This document shows positions 1-64,000 of a stretch of 64,000 bases of DNA, one piece after another; positions within the stretch are counted from its first letter, which is position 1, and each line of letters starts with the position of its first letter. The notes beneath the pieces are model-generated. The model was given only the letters and a program-made list of their open reading frames with translations. It did no database searches and was not told the origin of the DNA. Where the stretch lies: sequence record PV287714.1. One strand, written 5' to 3'. The translations under genes were made by a program, and so were the position numbers. Origin of the DNA: Escherichia phage HMD-9.

Positions 1-2004
1 CGTCCAGATGTCATGACCGATGGTATCTTTTCCACCGTTGAAATATACACCCTGTAATGAACTAACCATATTAGCGAGTCGTGTATATTCTTCAGAAACT
101 TCATCTACACTGAAGTACTTCATCATAAAATCTAACTCAGGATACTTGATAATTTTATCAATATATCGTTTAGCTGAACTTGAATAACCTACATACTTAT
201 CATAATCTACATCATCAAAAGCATCTACATATAAATCACGCAAAGTTTCAAAAATACATTGACACTGACCAAGTTCTTTTACCTTTTTCTGTAAAAGTGG
301 ACGAATAACATAAAATTCATTAATGCCAATAAGATTAGCCATACGAATCAAAATATTCGTAGATGGATGACAAAGCGATGTAGTACCATCCATAGAGAAA
401 ATATCAGAACGATGCATGTATGCTACATAACCAGTAATTTCATCTGCTTCTGACGTAAGTGTAAACAACTCCTCTTTTTCCCAGCGCCCGTCTTTAATTT
501 CAAACTTAAATGCAGTAGCAGTTTTAGGACGAGGAGCTGTACTTTTTACTACCTTTGGAATATAACTTTTAACTAAAGCTTCAATTTCTGACAAATAATG
601 AATGTTAACTTCATCACTTTCAAACATTGCCATAATATCAGGAAGCAAATCAATCTGCGATTCTACTTCCGGATTAATAAACAGAAGCCGCTCATTGTGA
701 TGAATATTTAAGGTGTTATTAAATTCGCTATCATCTAATGCACGTGCTAATCCACGAACAATATTAACACGATTTTTAATATTATCAATAACAATATTAA
801 TTTTTGTCGTATTAATACCAAACAGACGATAGCTTGACGCAACGGCTGAAGTTTCATGGCTTTGCTTAATGCGTTTCAGTCGAGGGTCAAGATTTACTTC
901 ATACACAACCCCTGCATTGCATAACTTACTGTCAGGTTCAAACATGCTTTGCATCTTTTTATATGACAGATTTTTAGTCGTGAATTTGACCGAATTACTA
1001 ATCATATAATCTCGAGCAGAATATCCCATCTTCATCAATTCACGGTATGTATGACGAGGAGATGTAGATTCTTTAAATCGTTTTACATCTTCATTAAATG
1101 CCTTTTCACTGAGCTCTTTAACACGCTCAATAATATTTTTACGAGTACGATCATCTAGTGAAAGAGCTTCGCGTGATGGAGCAATATCAAGTGAACCCAT
1201 TGGAAACTTAATGTAATTCACTTCATTGCGAATGCTTAACCAGTTACGGTCTCTAATAACACCATCGATAGGATAAACAATACCGCCATAGATAGCGTAC
1301 AATCCACCACGATCTGGCCAGTATCTTTCTGGATTTACACCGTAATAGTCATCAAAATCCGGAAAATAATCAATTTCGCGGTCAAGACCATTAATGATAG
1401 CCAAATCTTTGAATGGTCGCATGATATAAGAAACTTCATAAGCAAAGTTTCTAAAGTCTTTTTCTTCAACTGGAACTACGATTTCAATACCAGTTTTATC
1501 ATCTGGACCCATTTCTTTTACGAATGTAGGTTTAATCTGCGGACCATCACCATCCATGTAAGCTACATAACCGCGAATTTCACCTTTATGATATGAAGTA
1601 ATACTAAATGTATCAGTATAACTAAACGGAGATTTAGAACCTAAACCAAATCCACCAATAAAATCGTTAGATTCAGCCTTAGATGAACTAAAGTATGAAT
1701 TATACAACCCAGGAGAATTATCATCACCCTGAATATCAAAATCGCTCATACCTGGACCAAAATCTCGACAAACAAATCGCGGATCTAATCGTCCTGGAAC
1801 TTGAATGATAAATTTTTCAGGATTTCCATTAAGAGCATGGGCATCAATCATGTTGGTAATCAATTCACGGACTACTGCGCGAATCTTGTTTGTATACAAA
1901 TCAGATGACAGAATTTTAAATACTTTAGGAGACGCTGTGATGCTAAATGCTTTTGATTTAGAACCATTACCAAGAATTGTTTCTTTTTCAGTGGTGATAA
2001 TCAT
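1..2004 (-). CDS. rIIA: rIIA protein, partial (N-terminal 668 codons; 3' end lies beyond window start)
   Basis: Uninterrupted minus-strand frame from ATG at 2002-2004 ([14 protein letters not shown]...) to position 1; GAGGAAA SD upstream; recognised as T-even rIIA from memory. Confidence 0.85.
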
Positions 2005-2014
2005 AATTTCCTCA

Positions 2015-2218
2015 TTAATTCATATTGCGTTTAATAACTTCAGCAACTTCTAGTAGTTCATCTTTAGTTGCGGTGTCGGATTGAATTTTATCTCTAATAT
2101 TCTTAAAGCGGTTTTTAAACTCTTCGGCTTCTCCCATATCGAAAAAGCGTTGAATGATTCTATATTCTCGATGAACTGCTTTATCAAAAAGTTCTAAATT
2201 TACTTTATATGATTTCAT
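2015..2218 (-). CDS. small early protein (rIIA.1-like position)
   Basis: 67-aa track ORF with GAGGA SD, immediately downstream of an early promoter and 10 nt upstream of rIIA. Confidence 0.55.
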
Positions 2219-2243
2219 TTCAATATCCTCATTTGCCTAATTA

Positions 2244-2273
2244 ATTATACCACATCCTTGTGGTAAAGTAAAC
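2244..2273 (-). promoter_or_regulatory. T4-type early promoter (GTTTAC -35, 18-bp spacer, TATAAT -10)
   Basis: Reverse complement reads GTTTACtttaccacaaggatgtggTATAAT; near-identical copy at 46938-46967. Confidence 0.6.
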
Positions 2274-4093
2274 TACTGGCTCATCCATTCTTTACGAAGG
2301 TCAGCATTATCTCCCATGAGCATTTCAAAAAGCTCTTTCCAATTCTCAGGAAGTTTAACAACATCATATACTGGATTTTGAATCATCTCACGATATTCAG
2401 ATTTTTCCAAAGAGCCAAGTCCCTTAATATAACGGATGCTATGTTTAGGTAGAGCATCTTTAGCACTCTCATATTCAGCGACTGTATAAAACCATTCTTG
2501 TTTTTTACCGACCTGAGCGATGATTACAGGAGTTTTGACAAAGCGAATTCTTCCTTGTTCAAACAGTTCTGGCCAATTACTAAAAAATCCGAGCAAAGAA
2601 GGATAAATGCTTCCTAGACCATCATGGTCAGCATCGGTCATAATAGCAATATTATGATAATTCAAGTTTTCGGCTTTTTCACCAAGAACTAATCCAGTGA
2701 TTGCGCAAATATCAAACAGTTCTTTGTTTTTAAGCATATCAGCATATGACATACCCCAACTGTTGAGAACTTTACCACGCAATGGATAACCGCCATGAAG
2801 TTCTTTATCACGAACATCAATAAGATATCCAATAGCCGAATCACCCTCAGTCAAGAAAAGAGTAGTGTCAGCATCTTTACCACAAAGATTCGCTTTAATA
2901 TGTTTATGAACCTTAGCTTTAGAAACCTTTTTAGCTGCTTTAGTTTCTGCTGCTTTTTCTGCCGCCAATTTACGAGCCAAGGCAGCTTCAATAATTGGCA
3001 TTAAAATTGCTTCATTATTTAAAATAGCACGTGAAATCTTTTTAGCATCAAGCTGAATATGACTACGAATTTCACCAAATGGAGAAGTCAGACGCTCTTT
3101 AGTTTGAGAGTCAAATCGCATGTTTTTCATATCACGAACAAACATAACGATAGTCAAACATTCTTTAACACGTGCTTTAGTTACGTCAATTTTAAATTTA
3201 CGTTTGATTTGTGGAATAAGGTCTTCACAAATATCATCCATAACACAATCAATATGATGGCCACCATTCTTAGTATGAATGTTATTGACGTATGTTAATT
3301 GACGAAAACCATCCGGCGAACGACCAACCGCAATAGAACAGTTTTCTTGTTCTTGAACGATAGCATGCTCATCATATTGGCGTGCATATTTCTTAAAATT
3401 ACCCTGAACCTTTTTACCATTAAAGGTAAATTGAATATCAGGATAAACTACTGCAAGTGTCTGGAGACGATCCAGTGTAATGTCAAGATAAACTTGAGAC
3501 AGCTCATTAGTTTCAAATGACATAAAATCAGGAATGAAAGTAACGCGAGTTCCTTTCCATTTTCCAGGAATATCTTCCCACGATTTATTTTCCATGCCGT
3601 TTGAACAACGAACTACAATATTATTTTGACCGTCGCCAGTTTCACCGACAAACATCACAGAAAAAATGTTAGTTAAACTAGAGCCAACACCGTTCATACC
3701 GCCAGTGACGCGTTCTTTGTCATCACCGAAGTTACCACCTGCTTTTGGAATAGTCCAGGCAGCAACAGGACCAGGAATTTCTTCACCGGTAGGTGTTTTA
3801 ACCATCGCCTGTGGAATACCACGACCGTTATCTTCAACTGTTACTTGATTGTTTTTGATAGTAACATTAATTTTATTTGCGAATTTAAACTTAGTACGAA
3901 TACCTTCATCTACTGAGTTATCGATAATTTCATCAATAAGCTTAACAAGACCAGGTACATACTGAACACTTTCCCATTTACCAAACAGAAAGCGCTCATG
4001 CATTTCATTAGCAGAAGAACCAATGTACATGCCGCTACGCTTTTTGATATGTTCAATATCGCTCAGAATTTTAATTTCATTCTTAATCATCAC
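2273..4093 (-). CDS. 39: DNA topoisomerase II large subunit gp39, unsplit 606-aa form (GyrB-like ATPase plus the part that is gene 60 in T4)
   Basis: 606-aa track ORF; N-terminus MMIKNEIKILSDIEHIKKRSGMYIGS and EDNGRGIP GyrB motifs; continuous through the region split by gene 60 in T4. Confidence 0.9.
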   Translation of the reverse strand: MMIKNEIKILSDIEHIKKRSGMYIGSSANEMHERFLFGKWESVQYVPGLVKLIDEIIDNSVDEGIRTKFKFANKINVTIKNNQVTVEDNGRGIPQAMVKTPTGEEIPGPVAAWTIPKAGGNFGDDKERVTGGMNGVGSSLTNIFSVMFVGETGDGQNNIVVRCSNGMENKSWEDIPGKWKGTRVTFIPDFMSFETNELSQVYLDITLDRLQTLAVVYPDIQFTFNGKKVQGNFKKYARQYDEHAIVQEQENCSIAVGRSPDGFRQLTYVNNIHTKNGGHHIDCVMDDICEDLIPQIKRKFKIDVTKARVKECLTIVMFVRDMKNMRFDSQTKERLTSPFGEIRSHIQLDAKKISRAILNNEAILMPIIEAALARKLAAEKAAETKAAKKVSKAKVHKHIKANLCGKDADTTLFLTEGDSAIGYLIDVRDKELHGGYPLRGKVLNSWGMSYADMLKNKELFDICAITGLVLGEKAENLNYHNIAIMTDADHDGLGSIYPSLLGFFSNWPELFEQGRIRFVKTPVIIAQVGKKQEWFYTVAEYESAKDALPKHSIRYIKGLGSLEKSEYREMIQNPVYDVVKLPENWKELFEMLMGDNADLRKEWMSQ

Positions 4094-4142
4094 TTATCCT
4101 CGTTTGGTTTCGGGAATATTATACTCCAATAATCATAAAGCT

Positions 4143-4160
4143 AAAGGCCCGAAGGCCTTT
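4143..4160 (-). terminator. GC stem-loop with UUCG tetraloop (intercistronic hairpin/terminator) followed by TTGGAGTATAAT and gene 39 RBS
   Basis: aaaggcc-cgaa-ggccttt on plus strand, flanked by T run; same hairpin class recurs at least 8 times in window. Confidence 0.5.
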
Positions 4161-4432
4161 TATTTAAAACGAATAGTTGAATCCTTAAAGAACAGCCCAG
4201 AACATACAGTTCCTTCTACTTTCTGCCCGGTAGGTCCAATAGCACGAAATCCAGTGTGTTGGAAATCATTTTCAGAGCAACCGAACCAATTATATCCAGT
4301 GATTTCAATATTAGTAAAACCACTTGAAGACAAAACTTTGGTTGCATTATCAGCATCAGTACATCCTATTAAAGACACTGCTAATACTAATGCTGCGATA
4401 GAACGATTAACATATTTCATAATTTCACTCAA
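4160..4432 (-). CDS. predicted lipoprotein
   Basis: 90-aa track ORF; signal peptide and lipobox (LVLAVSLIGC). Confidence 0.6.
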   Translation of the reverse strand: MSEIMKYVNRSIAALVLAVSLIGCTDADNATKVLSSSGFTNIEITGYNWFGCSENDFQHTGFRAIGPTGQKVEGTVCSGLFFKDSTIRFK

Positions 4433-4802
4433 ATTTAATGGCTTGAAGAAGACTAATAACTCTCAAGCGGCTTCTTTCATCTTTAACTGTAAAGGAAAGA
4501 GGGTCACCAGATTTCATAGTGATAGTGCATCCAAAATCAAAATTTTCGGGAACTTCTTCGAAGAAGTCAAATTCTTCAGCATAAATTAGAACATTACTCT
4601 GCATACTGTGAAGAATTTTTCCGTCATTTCCAGATGCTGTACTAATCATCGTAACATTATGGCCTTTCATATCTTCAACGATAAATTCGCTTGTAGATAT
4701 TACAGCATTAATAGAACCATTCCTATAAATAGCAGACATTAGATATTTCTTTTCTTCGCCTTCGCGAATACGATATTTCTTACCGATTTTAAACATAATC
4801 AC
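4425..4802 (-). CDS. hypothetical early protein
   Basis: 125-aa track ORF in operon context; no recognisable motif. Confidence 0.5.
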   Translation of the reverse strand: MIMFKIGKKYRIREGEEKKYLMSAIYRNGSINAVISTSEFIVEDMKGHNVTMISTASGNDGKILHSMQSNVLIYAEEFDFFEEVPENFDFGCTITMKSGDPLSFTVKDERSRLRVISLLQAIKFE

Positions 4803-4975
4803 CCTTTAAGTAAGTCGTAAAATCCACCATTCACATGCTTAGGAGCGGAAACTAACCGAATAGCAATCCGATGACAATCAGGACATACATCAGTATCCCT
4901 TTCAGAAATTTTCTTGATTTTTTCGTATTCTTTTGCGCAGTCTTTGGATTGACATTTATAATCATAAAGAGGCAT
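4799..4975 (-). CDS. small zinc-ribbon protein (CxxC...CxxC), 58 aa
   Basis: ORF below track cutoff: MPLYDYKCQSKDC...CPDCH; AAGGAA SD; stop overlaps next gene start. Confidence 0.45.
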   Translation of the reverse strand: MPLYDYKCQSKDCAKEYEKIKKISERDTDVCPDCHRIAIRLVSAPKHVNGGFYDLLKG

Positions 4976-4977
4976 AA

Positions 4978-5397
4978 TTATTCCTTAAAGTGAGCTTTCA
5001 ACATCTGATACAAAGACCATGCTTGTTCATTATTTTCAATAGTAACTTTCATTACCGGGAATTCTGTGAAATCTTCTATTTGTTCTTGCTCTTCCTGCTC
5101 TTGTTCTTCAGCAGCCTGATATGGATTTTCAACTTCATCAAAGAACCCAGCTTCGTTAGTAGAGAGCCAGATAAAGTTTTCATCAAGGATATCACCGCCG
5201 GCACAACGTTTGAGTACACCTATGGATGTCATAATTTTAGTAGGACGCCCAAGATAATCAGCATCTAAAATTTTAAAAGGTTCCATACCTAAACGTCGTG
5301 CATAGATTCCGTTATCAGTATGGTCTTTAATAAAATTTTCTTGAGCTTGTTTATTTTTAAATTGATACCATTTATTAACTTCAAATTTAATAGCCAT
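4978..5397 (-). CDS. hypothetical acidic protein with EQ-repeat (goF-like position)
   Basis: 139-aa track ORF; [10 protein letters not shown] tract; position matches goF in T4 gene order (memory only). Confidence 0.55.
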
Positions 5398-5612
5398 TAA
5401 TAAATTTCCTTCCAGTAAGTTGTGCCATCTTCAGTAATTTCACGAAATACACCATAAATTGGCTGTTTATCACCGACTTTCTCATACACATAAACCGAAG
5501 TCAAGTGAGTAAACTTGCTAGTATGTTCCTTTTGAACTACTACCAAATCTGGATCGAATAATACATCTTCAAATTCATCATTAGTGCAATTCTGAACAAT
5601 TTTACGTTTCAT
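5397..5612 (-). CDS. hypothetical 71-aa protein (cef-like position)
   Basis: 71-aa track ORF adjacent to motB; size and position match T4 cef from memory. Confidence 0.5.
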
Positions 5613-5702
5613 TACAATTTCCTCATTAATTGAACATTGGAGCGATGCGTTTCAGAAGAGTATCAACACCTTTAGCGAATTTCCATTTTATTCTCCAAGT
5701 TG

Positions 5703-5745
5703 TTTTCTGTATCAGTAGTTGATATTGATATAGTACCATAATCAA
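5703..5745 (-). repeat. 13-bp perfect inverted repeat forming a leader stem-loop (PeSL-like element)
   Basis: atcagtagttgat at 5703-5715 and atcaactactgat at 5733-5745; shares gtagttgat core with elements at 24231, 49900, 51337, 63781. Confidence 0.6.
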
Positions 5746-5773
5746 CTACTGATGTATATAGTTTTATGAAAAA
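5745..5773 (-). promoter_or_regulatory. early promoter variant (GTTTAA -35, TATACA -10)
   Basis: Reverse complement GTTTAAattttttcataaaactaTATACA immediately upstream of the inverted repeat. Confidence 0.45.
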
Positions 5774-5782
5774 ATTTAAACT

Positions 5783-6271
5783 TTATGCATAGAGAGCATT
5801 GCTATAGTGTTTAATCCAACTTTCAGGAATGACTTTGTATGTTCCTAAAAATACCACATTGTACAGCTTAACACCATCTTCTACCCATTGATCGGTAATG
5901 TATCCACACATAGCACGAGTATAAACAACCCTTCCATCGTCTTTGATAAAGTTAAATTCACAAGGAGCAACGAACTTGATAGCTTGACCGAGTTTCCACT
6001 TAAAGTCTACACCTACATGCGAAGTATCAATCGTTTCAATTCCTTTAGCAGGAACAGCTTTCAAAAACGCAGATTCAAGAAATTTCGCGCGAACATAACC
6101 AAACTGAGGTTTAGACTTTCCATCTTTAGGAATGATACGAACTTTTACTTCAGAATCTTCATCTTTAACGCCATGTTTAAGCTGAATGCTTACAATTTCG
6201 ACCAATTTTCCTGCTGCTTTAGAACGGGATTTATCAGATACACGAGCAATTTCACCAATATTAATAATCAT
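5783..6271 (-). CDS. motB: MotB-like early protein
   Basis: 162-aa track ORF, matches T4 MotB size and N-terminus from memory. Confidence 0.7.
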   Translation of the reverse strand: MIINIGEIARVSDKSRSKAAGKLVEIVSIQLKHGVKDEDSEVKVRIIPKDGKSKPQFGYVRAKFLESAFLKAVPAKGIETIDTSHVGVDFKWKLGQAIKFVAPCEFNFIKDDGRVVYTRAMCGYITDQWVEDGVKLYNVVFLGTYKVIPESWIKHYSNALYA

Positions 6272-6347
6272 AGTTATCTCTCACTTGTTAAAAAGATTTT
6301 ATACTCCACAGGACCATTATACTCTGGTCCCAAGAGTTTGTAAACTA

Positions 6348-6887
6348 TTAATTCAAAATAGCTACCACTGCACTACGAGGTACTACGCTAAAATCGCCTG
6401 CATGAACAACGTTCAGAAGTTCAACACCATCTTCAATCCATTGGTCAGTTACCCAACCACAGACCGAAATAAATGGGGTCTTAATAGCTACTGCACGAGT
6501 CAAAAGGTCAGTAGGATCAACTTCTTTGAAGAGGATAAGCTCTGCTTCAAAGACTATAGTTTTAATTACTTCATCATTATCTAAGCGTTGTGCTCGAATC
6601 ACGTAAGCTTTATTCTTATCATGCCAGTTACTTTTTGAAAAGCTTTTAACCACAAACTCGCCTTCACCAAAGACATTAGTCAATGCTTTATAACCTAAAT
6701 TTAGTTCAGTAGTTTTAATTTCAGTTTCAACCAGTTTGTAGGTTTTGCCGATTTCAATAGCGGTAGTCATAGTAGGTTCCTTAATTTCCAGTGGTTTAAC
6801 AGGGCATACATAAGTGCTTACAACATCAAAATCAATCAGTTTAGCTACCGGATTTGGCGTGTATTCAGGATTATAATTAAATTTCAT
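6348..6887 (-). CDS. MotB paralogue
   Basis: 179-aa track ORF; C-terminal block GWVTDQWIEDGVELLNVVHAG parallels GYITDQWVEDGVKLYNVVFLG of neighbouring MotB. Confidence 0.65.
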   Translation of the reverse strand: MKFNYNPEYTPNPVAKLIDFDVVSTYVCPVKPLEIKEPTMTTAIEIGKTYKLVETEIKTTELNLGYKALTNVFGEGEFVVKSFSKSNWHDKNKAYVIRAQRLDNDEVIKTIVFEAELILFKEVDPTDLLTRAVAIKTPFISVCGWVTDQWIEDGVELLNVVHAGDFSVVPRSAVVAILN

Positions 6888-6889
6888 AA

Positions 6890-7390
6890 TTATCTCATTT
6901 CAACAAAATCTATGAGTTCAGCATGCGATTTGCGGAACATTACTTGGTGCCCGCCAATGATAACTTCATCTTCAGGAACTTCGTATACAGCGAGATAAAA
7001 TCCTTTAGAAGATAATTCTTCCCGCTCTTCTCGTGTGAACCATCTCATCATATCATATTCACTAGCGAAAGCAAAATGATAAAGAGCTATAAACCATCCT
7101 GGAATATGATATTCTACTCCAACATAATCTTTCTTGAACTTAGTATTAATTACTATATTAGCGTTTTTAACTAATAGTTTATCTTCGTGTGGTAAAGGAA
7201 TTCTTTTATTATTATCGCTATGATGCATAAAATTAGGTCTATCATAACCTACGTGTAATAACCACTCTTCGCTCCATGAATCTATTATACTCCTGTACGG
7301 CGTTATTTGAACACAAAGATTTCGACGTATTGTTATAGCATCTTCATAATTAAGAATACTAAAAGATGATTCAACACGATAAATTTTCAT
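6890..7390 (-). CDS. hypothetical early protein, 166 aa
   Basis: Track ORF 6890-7429 trimmed to ATG at 7388-7390 (GAGGA SD); the longer start lies inside the promoter. Confidence 0.55.
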   Translation of the reverse strand: MKIYRVESSFSILNYEDAITIRRNLCVQITPYRSIIDSWSEEWLLHVGYDRPNFMHHSDNNKRIPLPHEDKLLVKNANIVINTKFKKDYVGVEYHIPGWFIALYHFAFASEYDMMRWFTREEREELSSKGFYLAVYEVPEDEVIIGGHQVMFRKSHAELIDFVEMR

Positions 7391-7417
7391 TTTATTATCC
7401 TCAGTAGCTATGGTGTT

Positions 7418-7447
7418 ATAATACCACAACTAACCGAGGAAGTAAAC
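7418..7447 (-). promoter_or_regulatory. T4-type early promoter
   Basis: Reverse complement GTTTACttcctcggttagttgtggTATTAT. Confidence 0.55.
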
Positions 7448-7453
7448 AACTTT

Positions 7454-8137
7454 TTATCGTTTTGTTGGAAGAGAAAGAGGATCGCACTCTTCCTCTGATG
7501 GAGCATCTTCAAGACCCATAGCATATCGCAAAGCATACTTCATCATCAGGATGTCTTTCGCACAGTCATGAATAGAATCATGTGCAACGAATCCATCTAA
7601 AGTTCCCTTTGGAAGAGGACATGTGGTCATATCACGAACAAGCAGAAGTGCTTCAATTCTGGTACGAATATCACGCTGATTCCAGAATTTACATGGTTCT
7701 AACTTAAATGTGTCAAGTTCATTCTCAGAAACGCCATTAAGACGTTGAATATCGCGAATGAGATCGATTAAAATTGGAAAATCAAACGACATTCCACGGC
7801 ACCAGCCTTGAGATTTCCAAGGATCGATGTTATGTGCATTGATGTAATCATTAAATTTTACAATACCATCGATAGTGCTTACATCTTCATCTGATGGCGC
7901 AATATTTTTTCGAGCTTCAGGAGACTGATTTTTCCACCATTCGATAGTGCTTTTAGTAAAAAGACGATGTCCTTTTTGGCTTTTTAAATCAAACTTGATT
8001 TTAATGCCGCGTGAAACTAATTCATCGAATGTTTCAACTACTTCTGGGTTAGGGTCAAAGGCAATAACAGCCAAATCAATAACAGCTGCCTTTTCACCGC
8101 TTCCCATTGTTTCAAAATCTATAATAAAATCAAACAT
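7454..8137 (-). CDS. dexA: exonuclease A (DexA)
   Basis: 227-aa track ORF, N-terminus MFDFIIDFETMG, DEDD-type exonuclease; matches T4 DexA length. Confidence 0.9.
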   Translation of the reverse strand: MFDFIIDFETMGSGEKAAVIDLAVIAFDPNPEVVETFDELVSRGIKIKFDLKSQKGHRLFTKSTIEWWKNQSPEARKNIAPSDEDVSTIDGIVKFNDYINAHNIDPWKSQGWCRGMSFDFPILIDLIRDIQRLNGVSENELDTFKLEPCKFWNQRDIRTRIEALLLVRDMTTCPLPKGTLDGFVAHDSIHDCAKDILMMKYALRYAMGLEDAPSEEECDPLSLPTKR

Positions 8138-8412
8138 TAAATTTTCCTCGCTAAATCGCGAATTTGACCTACAGTATAATCTTGGATATAAACTTTATTA
8201 ATGGGCTCATCAATAAATTTTGTCATAGATTCAATATCTTTTTGTATCTCTTCAAGACTGTATACTATCTTTAAAGCTTTTTCGCGAATAGTAACATTAT
8301 CAGGTCCTGAATTTTCTTGAATGACAGCTTTAACATTTGCCACAAGAGATTTAAACTGATGCAAACTTAATTCAATCATTAATAACCGCCTTATAAAGAT
8401 GGCTAATTTCAC
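8137..8412 (-). CDS. hypothetical protein, member of tandem paralogue pair
   Basis: 91-aa track ORF; similar spacing pattern to adjacent 86-aa ORF. Confidence 0.5.
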   Translation of the reverse strand: MKLAIFIRRLLMIELSLHQFKSLVANVKAVIQENSGPDNVTIREKALKIVYSLEEIQKDIESMTKFIDEPINKVYIQDYTVGQIRDLARKI

Positions 8413-8632
8413 CTAAAACATAATCACTGATTGTAACAGTTTTCACTTCACCGCAAAAGAATTCTAATGCAATCAAATCTCGTTCAATTTCTTCCAATTG
8501 AAGCATTAACTTACTAGACTCAATTTTTACAGTTTCATAATTTTTACTGTAAGATATTTCATAAATTTCGCTTACTTTATCTTGAAGCAGATAAAACTGG
8601 TCTTTAGTTATTTCCACGAATAGCTTCCTCAA
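8372..8632 (-). CDS. hypothetical protein, member of tandem paralogue pair
   Basis: 86-aa track ORF overlapping downstream gene. Confidence 0.5.
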   Translation of the reverse strand: MRKLFVEITKDQFYLLQDKVSEIYEISYSKNYETVKIESSKLMLQLEEIERDLIALEFFCGEVKTVTISDYVLGEISHLYKAVIND

Positions 8633-8638
8633 ATTTAA

Positions 8639-9958
8639 TCATACGTAAAACACATCATAACGACCACGAGTGACACCAACATAAAGAAGCTGCTGTGCTA
8701 GTTCAGCATCTGCATAATGAATACAAGGCGTATAAATGAAAGCACGGTCTACAGACATGCCCTGTGCTTTATGGAATGTTGATGCAGGAAGTGCTTTCAC
8801 TTTACTAAACTGTGATTTAGCATCCCAAAAATCACTCCACGGAGCTTTTCCGCCTTTATTCCAATTTTTATAAGTTTCTGCCGTTTTACCTAAAAATAAG
8901 TTAAACTTATACAGCTCTTCATCAGATGAAATTATTTTAATCTTTTCACGATAATATTCATCATCGCCGTAAGTTTCTACTGTTAAATCCCAATGACGAA
9001 TTAAGTATTCTCCAGAAACACCACGAGCTTTAACAAAGGTTGATGTATACTCTGCTTCTATAATACGAACTAATTGTCCGTTATTAAAAATAATTTCTGA
9101 CACAGGCTTTCCATCAATTTTATATGTTTTAATTAATGGTTCCTGCATTACAATAATTTCACCAACGATAAAATCTTTATCAGTTTCAAAAATCTTTTTA
9201 CGAATAATGCTATTTAACTTGTCAACAGATTTATTCGTAAATGCCATTACACGATTTTCAAACAAATCATCTAGTGATTTTACGATTGAAAAATAATTTA
9301 CCATAAAATCGCGTAAAGCGGTATCACCAGTAAATCCACGTACTCCATGTCCGTCAACAATTTTATCATAAATCCACTTACCATTACGAACATCAGTAGC
9401 TACATCAATAATAGGAGCATTACTGCGTTTAACTTCAGTGAGTTCACACTGATAAAAATCTTTGTGCGTAAAGAATGGACTGATATAAGCAGTGTTTTCT
9501 CCTGGGTCAACAGGTCTAATTTGCTTATTATCGCCTATTCCAATTATAGTACACCAAGGTGGAATAGTTGAAAGCAGAATTTTAAATAGCTTTCTATCAT
9601 ACATTGATACTTCGTCGCAGATTAATACTCTGCATTTAGCCAAATCCGGTACTTCTTTTTGCTCAAAAAGAACATTTTCTTCGTATGTTACTGGGTTAAT
9701 TTTAAGAATACTGTGAATAGTACTCGCTTCTTTCCCTGACAGTTTTGAAAGAATCTTTTTAGCTGCATGAGTAGGAGCTGCTAAAATAATGCCAGTTTCG
9801 CCCGTAGATATTAAAGCTTCAATGATGAACTTAGTAAGAGTAGTCTTACCGGTACCAGCAGGTCCATTAATAGTTACATGATGTTTCTTTTCTTTAATAG
9901 CCCTCATAACGATGTTAAAGGCATTTTTCTGGCCTTCTGTCAAATCATCAAATGTCAT
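8639..9958 (-). CDS. dda: Dda DNA helicase (SF1)
   Basis: 439-aa track ORF; Walker A GPAGTGKT; length and sequence match T4 Dda. Confidence 0.95.
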   Translation of the reverse strand: MTFDDLTEGQKNAFNIVMRAIKEKKHHVTINGPAGTGKTTLTKFIIEALISTGETGIILAAPTHAAKKILSKLSGKEASTIHSILKINPVTYEENVLFEQKEVPDLAKCRVLICDEVSMYDRKLFKILLSTIPPWCTIIGIGDNKQIRPVDPGENTAYISPFFTHKDFYQCELTEVKRSNAPIIDVATDVRNGKWIYDKIVDGHGVRGFTGDTALRDFMVNYFSIVKSLDDLFENRVMAFTNKSVDKLNSIIRKKIFETDKDFIVGEIIVMQEPLIKTYKIDGKPVSEIIFNNGQLVRIIEAEYTSTFVKARGVSGEYLIRHWDLTVETYGDDEYYREKIKIISSDEELYKFNLFLGKTAETYKNWNKGGKAPWSDFWDAKSQFSKVKALPASTFHKAQGMSVDRAFIYTPCIHYADAELAQQLLYVGVTRGRYDVFYV

Positions 9959-10266
9959 CGTAAATTCCCTGCAATTGGTATACTAACAATACGCCCAGTA
10001 TCTAAAATTCGCCGATATAATCTTTGCGTGTCTACATCAGGCTTAACATGTTTAACTTCTATTTTATTAAACCAAAACTTGCGTGGAGTCTCAACTAATC
10101 TCGGAATTCCCATACCTAAAGCTAGTCGATACTGCTCTTTAAGAGTTGTAAATACTTTATCAGCAATCTCCCTTTCAAAAAATACAGCAGGACGATGTTC
10201 ATCAAGAGGAACAGGCACCGCAAATCCATCTTTATCTCTATACACTATCGCATATACATGAAACAT
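9955..10266 (-). CDS. hypothetical protein (dda.1-like position)
   Basis: 103-aa track ORF, 4-nt overlap with dda. Confidence 0.55.
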   Translation of the reverse strand: MFHVYAIVYRDKDGFAVPVPLDEHRPAVFFEREIADKVFTTLKEQYRLALGMGIPRLVETPRKFWFNKIEVKHVKPDVDTQRLYRRILDTGRIVSIPIAGNLR

Positions 10267-10267
10267 A

Positions 10268-11014
10268 TTATCCTCGGATAAGTTTAAAAATTGAACAATT
10301 TAGCGGGTATCCTCTTTTCAGTTTAAGTTTATCAATAAAAGACAAGTTTTGATACCGCTCTACACCTTGAATAATTTTATCACACATATCATATTGCATT
10401 TCTGCTTCTGACAACTTTTTCACAGTTTTCCAATCCGAGCCTTTAAGAAGAACGTTCAATTTAACAACTTCAGCGCCTTCTGCTATACGAGAACCATCAA
10501 TACGAGCTTTAAGTGCTATAATCGTTAGCTTAACGTCAGAAGTTTGTTTTGATTTAGAAAGCTGAGAAATGTGTTCAATTCTGTTTTCACGTTTTTTCTG
10601 TATAGCTTTAATTTGATTATAAGTCTTTTTGATTTTAGCCCATTTCTTTTCATCTAAATTTAGTTTATGAACTTTTTTCGCAGATGAACGACCAATTCGT
10701 AAAGCAAACAAATCACGCTTTTCAATCAACTCTTCTAAAGTATAATCAGAACGAAATGTATTATACTTTTTCTTTACTGCAATAACATTCCCTTTAATAT
10801 ATCCAACGTTATTATCAAAACGTTCTAATGATAATTTCTCTCCTTCAATACGATTATCAAAAGGTTCTCCCGAGTAAGCGCAAACTTTCTGATCTAAAAT
10901 GTTCTTAATGTAATTGAAGTCCAAGTTAAAATCTTTAGAGCGTCTTTTAGCTGATGCCTGAGTATGCTCTAGACGACGTGTAATTTTACGAATTTGATTT
11001 TTAGACAGTTTCAT
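10268..11014 (-). CDS. srd: Srd-like protein (position of T4 srd); contains degenerate HNH-like motif
   Basis: 248-aa track ORF between dda.1 and modA; CAYSGEPF...LSLERFDNNVGYIKGNVIAV resembles HNH_3 core with His replaced. Confidence 0.55.
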   Translation of the reverse strand: MKLSKNQIRKITRRLEHTQASAKRRSKDFNLDFNYIKNILDQKVCAYSGEPFDNRIEGEKLSLERFDNNVGYIKGNVIAVKKKYNTFRSDYTLEELIEKRDLFALRIGRSSAKKVHKLNLDEKKWAKIKKTYNQIKAIQKKRENRIEHISQLSKSKQTSDVKLTIIALKARIDGSRIAEGAEVVKLNVLLKGSDWKTVKKLSEAEMQYDMCDKIIQGVERYQNLSFIDKLKLKRGYPLNCSIFKLIRG

Positions 11015-11043
11015 ATTTTTCTCACGGACGGTTAACTACTTAT

Positions 11044-11073
11044 ACTATATCATTTTTACTTCAGCTTGTAAAC
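11044..11073 (-). promoter_or_regulatory. T4-type early promoter
   Basis: Reverse complement GTTTACaagctgaagtaaaaatgaTATAGT. Confidence 0.55.
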
Positions 11074-11129
11074 AACTTTATGAAAAATGCTTTAAAACTT
11101 TCATGGTATAATGAATCTAAGTCCTTCCA

Positions 11130-11732
11130 TTATAGATTAAATCCTTCAAAATCAAGAGTATAGATAGTGTATGTTGAATGCTTTTTATACTCATATCTAT
11201 CTGCAATTCTAAATACACTTCCAGCTGGTATCATTACTTCTTGTTCATCTGAAACTAATTCCATATTACGATAGCGATGGCTATCCGGAAACTTAAAACT
11301 CGGACTATATTCTTTACAACGTAGAGCTTTTATAGCATACTCCTGAAAATTAAATACCATAGGAGCTTTGAATTCAAAAATAACTTGTGTGTTGTATTCT
11401 AATCCAGAAGCAAAATGTAGAGCTATATTTTTATCATATGAAGCTGATACTACTTTATCAAATGTAATAATATCAATTCCTTGATTTAACACCTGCTTAG
11501 TCTCAACTGGAACACCTCTCCAAAGAGGTTTATCGTTTGGTTCCAAACGAGATTTGATTATTTCATTTAACCAAGAATGATCGTCTGGCTTATTAGTAAT
11601 ACAATGAATTAAAAGTTCAATTTCAGATAAATTAAATCCTTCAGAAAGTAATTCTTCACGAATAGAAGCACGCACCGATGCATCCATTGATTTGATTTTA
11701 AAATCTTTTAATTGCATTGCTGAATATTTCAT
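11130..11732 (-). CDS. modA: ADP-ribosyltransferase ModA
   Basis: 200-aa track ORF, lower-coordinate member of tandem ADP-ribosyltransferase pair as in T4. Confidence 0.8.
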   Translation of the reverse strand: MKYSAMQLKDFKIKSMDASVRASIREELLSEGFNLSEIELLIHCITNKPDDHSWLNEIIKSRLEPNDKPLWRGVPVETKQVLNQGIDIITFDKVVSASYDKNIALHFASGLEYNTQVIFEFKAPMVFNFQEYAIKALRCKEYSPSFKFPDSHRYRNMELVSDEQEVMIPAGSVFRIADRYEYKKHSTYTIYTLDFEGFNL

Positions 11733-12364
11733 TCAACTACCTCAATATCATACACTTTAAATGTTCCAAACGAATCGTGTAATTTTTCTTTTGAAATAGA
11801 AGTTATTTTATACTTTCCAATTGGAATCATCCATTCTTGTTCACGCACAATCATCATTAAGTTATCAGTACGTTCTGAATCTAATCCATCAGTATCTTCA
11901 TATGTATACTTAAACTCAGTATTAGGAGAAGAAAGTATAATATCGCTGATATGGTCAGAGTAATTAAAAGCTTTATCAGTTTTTAAGCGAAGTACTATTT
12001 CAGTGAAATATTCAGCATAAGAAAAAGAACACGCTGTATGCAAACTAGTAGTAAATGAATCTACTCTGTTCGTTGAAAACACTTCTCCAACTTGTAAATC
12101 TTTAATGAGTTCTTTTGTCGATTTTGATATACCACGATATAGCTGATAAGGCGATTTAGTTAAATGCTTTTTAACGATTTTATTCAACTGCCGATGAAGA
12201 GCTTCATTCTTTTTGGCTTCCATACATTGCCAAAGAACTGACTGCTCAAAGTCAGTAAATTTTTCACAGACTTTTTTATACATATCATATTGAAAATCGA
12301 CACTTTCAGCTTTTATAGATAACTGTTCAACATCTGCAAGATTAATAATCATGATAGCCTCCAT
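11729..12364 (-). CDS. modB: ADP-ribosyltransferase ModB
   Basis: 211-aa track ORF, paralogous to ModA, 4-nt overlap. Confidence 0.8.
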   Translation of the reverse strand: MEAIMIINLADVEQLSIKAESVDFQYDMYKKVCEKFTDFEQSVLWQCMEAKKNEALHRQLNKIVKKHLTKSPYQLYRGISKSTKELIKDLQVGEVFSTNRVDSFTTSLHTACSFSYAEYFTEIVLRLKTDKAFNYSDHISDIILSSPNTEFKYTYEDTDGLDSERTDNLMMIVREQEWMIPIGKYKITSISKEKLHDSFGTFKVYDIEVVE

Positions 12365-12378
12365 ATACTTCAGAAGCT

Positions 12379-12408
12379 ATCATATCATTGTTAGGAAGGA
12401 AAGTAAAC
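12379..12408 (-). promoter_or_regulatory. T4-type early promoter
   Basis: Reverse complement GTTTACtttccttcctaacaatgaTATGAT. Confidence 0.55.
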
Positions 12409-12419
12409 AACTTTTTGAA

Positions 12420-12602
12420 TTATTTTGCCCAGGGAGCCCAGGGCGGAGGGTCAAGATGGTATGAAGCTAGTTCTTCTAGAAGAGCATCTGGGGCTTCAAT
12501 TCCATAATTCTGTAATACTATACGGTACTCTTTCTTATAATCACTAGAATCATTCTGGATATTCGTAGAATGATTATCTTCTAACATCTCAAATAAATCC
12601 AT
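12420..12602 (-). CDS. hypothetical small protein
   Basis: 60-aa track ORF. Confidence 0.45.
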   Translation of the reverse strand: MDLFEMLEDNHSTNIQNDSSDYKKEYRIVLQNYGIEAPDALLEELASYHLDPPPWAPWAK

Positions 12603-12610
12603 ATTAATTC

Positions 12611-13081
12611 CTAGCGATAAAAACCAAACCGACGATTAGTTTCAATAATCTTTCTTTCTTCTTCGGACATTCTCCAGCGTAGTCCAACATCAAAATGAGC
12701 CCAGACCATCTTAACGAATGCATTTATATCTTTAATATCTTCAATAATGAATGTTTTACTTTTAGAAGGTTGACTCGCTAATTTAACTTTATCGTCTTCA
12801 AACAGGTCAAAAAGACCATATTCATGAGCTCTTTTATAGCCTTTAATAGTTAAAGCTTCAGAAGAAGAAAATGGTGAATCAGTATTCTGCAAAATATCTT
12901 CAGTATGCTTTATAATTAGAATAACATTTTCTGGATATTTTCTTTCTTTTATATCTTTAATTAAAATATCCGGATTTTCTGCTAAAGGAATAATTAATGA
13001 GCACTCTTTATCAAGTGTATTTACTGATTTACCTTCTTTAGACATAAATTCTATTGAATAATGTTTTGCTACTTCAATCAT
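12611..13081 (-). CDS. hypothetical protein
   Basis: 156-aa track ORF. Confidence 0.5.
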
Positions 13082-13234
13082 GTGATTTCCTCTTGCCTAC
13101 TAATGGGCCGTCAGGAATTTTGTTTTCCTGGATATATTTCTCATTTTCTTCCATCATTTTACTGCCAATTTTAAGAAGCAAATCCAATGCTTCATTTGCT
13201 TTAGCCTTGGCCTCTTCTAGCATCATATCTCTGT

Positions 13235-13438
13235 TCATGATTTATCCCCATAGATGTCTCTCATCAATTTAAGCGCTGAGCGTTCTAATTTCTTTTCTTT
13301 CTCAACGCTAATCATTGATTTCATCCATTCTTCTGATTCGTTCTGCATTTCTTTATTTGCTTGTTCAACCCAACCATCATCAATGTACATTGAGTTTGGT
13401 CTATTGAACCATTCAAACATTTTCTTCAGAACTTTCAT
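13235..13438 (-). CDS. hypothetical small protein
   Basis: 67-aa track ORF. Confidence 0.4.
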
Positions 13439-13898
13439 TTGTTTTACCTAAAACAACAGCAGGAGCATCATCAAATTCATGAATTTTTAGCAAATTTGGA
13501 TGTAAACTATTCCATACAGAAGAAATAAAGTATGATAAAGCATCTTCACTCACAATTATAAATTTATTTCCTTTATCTATTTTCCAACTATATAGTGAAT
13601 CGTACGAATAAAAAGATAAAGGATTATCATTATATTGTTCTGCGCTAACATTAATGTATTCGGATTTAGTAAATGCTTCAATTGCTCTAAATGGAATATT
13701 TGGTACAGTTTCAATGATACCAATCTTTTTAAGCTTTATTTCAGCATCTTCTGGAACTGGCATTGAAACGAAATTTTCTACGAGATACATTGGGTCACAA
13801 TAACCCTTATCAATCATTACTGCTACTGTAATTGGAACATCTTTAGCAAACGACATACTATTACTGCTAATATACATTTCAAACAAAATCGCTTCCAT
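13413..13898 (-). CDS. hypothetical protein, 161 aa (mrh-like position)
   Basis: Track ORF trimmed to ATG at 13896-13898 with GAGGAAAA SD (MEAILFEMY...). Confidence 0.55.
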
Positions 13899-13906
13899 AA
13901 TTTTCC

Positions 13907-14248
13907 TCAATCACAAGATGTAGATGAACAACTAGAATCGCAAGAACTTCCACACGAATCGCCCGTCCATACATGAACAGGAACATTAGTGTCATATGAA
14001 TCAGAACTAGACTGTGTATTCTGTGTATTAGATGATGTAGTAGGTGTTGACCAACGCCAAGGATTTTTATAATATTCTTGGGCTTCTTCATAAGTCATAG
14101 TAACCGCTTCTACTGTTCCATCTCCCATATAAACATATTCAACTACAGTTAAAGGAAGGTAGTCATTTGAAATAGGAACTACACCTTCTCCAGGAGCTGT
14201 AGAGAAAAAATCCGTAAAGAAATTTTTAAACCAGTTAAAGATAAACAT
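13907..14248 (-). CDS. hypothetical protein with Cys/Ser-rich C-terminal tail
   Basis: 113-aa track ORF ending [19 protein letters not shown]. Confidence 0.5.
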
Positions 14249-14460
14249 TACAAAAAGCCTCTTTGAAATTCGACTCTTTGAAATCCACCCCAGTCAGTGT
14301 ATCGCATTTCAGCATTGAACTCGACTGAACCATCTGCATGCATCATGAATGAATGCGTGACGATATCACAATCCCAGCTTTTCATATCCCATTTATCAGA
14401 GATAGCTTTATCAAGAACCTTCTGGAGGTCTTCATTTGGTTTAATCCAACGATTTAACAT
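14248..14460 (-). CDS. hypothetical small protein
   Basis: 70-aa track ORF with GGAGAG SD just downstream of early promoter. Confidence 0.5.
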   Translation of the reverse strand: MLNRWIKPNEDLQKVLDKAISDKWDMKSWDCDIVTHSFMMHADGSVEFNAEMRYTDWGGFQRVEFQRGFL

Positions 14461-14486
14461 AGTGCTCTCCTCTATAAGATAATTCT

Positions 14487-14516
14487 ATTATACCATACTC
14501 ATTTTGGAAAGTAAAC
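14487..14516 (-). promoter_or_regulatory. T4-type early promoter
   Basis: Reverse complement GTTTACtttccaaaatgagtatggTATAAT. Confidence 0.6.
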
Positions 14517-14530
14517 CGGTAAAATGAAAA

Positions 14531-14552
14531 AAGGACTCCCAAAGGAGTCCTT
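14531..14552 (-). terminator. rho-independent terminator downstream of soc
   Basis: aaggactcc-caaa-ggagtcctt hairpin followed on minus strand by U run. Confidence 0.6.
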
Positions 14553-14558
14553 GAATTA

Positions 14559-14795
14559 TTAACCGCCTATTTGTGTAGGCGTAAACATTGCAGCATTCTT
14601 AGTTTTCCAAGTTGCTGCATCGGAAACTACATCAGAATAAGCTGCTTTTTCTGACGGAAAGATTTGATAATGAGAATCTGCGATACGATGCTCGTTAGAA
14701 TAAATTTCAAACGGAACAGAAACTTCCATACCTTTAACTTCTTTGCCTTCACCTGCTGGATGAGTAAAGGTCTTGATGTTAACGAAACCACCCAT
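14559..14795 (-). CDS. soc: small outer capsid protein Soc
   Basis: 78-aa track ORF; VNIKTF...HYQIFPSEKAAYS matches Soc. Confidence 0.85.
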   Translation of the reverse strand: MGGFVNIKTFTHPAGEGKEVKGMEVSVPFEIYSNEHRIADSHYQIFPSEKAAYSDVVSDAATWKTKNAAMFTPTQIGG

Positions 14796-14826
14796 AATAA
14801 ACTCCTTTATTGTTTAATTACAAGTG

Positions 14827-14834
14827 TATTTATA
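14827..14834 (-). promoter_or_regulatory. T4 late promoter (TATAAATA) upstream of soc
   Basis: Plus strand tatttata = TATAAATA on minus strand, about 32 nt upstream of soc ATG. Confidence 0.6.
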
Positions 14835-14899
14835 TCAGTTTTCATTGAAAACTTGTGCCATGAATTCATGTTCATCTTGAATTTGTTTATATAAAGACA

Positions 14900-15415
14900 T
14901 TAATACCCATTATCTTGACGTTCAAAATTATGTTTATTTTTCAAATAATAAAGTTTAAAGATTTCTTCCGCATTCATTCCAAGACCAGCAAACATATTTA
15001 ATACGAAATGAAATATATCAACAAGCTCAAATTTAATTTCGAGCTGATCTTCTGGGGACATTTCATCAATGCGTTTTTCTTGCGCTTCAATATAACGCGC
15101 TTTCCATTTTTTCCAAACTGCCGATGCGTCTTTTTCACCACGTGACATTTCACCAAGAGAAGTCAGAAGTTCACGGAATTCATCATCAATACAGTCTTTT
15201 TGTTCACGCATCCAAGAAACAACATCACCGGCAGTTTCTAATTTATCTGGATGATAGCAGTATTCGCGATCATTTGCTAAACGAACCTGCAGAGATTTCT
15301 GCATATCAAGCATAACCTGCAGCGGGTCTTTTTCATCACCGAGAATATTCCAGTATTCATTTTGAGCTTTATCAGCGCCTTCGATCAGTTGACTACATTC
15401 GTTAAAGTATGCCAT
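14900..15415 (-). CDS. 56: dCTP pyrophosphatase gp56 (MazG-like)
   Basis: Track ORF trimmed to internal ATG (MAYFNECSQL...) giving 171 aa as in T4; GAAAGGAA SD. Confidence 0.9.
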   Translation of the reverse strand: MAYFNECSQLIEGADKAQNEYWNILGDEKDPLQVMLDMQKSLQVRLANDREYCYHPDKLETAGDVVSWMREQKDCIDDEFRELLTSLGEMSRGEKDASAVWKKWKARYIEAQEKRIDEMSPEDQLEIKFELVDIFHFVLNMFAGLGMNAEEIFKLYYLKNKHNFERQDNGY

Positions 15416-15449
15416 TATTTTTCCTTTCAATTCATGGGTTAGTAGATTA

Positions 15450-15476
15450 ATTATACAATAAATATATAAAGCAATA
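15450..15476 (-). promoter_or_regulatory. MotA-dependent middle promoter for gene 56
   Basis: Minus strand TTGCTTTA MotA box, 11 bp, TATAAT. Confidence 0.55.
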
Positions 15477-15486
15477 AGGAGGACAT

Positions 15487-15687
15487 ATGGTACAAAAATT
15501 AATGGCACTTGTTAATGCCATCAAAGGTAATAAAAAACGTATAGCTTTTACTATTTCTGCTATGATAGGAATTTTACTCTGGAATTTTGTTTTATCGCCA
15601 ATTGCTATTGCTCATGGCGTTAATATTCCAGTAATTACTCTTGATACATTCGTAGATTTAGCATTTGCTTTAGTTGGGTTAATTTAA
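15487..15687 (+). CDS. plus-strand small membrane protein (two predicted TM helices), 66 aa
   Basis: Only intergenic plus-strand ORF; AAGGAGG SD 4 nt before ATG; exactly fills gap between 56 and 61. Confidence 0.4.
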   Translation: MVQKLMALVNAIKGNKKRIAFTISAMIGILLWNFVLSPIAIAHGVNIPVITLDTFVDLAFALVGLI

Positions 15688-16712
15688 ATCTTAGCATATT
15701 TAGATAACCGCATTTTAGCCATCAACCCCTGAGCAATATTATTTCTCATATATTCCATAATTTGTTCAGGGGTTGCACCTTCCTTTCTAATCATATCATT
15801 AACATCTTTTGATTTCCAGGGAGATTTATCCCAAAACATAACCCTTTCTCCTGCATCAACTAATTTAGTCATTCGTTTAATAGTGTCAGGGTGACGAGGT
15901 TCATTATCTAAGACCCACACTCGTCTATCTTTAAATGGAACAACTTCTAGGTCTAATTGACCACCCGTAATAGCTATACCATTTTCAATAAAAAGTGAAT
16001 CTATAGGTCCTTCTAGAACATATACATCACCATCTTTAACTCGTTCAACGCCATATATTTTTGTTGCCTCAGGATAAGCTTTGATGGTGATATATTTTTG
16101 AGGAGCATCTTTCTTTAATGCACGTCCTTGAAAAGACTCAGCTTTTCCATTAGCATTATAAATTGGAATAACAAGACGAGGCTCAGGTATTTCCTTTTTG
16201 TATGTTCCTGGTGCTATGCTATTAACTAATTTAGGCCATTCGGTTGTAAACCAAAGATATTTCCATTTGTCCTTTGGAATACAACGAGCTTTTACGTATT
16301 TTATAATTGGATGGTCTTCCGTCAGTTTATCTAATCTAATGCATGACGGAAGAGATTTAATTATTTTCTTCTCAGGTTGTTTAGGAAATTCTTTAGGTTT
16401 TTCTACTGGACGACTTTTACCTTTTTCTTTTCTTATTTCAAAGATATACTCACGATATAAATCAGGTTCAAACTCCTTTAAATATATTCCGATTGGTGCA
16501 TGATAGTTGCAGTTATAACAATGAATATTTCCTTCATTATTATCGCCATAATACCATCCACGGGCTTTATTTTGGTCGGTTTTTGAATCTCCACAAACAG
16601 GGCATCTAAACCGCAATTTAAAAGTTGAACTATTATTTACTTGTGTGAATTTAGGTAAATGAGCTAATGCACGGTATGCAAACTCATTATCAATCCAAGG
16701 TATTGATGACAT
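15684..16712 (-). CDS. 61: DNA primase gp61
   Basis: 342-aa track ORF; zinc ribbon Cys37/Cys40 (RCPVCGDS) and HCYNC; matches T4 gp61. Confidence 0.95.
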   Translation of the reverse strand: MSSIPWIDNEFAYRALAHLPKFTQVNNSSTFKLRFRCPVCGDSKTDQNKARGWYYGDNNEGNIHCYNCNYHAPIGIYLKEFEPDLYREYIFEIRKEKGKSRPVEKPKEFPKQPEKKIIKSLPSCIRLDKLTEDHPIIKYVKARCIPKDKWKYLWFTTEWPKLVNSIAPGTYKKEIPEPRLVIPIYNANGKAESFQGRALKKDAPQKYITIKAYPEATKIYGVERVKDGDVYVLEGPIDSLFIENGIAITGGQLDLEVVPFKDRRVWVLDNEPRHPDTIKRMTKLVDAGERVMFWDKSPWKSKDVNDMIRKEGATPEQIMEYMRNNIAQGLMAKMRLSKYAKI

Positions 16713-16714
16713 TT

Positions 16715-16879
16715 TTACTCTTCTTTTTCTTTAGATTCCTCTTTTTTCTTTTTAGGAATCTGTTCAGGACCTTTATTTACTACAGCGCCTGACGTTGTTC
16801 CAGTAGAGATATTTTCAGGATTACCGCCTGAATCTCCAGCGACCATATCTTCTTTAATAAATTCTTTATATGTTTTCAT
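16715..16879 (-). CDS. small protein with capsid-targeting-sequence-like N-terminus, 54 aa
   Basis: ORF below track cutoff: MKTYKEFIKEDMVAG...; GAGG SD; stop 2 nt before gene 61 ATG. Confidence 0.45.
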   Translation of the reverse strand: MKTYKEFIKEDMVAGDSGGNPENISTGTTSGAVVNKGPEQIPKKKKEESKEKEE

Positions 16880-16880
16880 A

Positions 16881-17492
16881 TTAACCTCTATTCATAAAAG
16901 CATTAAAAATTTGGTCATCAATAGACTGTTTTTCTGATGGTAATTCATATCCACATATTACAATTTTGTGATCAATATCAAAATACACAGAAGCAATATG
17001 ATTAATGATGTTTTCAGTAAAGTCTAAATCAACATCAATATCTTTTTGACCACAGCCCAAAGGATAAATAATGCGAGTAATTCGATTATCTTTAACAAAG
17101 ATTCCACCGACATACTCTGTGTTGCGTTTAAAGTCTACACGGCGACGTAATGAAAAATATTCAGGCTCTTTATGAGCTCGGCTCATAGGACACAACGAGT
17201 AACTAGAATAAGAGATGTCAAATCCTACGCCTTCAATATGAGCCAAAGTATCATGATTAAACCAATTATAATCGTACGCCAAATCCATTAGATTATAATA
17301 TGTAAAAGGCACCGGATTAACATCATTAGTCACAAGCATGTAATTAGCAACTGCTATAATTTCATTGTTTTTGACGAATACAAACCGCGATTGATGTGAA
17401 TGACCTGGACCCGCGTTTTCACGATTAATGATATAACACTGGGCACCTTTATATTTGTATGTATCTTTGCACTTGTGCATTTGGTAGAGCAT
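16881..17492 (-). CDS. hypothetical protein (61.1/61.2 region)
   Basis: 203-aa track ORF between spackle and primase. Confidence 0.6.
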   Translation of the reverse strand: MLYQMHKCKDTYKYKGAQCYIINRENAGPGHSHQSRFVFVKNNEIIAVANYMLVTNDVNPVPFTYYNLMDLAYDYNWFNHDTLAHIEGVGFDISYSSYSLCPMSRAHKEPEYFSLRRRVDFKRNTEYVGGIFVKDNRITRIIYPLGCGQKDIDVDLDFTENIINHIASVYFDIDHKIVICGYELPSEKQSIDDQIFNAFMNRG

Positions 17493-17785
17493 TATTCACC
17501 TACCACTTCAGCGATGATATTTTTATTATTAAAGTTTTTATCGCAATATAGAACATAATTATACTGCATTACACCACCAGACTTAAGCTGTTTTTGCACT
17601 TCAGCTTTCATTTCAGGACGATCACGCTCAACGATATTCATAATATCCGCTTCAATTTGAGTTTCAACTTCAGTCTGATCTGCAGTCATAGACCATTCAC
17701 ACAAATCTGTGTCATAACCCGCCATAGCAGGCTGAGCAGCACAAGAAGATAAAGCAAAAATTGCAGCAAAGATAAATTTTTTCAT
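17492..17785 (-). CDS. sp: Spackle periplasmic protein
   Basis: 97-aa track ORF with signal peptide; size and position of T4 sp (61.3). Confidence 0.75.
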   Translation of the reverse strand: MKKFIFAAIFALSSCAAQPAMAGYDTDLCEWSMTADQTEVETQIEADIMNIVERDRPEMKAEVQKQLKSGGVMQYNYVLYCDKNFNNKNIIAEVVGE

Positions 17786-17845
17786 GATAATCTCCTCAGC
17801 AGTTTATGTTTATAAAGTATCTCAATTTCCAATAAAAGTAAACAG

Positions 17846-18103
17846 TTATTTTAAAACTTCTACATAATCACATGTTACAAACTGTTTCTCTAACTTGGCG
17901 ATTTTACGAAAGTATCTTTTGCATTGGCGAATCTGTCGCTTCGTAGGGCGCACAGCAAACTTAATAAATTCCACTCGACCAAATGGAGGACTTTCTTCTG
18001 CTGGAATATCTAACACTAATTCCCACGTATCCGCAATAAGTGCCTTGAATTGAGTATTTTTCCTGACATTATACGGAGTAGGTTTAAATAAAACAATGTG
18101 CAT
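17846..18103 (-). CDS. hypothetical protein (61.4-like position)
   Basis: 85-aa track ORF. Confidence 0.55.
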   Translation of the reverse strand: MHIVLFKPTPYNVRKNTQFKALIADTWELVLDIPAEESPPFGRVEFIKFAVRPTKRQIRQCKRYFRKIAKLEKQFVTCDYVEVLK

Positions 18104-18104
18104 A

Positions 18105-18287
18105 TTATCCTCTGCAATCTACTTCACACACTTTCTTGTCATCAATGAAAGCTTTAACTAGTGCTTTATTAACTTCAGCATATTGAGTAGTAGCCCATTG
18201 AACGTCATCTTTCATCATTGTGATTTCTTTAGTAAACATGCTTTCATTCTTAAACCACCCCATAAAAACTACCTTTACCAATTCCAT
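18105..18287 (-). CDS. dmd: Dmd antitoxin (inhibitor of RnlA/LsoA)
   Basis: 60-aa track ORF adjacent to gene 41; size and position of T4 dmd (61.5). Confidence 0.75.
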   Translation of the reverse strand: MELVKVVFMGWFKNESMFTKEITMMKDDVQWATTQYAEVNKALVKAFIDDKKVCEVDCRG

Positions 18288-18316
18288 AACAATCTCCTCA
18301 TTTAACCAACAAGACT

Positions 18317-18346
18317 ACTATACCATAGTCTTGTCAGCTTGTAAAC
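18317..18346 (-). promoter_or_regulatory. T4-type early promoter
   Basis: Reverse complement GTTTACaagctgacaagactatggTATAGT. Confidence 0.55.
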
Positions 18347-19773
18347 TAAAATTTTAATTCATTTGCCAAAGCATCTAACTGAGCTCGAGCCGATTCATTT
18401 CTTTGATAGCGGTTCTGTTCAGCCTGAATCTGCTGTGAACCTGCTACTTCGTTCACTTCAGTTGGAGTAGAATCTTGTTCAATTTCTACCCATTTCTGAT
18501 TTCCTTTTTGAACGCCCATCAAAAACTTATTCCATTTATTCTTATCGCCATATCGTGATTTGATTTGCTTAATGAGTTGCTGTTCAGCCGCTGCTAACTC
18601 CTCGGTTTCAATGACCGCAAGCATAAAATCGGCTGTTGCTGGAAGACCGGCAGATTCTGCAATATCGCTCATGTTAACATCAGAAGAATCCCAAGCTTGC
18701 TTACCAACCTGTGCTGCAGTCCAAAGAACAGTTTCGGTTTCAACAGCTAGAGCACGCAATTCCTCTGCGATAGCTTTAACAGTTGTGTAACTATTTTCTG
18801 AGTAAACCCTGATGCGACAAGATTTACAAATACCTAGATAGTCAACAATAATGATTGTTGGAACAAAATTCTTCTTGAGCTTTAATTCGTTTAAAAGCGA
18901 TCGAAATGTATTAGCGTCTGCTCCACCAGTAGGATACTGTTTAACGATTAAACGGCCGAGAGTAGATTTCTCACGCCATTTTTCCATTTTTCCTTTATAT
19001 TCAGCGTAAGAAATATGCCCATCATCAATGTCATCAAGAGAAACATCGAGCATATTAGCGTCAATACGCTTAGCACAGACTTCTTCTGCCATTTCCATTG
19101 AAATGTAAAGAACATTATGACCGAGCTGTAAATAATCTGCTGCCAATGAACACAGACCTAATGACTTACCAACGTTAACACCAGCCATTAAAACGTTCAG
19201 TGTTCCAGTTTCAGCTCCGCCTTTAGTAATTTTATTTAGAATTTTGAGTTTAAATGGAACCTTACGAGCTTTATTCATATAAGATAGCCAACGTGCTTCG
19301 TAGTCATCCATCCAATCATGACCAACGTAGCTATCAAATGAAACTGATAATGCTTGGCGCATGATGTCAGGAATAGCACCTACATCTGGCATTTTCTTAT
19401 TTCGTTTTTCTGGAGGAAGCTCAGCATTAGTTTGAATTTCAATTATTTTAGACGTAGCATTAAACATCGCCCTTTGCTGAACATATTTTTCTGTTTCTTT
19501 TACTAACCAGCTGTGGTCTTCTGGAGAATCGGCTAGTTTTGAAATAAGTGTTTTTACACCAGAATATTCTGTTTCAGTAAATGAACTATTTTCTAATGCA
19601 ACATTTAACGCATTAATAGATGGAACGCTATGGTACTCATTAACATGAGATTTAATTAATTTGAATGTATTTTTAGCTGGACCACTTTCAAAATATTCTG
19701 AATCCATATATGGCCAAACTTTTGAAAAATAAGCTTGGTCAAATATGAGATGAGAAAGAATAATTTCTACCAC
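18346..19773 (-). CDS. 41: replicative DNA helicase gp41 (DnaB-like)
   Basis: 475-aa track ORF; Walker A GVNVGKS; matches T4 gp41. Confidence 0.95.
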   Translation of the reverse strand: MVEIILSHLIFDQAYFSKVWPYMDSEYFESGPAKNTFKLIKSHVNEYHSVPSINALNVALENSSFTETEYSGVKTLISKLADSPEDHSWLVKETEKYVQQRAMFNATSKIIEIQTNAELPPEKRNKKMPDVGAIPDIMRQALSVSFDSYVGHDWMDDYEARWLSYMNKARKVPFKLKILNKITKGGAETGTLNVLMAGVNVGKSLGLCSLAADYLQLGHNVLYISMEMAEEVCAKRIDANMLDVSLDDIDDGHISYAEYKGKMEKWREKSTLGRLIVKQYPTGGADANTFRSLLNELKLKKNFVPTIIIVDYLGICKSCRIRVYSENSYTTVKAIAEELRALAVETETVLWTAAQVGKQAWDSSDVNMSDIAESAGLPATADFMLAVIETEELAAAEQQLIKQIKSRYGDKNKWNKFLMGVQKGNQKWVEIEQDSTPTEVNEVAGSQQIQAEQNRYQRNESARAQLDALANELKF

Positions 19774-19782
19774 ACTTACTCC

Positions 19783-20145
19783 TTAAAAGAATTTAAATTT
19801 TTTCTTTGACCTTTTATTAAATGCATCTTGTAGTTGCATTGTAATACATTTTTCTACATGAGGAGCTAACTCAGCTTTTCTTTCTTGGTCAAGAACAGCA
19901 AAGTCCATTACGACTTTTCCATCAACCCAATCTAATTTTGTCACATACACAATGTGTGTAGAACCATCTTCTAGTTTAATGACAATCTCCTGGATAACAT
20001 TTTCCATGGCAGATTTAATTATCTTAAGAGATTCATTAAAAAGACGTTCTTTTCTTTCTTCTTCCCCCTCCGAAGAGGGGGATTCATCGATAATTTCTAG
20101 ATCTAAATCTAAATCATCTTTATTCATTAAATTCTTCCATATCAC
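19783..20145 (-). CDS. 40: gp40 head vertex assembly protein
   Basis: 120-aa track ORF between uvsX and 41. Confidence 0.6.
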   Translation of the reverse strand: MIWKNLMNKDDLDLDLEIIDESPSSEGEEERKERLFNESLKIIKSAMENVIQEIVIKLEDGSTHIVYVTKLDWVDGKVVMDFAVLDQERKAELAPHVEKCITMQLQDAFNKRSKKKFKFF

Positions 20146-21301
20146 TTAACTGATCTAGGTCAGTTTCTAAATCAGCTGCTGATTTACTTTTACTTTCTGG
20201 AGATTTAAATTTTTCGACCTTTGAGTTAATCAATTCATCAACTTCAGCTTCAACAATTTCATTACTATCAATAGCACCTAACTGATAAGCACGTTTAATA
20301 GCATCTCGGAATGGTTGATGCTTAAATAAAGGACCCCAGAATGTAGTGCAATTGGTATCTTTTGCACGCCAAGATTTTTCTTCGCGAATCATCTCACCGG
20401 TTTCTTCGTCAAGAAATTCACGAGCATACCAACCATTTTTAGGTTTTACTACAAATCCTAATTCAAGAGCCATATCTAACAGTCCAGAATAAGGATCGAT
20501 GCCACCGTCAAATTTAACATCAATAAAGAATTTACTTTTTTCTTTAACGGTACGAGATTTTTCTACATTTAGAACAAATTGATACCCCTGAAGATCAGAA
20601 CCATCTTTAATCTGGCGCTTACCGATAATGAATACAGTATCAGCCGAATACATTACGCCTGTACCGCCTGTCATCACGGTTTTACTAAACATTTCAATTG
20701 TTTCAATTGTATGGTTAACCGCAACGCACGGAATGTTTTTAATACTAAAATAAGGAGTAACAATACGGAATAATGACTTCAGTGATTTAGCACGAGTCAT
20801 ATCTGCCACAGATTTTTCATTCAAGGCATCTTCCGTTTCTTTCTTAGAAGCCATATTACCGATTGAGTCGATGAATACAATAACTTTTTCACCACGCTCA
20901 ATAGCTTCAAGCTGATTCACCATATCAATTTTCAGCTGTTCAACTGACTGAATTGGCGTATGAATTACTCGTTCCGGGTCAACTCCCATAGATCGCAAAT
21001 AAGCTGGAGTAATACCAAATTCGCTATCATAGAATAGACACACCGCGTCAGGATATTTGTTCAAATACGCCGCAACCATAGTCAAAGACATATTTGATTT
21101 AAAGTGTTTAGAAGGACCTGCAAAAATGGTTAAACCAGACTGCATACCACCATCAATCGCACCTGAAATAGCAATATTAAGCATCGGGATTTTTGTACGG
21201 ATTACATCCTTTTCATTAAAGAATTTAGATGTAGTCAGTTCAGCAGTCATTTTAGAAGTGGAAGCTTTAATCAAACGGGATTTTAAATCTGCAATAGACA
21301 T
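20120..21301 (-). CDS. uvsX: UvsX recombinase (RecA-like)
   Basis: 393-aa track ORF; RecA fold motifs; matches T4 UvsX. Confidence 0.95.
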   Translation of the reverse strand: MSIADLKSRLIKASTSKMTAELTTSKFFNEKDVIRTKIPMLNIAISGAIDGGMQSGLTIFAGPSKHFKSNMSLTMVAAYLNKYPDAVCLFYDSEFGITPAYLRSMGVDPERVIHTPIQSVEQLKIDMVNQLEAIERGEKVIVFIDSIGNMASKKETEDALNEKSVADMTRAKSLKSLFRIVTPYFSIKNIPCVAVNHTIETIEMFSKTVMTGGTGVMYSADTVFIIGKRQIKDGSDLQGYQFVLNVEKSRTVKEKSKFFIDVKFDGGIDPYSGLLDMALELGFVVKPKNGWYAREFLDEETGEMIREEKSWRAKDTNCTTFWGPLFKHQPFRDAIKRAYQLGAIDSNEIVEAEVDELINSKVEKFKSPESKSKSAADLETDLDQLSDMEEFNE

Positions 21302-21600
21302 TCATTTTTTCCATAAGCATCATTATATTTTCCTCACGGTTTAATAGAGGGTTTATACTTAGAGTAACTACATTAAAACTTATTTAAGATAGAATAATTT
21401 TATCACTCAATCTTTTAGCATTATCGCTTGAAGTCTCAGTTAACTGGGCGTTTGGCTATTCGATGAAATTCTCTCTTTTCTAACCAACATAACAAAAAGT
21501 CCCAAAAAAGCAAACAGACCTAAACCGATAAAGCAACAAAGGTCCTAACATTTATTCCACCGGTTAAAGATAAATAACTTTCTAATAATAGTTCATAATT

Positions 21601-22656
21601 TTATAAGTCAATAGCTTTTTTGAACGCATCTTGCCATTCGGCTTTCTTTGCACGAGTTTTATTTAAAATATCATGTTGAATAGAAAGCATCTCTTTACGT
21701 AAAGCATCACTGCGTTTTAACTCATTGACTCTATCAATGAGTTCAACACGATTATTTACATAAAAACGAGCATCATTAATAATTCGATGTTTGGTATCAA
21801 ATTCTTCATCAATTAGCATCACCGCATCAGATGCCATTGTTTCCCAGACGCGTAAGGTAATAAAGTTGTCATTGTAATTCTTGTCACCAATAATTAATGC
21901 AACGATAGCTTGACTATTCTTTTCAGATACCATGTTCATAGGAATTTTTCCAGTGAACACTGGAGCTTTGGTCCAAGGATATTTAGGATTTTTAAATTGT
22001 TTTTCTCGTGCAGTGCCAAAAAACTCAATATTTAAACCTGTGTCAAATAAGAATTCTACCATCTTGGATTCGCGTTGACCAGACCGAAATGAACCACCAT
22101 AAATAACATCCAAAGTTTTCTTGGTAGGCTTAGATATTTGAAAATCGTTTATATGAATTTTATATTGTTCAATAGGAAAATATTCGAATTCAATAACATT
22201 ATCAACTTTCTTATGCGCAGCCTTAGCAATGTTTAAATTTATACCTTGGGAAATCACTTTAATTGGTGATTTAATTAATAGCTCTTCTTCAGTGTACAAA
22301 TATGCCCATGGTCTATTTTTAACATTTGGCCAAGACTGAGAAAACGGCAAACGTATATCTGTAAATAAATAATAAATTTTACTTTTGTATTTTGCCATAA
22401 ATTTTTGCGCAGATAAAACTGCTAAATTAGGTTTACCACCAAAAAAGTTAATAGAAGAATTAACAACTATCAAACGGTCATAATCATTAACATCTACTTC
22501 ATCAAAAGATTTAGTGTAAACATCATTTTTAAGAGAAATAATGTCGACATTAAGACCCATTTCAGAAATAGCTTTAAAAAGATAAATAGTTTCAGAAGAT
22601 GAAATAGTTTTAAAATCAATAACATTATTACCCATATTAATTATAGCAATTTTCAT
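21601..22656 (-). CDS. bgt: DNA beta-glucosyltransferase
   Basis: 351-aa track ORF, MKIAIINMGNNVI...; matches T4 BGT. Confidence 0.95.
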   Translation of the reverse strand: MKIAIINMGNNVIDFKTISSSETIYLFKAISEMGLNVDIISLKNDVYTKSFDEVDVNDYDRLIVVNSSINFFGGKPNLAVLSAQKFMAKYKSKIYYLFTDIRLPFSQSWPNVKNRPWAYLYTEEELLIKSPIKVISQGINLNIAKAAHKKVDNVIEFEYFPIEQYKIHINDFQISKPTKKTLDVIYGGSFRSGQRESKMVEFLFDTGLNIEFFGTAREKQFKNPKYPWTKAPVFTGKIPMNMVSEKNSQAIVALIIGDKNYNDNFITLRVWETMASDAVMLIDEEFDTKHRIINDARFYVNNRVELIDRVNELKRSDALRKEMLSIQHDILNKTRAKKAEWQDAFKKAIDL

Positions 22657-22679
22657 ATTATTCCTTTTATATTAAACGA

Positions 22680-23420
22680 TTAAGCGTATTTTCCTATATA
22701 ATCTTTTTTCGAAATATGTGTTTCGCCAGTTTTCCACCAATGGTCAACCAAATAAAAATGACGAGAATACACATGAAGGCTTCCGACATTCCATATAATG
22801 GAACCTGCTTTATACTGGCGAGTTGAATCACCTGCGTTCAAATCAGATACTAATTTATCTAATACATATTTTTGCCATGCATAATCATTACGGAATCCGA
22901 AGACCACGTCATTTGAACGCATATTAACCACTGCATTGACTTTCTTATCACGAATCAGGTACTGTACTGTATTAGTACACATGAAATCTGACATGCCATC
23001 TTTATTGTAATCAAACTGCATAGATGGACGAGTATAAATCATGATACCACGTCGAGAATCAGGATTTTGACCAAGTTCAGCTAAACACATGTCATACTGA
23101 GCATAGTTATCTTCTGACCAGATGGCCCAACCATAATTCGAGTTAATTTCGCCTTTAGAAGATGCTACCTGCTGCCAAATCTTTGGTGTTTCACCTGGAA
23201 TGTCTTTAACGAACAAGCTCTTAGATTTATACCATTCAAGTTCACGCTGAATGTATTCATCATTAAGAGCGCCAAAAATAAACGGTTCATCTGCTACAAA
23301 TGATGCGCCAATAATTTCAATAGTTTTAACACCAGTTTTATCAACTACGAAATCTTTTTCCTTTAATGCAGTTCCCAAATGAAGACGGATTTCTTCAACT
23401 GTCATAGAGTCACTAATCAT
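22680..23420 (-). CDS. 42: dCMP hydroxymethylase gp42
   Basis: 246-aa track ORF; thymidylate-synthase-like fold; matches T4 gp42. Confidence 0.95.
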   Translation of the reverse strand: MISDSMTVEEIRLHLGTALKEKDFVVDKTGVKTIEIIGASFVADEPFIFGALNDEYIQRELEWYKSKSLFVKDIPGETPKIWQQVASSKGEINSNYGWAIWSEDNYAQYDMCLAELGQNPDSRRGIMIYTRPSMQFDYNKDGMSDFMCTNTVQYLIRDKKVNAVVNMRSNDVVFGFRNDYAWQKYVLDKLVSDLNAGDSTRQYKAGSIIWNVGSLHVYSRHFYLVDHWWKTGETHISKKDYIGKYA

Positions 23421-23427
23421 TTAAACC

Positions 23428-23577
23428 TCAATTGATACATTCATATTTAACTTGTAACAGTAATAAACCCCAACCTAAAATAATAGTTGGAATCATAAGA
23501 GGAACCGTTACACTATAGTATATACTTATTATAATCATCAAGATTAAAAGCAATGCTGCTATAATTTTGCTTTTCAT
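23428..23577 (-). CDS. small hydrophobic peptide, 49 aa
   Basis: ORF below track cutoff; ATG overlaps imm stop (ATGA); single predicted TM helix. Confidence 0.3.
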   Translation of the reverse strand: MKSKIIAALLLILMIIISIYYSVTVPLMIPTIILGWGLLLLQVKYECIN

Positions 23578-23825
23578 TCCTTCTCTCTGATGATAATTAC
23601 CTGATTTGGCTGCGCAGACTTTTTAGTTTCACCTGCAATTGACCAAATAAATGTAATAAACCAACCAATAATTGACCAGTTAAACAGTAAAGATGTAAAA
23701 AAGATTCCTACTGTCGATTTTGACCCACGCATCAAGGCGATGAACCATGGAAGCATGTATATAATAATAGCCAACACGCCTGAAACTAAAACCATAAAAA
23801 TTGAACCTGCTACTAAAGTTTCCAT
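23574..23825 (-). CDS. imm: superinfection immunity protein Imm
   Basis: 83-aa track ORF, two TM helices; matches T4 Imm. Confidence 0.85.
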   Translation of the reverse strand: METLVAGSIFMVLVSGVLAIIIYMLPWFIALMRGSKSTVGIFFTSLLFNWSIIGWFITFIWSIAGETKKSAQPNQVIIIREKE

Positions 23826-23832
23826 GTTTTCC

Positions 23833-24213
23833 TCACTTAGTCAAATTTTTTACACATGAATTATAAGAATTCACTACATACTCCATCGGAGCATTTTTAC
23901 CAGTACGCCACTGGTAATTATTAGCCCAATTTGCCCAAAGTTCTGCACAGTAGTTTTCAATTTTTTCTTCGCGTGTAATTACATCCGAATTACGATATGC
24001 TTGAGCAGATTCATCTGGACGAATAGCTTCGTCAAAATTCGCCTGCATTTGTTCTACTGTCTGTTTTGGAGCTTCTTTATAACACTTGACATTAGGATTA
24101 TAAAATTTGCTTGAACAGTTTACAATTTTTCCTACATCAGACTGATTTACTACCGGTCCTTGAGCTACACAACCAGCAAGACCTAATGCAATAACCAAAA
24201 TAGCGATTTTCAT
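23833..24213 (-). CDS. predicted lipoprotein (imm.1-like)
   Basis: Track ORF trimmed to MKIAILVIALGLAGC (signal peptide and lipobox), 126 aa; longer start lies in promoter element. Confidence 0.6.
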   Translation of the reverse strand: MKIAILVIALGLAGCVAQGPVVNQSDVGKIVNCSSKFYNPNVKCYKEAPKQTVEQMQANFDEAIRPDESAQAYRNSDVITREEKIENYCAELWANWANNYQWRTGKNAPMEYVVNSYNSCVKNLTK

Positions 24214-24230
24214 TTCATTCTCCAAATCCG

Positions 24231-24280
24231 TATCAGTAGTTGATAGTTGTATAGTACCACAGAGGAACGGTCTTGTAAAC
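24231..24280 (-). promoter_or_regulatory. PeSL-type early promoter cassette
   Basis: tatcagtagttgatagttgtatagtaccacagaggaacggtcttgtaaac; about 45 bp nearly identical to copy at 49900-49944. Confidence 0.6.
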
Positions 24281-24368
24281 AGTTTTGTGAAAAAATTTTT
24301 AATGAATTCAAAGGGCCCAGAATCATCTATTTTTCCTAAGTATAGATTTATATTACTTGTATGAAAAA

Positions 24369-24384
24369 GGGACCTGGAGGTCCC
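24369..24384 (-). terminator. rho-independent terminator downstream of gene 43
   Basis: gggacc-tgga-ggtccc hairpin, U run on minus strand. Confidence 0.55.
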
Positions 24385-24397
24385 TAGATTTATTCTA

Positions 24398-27094
24398 TCA
24401 GCCAAACAGGAAGTCTAACGAAGCTTTTTCTTCATAGTCCATGCCAGCCGATTCACACATACCAGCAAGCGGTTTAACAAACGATTTTTGGAACAAAGTT
24501 GAGTAGTCAATCCAAGATAGTACGTCAGAACGAATTTCTTTTGGAAGTTCTGTGCCTGATGGCCAAGCAATGCACTTGTCACCAAATGGATTTCCTTCAC
24601 GTAATGGAAGAACCATTACCTTATTTCCATCCAAAATTGGAGCTACACCTAAACCGCTAACAGCTCGACGATAAGTTAGCACACCACGAATATGGAACGG
24701 ACATTTAAATCCTGGCCAACCTTTATCATCATATTTCGCTATATCGTTCGCAGTTTTTACTTCAGCAATAACTTTATAGTCAAGTTGACGATATTCTTTC
24801 TCAAAGTTCTTGTAGTATTCTTGGACAGACTCTTCACCTTCCTGAAGAATACGACGAATACTTTCTTCGAGAGCTTCTTGTACTGCTTTTGGTGTTGAAC
24901 TCTGTTGAGTTTCCATACCCATGATTTTTAGATGTGGTTCAGCAAATCGCTTATCTTCCATATCATAAACGTTCAGAGCATAACGTTTTTTCGCTTTCCA
25001 AAATCCACCAACACCCTTTGAACCAAGCGGAGGGCAAGAAATAGCTTCACGGTCCATATGCATCAGATGCTCACGGTTATTCATATAATCACATAACTCA
25101 CGATATGCAACATCAATCATAGGTTCCATCTTTTTCTTACCAAACTGATTCATGAATTCAACTAAATCATTTTGTTCTTTAAAGCGGTCAAGACCTACTT
25201 TTTCAATTACTTTATCTACACAAACATATACCGAATCAGTATCACCTGCTGCGATGAAATCTTCACCATCAGTTCCACACACTTTATTTAGATATTCATT
25301 AATTTTACGAGCAATCCACTGAATACCGACTTGACCGAAAATTGTGATAGCAGTAGCATTTCGCAAATCATAGTAACGGAAATGAATATTACCAAGAGCA
25401 CCATAAAGACTGTTGATAAGAATTTTACGGTTCAGCTGATTTGTGTTAGCGAGTGTAGCAGCTTTTTCACATTCTTCGATCAGACTATTAAGAACAGATT
25501 CGGTGTAATTCGATAATTCGTTTAAGAAATCATCATTGAACTTAACATATCGTTCAACTTCTGGTTTAGTTGAACAAGACCCTGCACCTTTCATAATAAT
25601 CTTTTTAATAGCTTCGGCATTCATTTCTTCAGCGAACATTTTCTTTTTCCAATCTTTACGCTGGAAAAATACTTTAGCGATTTCCTTTGGAATGATACCT
25701 TCTTGGTGCTTATCATACATCCATCCATTCGGAGAACAAGAATATTCATCACTTGGCTTAGGAGCTGTTCCTGCGATATATTCATGAATTGGATGAACTT
25801 TGAACTGTCCACGAATAGTCTCAGGACTAATGTTAACCTGACGAATAATGCTAGGATACAGAGACGTCAAGTCAAAACTCATAATGTATCGACGAGCAAT
25901 CGGTTTAGGTTCAAACACAAATGCACCTGGAAAACTTTGTTTAACGTGCGAACCTTGTTGAGGAATAACCTTGTGTTCACCTTTCAATGAGTTAAAAATA
26001 ATAGCATCCCAAGTTTTAATAGGACTCATTACACCAGAAAAAGGCATTTTAGCATAATAAGACATACTTAAAACTAGATCGATAAACCCACGAATTTTAT
26101 CAATTGCTTGAACTGATTCTACGTCAATGATGTTATAACTAATGTATCGTTGATGATTAGTCTCACGAAGTTTATTAATAGGACCATCGTACGGCAATTT
26201 ACCTTTTTTGGTTTCATGTTGAGCAACTGATTCCAAAGAGAATGACGGCAAATTAGTAAATGCGAATTTCTTGTACAAATCTAAATAATCAAGAATAGAT
26301 ACGCCATCAATAGAATAAATTTCTTTGCTACCGTACACATTTTGAATTAGTTTAGATTTTACCCGACCGATTGGAGAGAAACGTTTCATACTGCGTTCGC
26401 CGAGAACCATTTTAACGCGATTCATGATATACGGAACGTCAAATCCCTCAATATTCCAACCGGTAAAAATAGCCGGTCGTTTCTGTTCCCAGAGATTAAT
26501 ATATTCCATGAGCATATCACGCTCATTATCGAATGGCATATAAATTACTCGGTCAAGAATTTCTTGAGGAACTTCATCACCACCTTCACAGTCAAGCTTA
26601 GCAGCTAACTTTGCATCCCATTTTGATACTGAACCGTACATTGAATTCAACAAATCAAAGACGTAAAAACGGTCGTCAATTGAATCATAATGAGTGATAG
26701 CATCAATTTCATATTCTGCTTTCATTGGGTCAGGAAATTTATCACCAGTAACCTCAATGTCACAGTTAGCTACACGAACAAATTTTCGGTCATAAACAAT
26801 TTCTGAACCATATGTATCACTGATATAAGCGAGTTTAAAATCGTTCATACCAAGAGCTTCGAGACCGATGTCTTCCATTCGTTTCATCCAATCTCGTGCA
26901 TCTTTCATTGATGGAAATTTTTGAGGAGCGCAATTTTTACCATAAATGTCTTTGTATTTTGACTCTTCCTTACAATGCCTAAACATAGTCGGAAGATATT
27001 CTACTTCACGAGTACGTTCCTTTCCATTTTCATCAATATAACGTTCAACAATATTATTTCCGACTGTTTCGATAGAGATATAAAATTCTTTCAT
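24398..27094 (-). CDS. 43: DNA polymerase gp43 (family B)
   Basis: 898-aa track ORF; exonuclease and polymerase motifs (DTDS); matches T4 gp43 length. Confidence 0.97.
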   Translation of the reverse strand: MKEFYISIETVGNNIVERYIDENGKERTREVEYLPTMFRHCKEESKYKDIYGKNCAPQKFPSMKDARDWMKRMEDIGLEALGMNDFKLAYISDTYGSEIVYDRKFVRVANCDIEVTGDKFPDPMKAEYEIDAITHYDSIDDRFYVFDLLNSMYGSVSKWDAKLAAKLDCEGGDEVPQEILDRVIYMPFDNERDMLMEYINLWEQKRPAIFTGWNIEGFDVPYIMNRVKMVLGERSMKRFSPIGRVKSKLIQNVYGSKEIYSIDGVSILDYLDLYKKFAFTNLPSFSLESVAQHETKKGKLPYDGPINKLRETNHQRYISYNIIDVESVQAIDKIRGFIDLVLSMSYYAKMPFSGVMSPIKTWDAIIFNSLKGEHKVIPQQGSHVKQSFPGAFVFEPKPIARRYIMSFDLTSLYPSIIRQVNISPETIRGQFKVHPIHEYIAGTAPKPSDEYSCSPNGWMYDKHQEGIIPKEIAKVFFQRKDWKKKMFAEEMNAEAIKKIIMKGAGSCSTKPEVERYVKFNDDFLNELSNYTESVLNSLIEECEKAATLANTNQLNRKILINSLYGALGNIHFRYYDLRNATAITIFGQVGIQWIARKINEYLNKVCGTDGEDFIAAGDTDSVYVCVDKVIEKVGLDRFKEQNDLVEFMNQFGKKKMEPMIDVAYRELCDYMNNREHLMHMDREAISCPPLGSKGVGGFWKAKKRYALNVYDMEDKRFAEPHLKIMGMETQQSSTPKAVQEALEESIRRILQEGEESVQEYYKNFEKEYRQLDYKVIAEVKTANDIAKYDDKGWPGFKCPFHIRGVLTYRRAVSGLGVAPILDGNKVMVLPLREGNPFGDKCIAWPSGTELPKEIRSDVLSWIDYSTLFQKSFVKPLAGMCESAGMDYEEKASLDFLFG

Positions 27095-27152
27095 AGATAT
27101 TCCTTAGTTTATAGCCCGAGTTATTAGGCTCTTGATATATTATACTCCAAAT

Positions 27153-27170
27153 AAGGGGCCGAAGCCCCTT
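27153..27170 (-). terminator. UUCG-tetraloop GC hairpin followed by TTGGAGTATAAT upstream of gene 43
   Basis: aaggggc-cgaa-gcccctt. Confidence 0.5.
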
Positions 27171-27172
27171 GC

Positions 27173-27394
27173 TTAAATTAATACCAGCTGTCGGTGAAAA
27201 ATTGTTAATCCATCTGCATTAATTGACTTAACCACTGCGGTAAAGTGTTTTTGTTCTGGGTGAACTAATTTTTGAAATTCTACCTGAAATTTTAGTTGGA
27301 GATTTTCTGGTAAATCAAAAAGTGTTTCTGTTGCAGAAAGATTATATTTTTCTTTAAGAGACGCCATGTATTCTTGTGGGGTTATAGCAGTCAT
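27173..27394 (-). CDS. hypothetical small protein between regA and 43
   Basis: Track ORF trimmed to ATG immediately after regA stop; 73 aa. Confidence 0.4.
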   Translation of the reverse strand: MTAITPQEYMASLKEKYNLSATETLFDLPENLQLKFQVEFQKLVHPEQKHFTAVVKSINADGLTIFHRQLVLI

Positions 27395-27395
27395 A

Positions 27396-27764
27396 TTAAT
27401 TACCAATCGTATATTTTGGAACGAGTTTCCATTCATGTTTTTGTTTAAAAGAAATAACTCGGAAGTTATTGGTTAAATCTTTCATAAAAGTTCTTTGACC
27501 AGGAACGATTTCAATCAGTCCCCAATCTTCTAACAGCCATGCAATCGAATCACGACGAACTTCATCTTCTTCTGTCATTTCAACCTGGCGACCATCCATA
27601 CGAAGCATTTCTTTAAAATGAACGATATAGTATAGTCCTTTTTTCTGAAGAATATGACAGGACTGATACAGAACTTTATCTTTATTATTAGCAATTCCCA
27701 TGCGAGTCAAAGTTTCTTTTACTTTCAGAAAATCTTCAGGTTTTTTAAGAGTAATTTCAATCAT
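27396..27764 (-). CDS. regA: translational repressor RegA
   Basis: 122-aa track ORF identical in length and sequence to T4 RegA from memory. Confidence 0.95.
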   Translation of the reverse strand: MIEITLKKPEDFLKVKETLTRMGIANNKDKVLYQSCHILQKKGLYYIVHFKEMLRMDGRQVEMTEEDEVRRDSIAWLLEDWGLIEIVPGQRTFMKDLTNNFRVISFKQKHEWKLVPKYTIGN

Positions 27765-27765
27765 T

Positions 27766-28329
27766 TTACCATTCCAATGCTAGTTTTTTGAGTTGTTTCT
27801 GTTCTTTTACGTTCTTAGTCACTTCTTTCAAAAAATCATCCGTGACTAAACCTTTTAGTTCTTTTAATACTAAAGGAAGTTTTCCATTTTTAGTAAGAAT
27901 TGATTTATAGTTAATTGCATCATTTGTATTAACTTGATACCGCTTAGCAAGTAACTTAATAATCAATACTTCGGTAGAATCTTCAACCAGTTTTGCCCAT
28001 TTACCGTATCTTTTACCCCGAGGAACAGCAGCCATCAGATAATTAAAATGGGCTTCATCGCTTAAACCTGATCCAATTAAATTCATAGCATATACAGCTG
28101 GCATGCACTCAGGAAATTGTGATAATGCATTCTCAACCATGTATTTTGAATAATCTTTTTGAGTAATAGAGCATTTAGTTTTATTATTGATAGCTCCAAT
28201 TATTTCAAAAAACTCATTTTCAGCTTTTTCTTTAAAAGAATCAGCAGCAGATTGGACAGCTGTCCAATCTTTTGAATACCAAGCAACTTGATGCTCGTTT
28301 AATTGAATATCATCTTCAAATAAGCTCAT
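27766..28329 (-). CDS. 62: clamp loader small subunit gp62
   Basis: 187-aa track ORF, adjacent to gp44. Confidence 0.93.
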
Positions 28330-28330
28330 A

Positions 28331-29290
28331 TCACTTCCACTGCATTTCGCATGCCAATTGAATGAAAAGATATGCTAAATGTAATTCCGTATTAGCCGCA
28401 ATTCCATGATACTGGTTATTTTCACCAACAATTTCATACATACGAATAATACTTTGCGGAGTTACGCGTGTATAAATTTCTTCGGCAAGTTTACCTACGA
28501 ACCACGAATAATCAGCCGCATATTTTGGTGCTAAAGCTCTGAGTTGTTTAACATCTTTATTTTTGAGAGACTCAAGAACATCATCAATAGCACCACGATC
28601 GTTAGTAACCAGTGATAAAATACCAGCATCCAAAACACCTTTAGATGAATAACTATCGAGCTCGCCGATAGTTTTACGAAAATCAGGAAAATTCTTTTTA
28701 ACCAAAGCTGCTACAACTTTCATATCAGCTATAGCAATTCCTTCACGCTTACAGATTTCAGTCAATCGACGAATCATCTGCTTCATCATTTCAATTTTAT
28801 CTTCATCGGTCGGTTGACCGAACGTAATAACTCGGCAGCGTGACTGAAGCGGTTTAATAATACCATCAATATTGTTAGCAGTAATAATAATACTACAGTT
28901 TGAACTATAAGCTTCCATAAAGGAACGAAGATGTCGCTGAGACTCTGCTAATCCTGAACGGTCAAATTCATCAATGACGATTACTTTTTGACGACCATCA
29001 AATGAAGCTGCACTAGCAAAATTAGTCAAAGGACCACGAACGAAATCAATTTTACAATCTGACCCATTCACAAACATCATATCAGCATTTACATCATGAC
29101 ACAATGCTTTTGCTACGGTTGTTTTACCTGTTCCTGGAGAAGGAGAATGAAGAATAATATGTGGAATCTTACCTTTACTTGTAATAGATTTAAAGGTTTC
29201 TTTATCAAAGGAGGGAAGAATACATTCATCGATAGTAGATGGACGATATTTCTGTTCAAGAATGTGTTCTTTTTCATTTACAGTAATCAT
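28331..29290 (-). CDS. 44: clamp loader ATPase gp44
   Basis: Track ORF trimmed to MITVNEKEH (GAGGAAA SD) giving 319 aa; Walker A SPGTGKTT. Confidence 0.95.
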
Positions 29291-29324
29291 AATTTCCTCA
29301 TTCAAGTTTTAGTGCAAATTATAA

Positions 29325-29338
29325 AGGGCCGAAGCCCT
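29325..29338 (-). terminator. UUCG-tetraloop GC hairpin between genes 45 and 44
   Basis: agggc-cgaa-gccct. Confidence 0.5.
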
Positions 29339-29341
29339 CTA

Positions 29342-30028
29342 TTAAAAGTCGTGGGTAGAATCAGCTTCAAGAGCTACTACATAATTCGCGTGTTCACCTT
29401 CAAATTTAGCAGCGCCTTGTTTACCTTTTGCCCAGAGCAGAAGTTTATAATTTCCTGGTTGCATTTTCATATTTGCCATATTGATAATGAAATTAAATGT
29501 ATTTTCACCATCATAATCACCAAGAGTCAAAGAATATTTAACACGGGTCAAAGCGGAATCTTCTACTTTATTAAAACCGTTAATTACGATTTTACCTTCT
29601 TTTACTGTGATAGCAATTGTATCAATCTGCAGACCACGAGATACACGCAACAGCTGTTGAAGGTCTTCAGCTTTAATTTCAGTAACAACAGATGCTACCG
29701 GGAATGGAATTGGTTTATTAGGAGCAACTACTGTACTCGGATCGGCTGCCGGCCAAAAAATTGTTGAACGGGCATCAGCAATTTTAATATTACCATCTTC
29801 TGACTGGGAAATTTCTGCATCATCATTAACTAGAGACAGAATACCGAGAAAACCGTTCAAATCGTAAATTGCTACATCAAAATCAATAGTGTCAGAAATA
29901 TTTGCTTCCGCATAAGTTGTACCATTAACCGCGCGAGTCATAATAAATTGACCGGATTTAAGCATAATACCAGAGTTAATAGTAGCGAAATTTTTAAGCA
30001 GAGCAGTAGTATCTTTAGACAGTTTCAT
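29342..30028 (-). CDS. 45: sliding clamp gp45
   Basis: 228-aa track ORF; matches T4 gp45. Confidence 0.95.
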   Translation of the reverse strand: MKLSKDTTALLKNFATINSGIMLKSGQFIMTRAVNGTTYAEANISDTIDFDVAIYDLNGFLGILSLVNDDAEISQSEDGNIKIADARSTIFWPAADPSTVVAPNKPIPFPVASVVTEIKAEDLQQLLRVSRGLQIDTIAITVKEGKIVINGFNKVEDSALTRVKYSLTLGDYDGENTFNFIINMANMKMQPGNYKLLLWAKGKQGAAKFEGEHANYVVALEADSTHDF

Positions 30029-30056
30029 GTAATTTCCTTCAATTCAAATGAGATTT

Positions 30057-30082
30057 AATTTTATAACTAATTTAATAAAGCA
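30057..30082 (-). promoter_or_regulatory. MotA-dependent middle promoter for gene 45
   Basis: Minus strand TTGCTTTA, 12 bp, TAAAAT. Confidence 0.5.
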
Positions 30083-30083
30083 A

Positions 30084-30473
30084 TTAACGATTAAAATCAG
30101 CAGCAATTGTTTCCGCAACAATTTGAGCAGCAACAATTAGACGTTCATCTGCATTACCACAATAATCGTCTTCAAGGCGTTCACCACATGAAGTCATAAT
30201 AAATTTAGCACCAGCATTTAGAGATTCTGCCGTATGTTTGCGCATCAGTTCAATCCATTTATCACTCACTTCACGATCGATAGCTTCATAATACGCATGA
30301 CGAGCAGGTGCAGATTTAATTTTGTTCTGAATAACTTCCATCGCGTTATCAGAAAGAGACAAAACCCATGCTCGACGAATTTTATTTTGGTTTTGCGGAT
30401 TTGATTCAGAACGCACGTGTTTTGGCTGAATATCTTTTACATCAACAGTATAATTCACAGTAATTTTAGTCAT
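30084..30473 (-). CDS. rpbA: RNA polymerase binding protein RpbA
   Basis: 129-aa track ORF downstream of gene 45. Confidence 0.8.
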
Positions 30474-30482
30474 AATACACCT

Positions 30483-30671
30483 TTAGTCATAATAATCAGT
30501 AACAGTCCAAGCTTCATTCCTGTTGGACATTATTTTCGTATATTCTGATTTAAATGCATTCTTAAGCATAGATTCAGTAACTATATGCTCTTCATTAGAA
30601 AAATTATTTCTCAGAATATATCGTTTTATTTCAGGAATAGTTAATAGATGCTGTCCAGTTGAATATTCCAT
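30483..30671 (-). CDS. hypothetical small protein
   Basis: 62-aa track ORF. Confidence 0.45.
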   Translation of the reverse strand: MEYSTGQHLLTIPEIKRYILRNNFSNEEHIVTESMLKNAFKSEYTKIMSNRNEAWTVTDYYD

Positions 30672-30726
30672 GTTTTTCCTCCATAGAGATTATACTCTAA
30701 TAAATTAAAGCATAATCTCTTATAAA

Positions 30727-32409
30727 TTAAACCATTACAGTAAATCGACCGACTTTCTTCATTTGAAGATGCTGACCATATTCTTGCGGGTCATGGTCTT
30801 TATGCGAAATTATAAAAACATTAGTATTTTTCATTGAATTTATAATATTAGCTACGCCTTTAATACCTTCGGCATCAAATGACCCATCAAATACTTCATC
30901 AAGAATTAATGTACTAATACTAACACCAGATACGATAGAAGCAATATCACGCCAAGTAAATAAAAGAGCAATATCGATTCGTGCTTTTTCACCTTCACTA
31001 AATGAAGCATAACTAAAATCTTCACGACCACGTGATTTAATTGTCTCATTAAATTCTTCATCTAATGTAAACACATAATCCGCTTCCATTATTTTAAGAT
31101 AATGGTTAATCTGCTTATTAAATAATGGAATGTACTTTTTAATAATAGCACCTTTAATACCAGAATCTTTGAGCATGTCAGTCAAAATTCCTCTGTGGTA
31201 TTTTTCCATTACTAAATTAGTTTTCGTCTTAACAATTTTATCAAGTTCTTCTTGAAGCAGTGCTATTTCATCAGCATGGTCAATAAACTCGGATGATGCT
31301 TTTTCTATAGCCGCTTTAACCTTTTTAGCTTTATCTACCGTCGTGATTAAGGATTGCTTTTTATTGCGAATATCATTCGCCAACGTCTGCTGGGTTTTAA
31401 TATTATCTCGGTATTCGTCAACAAGAACTTTTAAATTATCACGATGTGTTGAAAGCTGTTCAAACGAATGCGTGCATTCAGAAACTTTATCTTTAATTTT
31501 AGAAACAACTTTATCACCGGAACTTAACTGCGACAAACAAGTTGGACATAATCCACCTTCGTGATACATATTAATGACTTTATTATACGAGTCAATTTTT
31601 GATTTAATTAAAAATGCTTCTTGACCGATTTTATTAAATGCATCAGTTGGGTCTTCATCTAAAACAATATTAACTAATCTTTCATTAGCTTCTTCTATTT
31701 CCGATTTTAGCGTTCTAGCTTCTTTTGCCAAATCGTCATACATATTCTGCAGACGAGTAAGGTTTTCACCAGACAATTTTTTCTGGCGTTCAACATTATC
31801 GTTATATATTTTAATTTGTTGGATAATACTATCTTTTTTAACATCAAGCACTTGATTTTGTGAATTTAATTCACGTATTAGTGCTTTATTAAGCTTATCC
31901 ATTTCAGCTAATGTTCCTACCTCGAGCAGGTCTTCGACGAGTTTTCTTCTTGCAGGAGTGGATAGGCCCATGAAAGGGGTATATCCAGCCGTGCCGAGTA
32001 CGACGATCTGTTTGAAACTGGCGTATGACATTCCGATAAGCTGTTCAAATTCTGCTTGGAAATCTTTACTGCTGGCAGATTCATTAAGACGTGTACCGTT
32101 AACGGTGATTTCGAAAACATTTGGTTTTTGTCCTCTTTTGATATAGTACTTTTTCTCATCATATTCCATCCACAGTTCAACTAAAAGCTCTTTCTTATTT
32201 GTGCTGTTTATTAATTGGCCTTTCTTTACATCACGGAATGGCTTGCCAAAAAGCCCAAATGTGATGGCTTCTAACATAGTAGACTTACCACCACCATTTC
32301 GTCCAGTAATAAGAGTTTTTTGAACCTTATCTAATTGAATGTCAATAGGATTTCCACCTACTGACATTATATTTTGATACCTAACTCGGTTTAGTTTAAA
32401 ATTCTTCAC
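30727..32409 (-). CDS. 46: recombination endonuclease subunit gp46 (Rad50/SbcC-like)
   Basis: 560-aa track ORF; Walker A GRNGGGKST, coiled coil, CPTC zinc hook. Confidence 0.95.
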   Translation of the reverse strand: MKNFKLNRVRYQNIMSVGGNPIDIQLDKVQKTLITGRNGGGKSTMLEAITFGLFGKPFRDVKKGQLINSTNKKELLVELWMEYDEKKYYIKRGQKPNVFEITVNGTRLNESASSKDFQAEFEQLIGMSYASFKQIVVLGTAGYTPFMGLSTPARRKLVEDLLEVGTLAEMDKLNKALIRELNSQNQVLDVKKDSIIQQIKIYNDNVERQKKLSGENLTRLQNMYDDLAKEARTLKSEIEEANERLVNIVLDEDPTDAFNKIGQEAFLIKSKIDSYNKVINMYHEGGLCPTCLSQLSSGDKVVSKIKDKVSECTHSFEQLSTHRDNLKVLVDEYRDNIKTQQTLANDIRNKKQSLITTVDKAKKVKAAIEKASSEFIDHADEIALLQEELDKIVKTKTNLVMEKYHRGILTDMLKDSGIKGAIIKKYIPLFNKQINHYLKIMEADYVFTLDEEFNETIKSRGREDFSYASFSEGEKARIDIALLFTWRDIASIVSGVSISTLILDEVFDGSFDAEGIKGVANIINSMKNTNVFIISHKDHDPQEYGQHLQMKKVGRFTVMV

Positions 32410-32669
32410 AAAAGATTCCTTTTAATGTATCTTTTAGACCATTCTATCATATCATCATAATCTAAAAAGTATTCATCAAATTCAGCCATGCAAACAACAC
32501 CTTGTGCTGCTTTTGATGTGATATAAATTATTCCAACATATCTAGAATCTTCTTCGGTGTAATCAATATTTGCTATGAATTCATCGTTAATGTCAAATGT
32601 CGAAAACTTCACAGTATGCATCCTTAATACAAGATACAGCCATATCTTGTAATGATTTAGGTGTGTCAT
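32406..32669 (-). CDS. hypothetical small protein
   Basis: 87-aa track ORF; true start possibly internal Met. Confidence 0.45.
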   Translation of the reverse strand: MTHLNHYKIWLYLVLRMHTVKFSTFDINDEFIANIDYTEEDSRYVGIIYITSKAAQGVVCMAEFDEYFLDYDDMIEWSKRYIKRNLL

Positions 32670-32856
32670 TATCTAAAATGTTGAAGTTAAAAGATACCGC
32701 CCAGTCAGTGCAGACCGTGACCTTTTTAATACAATTATCTTCAACCTCTAGTGGTTCAAACCAATATTCAATAATTTCTTTATGCCCAATATCATCTTTT
32801 ACTTCGCATTCAAAATGCTGACTCATCATAACATTTTTAAATTCATCAAAAGTCAT
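32593..32856 (-). CDS. hypothetical small protein
   Basis: 87-aa track ORF. Confidence 0.5.
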   Translation of the reverse strand: MTFDEFKNVMMSQHFECEVKDDIGHKEIIEYWFEPLEVEDNCIKKVTVCTDWAVSFNFNILDNDTPKSLQDMAVSCIKDAYCEVFDI

Positions 32857-33872
32857 TGTGTTGCCTCTACATATAACTGATTTGCATATTGAATAAGTGC
32901 TTCACGGTCAGAATCAGTGATGTCTGGAATTGCATTAATGTATTCTTCCATCAACGTCTGAAGAGATTGAACTTCAACTTCTTCACTATCATCTGACTCG
33001 ACAGAGTTATCAATCTTTGACACAACTCGTAATGAATGCACAACTTTTTCTAGTTCAGATTCGAACTTCGTTAGATTTTTGTCTACTTCAGTTACTATAA
33101 CACGTACTGATAGATTTGTAAAATCTTTATAGTCAATTTTTCCCTTAAATGGATATTGAATTCGACGATGCCAGGTAGTGTTGTTTGGAATAAATTCCAT
33201 TCGTTCTGTTTCTGTATCAAACATCCAGAACCCACGAGGGTCATTCTCGTCACCTGCAGTTAGTGTCCATGGTGTCCCAATATATCTGACGTTAGCAGCC
33301 TCAGAGATAGTATGGAAGTGACCAGACCACACTTCTTTGTAAGTCTTAAGGAAATCAGGTTCAAGACCGTGAGATTTCATTCCTTTATAAAAATAAAATC
33401 CATTCAGTTCCCAGTGACCGACACAAAAAGAAGCAGATGAAGTTTTAATATGTTCAAGAATTTCACCGGTATTTTCTTCACACATCCAAGGAATTAAATC
33501 AATCAAACATCCGTCAAAATCTACAGTAGTAGGCTTATCATATACTTTAACATTAGGATATTTAGCCAAAAGCTCAGTAGAAGCATTTGGATGCATTACA
33601 TTTTTGTAGTGAAGATCGTGATTTCCTACAATAGTATGTAATGTGATTCCAGCGTCATCAAGCATTTGAACTATTTCACGGGCGAATTCCATAGTTTTAT
33701 GTGTGATTGCTTTTCGCACATCAAAAATATCACCATATTGAATCCATACAGTAATTCCATTTTTCTTAGAATATTCTATCGCTTGCTTAATTCCATCAAT
33801 TTGAATACCGCGAATCCACTCATCATCAGCTTTAACGCCTAAATGCCAATCACCCAAGTTTAGTATTTTCAT
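32853..33872 (-). CDS. 47: recombination endonuclease subunit gp47 (Mre11/SbcD-like)
   Basis: 339-aa track ORF; phosphoesterase motifs GDWH, GNHD. Confidence 0.95.
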   Translation of the reverse strand: MKILNLGDWHLGVKADDEWIRGIQIDGIKQAIEYSKKNGITVWIQYGDIFDVRKAITHKTMEFAREIVQMLDDAGITLHTIVGNHDLHYKNVMHPNASTELLAKYPNVKVYDKPTTVDFDGCLIDLIPWMCEENTGEILEHIKTSSASFCVGHWELNGFYFYKGMKSHGLEPDFLKTYKEVWSGHFHTISEAANVRYIGTPWTLTAGDENDPRGFWMFDTETERMEFIPNNTTWHRRIQYPFKGKIDYKDFTNLSVRVIVTEVDKNLTKFESELEKVVHSLRVVSKIDNSVESDDSEEVEVQSLQTLMEEYINAIPDITDSDREALIQYANQLYVEATQ

Positions 33873-34473
33873 GGTGTCTTTTCCATCCTAATTTAGCTGC
33901 TTTTGAAACCAGTTCTTTAATTTTTCCTTTTGTCCATTCAGGACCAGGAGGTTCATGACATAACATTTGCTTAACTCCGTTATTATACCATTTTTTACCT
34001 TTATTATGTGATGAAGCTTTAAATTTATTTGACCTTCCTTTTACATAACCTTCTGGAATATAAGGCAAAAAGGCAGATTTTCCTGTTAATGGATCATGTG
34101 AATGTATATTTCCTTTACAATTATGAGAACCATATAATGGATGATTTTGTCCTTTATTATCTCTTCCAAATGAACCTTTTGGAGCAGCATATGACATATT
34201 AAAGAATAATGGATTTTTAACTGCATCATGCAATCGTTGATAATATAACTCGCATTTAATAGCTTCTTCACGCGTATCAAATTCAGCTAAAATGCATGAA
34301 TCAAATAAGTGAGGATTATCTGAAAGCTCTTTATTATAAATTTTCTTATACTTTTTAGATAAAACTGAACCATGATATCCAGCTAAATGCCTATCTAAAG
34401 ACGTAGATCCAATATAAAAAGGAGGAAGTTTATCTCCACTATATATTGTTAAATAAGTTATATATTTTTTCAT
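33850..34473 (-). CDS. GIY-YIG homing endonuclease (Seg-like), free-standing
   Basis: 207-aa track ORF; N-terminal YITYLTIYSGDKLPPFYIGSTS GIY-(9-10)-YIG motif; overlaps gene 47 start by 23 nt. Confidence 0.7.
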   Translation of the reverse strand: MKKYITYLTIYSGDKLPPFYIGSTSLDRHLAGYHGSVLSKKYKKIYNKELSDNPHLFDSCILAEFDTREEAIKCELYYQRLHDAVKNPLFFNMSYAAPKGSFGRDNKGQNHPLYGSHNCKGNIHSHDPLTGKSAFLPYIPEGYVKGRSNKFKASSHNKGKKWYNNGVKQMLCHEPPGPEWTKGKIKELVSKAAKLGWKRHHENTKLG

Positions 34474-34610
34474 ATATCAAGAACCGTCATTGAAATGCAA
34501 AATAAAATTATTGAAATAAATCCATCTGGAGTGCTAAAGAACCCAATCCAACATGCTCTAGTGAATAGATAAAATGCGAGAAAAAGTATCACATATCCAA
34601 GAAATATCAT
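34470..34610 (-). CDS. small hydrophobic peptide, 46 aa
   Basis: ORF below track cutoff with GGAG SD; stop overlaps seg ATG (ATGA); AT-rich so may be chance. Confidence 0.25.
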   Translation of the reverse strand: MIFLGYVILFLAFYLFTRACWIGFFSTPDGFISIILFCISMTVLDI

Positions 34611-34633
34611 TATATCAAACTCCGTATAAAGCT

Positions 34634-34651
34634 AAAGGGCCGAAGCCCTTT
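34634..34651 (-). terminator. UUCG-tetraloop GC hairpin overlapping alpha-gt stop codon
   Basis: aaagggc-cgaa-gcccttt. Confidence 0.5.
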
Positions 34652-35852
34652 ATTTTGTAATAATGTCAAACTGCTCTTTAAAGCAGAAGCTTGAATCTTG
34701 ATGCTGATACAAAAATTCATAAGCTTTTTCACGTTCACGGTCATAAAGAGCTCGGTCAGATGACAGTTCTTTAATACGTTCAAATGTTGATTCCATGTCA
34801 TTTTCATCAAACCAAACGATACCGCTATCATGAGAAATTAATGGAGTATTATCAACACGGAATTTTAAATTTTCGCCCGTAGATTTCCAAAATACTGGAA
34901 TTGTTCCACATGCACCAAGCTCGAGATGAGTATATTCTAAAGAACGTTGTAGATATTTTTTATCTAATTTACTCAGCTGATAGCCAAATCCGGATTTACT
35001 CATGCGTTCAAGCATTTCGCTATTTACGTAACGGTCAAGAATTTGCGTTGGCAAATTAGGAGCAATTTTAATTTGGTCTACTTGATGAAGACGATAATAC
35101 TCGTATGGAATTCCTTTTTCTTTAATAGGAATGAATGCTGGAGAACGTTCCAGACCTTCCATAATAGTACTTAGTCCTGCAGGTTTAAGATGTTTTTCAT
35201 GAAAATCAAACATCTGATAAAAGCCTTTCCATGTAGTAGTACGACCAATCCAACGGTTGATATTCATGTTAATTTCAGAAACATCTTTCCAGTAGGTTGA
35301 TCGAACCTTCGCAATATCCATAGGAGGCTGAAAGTTATATACGGTCGGTGCTTCTTCAATATCATCAAACAGAGAAACAGTTTCCGGATACCATTCTTTC
35401 ATCAAAACTTTATTAAAGTCACCATTATCAGAATGGCTAAAAATAACATCAGCTCGACGAACAGTTTCTTCTAATCCCAAATTTCGACGCAAAGAAAGAG
35501 AAGAATGGTCATGCTGATAAACTACAACACGAACCGAAGGTTTAATGTTATCAATAATTTTTTTATAGTTATTAATGGTGTCTTCTTCTACTGAAGTAGC
35601 AGGAACTGAATTGATAATTAAAATATCGCAATCATTTACCAGTTTAAGTGTTTTATCGTATTCTTTTGCCAATAAAACCGGAATTGAAAATGACTTATAA
35701 TCATGTGCGCAATTACGAGTAAATGATTTATCTTTAGCATAAACCAAAGTTACTTCATGACCATTTTTAATAAACCAATCACGTTGCTCAAGAGAAAATT
35801 TAGTTACACCGCAACCTTCAAGACCTCGAGCCATAAAAATACATACTTTCAT
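34650..35852 (-). CDS. agt: DNA alpha-glucosyltransferase
   Basis: 400-aa track ORF, MKVCIFMARGLEGCGVTKF...; matches T4 AGT. Confidence 0.95.
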   Translation of the reverse strand: MKVCIFMARGLEGCGVTKFSLEQRDWFIKNGHEVTLVYAKDKSFTRNCAHDYKSFSIPVLLAKEYDKTLKLVNDCDILIINSVPATSVEEDTINNYKKIIDNIKPSVRVVVYQHDHSSLSLRRNLGLEETVRRADVIFSHSDNGDFNKVLMKEWYPETVSLFDDIEEAPTVYNFQPPMDIAKVRSTYWKDVSEINMNINRWIGRTTTWKGFYQMFDFHEKHLKPAGLSTIMEGLERSPAFIPIKEKGIPYEYYRLHQVDQIKIAPNLPTQILDRYVNSEMLERMSKSGFGYQLSKLDKKYLQRSLEYTHLELGACGTIPVFWKSTGENLKFRVDNTPLISHDSGIVWFDENDMESTFERIKELSSDRALYDREREKAYEFLYQHQDSSFCFKEQFDIITK

Positions 35853-35876
35853 TTAATATCCTCATTGTTTTGGTTT

Positions 35877-35901
35877 ATTTTACCAAAAATTTATAAAGCA
35901 A
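35877..35901 (-). promoter_or_regulatory. MotA-dependent middle promoter for alpha-gt
   Basis: Minus strand TTGCTTTA, 11 bp, TAAAAT. Confidence 0.5.
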
Positions 35902-35902
35902 T

Positions 35903-35922
35903 ATAGGAGCCGAAGCTCCTAT
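35903..35922 (-). terminator. UUCG-tetraloop hairpin
   Basis: ataggagc-cgaa-gctcctat overlapping stop of upstream small ORF. Confidence 0.5.
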
Positions 35923-36092
35923 CCGCATAATACGCCATACAGAGGCTCATTAGAGCTTCTAAATTTTATACGCTTATATGTTATAGTTCCTTCTGCTTTA
36001 GCTTTATCATGAGACTCTTTAAAGCGTCTCATCATTTCTACTTTAGAGGAACGAATTTTATTATAATCTATTTCAGAAGTCTGGGTGTTCAT
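35919..36092 (-). CDS. hypothetical small protein, 57 aa
   Basis: ORF below track cutoff, ATG 3 nt after stop of upstream ORF. Confidence 0.35.
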   Translation of the reverse strand: MNTQTSEIDYNKIRSSKVEMMRRFKESHDKAKAEGTITYKRIKFRSSNEPLYGVLCG

Positions 36093-36095
36093 CTT

Positions 36096-36302
36096 TCACA
36101 GTTGCCACCATTTTTTGACTTGATAAGAATCAACCCACACTTTCATATTAGGGTCTGCTCTTACAATAGGAGGATTAACTTCTTTAATTGAACTATCATG
36201 GTATTCTTTTTCAGAAATTTTCACGCAAAGATGACCATTCAAAGATTCAGTAAATCCTGCATTAATTTTAAGACGCTTGAATTTTACGCGTGTAAGCATC
36301 AA
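36096..36302 (-). CDS. hypothetical small protein
   Basis: 68-aa track ORF (TTG start in track; ATG one codon in). Confidence 0.4.
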   Translation of the reverse strand: MMLTRVKFKRLKINAGFTESLNGHLCVKISEKEYHDSSIKEVNPPIVRADPNMKVWVDSYQVKKWWQL

Positions 36303-36585
36303 TCATATCCTCAATCTGCGATCTAGTAGTCTTCCAAAGAATACTAATGAGTTCATCGTTATATGGCTGTTTTAGAATATCCCGACTTTTCTTGATAGCA
36401 TATTCGTATTGAGCGAAATTATTGTTTTCAGCTGCAATCTGAGCGTGCTTATAAAGACGGTTCAGTTCGCGTTTGTTTTTAGACAATAACTTATTTGCTT
36501 TTCTTTCTGCTTCAAGACGGTTCTTTTCTTCAATAGAAGAAATAAGCTTTTCCACTTCATCATTAATTTCGGGTTTATCAGTCAT
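36268..36585 (-). CDS. hypothetical protein
   Basis: 105-aa track ORF. Confidence 0.5.
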   Translation of the reverse strand: MTDKPEINDEVEKLISSIEEKNRLEAERKANKLLSKNKRELNRLYKHAQIAAENNNFAQYEYAIKKSRDILKQPYNDELISILWKTTRSQIEDMIDAYTRKIQAS

Positions 36586-36586
36586 A

Positions 36587-36805
36587 TTATTTCTCTAATA
36601 TAAAATAAAAATCATCATCTGTTAAATGATACCGATAGTTTAATTCTACACCATTAGATTTAAAAGCGGTATCATACGGATTTTCTGGATCAATATCAAT
36701 GTCAAGAGCTAAAACTTCCCTGAGATACATTTTAAGTAAATAGGGAATAGCTTCAACTTCAGGTATTTCTTCCAAGAATCCGGAGAGGTTAATCGTTAGC
36801 CTCAT
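36587..36805 (-). CDS. hypothetical small protein
   Basis: 72-aa track ORF overlapping gene 55 end. Confidence 0.45.
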
Positions 36806-37346
36806 ATAAAAAATCCAAACTAGGAGAATCGTCTACAACACTTTTCTTTTCAGCCCCTGGTGTTCTATAGGTTGATTCTTCGTAATGCGTCATTTTATCG
36901 TAGATGTCTTGAATAAAAGTTTCATCTACTAACGCAACCATATCGTCGTCACGACTGTCATAGACATTGTGAACGAAGTAACTGTATTTCTTTGCAACTT
37001 CCTTACGTTCTTTTTTAATACGTTGGACGAATGCATTAAAACAAGCTTGAGTTATATATGCATGTGGGTTTTTATATTTCGTTTCATCAAAATTATGAAG
37101 CCCCTTAATAGAAGCTTCTATACCATCTGCAATCATTTCTTGTTTCCAGGATTGGGTGTATCCTGAAAAGTTGAAACGTTTAGATAAGCCTTCTGCAATA
37201 AGCATAATGGCTAATCCGATAGTATCATTCTGACGAACTACTTTATTTGGGTCTTTATTATTTGCTAATTCTGTTTTCCAATCAATAATAGCTTGTAAAA
37301 GCTCTTTATTGTTTACGTAATTATATTTAGGCTTAGTTTCTGACAT
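36789..37346 (-). CDS. 55: late sigma factor gp55
   Basis: Track ORF trimmed to ATG ([13 protein letters not shown]) with AAGAGGTG SD; 185 aa as in T4. Confidence 0.93.
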
Positions 37347-37424
37347 TTTCACCTCTTAGCTCAATTCATAGATCTATTATATCATAATATTTGAAGATCT
37401 ATCTTAAAGCATAGAGGATATCAG

Positions 37425-37694
37425 TTATCTAAGTAAACAGTATGCTTGGAACACTTTCTCCATCATCTTTTTAAATTCATGAATATCTATGTAATGACTA
37501 GTTAAATCAGCATGATATAAAAAGTCTAAAAACTTTTCATGTGTGCTAACATATTCACTTTCATTTAATTCAGAAACATGGCTTTCCCAATATCCAACAC
37601 CAGTCTTATTTGGGAAAAATGAAATTTTCATATATTGGTCAACATAGAAAATTCCATAATTTTCAATAGTAATAGAAATATTAATAAATTTCAT
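37425..37694 (-). CDS. hypothetical protein
   Basis: 89-aa track ORF. Confidence 0.45.
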   Translation of the reverse strand: MKFINISITIENYGIFYVDQYMKISFFPNKTGVGYWESHVSELNESEYVSTHEKFLDFLYHADLTSHYIDIHEFKKMMEKVFQAYCLLR

Positions 37695-37906
37695 ACATTC
37701 ATCAACTTAGCCGCTTCAAGAGCTGCATCTAGTGAATCAAATTGGTCAACGTATTCAATCAATTCGCCATAATTAGCGTATAACCACCATTGGCTAAATT
37801 CATACTCAAGGATGAATCCATTTCCTTCAATTTGAGTTAAACCAATGCCATTTGTATTTACTTCGTATCCGGCAAGACGCAAATCATTGATAAGAGATTC
37901 ATTCAT
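37691..37906 (-). CDS. hypothetical small protein
   Basis: 71-aa track ORF. Confidence 0.5.
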   Translation of the reverse strand: MNESLINDLRLAGYEVNTNGIGLTQIEGNGFILEYEFSQWWLYANYGELIEYVDQFDSLDAALEAAKLMNV

Positions 37907-37908
37907 AA

Positions 37909-38235
37909 TTATGCCTTAGTAATTTTCAGATCAGCAAATTTTTTCTTGCGTTGATTTTTCATACGACGAATAGTTTTATCAGAAATTTCATGCTTTTGAT
38001 AAGCTTTAGATTCTACGCCAAAAGCTTTAACATCAAATTCTGACAAGATATATTGAACCAACAATTCACGGACAGTATTGCGTCCAATTTTCTGATCATT
38101 CTGTTTCATCGTCTGATGAAGCTCTTTTTCCCATTTATCCAAAATTTGAGGAGTTACAATATCGCCTTTTTCTAGCAGAGAAACTACTTTATCATATGCG
38201 TAAGAATTGATAGCGTTTTTAATTTGAATAGTCAT
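37909..38235 (-). CDS. hypothetical protein
   Basis: 108-aa track ORF. Confidence 0.5.
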   Translation of the reverse strand: MTIQIKNAINSYAYDKVVSLLEKGDIVTPQILDKWEKELHQTMKQNDQKIGRNTVRELLVQYILSEFDVKAFGVESKAYQKHEISDKTIRRMKNQRKKKFADLKITKA

Positions 38236-38273
38236 ACATTATCCTCAATTGCATTAAAATTTTATTATCCAAA

Positions 38274-38289
38274 AAGGGCCGAAGCCCTT
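38274..38289 (-). terminator. UUCG-tetraloop GC hairpin
   Basis: aagggc-cgaa-gccctt. Confidence 0.5.
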
Positions 38290-38488
38290 ATTTAAATTGT
38301 TTGGCACCCTTCCAGCCTTCGTACATCATTGCGGCTGATATTAATATTGCCCCTGAACAGCTTGAATATTTGTGATTCCAAAACCAGTTCAGAAAAACTT
38401 CGTCATCAATACCTTGGGCTATCATATTTTCAAAGAACTGACGACGAGCTTCGGCAATTCGTTGTGATAATTTAGATTCAGGATTCAT
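38288..38488 (-). CDS. hypothetical small protein
   Basis: 66-aa track ORF. Confidence 0.45.
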   Translation of the reverse strand: MNPESKLSQRIAEARRQFFENMIAQGIDDEVFLNWFWNHKYSSCSGAILISAAMMYEGWKGAKQFK

Positions 38489-38620
38489 TTAAATTTTCCA
38501 GTTACCATTTTCATCAATGAATTTAATCCAGTCATTTACTGACCACTTGGTCGTATCGCCTTTTGGAGCAACATTTAAAGTGTATAATCCTTGTTTAAAA
38601 AGCATTCGTTTGATATTCAT
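38489..38620 (-). CDS. hypothetical small protein, 43 aa
   Basis: Track ORF trimmed to internal ATG with GAGGAAAAT SD. Confidence 0.35.
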   Translation of the reverse strand: MNIKRMLFKQGLYTLNVAPKGDTTKWSVNDWIKFIDENGNWKI

Positions 38621-38627
38621 ATTTTCC

Positions 38628-38921
38628 TCAGCTATAACGATAACACTCGTTTGATTTGCGCTTAGCAACTCGTTGAGAAGTATTGTAATCAAAATCGTCA
38701 TCAATGTAAACTGATTTTTTCAACTTTCTTACTTCACTGCGTAATTGACGATTTAGCTCATCTTTAACTTCTGAATCAATGCCTTTCATTCTACGCCATT
38801 TATCTGAGCGAAAAATGTTTTCAACCATATCTTTATGACTTACACCATCAGGAGCTTTACGCTTTCCGAAATAGTCATAATCACGTACTTTTAAATCTTT
38901 ACGACGATACGTTTTACCCAT
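38628..38921 (-). CDS. hypothetical basic protein, 97 aa
   Basis: Track ORF trimmed to internal ATG (MGKTYRRKDLK) with AAGGAAA SD. Confidence 0.45.
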   Translation of the reverse strand: MGKTYRRKDLKVRDYDYFGKRKAPDGVSHKDMVENIFRSDKWRRMKGIDSEVKDELNRQLRSEVRKLKKSVYIDDDFDYNTSQRVAKRKSNECYRYS

Positions 38922-39096
38922 GGAGTTTAATTTCCTTAGCAACTGAACTAAATACAGCACGGTCACAAATCATCTGTTTATGTAACTTAAGTATAAGATA
39001 ATAAACTTCAAAACCGTTTACGTAAGTAACACGAACAACATTACCATTAATAAAATAATATTGTCCCTTTTTAATTTCTTTATCAACCACAACCAT
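38914..39096 (-). CDS. hypothetical small protein
   Basis: 60-aa track ORF downstream of early promoter. Confidence 0.45.
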   Translation of the reverse strand: MVVVDKEIKKGQYYFINGNVVRVTYVNGFEVYYLILKLHKQMICDRAVFSSVAKEIKLHG

Positions 39097-39126
39097 ATCA
39101 AATCCTCAAAGGCAATTCATATGTTA

Positions 39127-39156
39127 ATAATACCATAGTTTGAACTTCTTGTAAAC
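39127..39156 (-). promoter_or_regulatory. T4-type early promoter
   Basis: Reverse complement GTTTACaagaagttcaaactatggTATTAT. Confidence 0.55.
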
Positions 39157-39237
39157 AACTTTGTGAAAACTATTTTAGGGAATGATAAGAAGGGAACGAT
39201 AGCTTAGAATGGTAATATACAGAATGTGAGAAAGAAA

Positions 39238-39251
39238 GGCCCAGAGGGCCC
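39238..39251 (-). terminator. GC hairpin downstream of nrdH-like gene
   Basis: ggccc-aga-gggcc followed by U-rich tract on minus strand. Confidence 0.5.
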
Positions 39252-39254
39252 GTC

Positions 39255-39578
39255 TTAGTCTTCTATGATATCTCTATCATATCCAAGTGAAATGAGAGTT
39301 TCTTTGAAGTGTTTAATGTTCTTTTGTCTAGAATCATTGATGAAAATGACTGGATAACGAATGTTAAGAGATGTGAATCCAGCGCGTTTAGCAAGAGATA
39401 CAATCAGCGGACGATCATACTCAATCTTACCATTATTTGTAAGAACTTTATAGAAAGTAAAAGGAGCATTGAGCTCCTTTAGAAGTTTTGTAACTGATTG
39501 ACATCCAGGACAACGACCTACTTCATCTGGAATTCCATAGACTTCAATCTTATTCTTTAAGTTCGAGTTTTGTTCCAC
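39255..39578 (-). CDS. nrdH: glutaredoxin-like protein NrdH
   Basis: CPGC redox motif (KIEVYGIPDEVGRCPGCQ); start uncertain, probably GTG at 39576-39578. Confidence 0.55.
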   Translation of the reverse strand: MEQNSNLKNKIEVYGIPDEVGRCPGCQSVTKLLKELNAPFTFYKVLTNNGKIEYDRPLIVSLAKRAGFTSLNIRYPVIFINDSRQKNIKHFKETLISLGYDRDIIED

Positions 39579-39861
39579 GAGAAATAATTCCTTGATAAGC
39601 CCAGTATGGCGGGTTAACAGAATCATCGCCAGAATTTTCTTCAGGAAAATAAACCTGGATAACAAATCCAGATGCATCAAAGGTAAAATAAACCGTAGGT
39701 AATTCACCTAACAATTCAGCACGGTTATTAATTTCTTCGAGTTCTCGTTCTCGTCCAGCCCAAAAACTAGGATTTAGATTACATTCATAGAAATAATAGT
39801 CATTACCGAACATATCAAAACCCTTCCAACTCTCTACCACATACCGCTCAAAACTAATCAT
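39550..39861 (-). CDS. hypothetical protein
   Basis: 103-aa track ORF. Confidence 0.5.
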   Translation of the reverse strand: MISFERYVVESWKGFDMFGNDYYFYECNLNPSFWAGRERELEEINNRAELLGELPTVYFTFDASGFVIQVYFPEENSGDDSVNPPYWAYQGIISRGTKLELKE

Positions 39862-39863
39862 AA

Positions 39864-40103
39864 TTAAGCCTTTTTATCAAGAACAGCATTCAGTTTGTTA
39901 GTAATTTTATCCAGACGCTCATTGAACTCGCTAGAAGACAGTCCTTTTTCTGGAGAAATTAAGCTAATCACGAAAAATATAGCAATAAAAGGAATAAGAA
40001 AAATAGCACCAACTGCCATAAACAAAAAGAACGTCACAGTTGTAAGAAAATCAGCTAAACCTTTACGAAATTTATACATATTTACCCTTAATTTATTAAC
40101 CAA
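39864..40103 (-). CDS. hypothetical membrane protein
   Basis: 79-aa track ORF with one hydrophobic helix. Confidence 0.5.
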   Translation of the reverse strand: MVNKLRVNMYKFRKGLADFLTTVTFFLFMAVGAIFLIPFIAIFFVISLISPEKGLSSSEFNERLDKITNKLNAVLDKKA

Positions 40104-40193
40104 GCATTGATAAGTACTAAACTATACTGCGAATAAAATTCTGGACCAAAATGAAAAATCATATCATTTATAGTATCAATAATATAATTCAGT

Positions 40194-40664
40194 TTAATCA
40201 TGTTTCCACACCCCATCGGTATTTGACCAAAGCCGCTGATTATCTGAACCTCGCCACAGCTTTTTGGTCGGAAGATTTTTCTCATACTTCCCATCAATAA
40301 TAACATCAACATATTTAAGCATTTCTAGTTGTTTAATATCTTCAAACTTATATCCTGTCCACAACCAAATGCTTTTATTCGGATAAAGATTTTTTACCGT
40401 TTGAACAATGCAATGAACATCATCTCGGTTATCAGGATAAAGAGGGTCTCCTCCAGTTATAGTTAATCCTTCTATATAATCATTATTCAAACATTCAATT
40501 AATTGTTCTAGTGTTTCACCAGTGAATGGAACGCCATTTCTAGCATTCCATGTTGATTTATTATAACACCCTTCACATTTATGCAAACACCCCGTAACGA
40601 AAAGAACGACCCTGCATCCAGGGCCATTTACAAAATCGCAGGGATAAAATCTATCGTAATTCAT
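40194..40664 (-). CDS. nrdG: anaerobic ribonucleotide reductase activating protein NrdG (radical SAM)
   Basis: 156-aa track ORF; CxxxCxxC (CLHKCEGC). Confidence 0.93.
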   Translation of the reverse strand: MNYDRFYPCDFVNGPGCRVVLFVTGCLHKCEGCYNKSTWNARNGVPFTGETLEQLIECLNNDYIEGLTITGGDPLYPDNRDDVHCIVQTVKNLYPNKSIWLWTGYKFEDIKQLEMLKYVDVIIDGKYEKNLPTKKLWRGSDNQRLWSNTDGVWKHD

Positions 40665-42478
40665 TGGTGTTTAACCCTATGCATGATTTCTTTATTTTTG
40701 CCGAGATTAAATCCGCGTTCATTCGGATTTCCCAAATAACCACAAGTTCTTCTTATTGTGTTCATCTTTTTAGGATCAGTTTCTCCACAAATAGAACAAA
40801 CAAATCCGTTTTCAGTAGGAGTCATTTCATGGGTACTTCCACATGTAAAACATTTATCTACTGGCATATTAACACCAAAATAATCTAAATGTTGTGCAGC
40901 ATAATCCCATACAGCCTCAAGACCTTTTAGGTTATTTTTCATATCAGGAAGTTCAACATAAGAAATGTGACCACCTGTCGCAATGAAATGATATGGGGCT
41001 TCTCGAGAAATCTTTTCAAACGGAGTGATATTTTCTTCTACTGAAACGTGGAAACTATTAGTGTACCATCCTTTATCAGTAACATCCTTTACACTTCCAT
41101 ATTTCTCGGTATCAAGTTTACAGAAGCGATAACAAAGGTTTTCAGCAGGTGTAGAATACAAGCTAAAAGCAAAACCGGTTCTTTCAGTCCACTGCTTAAG
41201 ACGAGCATTCATTTTAGTTAAAATTTCCTGTCCAATATCACGACCGACAAGAATATTCAATTCGTGAATACCAATGTATCCTAGGGACACTGAACTTCTA
41301 CCGTTTTTAAATAACTCAATTATGTCGTCGTCAGGTTTAAGACGAACCCCGAATGCACCTTCTTGGTAAAGAATAGGAGCAACAGTCGCTTTAACTCCTT
41401 TTAAGGAACTAATTCTACACATCAAGGCTTCAAAACACAGGTCCATTCGCTCATCAAACAATTCAGTAAATTTCTGTTCATTGAACTGTGTTCCAATATA
41501 AGAATCTAACGCGATACGAGGAAGATTCAGTGTTACAACGCCAAGATTATTACGTCCATCAAGAATTTCATTACCGGTTGAATCTTTCCATACGCTCAAA
41601 AAACTACGGCAACCCATTGGAGAAACAGGAACAGATGAACCAGTGATAGCTTTATTATTCTTAACTGAAATAATATCAGGATACATTCTTTTGCTTGCGC
41701 ATTCTAAAGCAAGCTGCTTAATATCATAGTTCGGGTCGTCTTTATAAAGATTAACACCTTCTTCAACGAACATAACAAGTTTAGGGAAAATAGGAGTTAT
41801 CCCATCACGACCAAGACCTTTAATGCGGTTTTTAAGAATTGCTTTCTGAATCATTCGTTCAGTCCAGTCAGTTCCCGTACCAAATGTAATTGTTACAAAA
41901 GGCGTCTGTCCGTTTGAACTAAAGAGAGTATTTACTTCATATTCATAAGCTTGGAACGCATCGTATACGTCTTTTTCTGTTTTAGATTGGGCATAATTCA
42001 ATGCATCTGCGATTTGCCATTTTTCCGCGTCCTCAATATGTTTTGCGTAGGTGCGTTTAACATAAGGAGAAAGTACTTTATCTACATTCGCAAAAGTCGT
42101 TCCGCCATATTGATGAGAAGCAACCTGTGCAGTAATTTGTGCCATAATTGCAGTAGCAACGCCGATTGATTTAGGAGTTTCAATCTGTGCATTACCGAGC
42201 TTAAATCCATTCTCAAGCATTCCTTTTAAATCTACTAAACAGCAATTAGTAAATGGAAGAGCAGGGGAATAATCAATATCATGGAAATGAATAATTCCGC
42301 TTTCATGCGCTTTCATAATAAAAGACGGGACCATATTTTTGGCAATGTGTTTAGACACAATACCAGCCATAAGGTCCCGTTGAGTTGGAAAAACACGAGA
42401 ATCTTTATTAGCATTCTCGTTTAAAAGGTCTTTATTAGTTTTATGAATCAATCCTTCAATTTCTTTTTCAATTGTCAT
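40661..42478 (-). CDS. nrdD: anaerobic ribonucleotide reductase NrdD, uninterrupted
   Basis: 605-aa track ORF; C-terminal zinc ribbon and glycyl radical motif (RTCGY); no intron. Confidence 0.95.
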   Translation of the reverse strand: MTIEKEIEGLIHKTNKDLLNENANKDSRVFPTQRDLMAGIVSKHIAKNMVPSFIMKAHESGIIHFHDIDYSPALPFTNCCLVDLKGMLENGFKLGNAQIETPKSIGVATAIMAQITAQVASHQYGGTTFANVDKVLSPYVKRTYAKHIEDAEKWQIADALNYAQSKTEKDVYDAFQAYEYEVNTLFSSNGQTPFVTITFGTGTDWTERMIQKAILKNRIKGLGRDGITPIFPKLVMFVEEGVNLYKDDPNYDIKQLALECASKRMYPDIISVKNNKAITGSSVPVSPMGCRSFLSVWKDSTGNEILDGRNNLGVVTLNLPRIALDSYIGTQFNEQKFTELFDERMDLCFEALMCRISSLKGVKATVAPILYQEGAFGVRLKPDDDIIELFKNGRSSVSLGYIGIHELNILVGRDIGQEILTKMNARLKQWTERTGFAFSLYSTPAENLCYRFCKLDTEKYGSVKDVTDKGWYTNSFHVSVEENITPFEKISREAPYHFIATGGHISYVELPDMKNNLKGLEAVWDYAAQHLDYFGVNMPVDKCFTCGSTHEMTPTENGFVCSICGETDPKKMNTIRRTCGYLGNPNERGFNLGKNKEIMHRVKHQ

Positions 42479-42948
42479 TTTAAACTCTTTCTAAGCTGCT
42501 TCTTAAATGAAGCTATTAATTGTGTTTTGGTGTCAGATTCATTATATTCAAATCCTCTTTGAAGCATCTCAGCCATCATTTCCTCTTTTCCTAAACGAGA
42601 AAATTCCTTTGATTTATCTCCAACAAAGTTAGGGTGAATATTATTTTGGGTGTAATCGGATTTTAAATAAGTAAGTAAATTTTCTAACCATTCAAGATAA
42701 TCAACACCTTGTCCCTTTAAGCCAGAACGATTAAATTTATGCTTCATTTGACCTTCTGCAGCATTACAGAGATTACATAGCAACCCACGTACCTTTCCTG
42801 CTTTTGGTCCATTTAATTCATGGTCATGGTCAAGGTGATTAGCTTGAACATCAGGATTTAATTCTCGTTGGCAAATTAAGCATTTACCGTTTTGTGCATT
42901 ATAAAATTTTTGTTTTTCTTCTTTGTATAATTTGCCAGTCAATAACAT
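42475..42948 (-). CDS. 49: endonuclease VII gp49 (Holliday junction resolvase)
   Basis: 157-aa track ORF; HLDHDHELNG H-N-H-like motif; matches T4 gp49. Confidence 0.93.
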   Translation of the reverse strand: MLLTGKLYKEEKQKFYNAQNGKCLICQRELNPDVQANHLDHDHELNGPKAGKVRGLLCNLCNAAEGQMKHKFNRSGLKGQGVDYLEWLENLLTYLKSDYTQNNIHPNFVGDKSKEFSRLGKEEMMAEMLQRGFEYNESDTKTQLIASFKKQLRKSLK

Positions 42949-42991
42949 AATAAAACCCTTACCTTAAATAGATAAGGGTATTTATTATTTT

Positions 42992-43168
42992 TCAAGTATT
43001 GTAAAACATTCGATGCAATCGCTTATATTGCCGAATCATCTTTTTAGTAGGACGAGAATAAGTTCCTACACAAGTGGTCATATTAGGGTCTGTAGAATTT
43101 CCTTTAATAAAAAGTTTCCAAACCTTACCACCATTTAACTTTTCAGTATAAATCAATTCAGTTTTCAT
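42992..43168 (-). CDS. hypothetical small protein, 58 aa
   Basis: ORF below track cutoff; ATG overlaps stop of upstream gene (TAATG). Confidence 0.35.
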   Translation of the reverse strand: MKTELIYTEKLNGGKVWKLFIKGNSTDPNMTTCVGTYSRPTKKMIRQYKRLHRMFYNT

Positions 43169-43632
43169 TAAAATGCTCGGTCAGAAAAAGAAATTTGAGT
43201 TTCAAGCCATTCAATATATTCTGCCGCAGCTTGCATCAGGTTACCTTCATAACCATCGTTATTTTCTTGCGCAGCTAATTTAGCTAATGCATATGAAATG
43301 CGTTCACCCTGAAAAGCGGCTTTAGGTTTATGAATAGCTTGATCAACTCGTTCTACGACTTCTTCAATTTCGCCGTTTTCTACTGATTCAGTATTCCATA
43401 GGCACCAATATGTAATTGGCTTATCATAGATGTTAATAACCTTTCCGTCAGAAAGTTCAATTTCAATAATTCCAGTATCAGGTTCTATATCATCTTCACA
43501 TTCTTTCGCAAGTTCACGAACTTTAAAGACAGTACCTGCACTAAGTTCTGGCCAGTAATTACACAACCCTTTATCAGCACGATTAATTCTAAACCACTTA
43601 TCTACTGTAATCATGTCCCATCTCCATATCAA
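43168..43632 (-). CDS. hypothetical protein (pin/49.x region)
   Basis: 154-aa track ORF. Confidence 0.55.
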   Translation of the reverse strand: MIWRWDMITVDKWFRINRADKGLCNYWPELSAGTVFKVRELAKECEDDIEPDTGIIEIELSDGKVINIYDKPITYWCLWNTESVENGEIEEVVERVDQAIHKPKAAFQGERISYALAKLAAQENNDGYEGNLMQAAAEYIEWLETQISFSDRAF

Positions 43633-43736
43633 TTATGTCATTTATTGTAGGTTCATTATATACTGTTTCTTCATCAGTGTAAACCGGTTCTTCCGGCTCT
43701 GGCTCTACAGTTTCCCATCTAACCGCCCACCAGGGT

Positions 43737-43946
43737 TTAACCCCGAAGCTTATTAAGTTCTTCATAATCAATCCAGGATTCTAATCCTGATGGCAAATCA
43801 GATTCAATTTCCCAAAGAAGCTCTTCAATTTTCTGAAGACGATCTAATTCTTCAGCTGGAATAGTAACCATTGACGGAGTTCTTGATACACTAATATCGT
43901 AAATCATATTTACCCCAGTTTGACCATACAATCGCCGTATTTCCAT
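43737..43946 (-). CDS. hypothetical small protein
   Basis: 69-aa track ORF. Confidence 0.45.
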   Translation of the reverse strand: MEIRRLYGQTGVNMIYDISVSRTPSMVTIPAEELDRLQKIEELLWEIESDLPSGLESWIDYEELNKLRG

Positions 43947-44125
43947 TTAGAAATAGACTTTTCACCATTAGAATAATAAACTTCGAGTTTAGCACGATTA
44001 TTTTTAATTTGAATAACCTTTGCTGTCATCAAAGTTCCATACCCGTAATAAACTGCAACCTCATCACCTACATATACCGCGCTTCCGCGGTAGTCATGGA
44101 TATAATCAGTTCCTTCAAGCATCAT
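43910..44125 (-). CDS. hypothetical small protein
   Basis: 71-aa track ORF. Confidence 0.45.
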   Translation of the reverse strand: MMLEGTDYIHDYRGSAVYVGDEVAVYYGYGTLMTAKVIQIKNNRAKLEVYYSNGEKSISKWKYGDCMVKLG

Positions 44126-44385
44126 TTAAAGTATTCCCGCAATTGGTCAAATCCACCAATATGACTTCCATCAGGAGCAAATACCTGAGGCATCGTCAAA
44201 CCAATTTGAGTATCACGACCAAGTTTAGTCAGAAGCTCAGCGATTTTCTCATCATCAAAAACACCTTTTTCTGGCATAATGTTGATAAATTCAAACGGCT
44301 GTTTCTTCACAGTCAAGAGACGTTTTGCATTATCGCAATACACACATTTATGGATGTTGCTATCATAACCATATACTTTAAACAT
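44122..44385 (-). CDS. nrdC: thioredoxin/glutaredoxin NrdC
   Basis: 87-aa track ORF; CVYC active site; matches T4 thioredoxin. Confidence 0.93.
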   Translation of the reverse strand: MFKVYGYDSNIHKCVYCDNAKRLLTVKKQPFEFINIMPEKGVFDDEKIAELLTKLGRDTQIGLTMPQVFAPDGSHIGGFDQLREYFK

Positions 44386-44386
44386 A

Positions 44387-44629
44387 TTATTCCTTAATTC
44401 CTAGTACTTGTTTAAAAGTCTCGTCGTAATCAAGACTTTGGCCCGTTTGTTCTTTATGTTTGTATATAATATCACTTACTTCTGATAGCATATTTTTATA
44501 TGAACGAGTTAAAGCAGATTTAAGCACACTATATCTATCAGGAAATTTACCATGTTCATTATAATAAGCTATTGCTAATTCACGGACTGCCTTTTCAGCA
44601 GTCTCCATATATTCTTTACGCTTTGTCAT
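44387..44629 (-). CDS. hypothetical protein
   Basis: 80-aa track ORF. Confidence 0.5.
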
Positions 44630-44698
44630 TTTCTTCTCGGTTAAATCGGTGTTTGCAATGACGGCATTTATAACGAAGATTACTAGTCTGCCAATGGA

Positions 44699-44932
44699 CT
44701 AATTGAACCTGTTCAGTACCGCATTTTGGACAGTTCGGAACATTCTTAGAAGACCTTTCGCGACGTTCAACCATAGCCATAATAGCATCCAAGCAGGAGG
44801 TTTAAAGTCTAGATCGTCACAACCATGAATCTTTCCGCGCATTTCTAGATCGTCTTCTTCACCAGCCATAATAATTTTAATTAGACTGGAATTACTTGAA
44901 GCTGCAATATCTTCTAATAAACGCTTTTTCAT
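44699..44932 (-). CDS. hypothetical small protein
   Basis: 77-aa track ORF. Confidence 0.45.
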   Translation of the reverse strand: MKKRLLEDIAASSNSSLIKIIMAGEEDDLEMRGKIHGCDDLDFKPPAWMLLWLWLNVAKGLLRMFRTVQNAVLNRFN

Positions 44933-45855
44933 TTCAGTACCTCAATAGCATCACGTAAACCATTTGCTTTTGCATTAAGAGCTTTTAACAATTTGGTATG
45001 TTCGGCAATCTGGGCTTCAACTTCAATCAAACGGGCACTGAGATATTCGCGTTCTTCTTTCATAGTATCATTCCCATGATTAGGCTTTGGCGTAGGTTTA
45101 AATTTACTAGGGTCCTTTAACTTAATAACAACTTTAGTTTCAAACAGTGAAAGACCATAATTCGTATTATCGTCAAAGGATTCAACTACGTCCATTTTAG
45201 ACAATAACGTACGAAGATTATAAGTCAAAGAACGAATCGTTTTATTATGTTTATTAGCTTCACGCGGTTTCATATATGGAAGATTTTTATATATTTCATG
45301 CGGAGCACAAACAATAATTGACAATTCAAATGGTCCATTCTGTGATGATGGAATAAATTTAGCCGTAACCCAATCTTTTACATTTACATTAATAGTACGG
45401 TCATCGCCATGACAAAACAGTCTACGAGAATGCTTAAAAAGCATATTCACATTATTATTAAATTCATGTGAAAACTCACTAGCAAATTTTTCTTTACTAT
45501 TTTTAGAAAACCATTCTTCTAAATAAGTTCTTTTCACGTCATTAATAATATTAAATGTAACAACATTAGCATTTGATACATTAGTCTCAATGTAGCTTGG
45601 ATACATAAATTTTTTAACATTATTAACAGCTATTACAGAAGATAGTAATCGGGAACGTTTGAACCACTCTAGCAAAGAACCAAGAGAATGTGAATATGCA
45701 TTTTGTGTATCTTTACAAATATGGTTTTCCCATCCAATATAGTCTAAAAAATCACGAAGAATATTATTGATTACTGCTCTATGTCCTATCTGATAATTAC
45801 GATGTTTAGTAATAAGACTGTCAAAATAATCAATATAATGTTTACGAGTTTTCAT
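44929..45855 (-). CDS. hypothetical protein with C-terminal coiled coil; paralogue family member 1 of 4
   Basis: 308-aa track ORF; N-term MKTRKHY; C-terminal heptad-like LLKALNAKANGLRDAIEVLK. Confidence 0.6.
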   Translation of the reverse strand: MKTRKHYIDYFDSLITKHRNYQIGHRAVINNILRDFLDYIGWENHICKDTQNAYSHSLGSLLEWFKRSRLLSSVIAVNNVKKFMYPSYIETNVSNANVVTFNIINDVKRTYLEEWFSKNSKEKFASEFSHEFNNNVNMLFKHSRRLFCHGDDRTINVNVKDWVTAKFIPSSQNGPFELSIIVCAPHEIYKNLPYMKPREANKHNKTIRSLTYNLRTLLSKMDVVESFDDNTNYGLSLFETKVVIKLKDPSKFKPTPKPNHGNDTMKEEREYLSARLIEVEAQIAEHTKLLKALNAKANGLRDAIEVLK

Positions 45856-45907
45856 GTTCTTCTCACTTGGTTAATGATTTATACTCCGAGCCATCCTTGG
45901 CTTTAAA

Positions 45908-46909
45908 TTACTTAATTAACTGTAAAGCTTGTTCAAGACGATCCAGACGATTAACAGATTCTTCCCAAATCCTTTTAGCCTGCTCATATTCTTTCTGCGC
46001 TTTATTAGAAATTTCTAGAACTTCTTTATAAGCCTTTTCTAGTGCAATAACTTCTGGACGAATTTCTACAGGTTCAGGCGAATCATCAAGATTATCCATT
46101 AGTTCCTCAAGTGTAATTTCTTCTTTAGGAGTATTCACAATTTCATCACATTTTTGTTGGTAAATTTCTTTATCAGTCGGTGAGTACGCACATTTCACTT
46201 CACGAAGACTAACTACAATTTTATATCCTTCCCAACCGCATATATTCTTAAAAGGATACGTATGAATATTTTCTACTGTTTCCATACAAAGTAATGCGGT
46301 TTCTAATTGACGAGTTATAGTGCTAGCAATTGAGAAAAATTTATTAATGTTCTTTTGGTTAGTTTCTGGTGTAAAAAATCCATAATTCACAAAAATAGAT
46401 ACTTTATTTTTATCAAGTTCATATTCTTTTATGATAATCATATCAGAAGCCAAAGGATGAATTTGACGATAATCGCCATAACATAATTTAGAAGCTGATT
46501 TTAGAATCTGTCCTTTGAAAAGTCTGAAATTACTAATCCAACGACGAGTAAAAATATTCTCAGGGTCTTCTTTATTATTAAGATGATAAGAATTATCATC
46601 ACCGAACCAATTATATCCTACTACATCTTTGGTTCGTTTAATTTCTTTCCCAAAATTACCAAGAATATCCCGATTAACCAAATATGAAAGAAGACGAGAC
46701 TCTTTAAAGGTTTTCTTGATAACATCTTTATCTACACGACTAGAAATTTTACGAATTTCATGAATAAATTTAGTAGAAGAAACAATACCTGCATCAACAC
46801 TATTGAGCCATTGATTGATAATAGAAATAACGCTATTTTGACCAAACATCGGTATAGCTTTATCATCAATAACACTATTGAATGATTTGATATATTCGTT
46901 ACGAGTCAT
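45908..46909 (-). CDS. hypothetical protein with C-terminal coiled coil; paralogue family member 2 of 4
   Basis: Track ORF trimmed to MTRNEYIKSF (GAGGAG SD; longer start reads through promoter); 333 aa. Confidence 0.6.
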   Translation of the reverse strand: MTRNEYIKSFNSVIDDKAIPMFGQNSVISIINQWLNSVDAGIVSSTKFIHEIRKISSRVDKDVIKKTFKESRLLSYLVNRDILGNFGKEIKRTKDVVGYNWFGDDNSYHLNNKEDPENIFTRRWISNFRLFKGQILKSASKLCYGDYRQIHPLASDMIIIKEYELDKNKVSIFVNYGFFTPETNQKNINKFFSIASTITRQLETALLCMETVENIHTYPFKNICGWEGYKIVVSLREVKCAYSPTDKEIYQQKCDEIVNTPKEEITLEELMDNLDDSPEPVEIRPEVIALEKAYKEVLEISNKAQKEYEQAKRIWEESVNRLDRLEQALQLIK

Positions 46910-46937
46910 ATTAATCTCCTCAGTAGAAAGTAAGAAC

Positions 46938-46967
46938 ATTATACCACATCCTTGTGGCAAAGTAAAC
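46938..46967 (-). promoter_or_regulatory. T4-type early promoter, near-identical duplicate of 2244-2273
   Basis: Reverse complement GTTTACtttgccacaaggatgtggTATAAT. Confidence 0.6.
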
Positions 46968-47995
46968 TAGTTCAGTGCATTTAGTGCATTGTTCAGTTTA
47001 GAACGTTGCTTTGTCAGATTTTGAACCCTTGACTGAGCTTGTTCTAACACCTTTTCAGCTTCTAGCACTTCATTGGTCGCTTTAACGAGTTCATCATCTA
47101 CTGCCTTAAGAGACTTCTCAATCGCGTCAGCGTGCCATTTTTCTACAGGTTTAAAATTTGAATTTTCAGTAGGAAGAAAACTCACTTTATTAAGTTTACA
47201 TGCATCTATATTGCTTGAGCTATACATCCAAAATTTAGGATCGTTTGATGAGTAATTGGATAAATTTAAATTTAAGTTATCTTGCACTTCCTGCTTTTTC
47301 TCTTGCGTGACTTCGTCCTTTCTCAAAAAATCGTATTTAAATGAAACGATCATATCAAGTTCATACGTTGTTGTATGTTCCCAATTTCGCTCAAAACGAG
47401 GTAAAATCTTAGATTGAACAGCAGCAACAACATCCATATACTTAAATGCTTCTGTCAGCTGTGATTTAAGACATTCACAAATTGAAAGAGAATTTTTTGT
47501 ATTAGGTTTAAAGCTAATTCGTGCAGTTCTATTATTTTCTTTTAATGGTCTTACTTCCATCTGAAGAGTATAACCATCAAATTTCAGGTTCTTTAAGTTA
47601 ATGTCAGAACCTTTTAATCGACTAGCCGTCGACAAAATTTGCTTTAATTGTCTACGGAACAGAGCAATAAATCTCCATTCAATACGATAATGATTTGGAT
47701 TGAAAAATCCAGATGATAAATCGACCTTACTTTGACCAACGCCTTGAACAAATAGAGGATTTTTATAATCAATAGTTTTACAGAAATCGGTGAGCTGCTC
47801 ACGAGCCGTCATTTGCGTAATATACCCCGCTTTACTAAAATGACGTAACCATTCACTGCTATTCGTATACTTAAAGTGATGAATAACACGATTAACTTTA
47901 TCAGGGTCTAAATTATTTTCACACAAAAATGTCATAACATTACGAGTATAGCTGGCATTACGAACCATATCTTCAATTTGAGAACGAGTTTTCAT
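46967..47995 (-). CDS. hypothetical protein with C-terminal coiled coil; paralogue family member 3 of 4
   Basis: 342-aa track ORF; N-term MKTRSQI; C-term coiled coil. Confidence 0.6.
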   Translation of the reverse strand: MKTRSQIEDMVRNASYTRNVMTFLCENNLDPDKVNRVIHHFKYTNSSEWLRHFSKAGYITQMTAREQLTDFCKTIDYKNPLFVQGVGQSKVDLSSGFFNPNHYRIEWRFIALFRRQLKQILSTASRLKGSDINLKNLKFDGYTLQMEVRPLKENNRTARISFKPNTKNSLSICECLKSQLTEAFKYMDVVAAVQSKILPRFERNWEHTTTYELDMIVSFKYDFLRKDEVTQEKKQEVQDNLNLNLSNYSSNDPKFWMYSSSNIDACKLNKVSFLPTENSNFKPVEKWHADAIEKSLKAVDDELVKATNEVLEAEKVLEQAQSRVQNLTKQRSKLNNALNALN

Positions 47996-48003
47996 GGTGT
48001 TCC

Positions 48004-48909
48004 TTAAGATTTAAGTAAATCAACAATTTTAATTAACTTTTCACGCTCAGATTTAGCTTTACTACTCAATCCAGATAGTCTGAAAATTTCATCGTCATAT
48101 TGTTGAATAGAAATATTCAGCTCTTCAATCTGCTTATTAAAATAATCAATTTGTTCAGAATGTTTTTCGTTACTACGAACTGGTACAGGTTTTGCAGGCA
48201 ATGTAGTTGAACTGGATTCATTCGGGCGATAAATTAAAATACAACTTGAACCAATAGGGCATTTTGCACCAGATGAATATTCTAATGTTCCAGCTTCTTT
48301 TAAAACTTCAAAAGCTAAACAGAGATGATGCCCCATATTAACATAATCTGTAGAGTGAGCTCTGATGTAATAATCATCGCCACGAATACTAAATTTAAAG
48401 CATTTAAGGTCTTCTGTATTATTGGTCTTAAAAATCATTTGTTTATCTAGACCTTTAGCTAATCGAGCGCCCAATGCTAATAATCGTCGTTGATTTTCCC
48501 ACAAATCCGCAATCATTTGATCGAATGATAATTTTGGCATCAGTCGACCATAAAGGTCATATCCTTTATTATAATTACGAAGAATTTCACTCGCATTAAT
48601 ACGAGACAACGCTCCAATTTTATTAAGGGCTTTCATAATGCGATTAGATAAACTCATTCCAGACCCATTTGTTCGCTGTAAATGTTTTTCTAATCCAAAT
48701 CCAATATCAACTTTAAACTTATCTAAAATTTCTGCATGAACATCTCTGTCAATAACATTCAAATCCAAAGTTGGGTTAAATCTATGAAAAAATTTATCTG
48801 GCTCTCCACGGCGAAATACAGTCCATTCATTCATCATTTTTTTATTAGCTAAAGATTTAATTACTGCATTGACATTATTAATTACTACTGACATATTTTC
48901 CTCACTCAA
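48004..48909 (-). CDS. hypothetical protein with C-terminal coiled coil; paralogue family member 4 of 4
   Basis: 301-aa track ORF; C-term KSEREKLIKIVDLLKS. Confidence 0.6.
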   Translation of the reverse strand: MSEENMSVVINNVNAVIKSLANKKMMNEWTVFRRGEPDKFFHRFNPTLDLNVIDRDVHAEILDKFKVDIGFGLEKHLQRTNGSGMSLSNRIMKALNKIGALSRINASEILRNYNKGYDLYGRLMPKLSFDQMIADLWENQRRLLALGARLAKGLDKQMIFKTNNTEDLKCFKFSIRGDDYYIRAHSTDYVNMGHHLCLAFEVLKEAGTLEYSSGAKCPIGSSCILIYRPNESSSTTLPAKPVPVRSNEKHSEQIDYFNKQIEELNISIQQYDDEIFRLSGLSSKAKSEREKLIKIVDLLKS

Positions 48910-49303
48910 TTTTACTAATTATGCGGAATATGATTGAACAGACTATATAAGTACCACACACAGATTGAACTAATACCATTCCAAAGAACCAAACAATATT
49001 ATCAAACAATGTCTGTTTTACGTCGAAAGGACGTAAACTTACAGTAATATTATCACCTTTTTCTATTGAAGAATACATCTCTGGGAAAATATATTCACTA
49101 AATCTATAACCGTCTTTGAGTTCATATACGGCAATAAACGATAAACTAGACCCTTTTCCTTGTGTTCCTGTAATGGTATTAACTACAGTAACATCATAAT
49201 CTTTATAATGCATATAATCATTAATAGCATAATAACCGTATGCAACTACTACGCATAAACAACATATCAATAAATTCAATCTTTTAATTATCAACTGTTT
49301 CAT
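48902..49303 (-). CDS. hypothetical membrane protein
   Basis: 133-aa track ORF with N- and C-terminal TM helices. Confidence 0.5.
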   Translation of the reverse strand: MKQLIIKRLNLLICCLCVVVAYGYYAINDYMHYKDYDVTVVNTITGTQGKGSSLSFIAVYELKDGYRFSEYIFPEMYSSIEKGDNITVSLRPFDVKQTLFDNIVWFFGMVLVQSVCGTYIVCSIIFRIISKIE

Positions 49304-49358
49304 AATAATCTCAATTAAAAGGGCTTAGAACCATTATACCATCCTTGATATAAAGCGA

Positions 49359-49886
49359 TTATGCGAGTACCGTCTTTAACCGTTCTTCAAACTTCCGAAG
49401 AGTATTTTGGCGTTCAGCTCTTTGCTTTTTGTAAGTTTCAATACGCTCTGAAATGAGAGTGTATCGTTCATTTACTGATTCTTTCATAAAATCAGGAATT
49501 TCACGAGAAGCTTTAATCTCATCAAATTTATCAATAACAGCTTGCTCTTCAGCAATTAAGTTATCATACATTAAAATATCTTTCTCGATGAACTCAATAT
49601 CTTCTTGAGTTACACGAGATAATTTAGATGCTTTATCCTTTTTGTACTGTTCGTTAGTATCACGAGACCAGTGTAATGTACGATTTTTATTCGTATTCTT
49701 GTAAATTTCTACAATACCAATTTCATCAATAATAACGATCCAATTCCAACGGGATTTGTAAATTTGTCCTCCATCAACAGTGATTTCACCTCCGATTGAG
49801 ATGTCGTTAAAGAACTTACTCTGTGCTTCAGATTTAAATTTACCATCGTTGTAATTTACCAAGTTGAAAATATCTTTAGCGTTCAT
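49359..49886 (-). CDS. hypothetical protein with C-terminal coiled coil
   Basis: 175-aa track ORF directly downstream of PeSL cassette. Confidence 0.55.
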   Translation of the reverse strand: MNAKDIFNLVNYNDGKFKSEAQSKFFNDISIGGEITVDGGQIYKSRWNWIVIIDEIGIVEIYKNTNKNRTLHWSRDTNEQYKKDKASKLSRVTQEDIEFIEKDILMYDNLIAEEQAVIDKFDEIKASREIPDFMKESVNERYTLISERIETYKKQRAERQNTLRKFEERLKTVLA

Positions 49887-49899
49887 TTTGTGTTCCTCC

Positions 49900-49944
49900 G
49901 TAGTTGATAGTTGTATAGTACCACAGAGGAACAGTCTTGTAAAC
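49900..49944 (-). promoter_or_regulatory. PeSL-type early promoter cassette
   Basis: gtagttgatagttgtatagtaccacagaggaacagtcttgtaaac; one mismatch over about 45 bp vs copy at 24231. Confidence 0.6.
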
Positions 49945-49946
49945 CA

Positions 49947-50261
49947 CTAAAAGAAACTTCTTTCACAATTTTTTCCACTGAACCATGCGCTTACCGCTTT
50001 CTTAGTCTTGGGAGCAGTGTTATCCATAAACCATTCAAAGGCAGCCTTTTTATGATTCTGGAGGGCTTCTCGGGCTTTAATCTGCTCACGGTCTATTAAC
50101 ACTAACATATGAGCCTTTCTTGTCACCATGGGCTTCTTATGATTTTTTGAATACTCCCAGTCATTTGTCCATCGCATTGTTGTTGCGAATTGAAATACAG
50201 CTTCTTTAATTTTAGTTTCGTAAATTTCACGAGCCTTTGAGTATAACATCACTACCTCCAT
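49947..50261 (-). CDS. hypothetical protein
   Basis: 104-aa track ORF. Confidence 0.5.
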   Translation of the reverse strand: MEVVMLYSKAREIYETKIKEAVFQFATTMRWTNDWEYSKNHKKPMVTRKAHMLVLIDREQIKAREALQNHKKAAFEWFMDNTAPKTKKAVSAWFSGKNCERSFF

Positions 50262-50350
50262 TCACCAGTTTAGTTCTAGTCATCTTTTTAATGGCAGTCC
50301 ATATAATCTATTTCTGAACTGCCTTTTTGTCATAGAAGTCCTCTTATGAA

Positions 50351-51331
50351 TTATTTCAGAAGAGTAACCTCAGCAATTTCTTCCCAACCGTTTTTGTCGG
50401 TCATAATAAAGTCAGCAAGATAAAGAGCAGTACGCAGTGAAACATTGCGTAAACGATTAACATTAACTTTCATCCATGATAATGCTTTATAAGTTTCTTC
50501 ACTAGAAAGACCGCGCTTTTGCATCATGTCAGTTGAAAGAATAACATCTTCAACCCTGACCATAATTTCTTCATTAGTGTGAACACCCAAATCCAAATAA
50601 ACTGAGCGGGACACTAATGCTTGTAAGTGTGGAGCAAGTTTAGTACCGCGGTCTAATTCGCGGTCAATGTCAACGTTTGTGATAAAAACAATCGTTCCTT
50701 TAAATTCAAACTCACGGTCAATGCCTTTTTCTTCTAAGTAAGAAGATGCAGTGCTCCAGCAGACTTTACGGGTCTCTCCAGTGTCCAGAGCAGCTTTTAG
50801 AAGATTAAGAATGTCCATATCAGAGAAAACATCCACATCATCAATCAAAAGGACAGAATTCTCTTCACGATTATTCCAAAGCTGTTCATAAAGACCAATA
50901 CCAGAGATTTTACCATTAATGCTTTTATATTCAATGTATCCAATATCATTTGCTTTATTTAAAGCTTTATCTAAAGAATACGTTTTACCAATACCTGCTG
51001 CGCCAGAGATAATTAATGAACGAATATTTCCATTAATAATACCGTTCGTCATCATTCCCATAACATTAAATCTTTTATTAATGCGGGTTTTCATATCTTC
51101 ATATGATTCTTTAACTTCTTCAACTTTTACACCATCATATGAAATATCTGATTTGTAAACCCAAACACCGCGACGTTTACCGTCAATTTCAACAAAAACT
51201 TTACCATCTCCTTGTGCATCTACCGGAGCATTATCTGGGAACCATTCGCCTAAGAGCTCAAAAGTTCCAGAGATTTCTTTACCGAAGTAGATACCCTTAT
51301 TGATAGTTACAGTTTTCATTTTATTCTCCAA
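50351..51331 (-). CDS. P-loop NTPase (AAA-like ATPase)
   Basis: 326-aa track ORF; Walker A GAAGIGKT and Walker B LLIDDVD. Confidence 0.6.
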   Translation of the reverse strand: MENKMKTVTINKGIYFGKEISGTFELLGEWFPDNAPVDAQGDGKVFVEIDGKRRGVWVYKSDISYDGVKVEEVKESYEDMKTRINKRFNVMGMMTNGIINGNIRSLIISGAAGIGKTYSLDKALNKANDIGYIEYKSINGKISGIGLYEQLWNNREENSVLLIDDVDVFSDMDILNLLKAALDTGETRKVCWSTASSYLEEKGIDREFEFKGTIVFITNVDIDRELDRGTKLAPHLQALVSRSVYLDLGVHTNEEIMVRVEDVILSTDMMQKRGLSSEETYKALSWMKVNVNRLRNVSLRTALYLADFIMTDKNGWEEIAEVTLLK

Positions 51332-51336
51332 ATCTG

Positions 51337-51386
51337 TATCAGTAGTTGATAGTTGTATAGTACCATAAAGCTTTATGCTTGTAAAC
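51337..51386 (-). promoter_or_regulatory. PeSL-type early promoter cassette
   Basis: tatcagtagttgatagttgtatagtacca...cttgtaaac; first 29 bp identical to copy at 24231. Confidence 0.6.
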
Positions 51387-51411
51387 CGTTTTGTGAAAAA
51401 ATTTTTGAAAT

Positions 51412-51439
51412 AAAAAAGGGGACCTCTAGGGCCCCCTTT
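51412..51439 (-). terminator. rho-independent terminator
   Basis: ggggacc-tcta-gggcccc hairpin flanked by A run and T run. Confidence 0.55.
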
Positions 51440-51447
51440 GTGTTGAT

Positions 51448-51933
51448 TTATTCCATTTCTACTATATGCATGTTCTTTTTGCTATCAAAATATATGTTTT
51501 TAACTATTAACTCAGAATTAATTGGCAGTAAAAACTCTCTTTCATAATCTACCATACAAAGGTTATCATAAAGCTTGTTAAGCTTATCATCGTCAATTTG
51601 ACCAGATTCTTCAATTGCGATTAAATTTTCTAAAATGTCAATCATAGCAGTCGAATAGTCGAAAACGTTTGCATTTTTTAACACTACTAAAACATTAGTC
51701 ATATAGCGTTCTGCCGCAAACGTTTCAGCTATATGAGACTCACTGCTAAAGGAAGTTATTCTTTTAAATTTGATTCTCCTATTAACTTCAAACTTATAAG
51801 ATAGCACTTCCTCTATTGTAAGTCCTCTAAAAAGTGTGTCTTTAATCTCAAGTTTGTCTTTAATGTAATCATTAACACGCTTATGATTAAAATCATTAAT
51901 TTTGTTGCCAAGGCATTGCATTAAAATATGCAT
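51448..51933 (-). CDS. hypothetical protein
   Basis: 161-aa track ORF. Confidence 0.5.
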   Translation of the reverse strand: MHILMQCLGNKINDFNHKRVNDYIKDKLEIKDTLFRGLTIEEVLSYKFEVNRRIKFKRITSFSSESHIAETFAAERYMTNVLVVLKNANVFDYSTAMIDILENLIAIEESGQIDDDKLNKLYDNLCMVDYEREFLLPINSELIVKNIYFDSKKNMHIVEME

Positions 51934-51979
51934 TGTATTCTCCTCAATTTTTAAAGAGCAATTAATTAACTACACATAT

Positions 51980-52009
51980 ATTATAATATGCTTTGCGGCA
52001 GAAGTAAAC
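51980..52009 (-). promoter_or_regulatory. T4-type early promoter
   Basis: Reverse complement GTTTACttctgccgcaaagcata TTATAAT. Confidence 0.5.
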
Positions 52010-52038
52010 AACTTTGTGACGTCATTTTAAACAAAAAA

Positions 52039-52056
52039 GGGAGCCCGAAGGCTCCC
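52039..52056 (-). terminator. rho-independent terminator (UUCG tetraloop) downstream of nucleotidyltransferase-like gene
   Basis: gggagcc-cgaa-ggctccc followed by U run on minus strand. Confidence 0.6.
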
Positions 52057-52058
52057 TA

Positions 52059-53072
52059 TCATTTATAATAACTTCGGTGGTTTTCAAGATAAACCCTCTC
52101 AAGGAAGTCATCCCAGAAACCCATGTCTACTTTTTGCTGCATACCGTTCTTAGAAGCTTCAATGGATGCTGCTTCTACTTGATCGACCACATCTTCCAAA
52201 AACTCTTGAACAGTTTTAAATGGATGTTTACCCAGCTTCACGTCGAGAATAAACGGAGCATCTTGGAGTGGATAAACCAAGTCGCCAGTTTTGTAAATTT
52301 CCAATAGTTGGAGTCCACCACGACAAGCATGACTCAGAGCTTTCCAATCAATGCCTTCGTTAGCTTCAGCTTTACGAGCGCGTTCACCATATTCAGCATC
52401 GAGTTTATTCAAAGACTGCTTAAGCTCAATAAGAGAAAGTGTAGTCTGATATTTACGACCCAACACAGTATAGAACGTTTGCGGGCCTGTTTTCTCATGA
52501 TTATGGAATACCCATTCACAGAATTCGTTTTCTGGAAGACGGTGTTTAATATCTGCAATTTTAGTACGACGTTGTCCTTGTGTTCCATCTTCTCGGTAAT
52601 CAACCCACTGATCGGGGATTTGATTAACTACTTTCAATACATCACGCAATGCGGCCAAACGAGAACCCTTAACACCATATTTAGAAGCTTGCTTGCGGAC
52701 ATATCCTAAATAAGATTTCATGTTAGTTGTATAAAAACGAGAACGATTGTCTTGAATAAACTTCCATACATCAGGCAAATCAGATTTAACTACCAGTTCA
52801 GGTGGAGTGTGGAGCATATCCAATGCTACGGTTTCACCATCTGCTGCTAATTTAAAGAAATACTTAAGACTGTATAGTTCATGGTCAATATCATCTTTAG
52901 TGTTTTTAGATGATGTGTTGTTAGTGTTTTTGCTCATATGCTCTTTAACATTTCCAATAAGAATATCACGAGCAGGAGGAACAAAGATTTCTTTAAAATC
53001 TACATCAGATTCTGGAGTAGAAGTTCCATAAAGATGACTACCAAAATAGCTTTTCATTACTGTTTTCATCAT
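52059..53072 (-). CDS. nucleotidyltransferase-fold protein (Pol-beta superfamily signature)
   Basis: 337-aa track ORF; N-terminal GSHLYGTSTPESDVDF fits GS-x(9-13)-DxD minimal nucleotidyltransferase motif. Confidence 0.6.
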   Translation of the reverse strand: MMKTVMKSYFGSHLYGTSTPESDVDFKEIFVPPARDILIGNVKEHMSKNTNNTSSKNTKDDIDHELYSLKYFFKLAADGETVALDMLHTPPELVVKSDLPDVWKFIQDNRSRFYTTNMKSYLGYVRKQASKYGVKGSRLAALRDVLKVVNQIPDQWVDYREDGTQGQRRTKIADIKHRLPENEFCEWVFHNHEKTGPQTFYTVLGRKYQTTLSLIELKQSLNKLDAEYGERARKAEANEGIDWKALSHACRGGLQLLEIYKTGDLVYPLQDAPFILDVKLGKHPFKTVQEFLEDVVDQVEAASIEASKNGMQQKVDMGFWDDFLERVYLENHRSYYK

Positions 53073-53452
53073 TCAGCCTTATATTCAATAACAGGACATA
53101 CTTTAGCTTTACGCGCTTTTAAAAATTCGACGATAATAGATTTCTTTGGTTGAATAGGAGGTAAACCTTTATACGCCCTATCAATATTTTCTACATGTAA
53201 AGCATAATCCTTTTTCCATTTATAATCTTTATATTTTTCATGCAGTTGTGCAGGAATAACAAATGAACCGATAATAAGTAAAACAAGCAAAATAGCAAGT
53301 ATAAATGCTGATGGAATAAGAGTCCATAAACTACCAAAAATAAGCCATTTCTGTATGATTTCTGCACAGATGATAGTTAGACCTGCGAGTATAGTACATC
53401 CGAAAAAAGAAACAAAAATGTAGGAATAACAATAGACCAAAAATACGCGCAC
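53069..53452 (-). CDS. hypothetical membrane protein
   Basis: 127-aa track ORF, two or three TM helices. Confidence 0.5.
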   Translation of the reverse strand: MRVFLVYCYSYIFVSFFGCTILAGLTIICAEIIQKWLIFGSLWTLIPSAFILAILLVLLIIGSFVIPAQLHEKYKDYKWKKDYALHVENIDRAYKGLPPIQPKKSIIVEFLKARKAKVCPVIEYKAE

Positions 53453-53531
53453 AGTGTCTTAGGTCGTTTCCATTCGTCGTTAAACATTTTGAATAATTTA
53501 TAATGCCAAGAGCTTTCATTAATAATCATAA

Positions 53532-54053
53532 TTATCCTTTCATTGAAGGTGTAACAGTTGTTAAATACTTAATCATAGCTTCAGCTTCTGATTTTGATAA
53601 TGAAATTTCTCCATTGTTTTGACGAATAGAAATAAAATCCGGATGACGGTCACCACCAGCTTTTAAAATACACATATAAGTATCAGTTTCATCTTCAATA
53701 TCTGAAATGATTGAAGCAGTTCCGCATGAATGTGGTTTTTGATAAATCAATGCAGCTTTTCTTCCACCGTTTGACTGTTCATAAACTTTTAACACATCAA
53801 ACAAATCACTTCTTTTATCAATAGCTAAGATGTTGTTTTCATCTTCAATGTTAAATCCTTCGGATACTTCATAAAGTGTCACCCATAAATCGCCAATATC
53901 AATGACAGCATTCACCTTTCCATGATTTTCAAGAGCATTACAAATTTTCTTAATTTCATCATAACTCATTTTAATAATATCATCTCCTTGAATAAGGAAG
54001 ATGTCATTTTTAAATTCAACACGAATTAAACCGCTTTCACTTGAAATAAACAT
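53532..54053 (-). CDS. hypothetical protein, tandem paralogue A
   Basis: 173-aa track ORF; C-terminus SKSEAEAMIKYLTTVTPSMKG parallels neighbour. Confidence 0.5.
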   Translation of the reverse strand: MFISSESGLIRVEFKNDIFLIQGDDIIKMSYDEIKKICNALENHGKVNAVIDIGDLWVTLYEVSEGFNIEDENNILAIDKRSDLFDVLKVYEQSNGGRKAALIYQKPHSCGTASIISDIEDETDTYMCILKAGGDRHPDFISIRQNNGEISLSKSEAEAMIKYLTTVTPSMKG

Positions 54054-54059
54054 ATTTCC

Positions 54060-54617
54060 TCACTTTGAAATCATAGTTGGAATGACAGAATCAAGATAAG
54101 TCTTTAGCGCAATAGCTTCGTCTTTGGTAAATGTGACAATATGTGATCGAAAATCGTCAATTTGGCGAATAATTAAGACATCTCCCTCTTCATAACATTT
54201 TGATACATTTAAAAGAGTTTCATCATTCTGATCGCAAGCATTAGTAATAATAGCATTGCAATTTTTGAGCCATTTTAAACTATGTTTTCTTTCATTAGAA
54301 TAATAAAAATATTTAATCTTAGCTATAAAACTATCCCAATGAATAACTGATAAGCACATTGACTCACTTTTAATATTAAATCCTGGGCATGAAGAATAAA
54401 AATGAATTTTGTGCTCATCATTGATGCTTACTATTTTATCAGTATAAGGATATTCAATTTGGGTTAAATGAATGATTTCACTAGGCGTAAAATACAGCAT
54501 ATCGTCTTCTTGCGTCAAACGATACATATTATTTACTTTTTCTATAGCCAATTCACCAAAAAGCGGACTAACTTCTAATACTAATCGTTTCATATTGATT
54601 CTCTTCGACTCACTCAC
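54060..54617 (-). CDS. hypothetical protein, tandem paralogue B
   Basis: 185-aa track ORF; C-terminus TKDEAIALKTYLDSVIPTMISK. Confidence 0.5.
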   Translation of the reverse strand: MSESKRINMKRLVLEVSPLFGELAIEKVNNMYRLTQEDDMLYFTPSEIIHLTQIEYPYTDKIVSINDEHKIHFYSSCPGFNIKSESMCLSVIHWDSFIAKIKYFYYSNERKHSLKWLKNCNAIITNACDQNDETLLNVSKCYEEGDVLIIRQIDDFRSHIVTFTKDEAIALKTYLDSVIPTMISK

Positions 54618-54752
54618 AATTACATACTCCTTTGAATAATATCAATAATGTTGTTCACTAGATTATAAGTAAACATTGGGTGATAATATTGAATCATCAC
54701 ATACACAACAAACAAAATTTTCATTCTCTTCTCCTTGGCAGTTGACAAGATT

Positions 54753-54782
54753 ACTATATCATAACCTTGCCAACTTGTAAAC
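54753..54782 (-). promoter_or_regulatory. T4-type early promoter
   Basis: Reverse complement GTTTACaagttggcaaggttatgaTATAGT. Confidence 0.55.
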
Positions 54783-54947
54783 CATTAAATGACGTTTTCA
54801 ATAAAATTCTGAAGCTTTGTGTGAGCATCAACCATGATTTTCATTTCTTCCTTTGCGAAAGCTGTACCTCTTTCACGAGAAGAATACTCATAGTCAGAAA
54901 CTGCATTAGCGTATTCTTCAATTAGCTTCATTAAAAACATCTGCTTT

Positions 54948-55142
54948 TCAGTTTTCACTATTCCACCTAATCATTTCAAGATATTGAACTAACTTAGCTT
55001 TGGATTTATCCAAATCCTTTTTAGCTGCTTCTATACCATCGTACGAATATCCTTCACAATGCTCAACTGCCAATTGGTATGAATCTATTTCAATATCACG
55101 TGCTAATTTAATGATTTTTTCAAACTGTTCACGTGTTAGCAT
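54948..55142 (-). CDS. hypothetical small protein
   Basis: 64-aa track ORF. Confidence 0.4.
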   Translation of the reverse strand: MLTREQFEKIIKLARDIEIDSYQLAVEHCEGYSYDGIEAAKKDLDKSKAKLVQYLEMIRWNSEN

Positions 55143-55144
55143 AC

Positions 55145-55384
55145 TTAAACTCTCGTATTATGATCGATAATTTCATCAAGAAACATATCTAAAGCTTCTA
55201 CAGCATTATCAACTTTAGCTTCAAATTCTTCAATACCTTTATTTGCAATGCCTGACGAAAACCAAGCAAAGTCACTAAGTTCCTCATCTGCTTTGCGAAT
55301 TAAAGCTACCAATTCTTTAATTTTATCTGCTTGTTCTATACTAATCATTATTCCACCACATATGAAAGAGAGAATATTGCACAC
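55145..55384 (-). CDS. hypothetical small protein
   Basis: 79-aa track ORF. Confidence 0.4.
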
Positions 55385-55581
55385 GCCATATGAATTGCAG
55401 CTTCATCACACATATCATAACGTTTCTTAAGAAGTTCTACAAGTTCTTCACTAGTAACTTCATCCATGTCGACGAAAAAATCACCATTAATGATGACGTA
55501 GATATTTCCTTCTTGATTAAGTGCTTCAATTTTCACGATGTTCTCCTCTTTATCCGATGGTTGTATAGTATCACAGCTCAA
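55348..55581 (-). CDS. hypothetical small protein
   Basis: 77-aa track ORF. Confidence 0.4.
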
Positions 55582-55595
55582 ATGGAAATGAAAAA

Positions 55596-55613
55596 AGTCT
55601 CCCGAAGGAGACT
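55596..55613 (-). terminator. rho-independent terminator (UUCG tetraloop)
   Basis: agtctcc-cgaa-ggagact followed by U run on minus strand. Confidence 0.55.
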
Positions 55614-55617
55614 AATG

Positions 55618-56004
55618 TTATTCGAGGGAAAGAAGATATTTACTTTGATAAAACATTCCAGTAATATCATCTATCGTGCTTTGAATGGCTGGAGGCATTT
55701 CTTTGTAAATGCTGTTAGATTGGTCTAGTATGCGATCAATCATTTTAATTGTGTCGGTAGGAAGTTTACTGGCATCTGGAATAGAAGGTGTGTATTTTCT
55801 ACCAGAATACCCCAAATATTGCTCACCAAATTTATCAATCAAATCTGGCAACTCAGAGAAAATAAAATCGTATGCTTTGTGTCTAGCATAACTTTTAGTT
55901 TCAAAATGCGCAGAATGAAAATAAGCTTGTGCAGCCATTAATAAACCTAAGTATTCATCTGCCTTTGAAGGTTTTCCACTTTGTGAAAAGTCGCTGAATT
56001 TCAT
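55618..56004 (-). CDS. hypothetical protein (rI.-1-like position)
   Basis: 128-aa track ORF immediately downstream of rI. Confidence 0.55.
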   Translation of the reverse strand: MKFSDFSQSGKPSKADEYLGLLMAAQAYFHSAHFETKSYARHKAYDFIFSELPDLIDKFGEQYLGYSGRKYTPSIPDASKLPTDTIKMIDRILDQSNSIYKEMPPAIQSTIDDITGMFYQSKYLLSLE

Positions 56005-56294
56005 TCAATCTCCAATTTAATGTTCATAATTCTAGCGTATGATTGTGCCATCTCCGCGCCTCGTTCTATACATTCAAAATCGGAAGAGCACGGGTCATTT
56101 TTATAGGTCGTTCGCATAAAACTATAGAACTGTTCAGATGATTCTACGCTTTTATTTTCAAAAAGCGTATAAACATGTCTAATACCAGATTCCATAAATT
56201 TATCAAAATGAGGATCGACATTCGCTTCAATCGATGGAGATAAAACAAATGACAATCCTAGCATGGCAAATAGTGCCGTTGCTTTTAAGGCCAT
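56001..56294 (-). CDS. rI: lysis inhibition regulator rI
   Basis: 97-aa track ORF; signal-anchor MALKATALFAMLGLSFVLSP; matches T4 RI. Confidence 0.85.
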   Translation of the reverse strand: MALKATALFAMLGLSFVLSPSIEANVDPHFDKFMESGIRHVYTLFENKSVESSEQFYSFMRTTYKNDPCSSDFECIERGAEMAQSYARIMNIKLEIE

Positions 56295-56306
56295 AAAGGC
56301 CTCCTA

Positions 56307-56519
56307 TCATTTTTGCCCTGTATTTACTTTATGCCGATGCACGGCCTTAACTTTATCAAGGTATTTTTCAAAATTTCGCAATCTAGTATAGTCTGCCGGA
56401 GATTGGTTGAGTGATACTTCTCGACGCAAAGCTGAAATGATATTTCCAACTTCCCTACGAATTTCATCTAATTGAAGAACAGTAAGATTGCGAAGTTGCT
56501 TTTCAGTTAATTGTAGCAT
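56307..56519 (-). CDS. hypothetical small protein
   Basis: 70-aa track ORF. Confidence 0.45.
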
Positions 56520-56561
56520 ATATACCCCTTTAGTTAGATAAACCTATTTATAACTTTTGCA

Positions 56562-57143
56562 CTAACCGAGCTTTTTAGTTAATTCATTCCAATGTTTTCT
56601 GCACAAAGAAACATAAATTTCATCACCAATACAGATTTGATTACCTTCTTTAACTGGTGTTCCATCTTCCATTAATCGAGCTGTCATAATAGCTTTTTTA
56701 CCACAATGACAAACTGCTTTTAGTTCAATAAGTTTATCTGCAATCGCCAAAAGTTCTTTAGAACCTTCAAATAATTTTCCAGCGAAATCAGTCCTTAGCC
56801 CATAAGCCATAACAGGAACATTATATGTATCAACAATTCGGCTTAATTGATGCACCTGTTCAGTTTTTAAAAACTGAGCTTCATCTACAAATACGCAATG
56901 AATATCTTTTTGTGCTTCAGCCCATTTATAGAACTCAAAAATATCCATATCATCCGTAATAATATTCGCTTCCTGTTTAATTCCAATGCGAGAAACGACT
57001 TCACAAACAGAATCGCGAGTATCAATAGCAGGTTTAAGAACTAATACACCCATTCCGCGTTCTTTATAATTATGCGCAGCAGTTAAAAGAGAAGCAGATT
57101 TTCCAGCATTCATTGCTGCATAAGTAAAAATTAAACTCGCCAT
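56562..57143 (-). CDS. tk: thymidine kinase
   Basis: 193-aa track ORF; P-loop MNAGKS and zinc ribbon CHCGKKA...C; matches T4 Tk. Confidence 0.95.
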   Translation of the reverse strand: MASLIFTYAAMNAGKSASLLTAAHNYKERGMGVLVLKPAIDTRDSVCEVVSRIGIKQEANIITDDMDIFEFYKWAEAQKDIHCVFVDEAQFLKTEQVHQLSRIVDTYNVPVMAYGLRTDFAGKLFEGSKELLAIADKLIELKAVCHCGKKAIMTARLMEDGTPVKEGNQICIGDEIYVSLCRKHWNELTKKLG

Positions 57144-57152
57144 ATCACCTTC

Positions 57153-57338
57153 TTAAAGCGTATTCACATAAGCTATTAATTCGTTTTCTTTCTTATCAAA
57201 CCGGTTAGCAAATTCTTCTTGCTGTTCGGGAGATAGCGGGCCGTATTCATCATAAAAGGTGTTTGCTTCTGTATGCTCATCTAGAAGTTCATGGATAAGC
57301 TCAAACAATTTATCTTTTTGTTCTTTACTCAGACTCAT
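57153..57338 (-). CDS. hypothetical small acidic protein
   Basis: 61-aa track ORF. Confidence 0.45.
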   Translation of the reverse strand: MSLSKEQKDKLFELIHELLDEHTEANTFYDEYGPLSPEQQEEFANRFDKKENELIAYVNTL

Positions 57339-57508
57339 ATATTAATTTCCAGGAGTTTTAAAATAATTCGCTTTTGCTTAAATATTTCCATAGTTAAATG
57401 GTCAGTATCTTTTTGACCGATTCCAATAGCAAAACCTTTATTAACAGCGAGTTCAATTAAATTATCAAGCTCACGTAACACTTCATATTGTAACTCAAAA
57501 CTATTCAT
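57335..57508 (-). CDS. hypothetical small protein, 57 aa
   Basis: ORF below track cutoff; stop overlaps next ATG. Confidence 0.35.
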   Translation of the reverse strand: MNSFELQYEVLRELDNLIELAVNKGFAIGIGQKDTDHLTMEIFKQKRIILKLLEINI

Positions 57509-57732
57509 TTTGGTTTACCTTCTTTAACGAAATCGGGATAAGGATAAAATCCTGAATAAAATCCTTCACCTTTATGATTGATGCATCCTTTATTAGAACA
57601 ATAGCACCAATAGTCGAAATCACAAGCCATTTCATCATTACATAAAGCAAAAACAACCGGCCATTTACACTTTTCACAATGGGCATTTTTAAGAATACTA
57701 GTTTGGCTCATAACCATGTAACCTTTAAGCAA
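57505..57732 (-). CDS. cysteine-rich small protein (probable zinc binding)
   Basis: 75-aa track ORF with 8 Cys (CEKCKW...CNDEMACDFDYWCYCSNKGC). Confidence 0.45.
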   Translation of the reverse strand: MLKGYMVMSQTSILKNAHCEKCKWPVVFALCNDEMACDFDYWCYCSNKGCINHKGEGFYSGFYPYPDFVKEGKPK

Positions 57733-57920
57733 TATTCTTCTACATGTTGTTTACGACCTTTCCTATCAATAAAGGTATATTCAACGAATGTTCCAATATA
57801 GTCTTTATCTACATCATGAGGACTATTAATTGGGCATTTAGTACGGCAAATGCGTTCCCATTGACGAATAATTTCCACTTTGTTTTTAGGATCAAACGGA
57901 TGCGGGTAATGTACTTTCAT
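57708..57920 (-). CDS. hypothetical small protein
   Basis: 70-aa track ORF. Confidence 0.4.
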   Translation of the reverse strand: MKVHYPHPFDPKNKVEIIRQWERICRTKCPINSPHDVDKDYIGTFVEYTFIDRKGRKQHVEEYCLKVTWL

Positions 57921-58371
57921 AATCCACCACTATTAAATCAATATCAGGAGTAAACATGTCGATTAATTTAGAAACCTTATCCCAATCACCGCCAGCAATA
58001 CCACAACCTATGCGTGGAATGTAAATTACTGGTTTAAACAAAAGGGTCTCTGCCTGTAGATTTAATTCTATCATGCAGTTTACTAAAGCACCATAATCAA
58101 GATTAGGACCCGGTTCGTATTGTGTATACAGGTTATAGCATATACCAAATCCTGTAGGATTATGTTTAAAAACAATAGACATATCGCCTAATTTATCACG
58201 AGAACCGTACTCGGTAGTGGTTTTATCTATTTCTAAAATTTTAGGATAGGCCCTTGCTAATTGACCCGCTACACCCGAACCCATAGTATGAAAACAGTTG
58301 CACCCGTGCGCAATAATATTACCTTGAAGAAATAGGGCGACAATATCGCCCTTGATATATTTTACAATCAT
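57892..58371 (-). CDS. macro-domain protein (ADP-ribose binding/hydrolase fold)
   Basis: 159-aa track ORF; GCNCFHTMGSGVAGQL and IPRIGCGIAGG resemble macro-domain NAAN/GGGV and P-x-I-S-x-G motifs. Confidence 0.55.
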   Translation of the reverse strand: MIVKYIKGDIVALFLQGNIIAHGCNCFHTMGSGVAGQLARAYPKILEIDKTTTEYGSRDKLGDMSIVFKHNPTGFGICYNLYTQYEPGPNLDYGALVNCMIELNLQAETLLFKPVIYIPRIGCGIAGGDWDKVSKLIDMFTPDIDLIVVDYESTLPASV

Positions 58372-58709
58372 CTAGTACTCAATCCTCGATTATAAGAATC
58401 TACCAAACGGTCAACCATTGAATGACAAGCGGCTTTATCTTTCTCCTCCGCAACTGAACATTCTAAGGTATTCCACTTTTTAGCATATCGTTTTAATAAA
58501 GTATCATTCTTGTATCTACTTGATTTATCTCTTTCTCCGTCTTTATATGCATATATTAATTTCTGCGCAAATTCAGCTTGGCATGCTTTATTTTTTCCGC
58601 AATAATCCGCGGCAGTACGGTTTACATACTCTCTAATTTCAGTATATGATGTATCTGCTAACACAGAAAATGAAATTAATCCTATACATAAAACCAAAAT
58701 TTTAGTCAT
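58368..58709 (-). CDS. secreted small protein
   Basis: 113-aa track ORF with signal peptide MTKILVLCIGLISFSVLA. Confidence 0.5.
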   Translation of the reverse strand: MTKILVLCIGLISFSVLADTSYTEIREYVNRTAADYCGKNKACQAEFAQKLIYAYKDGERDKSSRYKNDTLLKRYAKKWNTLECSVAEEKDKAACHSMVDRLVDSYNRGLSTR

Positions 58710-59247
58710 TTACTATTTCCAAAAGTTTATTATTTTTAAGGTAATTAGCCTTTTCTAGGACTTCAGAAGCATATTTAGAACCTGCTTTAACATTCCATCC
58801 CGAATTATAAGAGGATATTGCTTTTCTTATATCGCCCTTATGTATATTTAACCAATAAGAAAGTTCAATGTACGCCCAGGAAGCTGAATTGGACCGTTTA
58901 TTCAACATTCTTTTTATTTCAGCATCGGTCATATTATAACCAAGTTCCTTAACTCTTGCACGCATGGTCGGCAAATAGTTTTGGAACATTCCGTAGGCAT
59001 GATGCTTTGGTTTAGATTTTAAATTAACTCCGGCAGAGCTTTCTTGCCATAAAATAGCAGCCATTATATGACCTAATCCGCTCTTGTGGATATTTTTATG
59101 TGTTTTATATTTTCCATCCTTGGAAAATTGTTCCCCGAATTGATACGCGTAACGCATGTTATCGAGTTGGACATTACTGAAAGTATGCTCGGAGCTATGT
59201 GCCATCATTGAAATGGCCAATAGACCAGCGAGTAGTGCTTTTCTCAT
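58702..59247 (-). CDS. secreted lytic-transglycosylase-like protein (SLT motif)
   Basis: 181-aa track ORF; signal peptide; WQESSAG...YGMFQ resembles SLT catalytic E-S and GLMQ motifs. Confidence 0.55.
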   Translation of the reverse strand: MRKALLAGLLAISMMAHSSEHTFSNVQLDNMRYAYQFGEQFSKDGKYKTHKNIHKSGLGHIMAAILWQESSAGVNLKSKPKHHAYGMFQNYLPTMRARVKELGYNMTDAEIKRMLNKRSNSASWAYIELSYWLNIHKGDIRKAISSYNSGWNVKAGSKYASEVLEKANYLKNNKLLEIVND

Positions 59248-59254
59248 GCTTACC

Positions 59255-59716
59255 TCATTGAGTTTTAATTACTGCTTTAGAAGCCTTTCCTGGTAAACGA
59301 CGACTGTTGATAATTGCCATCCTACACTGAAGTGACGGGTCTTTGAACTTCGCATTAGGTTTACAAACTGTAAATCCAAGCCAAAGATTTCCATCTGTGA
59401 TTTCTAAACGCCCAGGACGATATTCAACCCCATCAATAAAATCTTCGTCAATATCAGGGCGTGGAGGCATACTCAGGAATTCATTAACTTCTAAAACATG
59501 GTCTTTTATTTTGTGGAATAATTCAAAAACATATGTCTCATCAATCTCCCGCTGAATTGCACGATCAAGAAGATGCTGAGAATATTTTAGATGAAACGAT
59601 GAGACTCCTGCTGCTTTTGATGCCTCACGAATCTCATTGTTAATTTGACGAAACTCCGACTCAAAGTGACGACGGAGCTTATTTCGACGGATAAAAACTT
59701 CTGTGTTGATAGTCAT
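59255..59716 (-). CDS. regB: endoribonuclease RegB
   Basis: 153-aa track ORF, matches T4 RegB length and N-terminus. Confidence 0.9.
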   Translation of the reverse strand: MTINTEVFIRRNKLRRHFESEFRQINNEIREASKAAGVSSFHLKYSQHLLDRAIQREIDETYVFELFHKIKDHVLEVNEFLSMPPRPDIDEDFIDGVEYRPGRLEITDGNLWLGFTVCKPNAKFKDPSLQCRMAIINSRRLPGKASKAVIKTQ

Positions 59717-59743
59717 GTTATTCTCCTCTTAACTGATAGAAAA

Positions 59744-59773
59744 ATTATACTACAGTCAAGAGGAAAAGTAAAC
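59744..59773 (-). promoter_or_regulatory. T4-type early promoter for regB
   Basis: Reverse complement GTTTACttttcctcttgactgtagTATAAT. Confidence 0.6.
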
Positions 59774-59775
59774 AG

Positions 59776-60054
59776 TTATTCTTTAAATCTAATCAATTTA
59801 TTCATAGACTTTGTAACTTCTGCACGAACCTCATGTAGGTTTTTAAGCTGTTCAAGACGTTGCTCATAGTAAGCAATTTCATCTTCTTCGAGACAGTCCT
59901 GTGAATCTTCTTTAAGATAACGCGCATAGTCCTGGAAAGCTTTACGGACTACTTCCTGGAAGTCATCAAGACTTTGAATTTTCTTAGGAGCAACAGATAC
60001 ACGACGAGGGGCAGTATAATACTCATAACCAAACCCTGCGCTTAATTGAGCCAT
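59776..60054 (-). CDS. hypothetical protein
   Basis: Track ORF trimmed to ATG overlapping upstream stop (TAATG); 92 aa. Confidence 0.45.
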
Positions 60055-60320
60055 TAATATTTTTCCTCTGGTTGGAACACAGCACGACAAGCCCACATAC
60101 TGGCTTCTTTGAGTTTCGTTTTAGCAATAGTTAACTGATCAAGACTTTCAGCATAATTCTTCGCGAATTCACAGTCTTCACAATTATCTAGTGCTTCCCA
60201 GAATTCATCATATAAAGCATCAAAGATAAGTCCTAAACGAACTTCAGCATCTTTGATAGCATTCACTTTACCGATTTTCTCTTCAGTATGTGGCTTATAA
60301 CCCTTAATATCTTCAATCAT
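60054..60320 (-). CDS. hypothetical protein
   Basis: 88-aa track ORF. Confidence 0.5.
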
Positions 60321-60534
60321 ATTTTACTTTCTCACCAGTACCCAAATCATATTCAACTAAACGAATAGGTTCATGAATGCCATATCCCTGAACAGAAATT
60401 TCTGTCGTAGGATAAATTCCACTAATATCACCCATATTCCACGCTTCATTAAATTGTTGTTCGCCTGAATTACTAAACCATTCGGCGAAAGCATTTAGCA
60501 CATCTTCAGAACCTTCAATAATTATCTTTGCCAT
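60313..60534 (-). CDS. hypothetical small protein
   Basis: 73-aa track ORF. Confidence 0.45.
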   Translation of the reverse strand: MAKIIIEGSEDVLNAFAEWFSNSGEQQFNEAWNMGDISGIYPTTEISVQGYGIHEPIRLVEYDLGTGEKVKYD

Positions 60535-60908
60535 TACAGACTCTCAGTAAAGGTACGAGCGATAACGTCGCGCTGCTGTTCCGGAGTCAGAGAGTTAAAG
60601 CGAACTGCATAACCGGATACACGGATGGTCAGCTGCGGATATTTTTCCGGATGCTTAACTGCATCCTCCAGAGTTTCACGACGCAGAACGTTTACGTTCA
60701 GGTGTTGACCACCTTCAATTTTAACTGTAGGTTGTGTTTCAATTTCAATTTCACGGGCATGTAAACCGTAGAAAATTTCTGGGTCTACAAAAGAGTCCTC
60801 TTTAAAGGTTTTAGAGACAATAATTCGTGCTTGAATACCGTCTTCAAAATAAATAGTACCTTTATGTGTGCCTTCAAGAATTTGATATGCTTTCATATAA
60901 CCTCTCAA
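60534..60908 (-). CDS. grcA: autonomous glycyl radical cofactor (GrcA/YfiD-like)
   Basis: 124-aa track ORF; C-terminal 60 aa match E. coli GrcA incl. glycyl radical motif RVSGYAV; 3' half GC-rich with host-like codons. Confidence 0.8.
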
Positions 60909-61234
60909 TTAGAAAATAAATTTATCCAAGATTGCTCTTTAATTAAAAATGGCTCAGAATCATATGCCATTAAACTTTGGGTAATTAGTCCTTTAAAAGG
61001 CCCATCAATAAATTCCATGGTAAAATATGGAATTTTATTCATTAATCTTGCATTAGGAGCAGTGCACAAAACTCTGCATCCTTTGAATACGCCTTTTTGT
61101 AATTTGTATTGCTTAGGATAAAATTCGCTCAAGACGTTGTTATTTGCCAAAATTTCAAAATGATTCACCAATTTATTTTTAATAGTTTTTGGCGAAAAAT
61201 AAAGATATTCGAAAAGTTGCGTGTCTGTCATCAT
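60905..61234 (-). CDS. hypothetical protein
   Basis: Track ORF trimmed to ATG overlapping upstream stop (ATGATGA); 109 aa. Confidence 0.45.
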
Positions 61235-61806
61235 TGCATTCCGATTACGAAAAACTGCGGACGAGTAATACCACCAATGCAACAATTACTATTGCAACAG
61301 TGGTGCACAGTTTCAATATGAATATCGTAAATTTTATCCATATCAGGAGATTTAACAGGCTCATCAATTATATACAAAATCCGCGAAAGCGATAAACCTC
61401 TGAACTTGCTACCTCTATTACCAACAAAACTACGGACAGAATCAGTAAATAAACGGAATCGAATATCATCGCCAGAATAACGAGAAAATTCTTTTTTAAT
61501 GTGGCCCGCAGAAATTTTAGCATAAGATGAAGTATTAGAAAGAACAATAACCGTTCCGCCGTCATACAACCAATTAACAGCAAAATTAGTTACTGCAGTC
61601 GATTTACCTGATTGTCTGCCACCATCTAAACGAAGTGTACAGTACTGCTTGAGTACGTCTTCAAATGGTGGGGCATAACCGTTCTTACAAATTTCTTCTA
61701 CTCTAGCATCAGAATGGTGTGTAAAAGCATTCATCAGGGATAGATAAGGTCCAGTTAAAAATGTTCTCATATTATTTCTCTTAAGGTTTGGACCATTCCG
61801 TGGCAC
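61231..61806 (-). CDS. small P-loop NTPase-like protein
   Basis: 191-aa track ORF (GTG start in track); Walker A-like GGRQSGKST and Walker B-like LYIIDE. Confidence 0.45.
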   Translation of the reverse strand: MPRNGPNLKRNNMRTFLTGPYLSLMNAFTHHSDARVEEICKNGYAPPFEDVLKQYCTLRLDGGRQSGKSTAVTNFAVNWLYDGGTVIVLSNTSSYAKISAGHIKKEFSRYSGDDIRFRLFTDSVRSFVGNRGSKFRGLSLSRILYIIDEPVKSPDMDKIYDIHIETVHHCCNSNCCIGGITRPQFFVIGMQ

Positions 61807-61948
61807 ATGAATTGTCCATTTCTGTATTTACCCATTACCGCACTTGGGCTCGACCTTATTACAGGTTGGCGGGAATCCCTCATAGAATCATGAGGTCCAG
61901 GTTGTTCCCATGTTATTTGAATGTAAATAGGCCTAAATATAGGCCTTA

Positions 61949-62545
61949 TTAATTACCACGGGCTGCATTAGCAACGGCATAAGCGTACTGAACATTAGCG
62001 TCTTTAAACATACCTTTAGAGGTGTCTATTTCTGCCTTAAAGCCGCCTTTAGCCATAACATCGGCAAATTCTTTACGGAAAGCCATTGCATCAAGACCTT
62101 TCCATGATGATTTGTGCTTGGCGAATTCAAGACCAGCGTAGTTGACAGCCTTAGCTAATTTATTATCAATAACCCATTTACCAGCTTTAGGCACAAACAC
62201 AGGACCTTTCTGTTTAGAGAACAGTTTTAAATTCCAGCGACGAAGGTCAAAGTCAGCTTTAACAAAAGCTGCGTCCAAGTTACTAGCAACAACATCTTCA
62301 ATATGAGCAAATTTAAGTCCGTCAACTTCAATATTTAGGTCGGTACGCCAGCGAAGTCCTTTCCAGGCGAAAGCTTTAAAGTCGGAAGCCTTTGTAGCTA
62401 AATACCGTTCAATAGGAGCTGTTTTAGCGTCAAAACCATTTCCTGGGTTGTCAACGCCGTTTCCTCGGTAAGTCCACTCATCTTTATTAATGCCTTGGAC
62501 CTTTCCTACAGAAGCTTCGGCGATAAATTCTTTATATGTTTTCAT
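61949..62545 (-). CDS. internal protein (IPIII-like) with capsid targeting sequence
   Basis: 198-aa track ORF; N-terminal MKTYKEFIAE CTS; basic, Lys/Ala-rich body. Confidence 0.7.
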   Translation of the reverse strand: MKTYKEFIAEASVGKVQGINKDEWTYRGNGVDNPGNGFDAKTAPIERYLATKASDFKAFAWKGLRWRTDLNIEVDGLKFAHIEDVVASNLDAAFVKADFDLRRWNLKLFSKQKGPVFVPKAGKWVIDNKLAKAVNYAGLEFAKHKSSWKGLDAMAFRKEFADVMAKGGFKAEIDTSKGMFKDANVQYAYAVANAARGN

Positions 62546-62598
62546 ACGGATTCCTTAAAGGTAAATATTTTAATTGGTATGTTCAAGTAACTGTAGAT

Positions 62599-62627
62599 AT
62601 ACTATCACAATTCTAGGAGATGTAAAC
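62599..62627 (-). promoter_or_regulatory. T4-type early promoter for IPIII-like gene
   Basis: Reverse complement GTTTACatctcctagaattgtgaTAGTAT. Confidence 0.5.
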
Positions 62628-63026
62628 TTATTTGTAGGTTTTCATCCAATTCTTGAACAAAGCCACGACGTCTTTCTCTTTAACGTTCAGTTTAACGTCC
62701 AACATTTTACCACCAGCTGCTCTCGTTTGGCGAATCTTAGCAGTACCGGTTTCGCCATTCCACTCAACATAATATTGTCCAGCGTTCATTGCAATACCAT
62801 CGCCGTAGTCTTCATTTTTAGAAGTGGTGAAGGCCAGCTTCATAGTCTTAGAGACACGAGCCTGCATGCCTGTCTGAAGGGCATTACGAACGCGAATAAC
62901 CTGAGGAGTGGCCTGGGTCAGGTTCTCATTCAGTTCTTCAGTGAACTCTTCAGATTCAAACATAGCCAAAAGTTCTTTAGATGCAGGAATTACATTCTCT
63001 GCGATAAATTCTTGATACGTTTTCAT
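62628..63026 (-). CDS. internal-protein-like protein with capsid targeting sequence
   Basis: 132-aa track ORF; N-terminal MKTYQEFIAE CTS. Confidence 0.6.
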   Translation of the reverse strand: MKTYQEFIAENVIPASKELLAMFESEEFTEELNENLTQATPQVIRVRNALQTGMQARVSKTMKLAFTTSKNEDYGDGIAMNAGQYYVEWNGETGTAKIRQTRAAGGKMLDVKLNVKEKDVVALFKNWMKTYK

Positions 63027-63056
63027 TTTTGTTTCCTTGTTTGTTTTGATAGAGTA

Positions 63057-63086
63057 ATTATACCATAATAATACTTAAGCGTAAAC
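63057..63086 (-). promoter_or_regulatory. T4-type early promoter
   Basis: Reverse complement GTTTACgcttaagtattattatggTATAAT. Confidence 0.55.
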
Positions 63087-63089
63087 TGT

Positions 63090-63350
63090 TTAAGCTTTAC
63101 CGCCAGAAATAATTCCGAAGTTGTTAAAATCATATCCAATATCGTCAACATCTACTTTAGGGCTTGCTACAACATAAGCAATTTCACTACGTTTTGCATA
63201 GGTGTTTATTTCTCTACCATCGCCGCCTAGGAAAGAATACCCATTACGTTTTAATGAGCCAAAGTCTTCCGCATCACCAATGAAAGCTTTAACTTTAAAT
63301 TTAGGACCTTTGGCATCTGCTTCAGCGATAAATTCTTGATACATTTTCAT
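63090..63350 (-). CDS. internal-protein-like protein with capsid targeting sequence
   Basis: 86-aa track ORF; N-terminal MKMYQEFIAE CTS. Confidence 0.6.
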   Translation of the reverse strand: MKMYQEFIAEADAKGPKFKVKAFIGDAEDFGSLKRNGYSFLGGDGREINTYAKRSEIAYVVASPKVDVDDIGYDFNNFGIISGGKA

Positions 63351-63356
63351 TTTTCC

Positions 63357-63770
63357 TTAGTAAATTGATTTACCATAGTATTTGTACCAAGTAGGACGTT
63401 GAGCAATTTTTTCGTCTAAGCGTGCTTGACTTATCGCAATGGACGCTTCGGACGGGACATAATTATTACGAAATTCGGCAGGGATGTCAGAAATATCCTG
63501 AACAGTCGTGTCCTTGATTTTGAAACCACGTTTCAAGCATTCAGCGATTAGCTCGATTTGACGTAAACGTAAAAATTCGAGTTTGTCGTAAAAGAATGTT
63601 ACGTGTCCTGTGCCTAAGATAAATGTTGGAGAGATTTTAAAATCCTTTACGCGTTTACCGTTTTTAACATGTTTACGGACTGCACCAAATACGCGTGGTA
63701 ATTCACGATACTCAGCCATAAGATGTTGGTCGGTCAGTTCAGAAACAAGTGTTAAATTGATACGAGTCAT
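63357..63770 (-). CDS. denV: endonuclease V (pyrimidine dimer DNA glycosylase) DenV
   Basis: Track ORF trimmed to [12 protein letters not shown]; about 90 percent identical to T4 endo V from memory. Confidence 0.93.
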
Positions 63771-63780
63771 AATTTCCTCC

Positions 63781-63827
63781 AAGTAGTTGATGAATGTATA
63801 GTATCAAAACCCTTGGAGGAAGTAAAC
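63781..63827 (-). promoter_or_regulatory. early promoter with PeSL-like leader upstream of denV
   Basis: Reverse complement GTTTACttcctccaagggttttgaTACTAT followed by leader catcaactactt. Confidence 0.55.
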
Positions 63828-63828
63828 A

Positions 63829-64000
63829 CTATTTTTCTGAAGCGCCTGAAATATATTTTTCAAGACGTTGTTTCATCAGCGAGCCGTTCTTAGCGATTTC
63901 TTCCGGTTTATCACACATACGCAACAAGGCTTCAAGCTTAACGATATCGCTTGTACGTTCAAATTTGCGAGTATCTATCTTACTAGCAAGTTCAGAAATA
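63829..64000 (-). CDS. hypothetical protein, partial (C-terminal 57 codons; 5' end beyond window)
   Basis: Open minus-strand frame to window edge ending ...LMKQRLEKYISGASEK then TAG at 63829-63831. Confidence 0.4.
   Translation of the reverse strand, partial: ISELASKIDTRKFERTSDIVKLEALLRMCDKPEEIAKNGSLMKQRLEKYISGASEK

Follow-up and report, generated by a model that had tools for sequence, protein, structure and literature searches.

Repeated early-promoter cassettes in a T4-type Escherichia phage and predicted hairpins that enclose some of them

A short element recurs at five places in a 64,000-nucleotide stretch of the Escherichia phage HMD-9 genome (PV287714.1), here called the window, and this raises the question of whether the copies are related cassettes or strong promoters that merely look alike, and what such cassettes might do for the genes behind them. 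The window belongs to a Tequatrovirus, with 97-99% identity to T4-type phages; in a 3-kb sample, identity was 99.4% to Escherichia phage 236Ecol005PP and ~97% to T4.

Anatomy of the five copies

A preliminary description of the window had placed copies of the element at 24231-24280, 49900-49944 and 51337-51386, with variants at 5700-5775 and 63781-63827, and all five were confirmed by reading the sequence. The 24-nt sequence GTAGTTGATAGTTGTATAGTACCA was matched perfectly at 24236, 49900 and 51342 and with three mismatches at 5715, compared to 0.00 matches expected by chance in shuffled sequence. A degenerate form of the core, TACTATAnnnnnATCAACTAC on the minus strand, was matched perfectly at all five sites, 63783-63803 included, where 0.07 matches were expected. 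The copies beginning at 24231 and 49900 had been said to differ at one position, and the comparison of 24236-24280 with 49900-49944 indeed gave a single g/a difference. A repeat finder returned a 58-nt family (24207-24264 and 51313-51370, 93% identical) and a 29-nt family covering the -35 and UP region (24272-24300 and 51378-51406, 97% identical). Since identity extends well past both hexamers, the finding that had been named as speaking against a repeated element, likeness in the -35 and -10 hexamers alone, was not what the copies presented.

The genes of the window are oriented on the minus strand and, read on that strand, the order of parts is an AT-rich region, GTTTAC(A/T), a 17-nt spacer, TGn-TACTAT, a 5-nt discriminator, ATCAACTAC, a short leader with GGAG, and ATG. 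TTTAC(A/T)-N17-TACTAT with TG before the -10 was found in four of the five copies, the cef-leader copy having TATACA as its -35, and GGAG or GGAGG lies 6-9 nt upstream of the ATG in all five, the ATG of the cef-leader copy being the start of a mini-ORF. On sequence grounds, the five sites were thus confirmed as predicted early sigma-70 promoters before the cef leader, imm.1, nrdC.8, nrdC.10 and denV. The starts of the downstream genes, mapped to T4, are 24213 (imm.1), 49886 (nrdC.8), 51319 (nrdC.10) and 63770 (denV), with the mini-ORF before cef starting at 5686. Host sigma-70 RNA polymerase would recognize the AT-rich UP region, GTTTAC, the 17-nt spacer and TGn-TACTAT, and transcription would start at about the A of ATCAACTAC, judging by sigma-70 geometry alone. 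The product would be a short leader carrying the GGAG SD sequence and the ATG of a small early gene or, at cef, of the cef leader.

The imm.1 cassette (24211..24305, minus strand, as are all features below) consists of an AT-rich UP region at 24305-24280, a -35 TTTACA at 24279-24274, TGn and a -10 TACTAT at 24256-24251, the core at 24256-24236, an SD sequence GGAG at 24223-24220 and the ATG at 24213-24211. In the nrdC.10 cassette (51317..51406), the UP region is at 51406-51386, the -35 at 51385-51380, the -10 at 51362-51357, the core at 51362-51342, the SD sequence at 51329-51326 and the ATG at 51319-51317, and the spacer holds an AT palindrome, CATAAAGCTTTATG, at 51377-51364. The cassette upstream of cef (5684..5779) has a -35-like TATACA at 5758-5753, the -10 at 5735-5730, the core at 5735-5715 and the SD sequence at 5696-5693. 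The AT-rich sequence AAAAATTTTTTCA(C/T)AAAAC lies upstream of these three copies, and the end of an upstream ORF takes its position in the other two. One of these is the nrdC.8 cassette (49884..49943), with its -35 at 49943-49938, -10 at 49920-49915, core at 49920-49900, SD sequence GGAGG at 49899-49895 and ATG at 49886-49884; the nrdC.9 stop codon ends 3 nt from this -35, and no terminator is present there. The other is the denV cassette (63768..63826), with a -35 TTTACT at 63826-63821, the -10 at 63803-63798, the core at 63803-63783, an SD sequence GGAGG at 63780-63776 and the ATG at 63770-63768; here, the stop of the upstream ORF ends 2 nt from the -35.

Two minor features of the cassettes, a likeness of ATCAACTACTGA to an IHF site and a 4-bp hairpin at the 5′ terminus (AUCA...UGAU), were considered but set aside, being too weak and lacking conservation at nrdC.8. 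A scan of the window against Rfam at gathering thresholds gave no match. Other repeats in the window include a second early-promoter pair, at 2244-2275 and 46938-46969 upstream of rIIA.1 and nrdC.4, which is 97% identical and has the palindrome CCACAAGGATGTGG in its spacer, and short, near-identical terminator-like hairpins, AAGGGCCGAAGCCCTT, at 4142, 27152, 29322, 34633 and 38272, downstream of replication genes.

Relation to PeSLs, exchange between copies and module boundaries

PeSLs are repeated composites of an AT-rich region, an early promoter, a stem-loop and the SD sequence and ATG of the next gene, which concentrate in variable regions and have been implicated in the insertion, deletion and exchange of small ORFs (PMC2839356; PMC4122927). 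The promoter consensus given for T4/PST PeSLs is TTTACW-N17-TAYWAT (Comeau, Arbiol & Krisch 2014, PMC4122927). With the early promoter, AT-rich region, SD sequence with ATG and stem-loop all found, the elements match the T4/PST description, in support of the proposal that they are PeSL-like cassettes. The five sites are quite probably members of a single subfamily of T4-type early promoter cassettes, of the PeSL kind described by the Krisch group, with exchange between copies and dual insulation.

The T4 copies precede the same genes as the window copies, and the whole T4 genome contains 11 family members, all 11 on the early strand, before the cef leader, sp, imm.1, nrdC.8, nrdC.10, denV, e.8, trna.4, motA, ndd.4 and ndd.6. 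In GenBank, T4 record U76612.1 carries annotated -35/-10 signals before nrdC.8 and nrdC.10 ('early promoter 54.4'), indicating that the cassettes are known T4 early promoters, and the same record annotates a terminator just upstream of the nrdC.10 -35. The cassettes are, then, already known as T4 early promoters of the PeSL kind, and the flagged repeats are a rediscovery of annotated promoters and of a published concept, a new phage example rather than new biology. They do offer a clean illustration of promoter cassettes exchanging segments, one of them bordering a polymorphic insertion site where the resident small genes vary from phage to phage.

The cassettes have the phage group and the anatomy in common with the T4/PST PeSLs, which are repeated in variable regions next to indels (PMC4122927), and the T4 members before ndd.4 and ndd.6 flank ndd.4/.5, the exchange example of Comeau 2014 (PMC4122927). 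The stem-loop differs: in that paper it lies just upstream of the promoter (AGNA-loop-TCNT), whereas in the window two copies have a G+C-rich upstream terminator and two have a promoter-enclosing hairpin that pairs the SD sequence. The PeSLs of RB49 and phi1 are likewise composite promoter and stem-loop cassettes (Arbiol et al. 2010, PMC2839356), with the stem-loop often between the -35 and -10 or over the -10; they mediate small-ORF insertion, deletion and replacement, and mini-circles have been demonstrated for them (PMC2839356). Unlike the window cassettes, the RB49 promoters are near-perfect TTGACA/TATAAT with G-run/C-run terminator stems, and the authors regard the T-even elements as analogues, not homologues, of the RB49 PeSLs (PMC2839356). 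As a separate observation, in jumbo T4-related phages (loci L147, L151, L154 and L155, on contigs of 345-378 kb), the denV promoter is TTGACT..TATAAT and its -35 is contained in a G+C-rich terminator hairpin with a T-run, GGGTTGAC-ttcg-GTCAGCCC, which is an RB49-type PeSL layout and not an SD hairpin.

Several copies are composed of segments found separately elsewhere. In the window, the imm.1 and nrdC.10 copies have in common the UP region and the entire leader as far as ATGAAAA, and the 17-nt imm.1 spacer is of the nrdC.8 type, matching that of T4 nrdC.8 exactly and that of the window nrdC.8 copy at all but one base; the T4 imm.1 spacer is of the e.8 type. Variants of the discriminator are common to paralogues within a genome, CAACT in T4 and GACCT in four copies of contig 641509422, and the orthologous nrdC.8 copies differ between T4 and that contig. 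The cef-leader copy has its leader, SD sequence and ATGGA(A/T)AATT in common with the T4 e.8 copy. Its ATG (5686-5684) starts a mini-ORF of four codons, MEIR*, the T4 counterpart of which (NC_000866, ~6557) has 11 codons, MENSLKVLILF*, and this ATG is 75 nt ahead of the real cef start at 5612. The first codons of the mini-ORF match the e.8 cassette, so that it looks like a vestigial start brought along by cassette duplication. A frameshift in cef was entertained and proved wrong, the cassette ATG being that of the mini-ORF upstream of the real cef start.

Mosaic copies and discriminators shared within a genome are the pattern that gene conversion would be expected to leave. Homologous recombination or gene conversion between copies would keep them alike and occasionally move them, and recombination would yield mosaics and turn cassettes into the boundaries of gene-sized insertions. 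Convergence of strong T4 early promoters on one optimum, with no common descent, exchange or mobility, is a very unlikely source of the likeness. Although the extended consensus of T4 early promoters goes beyond the hexamers, according to a review, and other early promoters of the window also begin CTATCA-like, the copies are identical at non-consensus positions that vary among the 19 promoters of the 64-kb window, and ATCAACTAC is present at just five of the 19. Convergence is also at odds with the match of the imm.1 spacer to nrdC.8 over all 17 nt, with the leader tail that imm.1 and nrdC.10 share through ATGAAAA, with ATGGA(A/T)AATT in both the cef-leader and e.8 copies and the vestigial mini-ORF at cef and, generally, with mosaic breakpoints and copies containing the first codons of another gene. 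The conservation of ATCAACTAC may reflect selection on promoter escape, selection on the mRNA 5′ end or shared descent.

Flanking gene content was compared by aligning the window to T4. The cef-leader, imm.1 and nrdC.8 copies lie within collinear blocks at the same positions as in T4, while the nrdC.10 copy adjoins a 583-bp insertion absent from T4, and the denV cassette is found across the internal-protein genes from its T4 position. The cassettes had been described as mobile and as marking module boundaries; because two copies (nrdC.10 and denV) are found at differences from T4, the boundary part of that claim holds for two of the five. The three copies at T4-conserved positions indicate that mobility is rare on this time scale, and it is the mosaicism that argues for mobility.

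At nrdC.10, a self-contained module (51415..52037) comprises a promoter with its -35 at 52008-52003, a 161-aa ORF at 51933-51448 and its own terminator at 51439-51415, with the nrdC.11 terminator (52057-52038) on one side and the nrdC.10 cassette on the other. The ORF product resembles phage RNA polymerase ADP-ribosylases in their C-terminal, catalytic part (PHROG 832, E = 6.5e-24). The ends of the module fall in repeated terminator T-run/-35-UP sequence, and both ends align to a single 39-bp stretch of T4. The nrdC.11/nrdC.10 junction is polymorphic among 536 phage records, being empty in most, as in T4, and holding the 161-aa ORF in 35; other records have a different insert of ~480 bp, and one of these annotates a DUF4031 protein under the match.

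For the denV cassette, which sits at shifted internal-protein genes, there is a likeness to the T-even internal-protein loci, where repeats based on T4 early promoters flank shuffled small genes, as far as that work (Repoila et al. 1994) is related in PMC2839356. The internal-protein locus of the window (61932-63806) is rearranged relative to T4, with denV upstream of the internal-protein-like genes rather than downstream, and several of these genes have a common N-terminal coding repeat, MKTY(K/Q)EFIAE (62514-62545, 62995-63026 and 63319-63350). Elsewhere, the window is without the gene 60/mobA region, soc/segF, dam, segA, mobB, mobC and the nrdD intron with I-TevII, and other sequence replaces mobD; the gaps relative to T4 are at T4 2793-3911, 15336-16270, 16825-17725, 23555-24250, 37817-38679, 42916-43518, 44814-45850 and 56449-57258. 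The location of these gaps indicates that most large indels relative to T4 are related to homing endonucleases and not to cassettes.

Hairpins around early promoters

The stem-loop component, which the preliminary description named but did not show, was found in two forms, as a terminator upstream of the promoter or as a hairpin enclosing it. Terminator-like stem-loops precede imm.1 and nrdC.10. The first follows gene 43 (24368..24385; 7 bp, 5 of them GC, then a T-run) and is 88 nt upstream of the imm.1 -35, and the second (51415..51439; 10 bp, 6 GC, then a T-run) is 29 nt upstream of the nrdC.10 -35 and doubles as the 3′ end of the inserted module. Promoter-enclosing hairpins were found at nrdC.8, denV and the cef leader.

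At nrdC.8 and denV, which have no upstream terminator, the spacer between the -35 and -10 is complementary to the SD region. The nrdC.8 hairpin pairs a 5′ arm in the spacer, TGTTCCTCTGTGGT at 49933-49920, with a 3′ arm over the SD sequence, ACTACGGAGGAACA at 49904-49891, and the arms at denV are TTCCTCCAAG at 63821-63812 and CTTGGAGGAA at 63783-63774. RNA spanning the promoter was predicted to fold at -22.7 kcal/mol for nrdC.8 and -19.8 kcal/mol for denV, with all five SD positions paired in both. This pairing was not found at imm.1, nrdC.10 or the cef leader. The imm.1 spacer, although it is that of T4 nrdC.8, has no complementary partner in the imm.1 leader and is thus an orphan arm. At the cef leader, a perfect 13-bp inverted repeat (ATCAGTAGTTGAT at 5753-5741 and ATCAACTACTGAT at 5723-5711) surrounds the -10 and leaves the SD sequence unpaired; this hairpin (5711-5753; dG -20.2 kcal/mol, z = -5.3) is also present in T4. 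A hairpin likewise surrounds the -10 of the motB promoter (~6316-6344).

Hairpins of the nrdC.8 and denV kind were also found at other early promoters of the window. The regB promoter (59714..59772), which is outside the ATCAACTAC family, has the same spacer/SD design (dG -23.4 kcal/mol), as does the motB.2 promoter (7388..7446; dG -23.7 kcal/mol), and at the modB promoter (12350..12407; dG -17.3 kcal/mol) the 5′ arm of the SD-sequestering hairpin overlaps the -10. By geometry, the 5′ arm precedes the predicted +1, lying within the spacer or overlapping the -10, and the predicted folding energies are -17 to -24 kcal/mol for read-through RNA compared to 0 to -2 kcal/mol for the transcripts predicted from the embedded promoters. 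The loops are large, at 15-28 nt. Of 16 promoter-bearing gene starts, 5 had a strong SD hairpin, compared with none of 46 other starts (Fisher p = 0.0007). None of the five promoters concerned (nrdC.8, denV, regB, modB and motB.2) has an upstream terminator, and in all six terminator-preceded promoters the hairpin is absent or weak; among promoters without an upstream terminator, a strong SD hairpin is present in just 5 of 12.

Conservation was examined in denV loci collected without reference to the motif. In T4-sized phages, the whole SD sequence is paired with an upstream partner in all 23 distinct denV upstream regions (z = -1.8 to -6.8), and the 5′ arm always falls within the spacer, on the -10 or immediately downstream of it. 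The arms themselves differ between lineages, and 13 arm pairs were chosen as distinct representatives. Orthologues of nrdC.8 present three hairpin designs, and those of regB also three. When MAFFT and RNAalifold were applied to 17 denV upstream regions, no consensus structure was obtained; the denV arms are not positionally homologous, which makes column-wise covariation inapplicable, and per-sequence folding and a comparison of cognate with chimeric arms were used instead. With halves swapped between 17 representatives, cognate arms had a mean of -19.0 kcal/mol compared to -10.9 kcal/mol for chimeric arms, and none of 20000 permutations reached the observed mean. Full pairing of the SD sequence persisted in 68% of chimeras, pyrimidine-rich CUCC spacers being a generic feature. 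Hairpins with a 5′ arm near the -10 were under-scored by a duplex test that used a fixed split point, which cut through them, and that test was rejected. The results from folding and arm swapping point to selection on the hairpin, which has been kept with changed arm sequences in the denV, nrdC.8 and regB orthologues of T4-like phages.

Translational insulation and competing readings

As a computational result, the placing of early promoters within hairpins is a modest, well-supported lead. The cassettes would be insulated by one of two routes, either a terminator stem-loop upstream (imm.1 and nrdC.10) or, where the end of an upstream ORF adjoins the -35 (nrdC.8 and denV), a spacer complementary to the SD region. 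In the second case, polymerase coming from upstream would transcribe through the promoter, and the read-through RNA would fold with its SD sequence hidden, which would block translation. RNA from the embedded promoter would be without the 5′ arm and hence translated, and such transcripts would be the sole translated ones. RegB, an endoribonuclease that cleaves early SD sequences at GGAG unless secondary structure prevents it, would also have access to them.

Hairpins that sequester the ribosome-binding site and contain an internal promoter are known from T4 e, soc, 49, I-TevI and segB and from Aeh1 mobE. In these cases, long transcripts pair the SD sequence or AUG and internal-promoter transcripts are without the 5′ arm, and the window hairpins are predicted to follow the same logic. 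The cases treated in reviews from 2010 are late genes with late promoters, and one review calls this a common feature; in the window, by contrast, the internal promoters are early sigma-70 promoters and the genes (denV, nrdC.8, regB, modB and motB.2) are early. The predicted effect is, unlike that in the late-gene systems, that a gene would be translated solely from early transcripts of its own. Literature searches on the mapping of T4 start sites and on a hairpin at the denV promoter returned nothing relevant, and sequence papers from the 1980s may already note early-promoter hairpins. We tentatively suggest, as a possibility somewhat short of an even chance, that T4-like phages have a general and undescribed mirror image of lysozyme (gene e) control at many ORF-abutting early promoters, by which genes would be translated from their own immediate-early transcripts alone and be silent on middle and late read-through RNA. 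If so, the hairpin would be a translational insulator for gene cassettes, an alternative to a terminator, and could account for the cleavage of the same GGAG sites by RegB in early transcripts and its absence in later ones. Should SD-masking hairpins around early promoters prove routine, many small early genes would depend strictly on their own promoters for expression, and transcript maps alone would mispredict the timing of those proteins.

It is unlikely, by comparison, that the hairpin serves in longer transcripts mainly to shield GGAG from RegB or to stabilize upstream mRNA at its 3′ end, with control of translation secondary. The specificity of RegB for GGAG in early SD sequences and its sensitivity to secondary structure are what such shielding would need, but a masked SD sequence is equally unable to bind ribosomes, so that protection from RegB and translational silencing are coupled. 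Distinctly unlikely is the reading proposed for RB49/phi1, in which stem-loops embedded in promoters are attenuators or terminators of upstream transcription and not translational blocks. The stem-loop of an RB49 PeSL cut the expression of a downstream lacZ as much as a strong terminator did (PMC2839356), and the -35 at the denV loci of jumbo phages is overlapped by a real terminator. However, that lacZ assay does not separate termination from masking of the SD sequence, and what comes after the 3′ arms in question is A-rich sequence and the ATG rather than a U-run. These arms also always coincide with the SD sequence, which termination does not need.

That the repeats act on DNA, as operators for a factor that shuts off early promoters or as cruciforms, is highly improbable, for while the repeats bracket the -10 and the mechanism of early-promoter shut-off is, in the literature, not understood, the 3′ arm is always over the SD sequence, loops of 15-28 nt are unfavourable for cruciforms, the mismatches are G-U in the sense orientation, and arm sequences that are wholly different between promoters and between orthologues leave no common operator. 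Masking of the SD sequence in RNA agrees better with the strand preference of the folds, as the sense strand was more stable by at least 5 kcal/mol in 12 of 30 cases and the antisense strand was never better by more than 3.3 kcal/mol, the G-U pairs that favour the sense strand pointing to RNA rather than to a DNA operator.

Follow-up and report, generated by a model that had tools for sequence, protein, structure and literature searches.

Why does a T4-like phage carry an additional open reading frame directly upstream of gene 47, where T4 has no gene, and could this ORF encode a mobile endonuclease that acts on the gene beside it? We analyzed the ORF in a 64,000-nt stretch of DNA (the window) that spans rIIA to about denV, according to tblastn comparison with T4, and that comes from a T4-like phage of the genus Tequatrovirus. 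A 2.8-kb piece around the ORF has 97–98% identity to many Escherichia and Shigella phage records, and the encoded protein is found with 100% identity in many Tequatrovirus records. Read along the minus strand, the genes are alpha-gt, 47.1, the endonuclease ORF and gene 47, with the following features.

34650-35852, minus strand: alpha-gt (ORF list)
34633-34652, minus strand: alpha-gt terminator hairpin, common to T4 (hairpin scan; annotated terminator in related records)
34470..34610, minus strand: gene 47.1, a 46-aa predicted membrane protein (ORF; PHROG 6693, E 1.5e-31)
33850..34473, minus strand: putative free-standing, Seg-type GIY-YIG homing endonuclease gene (ATG start, 207 aa plus stop)
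32853..33872, minus strand: gene 47, Mre11/SbcD-like recombination nuclease subunit (ORF and annotation of homologous records)

A preliminary description of the sequence had placed a 207-aa ORF between gene 47 and alpha-gt, with its 3′ end overlapping the gene 47 start by 23 nt. The ORF, its strand and its ATG start are confirmed, as is the overlap (33850-33872), and the location upstream of gene 47 stands; however, 47.1 intervenes and alpha-gt is not the direct neighbor. The tail of the protein (…HENTKLG*) consists of the first codons of gene 47 read out of frame. At the other end, the endonuclease ATG overlaps the 47.1 stop codon by 4 nt (ATGA).

The minus strand also carries a MotA-box-like AGCTTTA (34627-34633) located 12 nt from a TATAAT (34609-34614), and T4 has both. 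Judged against the T4 MotA-box consensus, we take this region (34609-34633) to be a candidate T4 middle promoter. A scan for sigma-70 promoters returned sites that were no more numerous than in shuffled sequence.

The 601-nt segment at the gene 47 start

No gene separates 47.1 from gene 47 in T4, where the two are joined by an ATGA overlap; this agrees with the preliminary description, which knew of no seg gene at this T4 junction. Alignment of the window to T4 yields near-identical sequence on either side of one clean indel, and the identical indel was recovered in an alignment of 25 sequences.

33873..34473, equivalently 33866-34466, minus strand: 601-nt segment missing in T4 (pairwise alignment, gap columns 215-815)

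The segment is bracketed by a 7-nt direct repeat, ATGAAAA (34467-34473 and 33866-33872), and its GC content is 0.30, compared to 0.36 in gene 47. The insert begins at the T4 gene 47 start codon, and gene 47 restarts at the copy of ATGAAAA within the insert's 3′ end. The overlap between the 47.1 stop and the endonuclease ATG is the same overlap that joins 47.1 to gene 47 in T4, indicating that the endonuclease took over the former translation start of gene 47.

We used the GenBank phage collection for population comparisons, since IMG/VR held too few close relatives (28 loci, of which 6 were close, all 6 with an empty site). The gene is carried by 65–68 of about 500 Tequatrovirus records (about 13%), and the junction is empty in about 432 (about 87%). 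Carriers include the BASEL-collection isolates AndreasVesalius and TadeuszReichstein.

Catalytic and C-terminal modules of the protein

The protein divides into two regions, which differ in how they are shared among its homologs.

34174..34473, minus strand: N-terminal GIY-YIG catalytic domain, about aa 1-100 (fold, Seg-type profile and invariant residues)
33853..34173, minus strand: basic C-terminal region, aa 101-207; module presumed to bind DNA and set site specificity (pI 9.97, secondary structure)

The protein matches PHROG 10820 (E 1e-94) and phrog_314, 'homing endonuclease' (E 5e-18), and 170 database homologs were found. Two sublineages of the gene are separated by 17–24 differences in 600 nt, which change only 3–6 amino acids; their dN/dS is 0.05–0.06, indicating strong constraint at the protein level. 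The PHROG 10820 match, the number of homologs and the low dN/dS together show that the ORF did not arise by chance. Within the homolog set, the first ~115 residues recur with differing C-terminal regions, often of the NUMOD3 type.

The only Pfam match of the protein is to GIY-YIG (PF01541; 21.4 bits, E 3e-4, aa 4-84), narrowly missing the gathering cut-off of 22.6, and one of the 120 homologs listed (P0064) has a precomputed PF01541 match. An NCBIfam search returned nothing relevant. The catalytic domain was missed when PDB sequences were searched, whether the query was the protein alone or the family profile, and a comparison of folds was therefore needed. An alignment of 45 homologs served to compute an AlphaFold model, whose confident part (residues 1-100) shows the GIY-YIG topology of the I-TevI catalytic domain, a three-stranded sheet with flanking helices (b-b-a-a-b-a). 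The best Foldseek matches in the PDB are the catalytic domain of I-TevI (probability 1.0), and the viral structure neighbors of the model are GIY-YIG, Seg-like or NUMOD proteins.

We compared the family with SegA-G and I-TevI/II, using their sequences from the T4 record. A profile of the family's N-terminal domain detects SegE (3e-9), SegG (1e-8) and SegB, SegC, SegD and SegA (5e-6 to 7e-5) by hmmsearch, with no match to I-TevI, I-TevII or SegF (E 0.6 for SegF). By hhalign, the family matches the SegA-G alignment with 97.8% probability (E 1e-12). The family and the Segs have a common signature, YIG…GY.GS followed by a Glu helix and an Asn. The N-terminal domain is thus supported as GIY-YIG by its predicted fold and as Seg-type by its profile, in line with the preliminary description.

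The 45-homolog alignment reaches down to about 35% identity and contains 16 invariant columns: Y7, Y11, G13, P17, Y20-I21-G22-S23, Y33, G35, S39, L56, F57, A71, E75 and N92. The YIG, the Glu and the Asn are thus among them. The motif had been read as TIY-x9-YIG; the GIY-YIG module stands, but the spacing is x8, giving TIY(9-11)-x8-YIG(20-22). Strand 1 has two invariant tyrosines, Y7 and Y11, either of which could equally be the GIY tyrosine; its position differs by one register between the SegE and SegB alignments. E75 and N92 occupy the alignment positions of the Glu and Asn in SegE, SegB and SegA, and their I-TevI equivalents are E75 and N90. For residue mapping, a global hhalign forced onto the single I-TevI sequence was dropped as not significant.

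At the position of I-TevI R27, the protein has R28, in a column that is occupied by R, K, N, Q or S across the 45 homologs; R68 is nearly invariant. R28, K40/K41 and R68 are candidates for the basic residue that would stand in for R27. The T4 Seg proteins likewise have no Arg at the R27 position and carry the 'GY.GS' motif there instead. Consequently, the variation at this position is no argument against activity.

The C-terminal domain had been described as basic, and residues 101-207 do have a pI of 9.97, with 20 Lys and Arg compared to 7 Asp and Glu. They comprise a NUMOD3-like segment ('GxNHPLYGSHN'), two beta-hairpin units ending in PEGYVKGR and PEWTKGK, and a short basic helix. The DNA-binding domain of I-TevI (1i3j) has a weak profile match to this region (E 0.05). 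No Pfam domain was detected in the C-terminal region, and neither a zinc finger nor a helix-turn-helix was detected in the 207-aa protein. We infer that the C-terminal region has a DNA-binding role.

In at least four other T4-like groups, gene 47 is directly preceded by a full-length homolog with 50–70% identity; these groups are represented by the following phages.

QL01-like coliphage group, L024 and L027: gene-47-upstream homolog
Klebsiella phage SmallBear: gene-47-upstream homolog
Serratia phage LC53, genus Winklervirus: gene-47-upstream homolog
Aeromonas phage L9-6, genus Biquartavirus: gene-47-upstream homolog

The homolog in Yersinia phage TG1 has only the catalytic domain in common, has a NUMOD3-type C-terminus and adjoins a topoisomerase gene. 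Every homolog that shares this protein's C-terminus lies upstream of gene 47, and homologs with NUMOD3 C-termini are found elsewhere; the location of the gene therefore follows its C-terminal module. This pattern fits a modular, site-specific enzyme whose target would lie at the 5′ end of gene 47. This end is conserved across genera, and its Mre11 motif I codons (GDWH) lie 16–27 nt from the insertion point. From sequence, predicted structure and analogy, we consider it probable that the ORF encodes a functional, free-standing Seg-type homing endonuclease with an N-terminal GIY-YIG domain and a basic C-terminal module.

Codon differences, flanking sequences and alternative explanations

Beside the insertion, the window differs from T4 at a short stretch of gene 47.

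33855..33864, minus strand: gene 47 codons 3-6, with four synonymous changes relative to T4 (positions 33864, 33863, 33858 and 33855); candidate target-site protection

Codons 3-6 change from ATT TTA AAT TTA in T4 to ATA CTA AAC TTG in the window. Within the 2.6-kb flank, they are the only near-fixed differences between carriers and empty sites beside the insertion. Across the collection, the changed codons are present in 64 of 65 carrier records and in about 9 of 432 empty sites, and T4 codons are present in about 422 of 432 empty sites (about 97%). Carrier-type codons at an empty junction occur in seven or eight phages, among them SHFML-26; those of RB14 are intermediate. In a second, QL01-like genus, the occupied L024 differs from the empty L021, L022 and L030 at the same four codons, again synonymously. 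The exception among carriers is ERS-1, where T4-type codons lie beside an otherwise identical gene. ERS-1 is an unverified record of low quality with homopolymer indels throughout, and it therefore has little weight either way. We rejected the reading of ERS-1 as a decayed copy beside T4-type codons, because its indels are differences in homopolymer length and are found outside the gene as well.

The clustering of four differences within 10 nt between the window and T4 is not significant in a permutation test when it may fall anywhere (P 0.98), as the region is mosaic, and has a P-value of 0.004 only at a pre-specified spot. Consequently, the codon argument rests on the association between codons and insertion. 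All four changes lie no more than 18 nt from the insertion, and linkage to a founder haplotype would therefore account for the association as well. On balance, we lean slightly towards the view that the four codon changes protect the carrier's target site.

The same codons enter into a different explanation, in which an active nuclease is kept mainly for the phage's benefit, by cutting the gene 47 of competitors or by local recombination or amplification, with its own spread being secondary; the four synonymous changes would then serve gene 47 translation in its new context instead of protecting a target. In the carrier context, the window codons do leave the gene 47 start somewhat more open (mean unpaired probability 0.64, compared to 0.51), but this difference is small and is reversed in the empty-site context (0.47 compared to 0.51). 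Strong purifying selection and persistence at one site across genera fit a selected function. In addition, SegB is reported to help phage T6 evade a defense system through amplification of a locus (2026, PMC13096335). However, no anti-defense cargo is indicated in the window's locus, and the patchy, 13% distribution among near-identical phages argues against an important benefit. We judge this explanation unlikely.

A related reading, equally unlikely in our view, is that the family is a long-lived specialist on the gene 47 start, present in at least five T4-like groups and partly domesticated via control of gene 47 translation. Such an element might also be a weapon that cuts a competitor's recombination-nuclease gene. 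If true, the gene would be a partly domesticated element and not a purely selfish one.

We compared the flanking sequences of 9 carrier and 16 empty loci. Diversity in the alpha-gt-side (left) flank is equal in carriers and non-carriers, and across the 25 aligned loci the carriers fall on several alpha-gt haplotypes that are common to non-carriers, indicating horizontal movement. Reduced diversity among carriers is confined to the first ~300 nt of gene 47. This mosaic pattern suggests that the gene moved between genomes together with short stretches of flank, as homing would produce.

These comparisons bear on whether the gene could instead be ancestral at the junction, a vertically inherited accessory gene that was precisely lost from T4 and most of its relatives. 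The full-length homologs at the same site in several T4-like genera could mean old vertical presence, and the seven or eight empty sites with carrier-type codons are what precise deletion between the ATGAAAA repeats would leave behind. Against this, the prevalence of the empty 47.1/47 ATGA junction in Tequatrovirus would require very many independent, precise deletions via a 7-nt repeat, and empty-site relatives occur in other groups as well (for example, L014, L019-L023 and L030). The sharing of several left-flank haplotypes between carriers and non-carriers, and the presence of related catalytic domains at other loci with other DNA-binding modules, also oppose an ancestral origin, which we consider improbable. 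By comparison of sequences, the 601-nt indel, the 7-nt repeat, the several flank haplotypes and the same site in other genera bear out the early impression of a mobile insertion. The endonuclease gene would have been inserted exactly at the gene 47 start codon, and we hold the homing-endonuclease explanation as a whole with good confidence.

A further explanation is that the gene is a decaying relic that has lost cleavage activity and is kept only because its deletion would damage gene 47 expression. The gene 47 start codon is inside the ORF and any deletion must be precise; the family does not conserve the canonical Arg aligned with I-TevI R27; the Pfam score falls short of the gathering cut-off; and some alleles are disrupted, by a stop at codon 183 in GEP001 and by a 1-nt frameshift in ESh36. 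However, the disrupted alleles are few, ESh36 is from an unverified record, and most alleles are intact and identical. An apparent 124-bp deletion in the gene of KNP1/KNP5 was rejected as a run of Ns in an unverified record. A relic is also hard to reconcile with the strong constraint on the protein and with 16 positions, including the catalytic Glu and Asn, that remain invariant over 45 homologs. The T4 Segs have the same 'GY.GS' in place of the Arg helix, and several of them are active endonucleases in published work. A decaying relic is accordingly quite improbable.

The last alternative, that the protein is an HNH endonuclease as labeled in many RefSeq records and in the description of PHROG 10820, is rejected within the limits of sequence and predicted-structure evidence: the sole Pfam match is GIY-YIG, no HNH Pfam family is matched at E up to 1, the significant fold matches are GIY-YIG nucleases with no HNH structure among them, and the profile is homologous to the Segs and not to the Mobs, with no similarity between the window protein and T4 MobA-E. 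Other GenBank records describe family members as 'GIY-YIG homing endonuclease', 'homing endonuclease' or 'putative homing endonuclease'. The widely propagated HNH label is therefore unsupported by these tests.

Proposed mechanism and comparison to known systems

The favored explanation, a homing endonuclease, leads to a mechanism modeled on SegB, SegE, SegF and SegG (PMC2988022, PMC2330249). The endonuclease gene would probably be transcribed together with 47.1 and 47 from upstream promoters, and its translation would probably be low-level and coupled to 47.1. It would use the former start of gene 47 while supplying a new gene 47 start within its own 3′ end. During a mixed infection with an empty-junction relative, the C-terminal module would bind the conserved 5′ end of gene 47, and the GIY-YIG domain would make a double-strand break near the gene 47 start of the empty-site genome. 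In the recombination-dependent repair that follows, the carrier's endonuclease gene would be copied along with a short flank; as a result, the gene would spread and the recipient's nearby markers would be locally excluded. The carrier itself would escape cutting because its site is split by the insertion and, probably, altered by the four substitutions in codons 3-6. Cleavage, the location of the target, protection by the codons and marker exclusion are all inferred; the last of these had also been raised for mixed infections in the preliminary description.

Free-standing homing endonucleases shape the survival of markers when T4-like phages co-infect, which matters for phage cocktails and for the engineering of T-even phages. 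Judged from its sequence context, the gene adds a presumed new homing site, the gene 47 start, to the T-even set. The phages compared here provide natural study material, including carrier sites, empty sites of the sensitive type and empty sites with carrier-type codons. The parts of the literature covered by our searches, which include reviews of mobile elements in T4 relatives, describe no endonuclease at the 47.1/47 junction. The gene is a new, uncharacterized member of a well-known Seg class, already called 'putative homing endonuclease' in some GenBank records, and it is conceptually routine in that it fits the established Seg paradigm.

Among known systems, I-TevI (PDB 1ln0, 1mk0 and 1i3j) has the catalytic fold predicted for the window protein, but it is encoded in an intron (td), its catalytic domain has no significant sequence similarity to the window protein, and its R27 helix has no conserved counterpart in the window family. 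SegF, known for intronless homing at gene 56, is the model for localized marker exclusion and cuts a conserved neighboring gene in phages without segF (Belle et al. 2002, cited in PMC2988022). The arrangement of segF is similar, with 11 nt shared between segF and the end of gene 56, as the window gene overlaps both 47.1 and 47; however, SegF is downstream of its target gene and the window gene is upstream of its presumed target.

SegE and SegG are the best T4 matches, with 27–28% identity over 109–193 aa by BLASTP. They have similar lengths (205–210 aa), are free-standing between conserved genes and have the Glu and Asn in common with the window protein. They differ in their loci (hoc/uvsW and 32/59) and presumably in their targets, the identity is only about 27%, and in the window family one further Tyr is invariant and the hairpin is two residues shorter (TIY-x8-YIG). 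Finally, seg-like genes, including SegH, are unequally distributed among very close relatives of T4, where they replace or add to T4's own set (Sandegren et al. 2005, cited in PMC2988022; PMC2993671 Table 5). The window gene resembles them in this respect.

Sequence and arrangement at the insertion site

Within its 3′ end, the endonuclease gene has a segment, CTAAATTAGGATGG (33881-33895, minus strand), that is similar to TTAAATTTAGGTGATTGG, the T4 version of gene 47 codons 4-9, which lies a little downstream of it. According to fold prediction, the T4-type codons base-pair with this same segment, 33881-33895. The resemblance between CTAAATTAGGATGG and TTAAATTTAGGTGATTGG may be due to chance or may be left over from the original insertion event.

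A homologous endonuclease gene in a QL01-like coliphage (locus L024, 1897-2514) sits where 47.1 would be; in an empty-site relative (L021), 47.1 is present at 2361-2504. In the QL01-like phage, the insertion seems to have taken the place of 47.1 instead of being added behind it.

Database labels and record quality

All the tests that we ran indicate a GIY-YIG endonuclease, contrary to the label 'HNH endonuclease' that is systematically applied to this gene in RefSeq (e.g. NC_054924, NC_054916 and NC_054911) and to its protein family, PHROG 10820, and that is also found on homologs from many genera. Among the relatives, the ERS-1 record (L055, PP337211.1) has homopolymer indels throughout, and in the endonuclease region KNP5 (L034, KX452698.1) contains a run of Ns and ESh36 (L042, ON528746.1) a single-base frameshift; all three are flagged UNVERIFIED. 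These are quality problems of the records, and genes in them that look like pseudogenes should not be trusted as such.

Comparison with T4

Two ORFs were compared with the T4 arrangement:

35919-36092, a-gt.2-like ORF, immediately after alpha-gt
2273-4090, minus strand, single 605-aa ORF, T4 gene 39 match (98% identity over 473 aa)

The HNH gene mobB, located between alpha-gt and a-gt.2 in T4, is missing from 35853-36092. The T4 topoisomerase large-subunit gene is divided into 39 and 60 around mobA, and T4 gp39 has 516 aa, compared to 605 aa for the ORF here; its length and continuity suggest that, unlike in T4, the large-subunit gene is unsplit.

Five ORFs (86-173 aa) have no T4 match by tblastn (E 1e-5) and are probably lineage-specific accessory genes of hypervariable regions:

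27173-27436, minus strand
37425-37694, minus strand
53532-54053, minus strand
62628-63026, minus strand
63090-63350, minus strand

For the endonuclease comparison, positions 1-64000 were set against T4 coordinates of about 0.2-66 kb. Homologs of T4 segA-G, mobA-E and I-TevI-III were absent throughout 1-64000 (E 1e-5). The equivalent T4 span carries seven homing endonuclease genes (mobA, segF, segA, mobB, mobC, I-TevII and mobD). In the window, the gene at 33850-34473 is the one endonuclease-like gene that is absent from T4.

Follow-up and report, generated by a model that had tools for sequence, protein, structure and literature searches.

The 337-aa protein encoded on the minus strand at 52059..53072 in Escherichia phage HMD-9 is orthologous to NrdC.11 of phage T4 and is, through its N-terminal domain, a long-form member of the RlaP family of nucleotidyltransferases. 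By analogy with characterised RlaPs, NrdC.11 most likely extends RNA 3'-OH ends by a nucleotide or two in the course of tRNA repair, acting together with Pnkp and Rnl1. That NrdC.11 is a predicted RlaP-family nucleotidyltransferase is already known: COG3541 nucleotidyltransferase matches were reported for nrdC.11 orthologues by Nolan et al. 2006 (PMC1524935), and a December 2025 preprint identified T4NrdC.11 as an RlaP in similarity-network cluster 5, the enzymes studied there belonging to cluster 1a (PMC12776372). Our own additions are modest, and consist of the recognition of a long-form clade with a differing C-terminal half and of the finding that bacterial repair operons often pair this clade with a short RlaP. 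Coordinates refer to the window, by which we mean the whole 64,000-nucleotide stretch of HMD-9 DNA that was analysed (PV287714.1).

The HMD-9 protein is the orthologue of T4 NrdC.11

The gene and its stop codon lie as follows.

52059..53072, minus strand: NrdC.11 orthologue, coding sequence of 337 aa from the first ATG (open reading frame list)
52061..52059, minus strand: its stop codon, TAA

The product begins MMKTVMKSYFGSHLYGTSTPESDVDF. In the T4 annotation the start is the second ATG (53069 here), which gives 336 aa, and over these 336 aa the T4 and HMD-9 proteins are 96% identical, with 13 substitutions. T4 NrdC.11 (NP_049709.1) is described as an "uncharacterized 38.9 kDa protein in the nrdC-mobD region", and the gene is annotated "nucleotidyltransferase" in RefSeq. 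The two proteins are equal in length, and their genes share a place between the mobD.x genes, which lie upstream, and nrdC.10, which lies downstream. The immediate flanks differ, T4 having the mobD homing endonuclease upstream of nrdC.11 and no 161-aa Mod-like gene downstream. At residue 61 T4 NrdC.11 has N, while D61 is found in the HMD-9 protein and in at least 90% of the family; this residue falls within a conserved KNT-x-DD-x-D segment. The T4 reference NrdC.11 (11436..12446 in our locus L002) has an X in its translation, which implies an ambiguous base in the T4 record.

The surrounding region is that of a Tequatrovirus (T4-like), and its best matches are mosaics at 96-97.5% identity. PHROG 388, "nucleotidyltransferase", matches the full-length protein (E 8e-136), and homologues were found by tblastn in 1513 phage records, from T4-like phages of Escherichia, Klebsiella, Aeromonas, Acinetobacter and Vibrio as well as some jumbo phages. 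The original prediction had looked to T4 both for a homologue and for the possibility of a conserved ORF whose function was already assigned and unrelated. The homologue exists, is conserved and carries an assignment, but as a predicted nucleotidyltransferase it is not an unrelated one.

Database labels for the family vary. Many GenBank and UniRef entries name NrdC.11 homologues "thioredoxin", as they do other nrdC.N genes, with up to 12 "thioredoxin" genes in one phage record, and the homologue in phage ZCEC14 carries the label "putative HNH homing endonuclease". Because no thioredoxin family in Pfam or NCBIfam matches the protein, these labels look like name-propagation errors, and we infer that "thioredoxin" spread from the gene name nrdC.11.

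The N-terminal domain has the fold and conserved residues of a Pol-beta nucleotidyltransferase

The features of the N-terminal domain are listed here.

52668..53054, minus strand: N-terminal Pol-beta nucleotidyltransferase domain, residues 7-135 (Pfam RlaP match)
52995..53042, minus strand: GS...DxD catalytic motif GSHLYGTSTPESDVDF with G11, S12, D23 and D25 (conservation and pattern scan)
52884..52886, minus strand: D63, near the beginning of a predicted strand (62-68), probably the third carboxylate of the active site

The original prediction rested on a GS...DxD signature with which the protein was said to start. The signature is present, but it occupies residues 10-26 and not the extreme N-terminus (FGSHLYGTSTPESDVDF); it consists of FGS (10-12), with a hydrophobic residue at position 10, then 10 residues, then DVDF (23-26), in agreement with the superfamily motif. 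We scanned 365 six-frame ORFs of at least 50 aa (37,561 aa), covering the whole window, and the strict pattern hG[GS]-x(9-13)-Dh[DE]h picked out a single ORF, 52059..53072, while a loose form of the pattern occurred 3 times. Given these three occurrences, the motif by itself is weak evidence, and it is the family profile and the structure that confirm it.

Conservation was assessed in an alignment of 47 diverse homologues sharing 33-56% identity. Residues G11, S12, G16, S22, D23, D25, N57, D63, Y124 and Y132 are invariant, as are R231, K244, H248, R251 and P268 further along the protein, and D61 and D85 are nearly so. A profile comparison (hhalign) pairs D63 with D73, which is invariant in short RlaPs, and D63 probably completes the catalytic triad of carboxylates with D23 and D25.

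An AlphaFold2 model built on the same alignment (pLDDT 93.7, pTM 0.80) runs from strand 3-10 through GS and a short helix to strand 24-31, with D23 and D25, and strand 62-68, with D63; this modelled order of strands and helices is the arrangement of Pol-beta nucleotidyltransferases. Nucleotidyltransferases were the top matches when the fold of the model was compared with known structures, a check that the original prediction had proposed, and the alpha/beta core of the model superposes on solved members of the superfamily (clan CL0260). No relative came up when the PDB was searched by sequence and by profile, and no RlaP chain when it was searched by fold, in a copy that evidently lacked the PfRlaP crystal structure. 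Membership of the Pol-beta nucleotidyltransferase superfamily, the central claim of the original prediction, is thus borne out by the Pfam RlaP profile, the AlphaFold2 model and the invariant catalytic residues.

NrdC.11 is a long-form RlaP with a distinct C-terminal half

The Pfam RlaP family (PF10127) matches residues 7-135 at 43.7 bits (cutoff 23, E 3.6e-11), and is matched by 46 of the 47 diverse homologues. NrdC.11 belongs to a large family: at E<=1e-3, an exhaustive HMMER search gathered 3432 cluster representatives, the majority of them full-length and about 310-350 aa long. The match does not extend over the whole family model. NrdC.11 covers positions 23-142 of the 249 in PF10127, and its long-form bacterial relatives about 20-146, as against 5-248 for short RlaPs. 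When profiles of the long and short forms were compared with hhalign, only query columns 6-131 aligned (probability 93.5%, E 2e-7). The C-terminal 219 aa have no significant match in Pfam; they contain the following features.

52443..52616, minus strand: beta-rich insertion of five strands, about residues 153-210 (model)
52062..52442, minus strand: C-terminal helical bundle, about residues 211-337 (model)
52320..52349, minus strand: invariant DWK-x3-H-x2-R motif, residues 242-251 (47-homologue alignment)

In the model, the five-strand insertion is preceded by a long helix (119-150). The insertion is absent from short canonical RlaPs and varies in length across the long-form clade.

The window holds no short RlaP paralogue, and none of the 80 records that matched a short-RlaP query came from an Escherichia, Shigella or Salmonella phage. 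Among phages, short RlaPs belong chiefly to those of Pseudomonas, Brevundimonas, Caulobacter and Burkholderia, and most of the listed genomes exceed 250 kb.

Some long-form RlaPs lie beside short RlaPs and RNA-repair genes in bacteria

Full-length homologues, 32-54% identical to the query, were found at 156 loci in bacterial and archaeal genomes. Forty-six of these loci had adequate flanks for an analysis of neighbours, in which 136 neighbouring proteins were scanned against Pfam. The commonest neighbour family was RlaP itself. In 9 of the 46 loci a short canonical RlaP of 254-277 aa stands immediately downstream on the same strand (L035, L007, L018, L033, L050, L052, L057, L072 and L073), and in 5 of the 46 an RNA ligase, either RtcB or a Pnkp ligase, lies within three genes. 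The fullest arrangement is that of a Nitrosospira sp. (L035, 4712..10158), with the order RtcB-RtcA-long RlaP-short RlaP-Hen1; Pnkp with a ligase domain is found near the long RlaP in L052, L029 and L066, and RtcB in L049.

A genome has no more than one or two copies of such RNA-ligase and repair genes, and by a rough estimate they are enriched near long RlaPs by one to two orders of magnitude. The association with RNA repair therefore holds for the NrdC.11-type clade itself, beyond the short forms. It was seen for the bacterial long-form members and not for the phages examined. That long and short forms adjoin in bacteria suggests that the two are non-redundant.

NrdC.11-type long RlaPs may even form a class functionally distinct from the characterised short RlaPs, a reading that would suit their separate C-terminal module and their frequent pairing with a short RlaP in RtcB/Pnkp/Hen1 operons; we consider this possible, if on the unlikely side. 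Such a class would be marked by the five-strand insertion and by a HEPN-like bundle with the invariant K244, H248 and R251, and candidate jobs for the class include specific recognition of damaged tRNA, choosing which nucleotide to restore, work at a different end of the RNA, or the nucleotidylation of a HEPN ribonuclease. If so, T4 would carry just the specialised half of a long/short pair.

A proposed role in tRNA repair

The RlaP family takes its name from its genomic association with RNA ligases. In jumbo phages, the distribution of RlaP parallels that of RNA ligases (PMC7824862). The biochemistry of the family comes from the RlaPs of P. fluorescens and P. aeruginosa (PfRlaP and PaRlaP), which add 1-2 NMP to RNA 3'-OH ends in vitro, best with Mn2+, and act neither on DNA nor on E. 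coli proteins (PMC12776372). They label rRNA-sized species, full-length tRNA and cleaved tRNAs with little NTP specificity, favour the broken-anticodon 3' end of a nicked tRNA mimic over the acceptor end, and increase the aminoacylation of a tRNA ligated after the loss of one nucleotide (PMC12776372). The crystal structure of an RlaP comprises an N-terminal nucleotidyltransferase domain and a C-terminal helical domain (PMC12776372). [quoted passage not shown]

We propose, by analogy with these enzymes, that NrdC.11 supplies the step between the two T4 repair proteins. Pnkp would first heal the broken tRNA ends. NrdC.11, with two divalent metal ions held by D23, D25 and D63, would use NTPs to attach one or two NMPs at the 3'-OH of the broken RNA, refilling the nucleotide lost from the 5' tRNA fragment after RloC-type wobble-base excision, and Rnl1 would then close the nick. 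On this proposal T4 could do without nrdC.11 in the laboratory and would need it only against hosts that carry nucleotide-excising anticodon nucleases. Several points tell against the repair role. Only the N-terminal ~130 residues of NrdC.11 align with characterised short RlaPs, and the C-terminal 200 differ. Long and short forms stand next to each other in bacteria, and in phages nrdC.11 is unlinked to RNA-repair genes and its neighbours vary. RlaPs add nucleotides in vitro without a template and with little NTP specificity, which would make them inefficient at restoring the wobble base faithfully. T4 also stays viable after deletion of the nrdC.11-mobD.3 region (PMC9825161).

The same chemistry could serve another job at RNA 3' ends, namely mending the 3' CCA ends of tRNAs damaged by host toxins, or tailing host or phage RNAs to alter their stability. 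The breadth of RNAs labelled by the Pseudomonas enzymes would suit such a job, as would the fact that the gene is unlinked to RNA-repair genes in phages. Against it, neither the CCA-adding enzyme families nor the PolyA_pol head domain are matched (Pfam and NCBIfam, E<=0.1), the characterised RlaPs choose the broken anticodon over the acceptor end, and the enzymes to which the bacterial clade is linked, RtcB, Pnkp and Hen1, are those of repair and not of decay. We therefore judge a job of this kind unlikely, and tRNA repair remains our preferred reading.

The phage locus is a putative transcription unit with variable neighbours

The features around nrdC.11 in HMD-9, from the promoter end downwards, are as follows.

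54753..54781, minus strand: candidate promoter, sigma-70-like TTTACA-17-TATAGT with TG (consensus scan, best upstream site)
54060..54617 and 53532..54053, minus strand: tandem T4 y05I-like "putative transcription factor" paralogues (PF24449 and PF24448, E down to 1e-38)
52032..52057, minus strand: intrinsic terminator with an 8-bp G+C-rich stem, UUCG loop and U-run (terminator scan)
52008..51980, minus strand: promoter-like site of the 161-aa Mod-like ORF
51448..51933, minus strand: 161-aa Mod-like ADP-ribosyltransferase ORF (PHROG 832, E 6.5e-24)
51439..51415, minus strand: terminator of the 161-aa Mod-like ORF
50351..51331: nrdC.10 homologue, P-loop ATPase (weak AAA/STAND matches, PHROG 1250)

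The terminator stands directly after the TAA stop of nrdC.11, where the minus strand at 52057..52038 reads AGGGAGCC-UUCG-GGCUCCCU, followed by UUUUUU to 52032. Its hairpin has a predicted stability of -18.3 kcal/mol (z = -4.19), which none of 200 shuffles equalled. The UUCG-loop terminator that the gene was said to be flanked by is thus real, and is found on its 3' side only. The scan gave no minus-strand terminator-like site between the candidate promoter at 54753..54781 and 52057, and this promoter may serve a unit made up of the two y05I-like genes, a membrane-protein gene and nrdC.11. In some RefSeq records the y05I-like genes are mislabelled [quoted passage not shown].

The membrane-protein gene (53069..53452, minus strand) overlaps the start codon of nrdC.11 (ATGA). 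In HMD-9 this gene (53069..53529, minus strand) is split into a 50-aa and a 127-aa ORF by a 1-nt deletion between 53413 and 53414, a C missing after a T-run in comparison with phage HY01, where the counterpart is intact as a single 153-aa "signal-peptide domain-containing protein". The frameshift may be genuine, making the gene a pseudogene, or it may stem from a sequencing error in the homopolymer. In T4 (NC_000866, 56429..57208), the HNH homing endonuclease mobD lies directly upstream of nrdC.11 and overlaps it; the HMD-9 segment at about 53069..53530, with the membrane gene in the place of mobD, is a mobD-free allele.

Downstream, the 161-aa Mod-like ORF sits between the nrdC.10 and nrdC.11 homologues. 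It has no match in Pfam and is 26-33% identical to the ModA/ModB ADP-ribosyltransferases of other T4-likes; it is absent from the T4 reference, and only about 43 phage records contain it at >90% identity. Bracketed by a promoter-like site and a terminator of its own, it looks like an inserted moron cassette encoding an extra, divergent ADP-ribosyltransferase.

The original prediction had placed the gene next to a P-loop ATPase and membrane proteins. A membrane-protein gene does adjoin it, upstream and frameshifted, but the ATPase is not adjacent, being separated from nrdC.11 by the Mod-like gene. Neither this ATPase nor this membrane gene was found beside the NrdC.11 homologues of RB43, Vibrio phage phi-Grn1 and Klebsiella phage Miami. 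Because the neighbours differ in these phages, the ATPase and membrane genes reflect synteny and not a functional system. No RNA-repair gene is linked to nrdC.11 in the window or in the other phages examined, and the Pnk and Rnl1 genes of T4 are encoded elsewhere than at the nrdC.11 locus.

Protein, small-molecule and signalling substrates

NrdC.11 could instead resemble KNTase or MntA in architecture, with a nucleotidyltransferase domain joined to a HEPN-like helical one, and nucleotidylate a protein or small molecule, for example by AMPylating and thereby neutralising a HEPN ribonuclease of the host, of which an anticodon nuclease would be one, or by modifying a metabolite; the fold is shared with such enzymes, and nucleotidylation of a host target had been one of the two activities suggested in the original prediction. 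The structural matches to these proteins are weak (TM 0.2-0.33), and generic helix bundles reach Z values at least as high. The NCBIfam MntA model gives 13.2 bits, far under its cutoff of 60, and matches the GS..D segment only, so nucleotidylation of a host target finds little support. NrdC.11 is moreover a 337-aa protein with a fused C-terminal module rather than a small single-domain one, has no adjacent HEPN gene, and stands in no antibiotic-resistance or toxin-antitoxin context, and the Pseudomonas RlaPs left E. coli proteins unlabelled (PMC12776372). We consider this very unlikely.

Synthesis of a cyclic or linear signal, the other activity first suggested, or of a decoy that mimics the Hailong HalB oligodeoxyadenylate against host defence, likewise has little support and is very unlikely: the likeness is confined to the generic nucleotidyltransferase core with no sequence-level match in the PDB, there is no CD-NTase/SMODS match in Pfam, no PADLOC match, no CD-NTase among the structural matches and no effector gene nearby in the window, and the family context is RNA repair.

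Implications for the T4 repair pathway

The T4 Pnkp/Rnl1 pathway is the founding example of phage counter-defence by RNA repair. If NrdC.11 restores the missing nucleotide, T4 repair would run on three enzymes, and one more step would be added to the arms race in which phages answer anticodon nucleases. Such a nucleotide-restoring role for NrdC.11 in T4 repair has already been predicted by others. The long-form clade may act differently from the short RlaPs that are paired with it in bacteria.

Comparison with known systems

Several solved or characterised nucleotidyltransferases offer points of comparison. Hailong HalB (9dbh), at 217 aa, is without the C-terminal module and is 16% identical to NrdC.11, with no sequence-level relationship; HalB belongs to a defence system, whereas NrdC.11 is encoded by a phage and has no HalA-like partner. 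KNTase (1kny), LinB (3jyy), ANT(4')-IIb and 3c18 resemble NrdC.11 in architecture, each having a Pol-beta nucleotidyltransferase domain followed by an up-down helical bundle. They differ in that NrdC.11 matches none of their sequence families, superposes on them with TM of only 0.24-0.33 and has no resistance context; the substrate, a small molecule for the kanamycin-type, lincosamide and aminoglycoside enzymes, is presumably RNA for NrdC.11.

A further comparison is with the RlaPs themselves (PF10127). NrdC.11 differs from the characterised members in its five-strand insertion and in a distinct helical domain with DWK-x3-H-x2-R, and the long form, at about 310-350 aa, exceeds the 254-277 aa of the nine adjoining short RlaPs. 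It shares with them a nucleotidyltransferase domain with GS, DxD and a third Asp followed by a C-terminal helical domain, and its clade has in common with theirs the linkage to RtcB/RtcA/Pnkp/Hen1 operons.

Follow-up and report, generated by a model that had tools for sequence, protein, structure and literature searches.

The comparison of two adjacent genes of Escherichia phage HMD-9, designated A and B, showed that their products are true, strongly diverged and ancient paralogues of the T4 MobD.1/Y05I family. Both genes lie on the minus strand of a 64,000-nucleotide stretch of the phage DNA (record PV287714.1), referred to below as the window. Gene A extends over positions 54060..54617 and encodes 185 aa when read from a GTG codon; gene B, which starts with ATG, extends over 53532..54053 and encodes 173 aa, and the lengths and coordinates given in a first-pass annotation of the window proved exact. 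That annotation had noticed that the two proteins end in similar segments, had explained this by local duplication and divergence, and had named a similarity limited to the terminal segment as the result that would speak against it. Such a limitation was looked for and was not found, since the BLASTP alignment of A with B runs from end to end, with 46 identities in 176 columns (26%, E=3e-8). The products have in common this full-length homology, two Pfam domains, a PHROG family and a predicted three-repeat fold, which bears out the proposal that they are divergent paralogues. Structure prediction and presence or absence in T4-like genomes had also been suggested as checks: the AF2 models of both proteins show the three-repeat fold, and B is found at at least 90% protein identity in 431 phage records and is absent from T4.

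The Pfam model of the N-terminal domain, PF24449 T4_y05I_N (gathering score 24.9 bits), was matched by A at 1.3e-38 (132.1 bits) and by B at 9.1e-34 (116.5 bits), and that of the C-terminal domain, PF24448 T4_y05I_C (gathering score 27 bits), at 2.5e-20 (73.0 bits) and 3.6e-23 (82.1 bits), respectively, all four scores lying above the gathering score. The PHROG 1502 profile was covered in full, positions 1-178 of 178, by A at 1.7e-79 and by B at 5.9e-66; NCBIfam gave no match for either protein. The paralogy of A and B is already implicit in Pfam and PHROG, and both proteins are 97-100% identical to deposited sequences. What is added here are the full-length statistics of the pair, the assignment of A as the T4 orthologue, the replacement by mobD that left 16 nt of B in T4, the natural chimeras, the allelic cassette and, as a probable reading, a PUR-like three-repeat architecture with repeat III as the dimerisation module.

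Judged from sequence and position, gene A is the orthologue of T4 MobD.1 (NP_049711, UniProt P39240, Y05I_BPT4), to which it shows 86-88% identity. An in-frame ATG at 54590 would give a 176-aa product (177 codons with the stop), as annotated in many records; the GTG is preceded by GGAG at a distance of 9 nt, and the corresponding site of T4 reads ATGATG. The T4 protein belongs to the early class at both the RNA and the protein level and was detected by mass spectrometry (PMC9697503, supplementary tables). Apart from an entry for the mobD insertion site in a table, the search of the literature on the Y05I/MobD.1 family yielded no experiment or functional paper. Orthologues of A are named 'molybdopterin-guanine dinucleotide biosynthesis protein MobD' in RefSeq and elsewhere (e.g. 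NC_019503 YP_007004481), evidently by mis-transfer from the T4 gene name mobD.1, and B, which is called 'mobD.1' in ime09, appears in one record as 'putative SSB protein'.

The region is 97-98% identical to many Tequatrovirus (T4-like) genomes, for example those of Shigella phage SF2-1 and Escherichia phage ime09, and the gene pair sits in the early-gene region that extends from rI/tk to nrdC.11. The order on the minus strand is a DUF7438 array (mobD.4/.3/.2a), mobD.2, A, B, a membrane-protein gene and nrdC.11. A and B are arranged head-to-tail, 6 nt apart, in a tightly packed run of genes of the same strand, with an overlap between the stop codon of A and the Shine-Dalgarno sequence of B. The gene preceding A, mobD.2 (54620..54724, minus strand), is a 34-aa hydrophobic ORF which is likewise annotated in T4 and RB27, and its stop lies 2 nt before the GTG of A. 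A sigma-70-like sequence, TTTACA-17-TATAGT with an upstream TG (54753..54781, minus strand), is a candidate early promoter of mobD.2-A-B; it matches the consensus at 10 of 12 positions, a consensus match only, and sites of this kind are no more frequent in the region than expected from shuffled sequence. The three genes mobD.2a, mobD.3 and mobD.4 (57, 64 and 79 aa; 54785-55384, minus strand) all match Pfam DUF7438 and constitute a second tandem array of paralogues directly upstream of the pair. A fourth member, mis-annotated as 'helicase loader', occurs in related phages, and RB27 has an extra DUF7438 gene of 186 nt between mobD.2 and A.

Downstream of B lies a conserved neighbour of y05I, the RB69ORF104c-like membrane-protein gene (53069..53529, minus strand; PHROG 944), which in the window is broken by a 1-nt deletion near 53413, leaving two ORFs (50 aa and 127 aa) that overlap. 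In comparison with the single 462-nt CDS of ime09 and RB27, one C is missing after a T5 run, so that the gene is either a real pseudogene or carries a homopolymer sequencing error. It is followed by nrdC.11 (52059-53072, minus strand), which gives a match at 3.6e-11 to the Pfam family RlaP ('RNA repair pathway DNA polymerase beta family') and is conserved in distant T4-like phages as the anchor downstream of the y05I-membrane gene block. The synteny was compared in the window, ime09, RB27, Bp7 and five metagenomic loci (L007-L011), and that associated with the y05I family was found to be kept, with the rI-nrdC.11 early region followed by a membrane protein of about 155 aa and the RlaP nucleotidyltransferase. 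In several T4-like phages a Phage_tudor (PF24144) gene stands immediately upstream of y05I, as in L010 (1286-1546), L011 (3729-3992) and L007 (2233-2499), often accompanied by DUF7189 and zf-DksA/TraR genes; the same slot of the window holds only the 34-aa mobD.2. L010 and L011 have ORFs of 173-175 aa in the interval from the membrane gene to RlaP; examined as possible hidden B-like paralogues, they proved unrelated (hhalign probability <1%).

The alignment of the DNA with T4 explains why this phage has one copy only. T4 is identical to the window across the mobD.1 stop codon and the Shine-Dalgarno sequence and remains so for the opening 16 nt of B (ATGTTTATTTCAAGTG); beyond them it contains the mobD HNH homing-endonuclease cassette, and identity returns exactly at the start of nrdC.11. 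It follows that mobD replaced B together with the membrane-protein gene. The stretch left in T4 (positions 8260-8283 of the T4 locus, NC_000866, against 54038-54062 of the window) comprises, besides the Shine-Dalgarno sequence, the start codon ATG and the first five codons of B, and is a footprint of the replaced gene. The mobD arrangement of T4 was found at at least 80% query coverage in only 47 records, and in about 450 records only the flanks of the query are matched, with a spacing that fits the pair arrangement. Gene A is present without B in T4, Dhakavirus and RB69-like phages; outside Tequatrovirus a single full-length copy occupies the A/B position, as in Dhakavirus Bp7. B has the same PF24449 and PF24448 architecture as the single T4 protein. 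T2-like records hold a variant of B with 56% identity. In one T2 record, AP018813, both A and B are fragmented into small ORFs, and this record was judged unreliable.

The A position is polymorphic. The 5' three-quarters of the gene, at about 54190..54640 (minus strand), form an allelic cassette in which the sliding identity to RB27 is about 50%, compared with 90-100% in the flanks. The RB27-type allele has about 47% protein identity to gene A, the borders of the cassette are sharp, and A is constant over roughly its last 40 codons; the N-domain at the A position is the fast-evolving and exchangeable part of the protein. A single chimeric A/B gene of 179 aa replaces the pair in the Logan metagenome contigs L007-L009, and the chimera was found on six contigs. 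In this gene (P0017; L007 2501-3040) nucleotides 1-387 match A and nucleotides 379-538 match B, and at the junction both parents carry the 9-nt microhomology GATGAAACT, located at 54216..54224 in A and at 53685..53693 in B (both on the minus strand). The chimera arose by deletion between these two copies. The fact that it is in register confirms the homology of A and B independently and shows that the modules are interchangeable. Another protein, P0048, is a fusion of the first 50 or so residues of A with the C-terminal part of nrdC.11.

Neighbour-joining trees calculated for the N-domain, the C-domain and the full-length proteins placed the B clade outside all the alleles found at the A position (T4 type, RB27 type, Dhakavirus type and the more distant P0051). 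The identity of the B N-domain is 23-32% to each sampled A-position allele and 13-16% to the outlier P0066, and the DNA of A and B is identical at 32 of 63 positions over the shared motif. Taken together, these values show that an old event is concerned, whether a duplication or the import of a diverged allele, and the last of them shows that no recent gene conversion has been keeping the motif alike. A recent local tandem duplication, with the C-terminal similarity preserved by gene conversion, would suit two genes that are adjacent, in the same orientation and only 6 nt apart, and the chimeric P0017 genes testify that recombination between A and B does occur. This explanation has nevertheless been largely refuted and is held to be very improbable, given the protein identity of just 26%, the divergence of the motif DNA, the position of B outside the A-position alleles of several T4-like lineages, Dhakavirus included, and the conservation of B itself at at least 90% across the records that contain it. 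Even less credit, practically none, is due to the suggestion that A and B are otherwise unrelated proteins which bear the same short C-terminal peptide: the motif is indeed their most conserved segment, yet the Pfam domains that they have in common and the homology along their whole length refute a likeness confined to it. A more serious candidate, though one that we regard as doubtful, is that recombination brought in B, a diverged allele of some unsampled T4-like lineage, and placed it beside the resident copy. The locus is a recombination hot spot, with sharp-bordered allelic cassettes, the mobD replacement and the chimeras, and the B N-domain is about equidistant from the A-position alleles, that of Dhakavirus Bp7 having 32% and the neighbouring A 23% identity to it; against import, a B-type gene as the sole copy at the A position was not found in any phage. 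In-situ duplication and recombinational import of a diverged allele are indistinguishable at present sampling.

In each of the AF2 models of A and B (mean pLDDT 73 and 72, respectively) a unit of four or five β-strands and a following helix occurs three times; the alignment behind the models is shallow, with 21-25 sequences of a single narrow family. Units I and II make up the N-terminal domain (54294..54584 in A and 53769..54050 in B, minus strand), which is predicted with confidence in both proteins (pLDDT 80-94). In A each of these repeats has four β-strands and a helix, and the domain resembles a 'type I' PC4-like/PUR-like domain. The C-terminal domain is unit III, which in A (54072..54281, minus strand; Pfam residues 113-182) is predicted to have five β-strands and a long helix; the corresponding domain of B (53541..53750, minus strand; Pfam residues 102-171) has a further match in PHROG 7763, whose members are about 78 aa long. 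In the monomer models its pLDDT is low, 47-62 in A and 46-71 in B. The arrangement that serves as a criterion for PUR proteins, namely three ββββα repeats of which I and II form an intramolecular helix-swapped domain, was found in the predicted models. Repeats I and III have a common Q-[ED]-D-D...T-x-x-E pattern, which at an hhalign E value of 4.6e-4 and a probability of 14% is suggestive only, and no sequence-level similarity was detected by hhalign between repeats I and II or II and III.

The best structural matches, Pur-alpha, MRP1/2, Whirly and PC4/Sub1, are all nucleic-acid binders. The members of the PC4-like/Whirly superfold among the matches comprise MRP1/MRP2, PBF-2 p24, StWhy2, Sub1/PC4, Borrelia Pur-alpha, PUR repeat III and a PC4-like protein of T5. 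Proteins that do not bind nucleic acid are matched as well (SsgA, the KhtT N-domain and T7SS chaperones), so that the ligand cannot be deduced from the fold by itself. At the level of sequence, neither A nor B matched the PurA/PUR, PC4 or Whirly models of Pfam at E<=1, the family profile matched no PDB chain at E<=10, and a fold search of BFVD returned members of the family only and no characterised viral relative. According to a review (PMC7549692), PC4-like domains arise either when two repeats of a single chain combine (type I) or when two chains swap helices (type II), a lone repeat is unlikely as a stable entity, and Pur-alpha, whose repeat III dimerises, is the only protein known to its authors in which both types are joined. 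As modelled, the Y05I architecture would match this description of Pur-alpha, type I plus type II. The phage proteins differ from Pur-alpha (PDB 3k44, 5fgp, 5fgo) in having no detectable sequence similarity to it, in being acidic and in the five predicted strands of their repeat III. Bpur of Borrelia (PDB 3n8b/3nm7) and the type II PC4-like proteins PC4, T5 4bg7 and YdbC are likewise without sequence relationship to the phage domain, whereas Whirly, MRP1-MRP2 and SsgA-like proteins, of the type I PC4-like fold, lack a third repeat and resemble Y05I in structure only.

The segments quoted in the first-pass annotation were found at the C-terminus of A (TKDEAIALKTYLDSVIPTMISK, 54063..54128, minus strand) and of B (SKSEAEAMIKYLTTVTPSMKG, 53535..53597, minus strand), with 10 of 21 residues identical. 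In A the segment comprises the repeat III helix together with its N-cap and the tail; the helix covers residues 156-173 of the A model and residues 154-171 of the B model, and the invariant positions of the family within the motif are K, E, A, Y and L. When 1.84 billion representatives were searched exhaustively with the profile, only 29 relatives were retrieved, among which no informative domain fusion was present. A 1572-aa protein with 10 'matches' (P0061) was discarded as a false positive of the profile search, being a repetitive protein of the cell-surface type. About 12 of the representatives are complete proteins of 67-87 aa in which the C-domain is the sole domain and the terminal sequence reads ...TKxEAxALVxYLNSVIPTM.... 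Yersinia phage TG1 has such a C-domain-only protein, YenMTG1_109, at the syntenic position, without an N-domain upstream, and equivalent proteins of Serratia phage X20 and Yersinia phage fHe-Yen9-01 are present in BFVD. The existence of these free-standing proteins makes the motif the hallmark of an autonomous module throughout the family. It is thus common to A and B, as had been stated, and is not special to the pair, being the signature of the C-terminal domain of the whole family.

We lean, if only slightly, towards a joint explanation in which A and B are ancient paralogues with a three-repeat PUR-like fold, repeat III forms dimers and a ligand is bound on the β-sheets of the N-domain. 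In the models, repeats I and II pack together into a closed PC4-like/PUR-like N-domain, and repeat III would be a single half-domain, which in a PC4-like fold is not expected to be stable by itself. By analogy with repeat III of Pur-alpha and with single-repeat bacterial PUR proteins, it may pair with a second repeat III, the C-terminal helix being swapped onto the sheet of the partner. A and B would then act as dimers, A-A, B-B or A-B, and the 'shared C-terminal motif' would be the swapped helix with its cap; under this proposal it would be the most conserved part of the family because both packing and the dimer interface depend on it. The free-standing C-domain proteins and the low pLDDT of the monomer models point indirectly to such a repeat III dimer. 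Since A occurs without B in T4 and other genera, an A-B heterodimer may form and cannot be obligatory. With less assurance, the dimers may be accessory factors of early infection that hold their ligand on the N-domain β-sheets, and a host or defence protein is slightly more likely to be that ligand than a single-stranded nucleic acid. This ranking follows from the acidity of the family, the missing sequence link to PUR, PC4 or Whirly proteins and the cassette nature of the A N-domain. With the exception of one small stand-alone protein, the members of the family are all acidic, their pI values being 4.2-5.7 and their net charges -1 to -22; the two proteins of the pair have pI values of 4.68 and 5.68, and the N-domain of B has a pI of 4.3. 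Nucleic-acid-binding PC4-like domains are basic. The acidity argues against the binding of purine-rich ssDNA or RNA, although a local basic patch would still be compatible with these values.

It could also be supposed that A and B bind ssDNA or RNA, either without sequence specificity or with a preference for purines, and regulate early transcription or mRNA. We consider this possible and rather doubtful. In its favour are the nucleic-acid binders at the head of the structural matches, the analogy with Pur-alpha together with the Pfam label 'y05I-like putative transcription factor', the early expression of the T4 gene (MobD.1, PMC9697503) and the nucleic-acid-related neighbours, Phage_tudor and zf-DksA/TraR upstream and the RlaP nucleotidyltransferase downstream. 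The Pfam label is presumably based on the fold neighbours; neither Pfam nor NCBIfam gave a match to a DNA-binding domain (HTH, RHH, zinc finger and the like). Weighing against it are the acidity of the whole family, that of the B N-domain included, the failure of the PUR, PC4 and Whirly models to recognise the sequences, and the polymorphic N-domain cassette, which would be unusual for a housekeeping nucleic-acid binder. The more specific idea of an acidic viral counterpart of Pur-alpha, which heterodimerises through repeat III and whose fast-evolving N-domains bind or mimic a host factor, e.g. a defence or nucleic-acid-handling protein, and not nucleic acid, is, as a whole, unlikely. The defence-system HMMs of PADLOC gave no match at E<=0.1.

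The finding is correct and fairly ordinary, and it answers no long-standing question. Its value is mostly one of annotation, as hundreds of T4-like genomes carry these genes as 'hypothetical', 'MobD molybdopterin biosynthesis protein' or 'SSB', and they can be described instead as two paralogues of one PUR-like, three-repeat family, and the model phage T4, in which a homing-endonuclease cassette took the place of one copy, is the exception. Were A and B such an acidic counterpart of Pur-alpha with a host factor as ligand, they would be, besides Pur-alpha, the only known proteins in which type I and type II PC4-like domains are joined, and the allelic N-domain cassette would be the record of an arms race. 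Should the dimer or heterodimer and the protein ligand both hold true, the pair would represent a compact viral version of the Pur-alpha architecture and a candidate host-interaction module with an exchangeable specificity domain.

Follow-up and report, generated by a model that had tools for sequence, protein, structure and literature searches.

The T4 gene tk.4 was the sole significant T4 gene in a HIDEN-SEQ transposon screen on a DarTG2-expressing host. A clean T4 tk.4 knockout was DarTG2-sensitive, the gene was renamed adfM (anti-DarT factor Macrodomain; NP_049723) and its product was likened to the DarG macrodomain, the support for the anti-DarTG2 role of T4 AdfM being genetic only (bioRxiv 10.1101/2025.11.20.689424). 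T4 without adfA and adfN has also been found to retain its resistance to DarTG2 (PMC11257639), which predicts a further factor such as tk.4. The BASEL T-even phages have all been reported as DarTG2-resistant.

A macrodomain protein of the chimallivirus PhiKZ, gp104, has independently been named AdfM (Cell Reports). For this protein the removal of DarT2 marks has been shown biochemically in vitro (PMC13309987), and it is imported into the phage nucleus. From bacteria, the macrodomain protein SCO6735 of Streptomyces coelicolor is known to cleave thymidine-linked ADP-ribose from DNA and to protect against DarT (PMC9411070). Phage macrodomains which erase DNA ADP-ribosylation have been recognised as a form of counter-defence only recently, and tk.4 is among them. 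As public annotations already give the macro domain and a 2025 preprint reported the anti-DarTG2 role for T4, the identity and the anti-DarTG2 function of the gene described here are already known, and nothing is new in principle.

We analysed a stretch of 64,000 nucleotides from Escherichia phage HMD-9 (PV287714.1), referred to below as the window. The sequence-only reading of this DNA had described an open reading frame of 159 aa at 57892-58371 with two motifs resembling macro-domain signatures. The open reading frame and both quoted motifs are present, and they lie on the minus strand, which that reading had not given; the plus-strand frame at 57892-58371 is full of stops. The following features define the gene:

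57892..58371, minus strand: coding sequence of tk.4 (adfM), a stand-alone macrodomain protein of 159 aa (open reading frame with ATG start)
58368..58371, minus strand: ATGA overlap of the vs stop codon and the tk.4 start codon (direct sequence reading and ORF table)
57892..57920, minus strand: 3' end of tk.4, overlapping the start of tk.3 by 29 nt (ORF table and sequence)

T4, T2, T6, and UFV-AREG1 share the gene order regB - vs.1 - vs - tk.4 - tk.3 ... tk with the window. Its position between vs and tk.3 makes the gene the ortholog of T4 tk.4. The ATGA overlap makes it likely that vs and tk.4 are translationally coupled and belong to one transcription unit. Besides the slot between vs and tk.3, the T4 protein shares its size and its PHROG with the window protein, and the first 14 N-terminal residues are identical. 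The window protein is 58% identical to T4 Tk.4 (90/155, E=1e-70), and likewise 58% identical to the Tk.4 proteins of T2 and T6. Compared with T4 Tk.4 it is 4 aa longer, owing to a C-terminal extension that overlaps tk.3. A protein of phage FL33 is 100% identical to it. Megablast found tk.4 in 561 phage records, nearly all of them Tequatrovirus, where the gene is annotated as 'macro domain protein', 'phosphatase' or 'hypothetical', and tblastn found relatives of the protein in 2,777 phage records.

In the public records of WL-3 and SHFML-11/26 the tk.4 start is placed at Met30, which gives a protein of 130 aa (window 58282-58371, minus strand). This start is probably a mis-annotation, because it would cost the protein strand beta-1 together with the invariant H22-G-C-N25 motif. 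Codons 7-13 of tk.4 (58334-58352, minus strand) contain a GC-rich hairpin of 8 bp with a T-run behind it, a sequence that T4 shares at 100%. The hairpin was flagged by a terminator scan, and a 'terminator' feature in OL631480 underlies the tk.4 match; in its context it folded no better than shuffles (z=-1.08). A promoter scan of 56000-63500 returned 25 sigma-70-like sites versus 25.2 in shuffled sequence. As this count is at the shuffled level, the scan is uninformative on expression, and the published timing of T4 was used instead, which places tk.4 in the early RNA / middle protein class (PMC9697503 supplement).

The macro-domain assignment made from the letters was borne out by profile, predicted fold and active-site motifs. 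The protein matched Pfam PF01661 (Macro) with 33.1 bits (gathering cut-off 22, E=5.8e-8) over profile positions 2-117 of 118, and it matched PHROG 335 at 1.6e-71. With this Macro-profile match the motifs are far above chance. AlphaFold on the single sequence reached a pLDDT of 33.9; this model was replaced by an AF2 run with an 82-sequence alignment (pLDDT 93.6, pTM 0.89), in which 6 strands and 5 helices make up an alpha/beta/alpha fold of three layers around a mixed beta-sheet. A search of the PDB with Foldseek gave 173 matches at E<=0.001, and all those listed were macrodomains or designed proteins built on one. The top matches, each with a probability of 1.0, were TARG1, Poa1p, BT1257, the DarG proteins of T. 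aquaticus and M. tuberculosis, and SCO6735. Where the sequence-only reading had named a non-macro fold as the finding that would speak against it, AF2 and Foldseek gave a macro fold. The best sequence match in the PDB was BT1257 of Bacteroides thetaiotaomicron, which in turn matches the ALC1/CHD1L macrodomains. By profile and predicted fold the protein belongs to the ALC1-like/TARG1-like macrodomain class.

Closer assignments within the macrodomains were tried and rejected. DarG was the best-scoring NCBIfam and PADLOC model, but with the DarG equivalog (NF048014) the score was 27.8 bits (cut-off 250), and only model positions 2-142 of 338 were covered. The two-domain architecture of DarG is absent from a protein of only 159 aa, and Gln84 stands in the column of the catalytic Lys, K80 in the T. 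aquaticus DarG. The MacroD/YmdB O-acetyl-ADP-ribose deacetylase model (NF001661) gave 16.7 bits versus a cut-off of 291. The Lys84/Asp125 dyad chemistry of TARG1 was rejected as well, both positions being different (Q84 and A126).

Three stretches of the protein make up the predicted active site:

58258..58305, minus strand: predicted ADP-ribose binding loop 1, residues 23-38, GCNCFHTMGSGVAGQL (position mapping, homolog alignment)
58120..58134, minus strand: N80-L-Y82-T-Q84 motif, with the Q84 codon at 58120-58122 (8-sequence alignment and alignment of the family profile to PDB sequences)
57988..58020, minus strand: predicted diphosphate-binding loop 2, residues 118-128, IPRIGCGIAGG (position mapping and alignments)

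The catalytic positions were called from the family-profile alignment to PDB sequences and from the 8-sequence alignment, and both agreed. The window protein has all 14 residues that are invariant in the family, H22, N25, Q84, G122, and G124 among them. Among the 82 homologs, G23, N25, C26, G33, and A35 of loop 1 are invariant, as are H22 directly before this loop, N80, Y82, and Q84 of the second motif, and P119, G122, and G124 of loop 2. N25 aligned with N27 of SCO6735. G23 aligned with V25 of that enzyme, through the backbone of which the proposed catalytic water is positioned (PMC9411070). The column of Q84 holds the catalytic Lys in TARG1 (K84), DarG (K80), and PhiKZ gp104 AdfM (FPTK), and a Gln in BT1257 and SCO6735 (Gln85). 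A126 occupies the position of D125 of TARG1. The Tk.4 protein looks like a Gln-type ALC1-like macrodomain, as far as these alignments can tell. The present work adds that, in the aligned homologs, the whole Tk.4 family has an invariant Gln at the putative catalytic-Lys position.

The active-site motifs of T4 Tk.4, including Q84, are identical to those of the window protein, loop 2 reading GAGIGKG in T4 versus GCGIAGG in the window. SCO6735 and BT1257 share with Tk.4 the Gln at the catalytic-Lys position, the Asn of loop 1 and a GCG(L/I)AGG loop 2, and in all of them the Asp of the TARG1 dyad is absent. The identity to these two proteins amounts to 26-27%, and Tk.4 differs from them in being viral and in serving counter-defence. 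In the alignment Tk.4 shows a gap of 6 columns where the Lys-bearing mobile loop of BT1257 and SCO6735 follows the Gln; the mobile loop of SCO6735 is roughly 6 residues longer and carries lysines used for DNA, which Tk.4 lacks. For SCO6735 it has been reported that Q85A is inactive and N27S nearly so, and a mechanism with a backbone-positioned water and no Lys nucleophile has been proposed (PMC9411070). The Gln in place of Lys would tie the Tk.4 family mechanistically to SCO6735 and not to DarG.

The macrodomain of DarG (DarG2) from DarTG2 resembles Tk.4 in fold, class and presumed substrate. The identity is about 20%, and DarG has Lys80 and a C-terminal DarT-binding domain, whereas Tk.4 has the Gln and a single domain. 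PhiKZ gp104 is, like Tk.4, a stand-alone phage macrodomain that counters DarTG2, but it is only 22% identical to Tk.4 and of the DarG-like Lys type, in contrast to the Gln type of Tk.4. It appears that the AdfM proteins of PhiKZ and T4 were acquired independently and merely share the name. Human TARG1 and yeast Poa1p were among the top structural matches and are of the macrodomain class as well. They differ from the window protein in that TARG1 uses the K84/D125 dyad and Poa1p is an ADP-ribose-1''-phosphatase.

From these comparisons we consider it probable, at roughly 70%, that the window gene, the ortholog of T4 tk.4 (adfM) in a Tequatrovirus, encodes a DNA-ADP-ribose hydrolase with a Gln-type site that defeats DarTG2. 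The stand-alone ALC1/TARG1-like macrodomain protein would be made early in infection and would act as an orphan mimic of the antitoxin. The host toxin DarT2 attaches ADP-ribose to thymidine, at N3, in the single-stranded DNA of the phage; Tk.4 would bind this adduct and hydrolyse the N-glycosidic bond, releasing free ADP-ribose. Replicable DNA would be restored in this way, and abortive infection by DarTG2 would be defeated. Q84, held by N25, may orient the distal ribose without the help of a Lys/Asp dyad, as proposed for SCO6735; a catalytic role of Q84 is suggested by the alignments. Likewise, the mechanism is presumably hydrolysis of thymidine-ADP-ribose on single-stranded phage DNA, similar to SCO6735, rather than binding of the toxin. 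The DarTG2 phenotype of the knockout is established for the T4 ortholog only, and the window allele, 58% identical to the tested T4 protein, would be expected to do the same. Two differences count against an anti-DarT2 hydrolase, namely that the catalytic Lys and the DarT-binding C-terminal domain of DarG are missing from Tk.4, and that the long Lys-bearing mobile loop of SCO6735 for DNA is missing, too.

A second anti-DarT factor of the T-even phages was found elsewhere in the window:

16881..17492, minus strand: homolog of 61.2 (adfA), a second anti-DarT factor of T-even phages (tblastn, 94% to T4 gp61.2)

Compared with T4 gp61.2 the window homolog has a 5-aa deletion near the C-terminus. 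AdfA (61.2) is directed at DarT1 (PMC11257639). With tk.4 and the 61.2 homolog the window carries two anti-DarT genes of the T-even phages.

The proteins neighbouring Tk.4 are 91-100% identical to their T4 counterparts. The values are 98% for Vs, 99% each for Vs.1, RegB, and Tk, and 91% for Tk.3, compared with 58% for Tk.4. At the nucleotide level a stretch at tk.4, from 57875 to 58276, is only 47-70% identical to T4; its edges are sharp, and beyond it the identity is 92-100%. The pattern indicates a mosaic allele replacement at a counter-defence gene. This allelic island, with 58% identity amid neighbours of 91-100%, is a further addition of the present work. Two main allele classes of tk.4 exist in the Tequatroviruses, and the window-type allele (amino-acid identity of at least 90%) was found in about 312 phage records.

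We considered whether the window-type allele could be tuned to other DarT2 variants than the T4 allele, or to another toxin that ADP-ribosylates nucleic acid or protein. A different target would explain the allelic island. The contrast between the 58% of Tk.4 and the well conserved flanking proteins, the existence of two main allele classes and the Gln-type active site, unlike that of DarG and PhiKZ AdfM, are all in favour of this alternative, and individual alleles of AdfA and AdfB are known to correspond to particular variants of DarT (PMC11257639). However, all residues for ADP-ribose binding and at the catalytic positions are shared by the T4 and window alleles, and the divergence lies outside the motifs. 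As the motif residues are all kept in both alleles, the same activity is expected. Moreover, mosaicism of accessory genes is common among T-even phages, so that a functional change is unnecessary. A changed target is therefore unlikely in our view; if it were true, the two Tequatrovirus allele classes would reflect a polymorphism of specificity within a continuing arms race. The two strongly diverged T-even alleles at the tk.4 locus offer a cheap and testable case of allele specificity in counter-defence.

Another alternative is that the main role of Tk.4 is the dephosphorylation of ADP-ribose-1''-phosphate or the deacetylation of O-acetyl-ADP-ribose. This function is implied by the legacy name 'A1pp phosphatase': the T4 record describes tk.4 as 'contains A1pp phosphatase motif', and a 'phosphatase' label is found in GenBank and PHROG. 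Yeast Poa1p is a strong match in fold and sequence (E=8e-15 with the family profile) and has a similar HxCNC...G.G motif. The sequence similarity to this ADP-ribose-1''-phosphatase is as strong as that to DarG, which makes a small-molecule activity possible. On the other hand, the 'phosphatase' label is a motif-based annotation, and the score with the MacroD/YmdB equivalog model is far below its cut-off. ADP-ribose-1''-phosphate arises from RNA processing of the Tpt1/KptA type. The tRNA repair by Pnk and Rnl of T4 itself is not known to involve such processing, which counts against a small-molecule substrate. In addition, the sole phenotype found for T4 tk.4 is specific for DarTG2. Taken together, we regard a small-molecule hydrolase as quite improbable and retain the hydrolysis of DNA-linked ADP-ribose as the preferred reading.

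The sequence-only reading had also placed the gene alongside the ADP-ribosyltransferases ModA and ModB, and had proposed that their product might be tuned by it. Both writers are indeed encoded at 11130-12364:

11130-11732, minus strand: modA, ADP-ribosyltransferase, 97% identical to T4 ModA
11729-12364, minus strand: modB, ADP-ribosyltransferase, 97% identical to T4 ModB

The locus (11130..12364) matched PHROG 832. A Pfam search of ModA and ModB gave no match, and both were identified via PHROG and by direct comparison with T4. The genes lie in the same genome as tk.4, but about 45.5 kb of the window separate the two loci. It could be argued that Tk.4 strips ADP-ribose, or RNA attached by ModB, from the host protein targets of Alt, ModA, and ModB, since both transferases are intact in this genome and SCO6735 and TARG1 also take protein substrates. 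However, Alt, ModA, and ModB modify arginine (PMC8120803; for ModA and ModB also PMC8883491), and arginine-linked ADP-ribose as well as RNAylation by ModB are reversed by ARH1, whereas macrodomains of the TARG1/MacroD type act on acidic residues (PMC8883491). An eraser role for ModA and ModB is unlikely because arginine-ADP-ribose is reversed by ARH-type enzymes and not by TARG1-type macrodomains, and because the loci are 45 kb apart and the phenotype in T4 is specific for DarTG2. The genes belong to different transcription units, homologs of Tk.4 are spread over many genera, in about 2,800 phage records (counted regardless of Mod genes), and the T4 screen tied tk.4 specifically to DarTG2. We found no support for an eraser of these writers, whose loci are not adjacent to tk.4, and consider this role highly unlikely; modA and modB are probably uncoupled from tk.4 in function. 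Of the functions proposed from the letters, the countering of DarT stands, on the knockout genetics of T4 tk.4, and the tuning of the arginine-linked ModA/ModB modification does not.

Finally, neutralisation of DarT2 mainly by stoichiometric binding instead of catalysis is hardly probable: the catalytically dead SCO6735 Q85A still blocks DarT in vitro (PMC9411070), but the 159 aa of Tk.4 are all macrodomain without a DarG-like C-terminal DarT-binding domain, and the strictly conserved ADP-ribose pocket favours catalysis.

The region between tk and tk.3 (57144-57732, minus strand) has a gene content unlike that of T4, and tk.1 is absent. It comprises a tk.2-like open reading frame at 57153-57338, about 54% identical to T4 tk.2, a small RB32ORF110c-like open reading frame at 57335-57508, and a small Cys-rich RB32ORF111c-like open reading frame at 57505-57717, which is identical to T6 in 70/70 residues. 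We searched downstream for nudE (ADP-ribose pyrophosphatase), which was not found within the 64 kb. At the window end the gene order is unlike that of T4. An open reading frame resembling endonuclease V (denV) is located at 63357-63782 (minus strand), and three paralogous small open reading frames, internal-protein-like and each beginning with MK(T/M)YQEFIAE, are found at 61949-63350 (minus strand).
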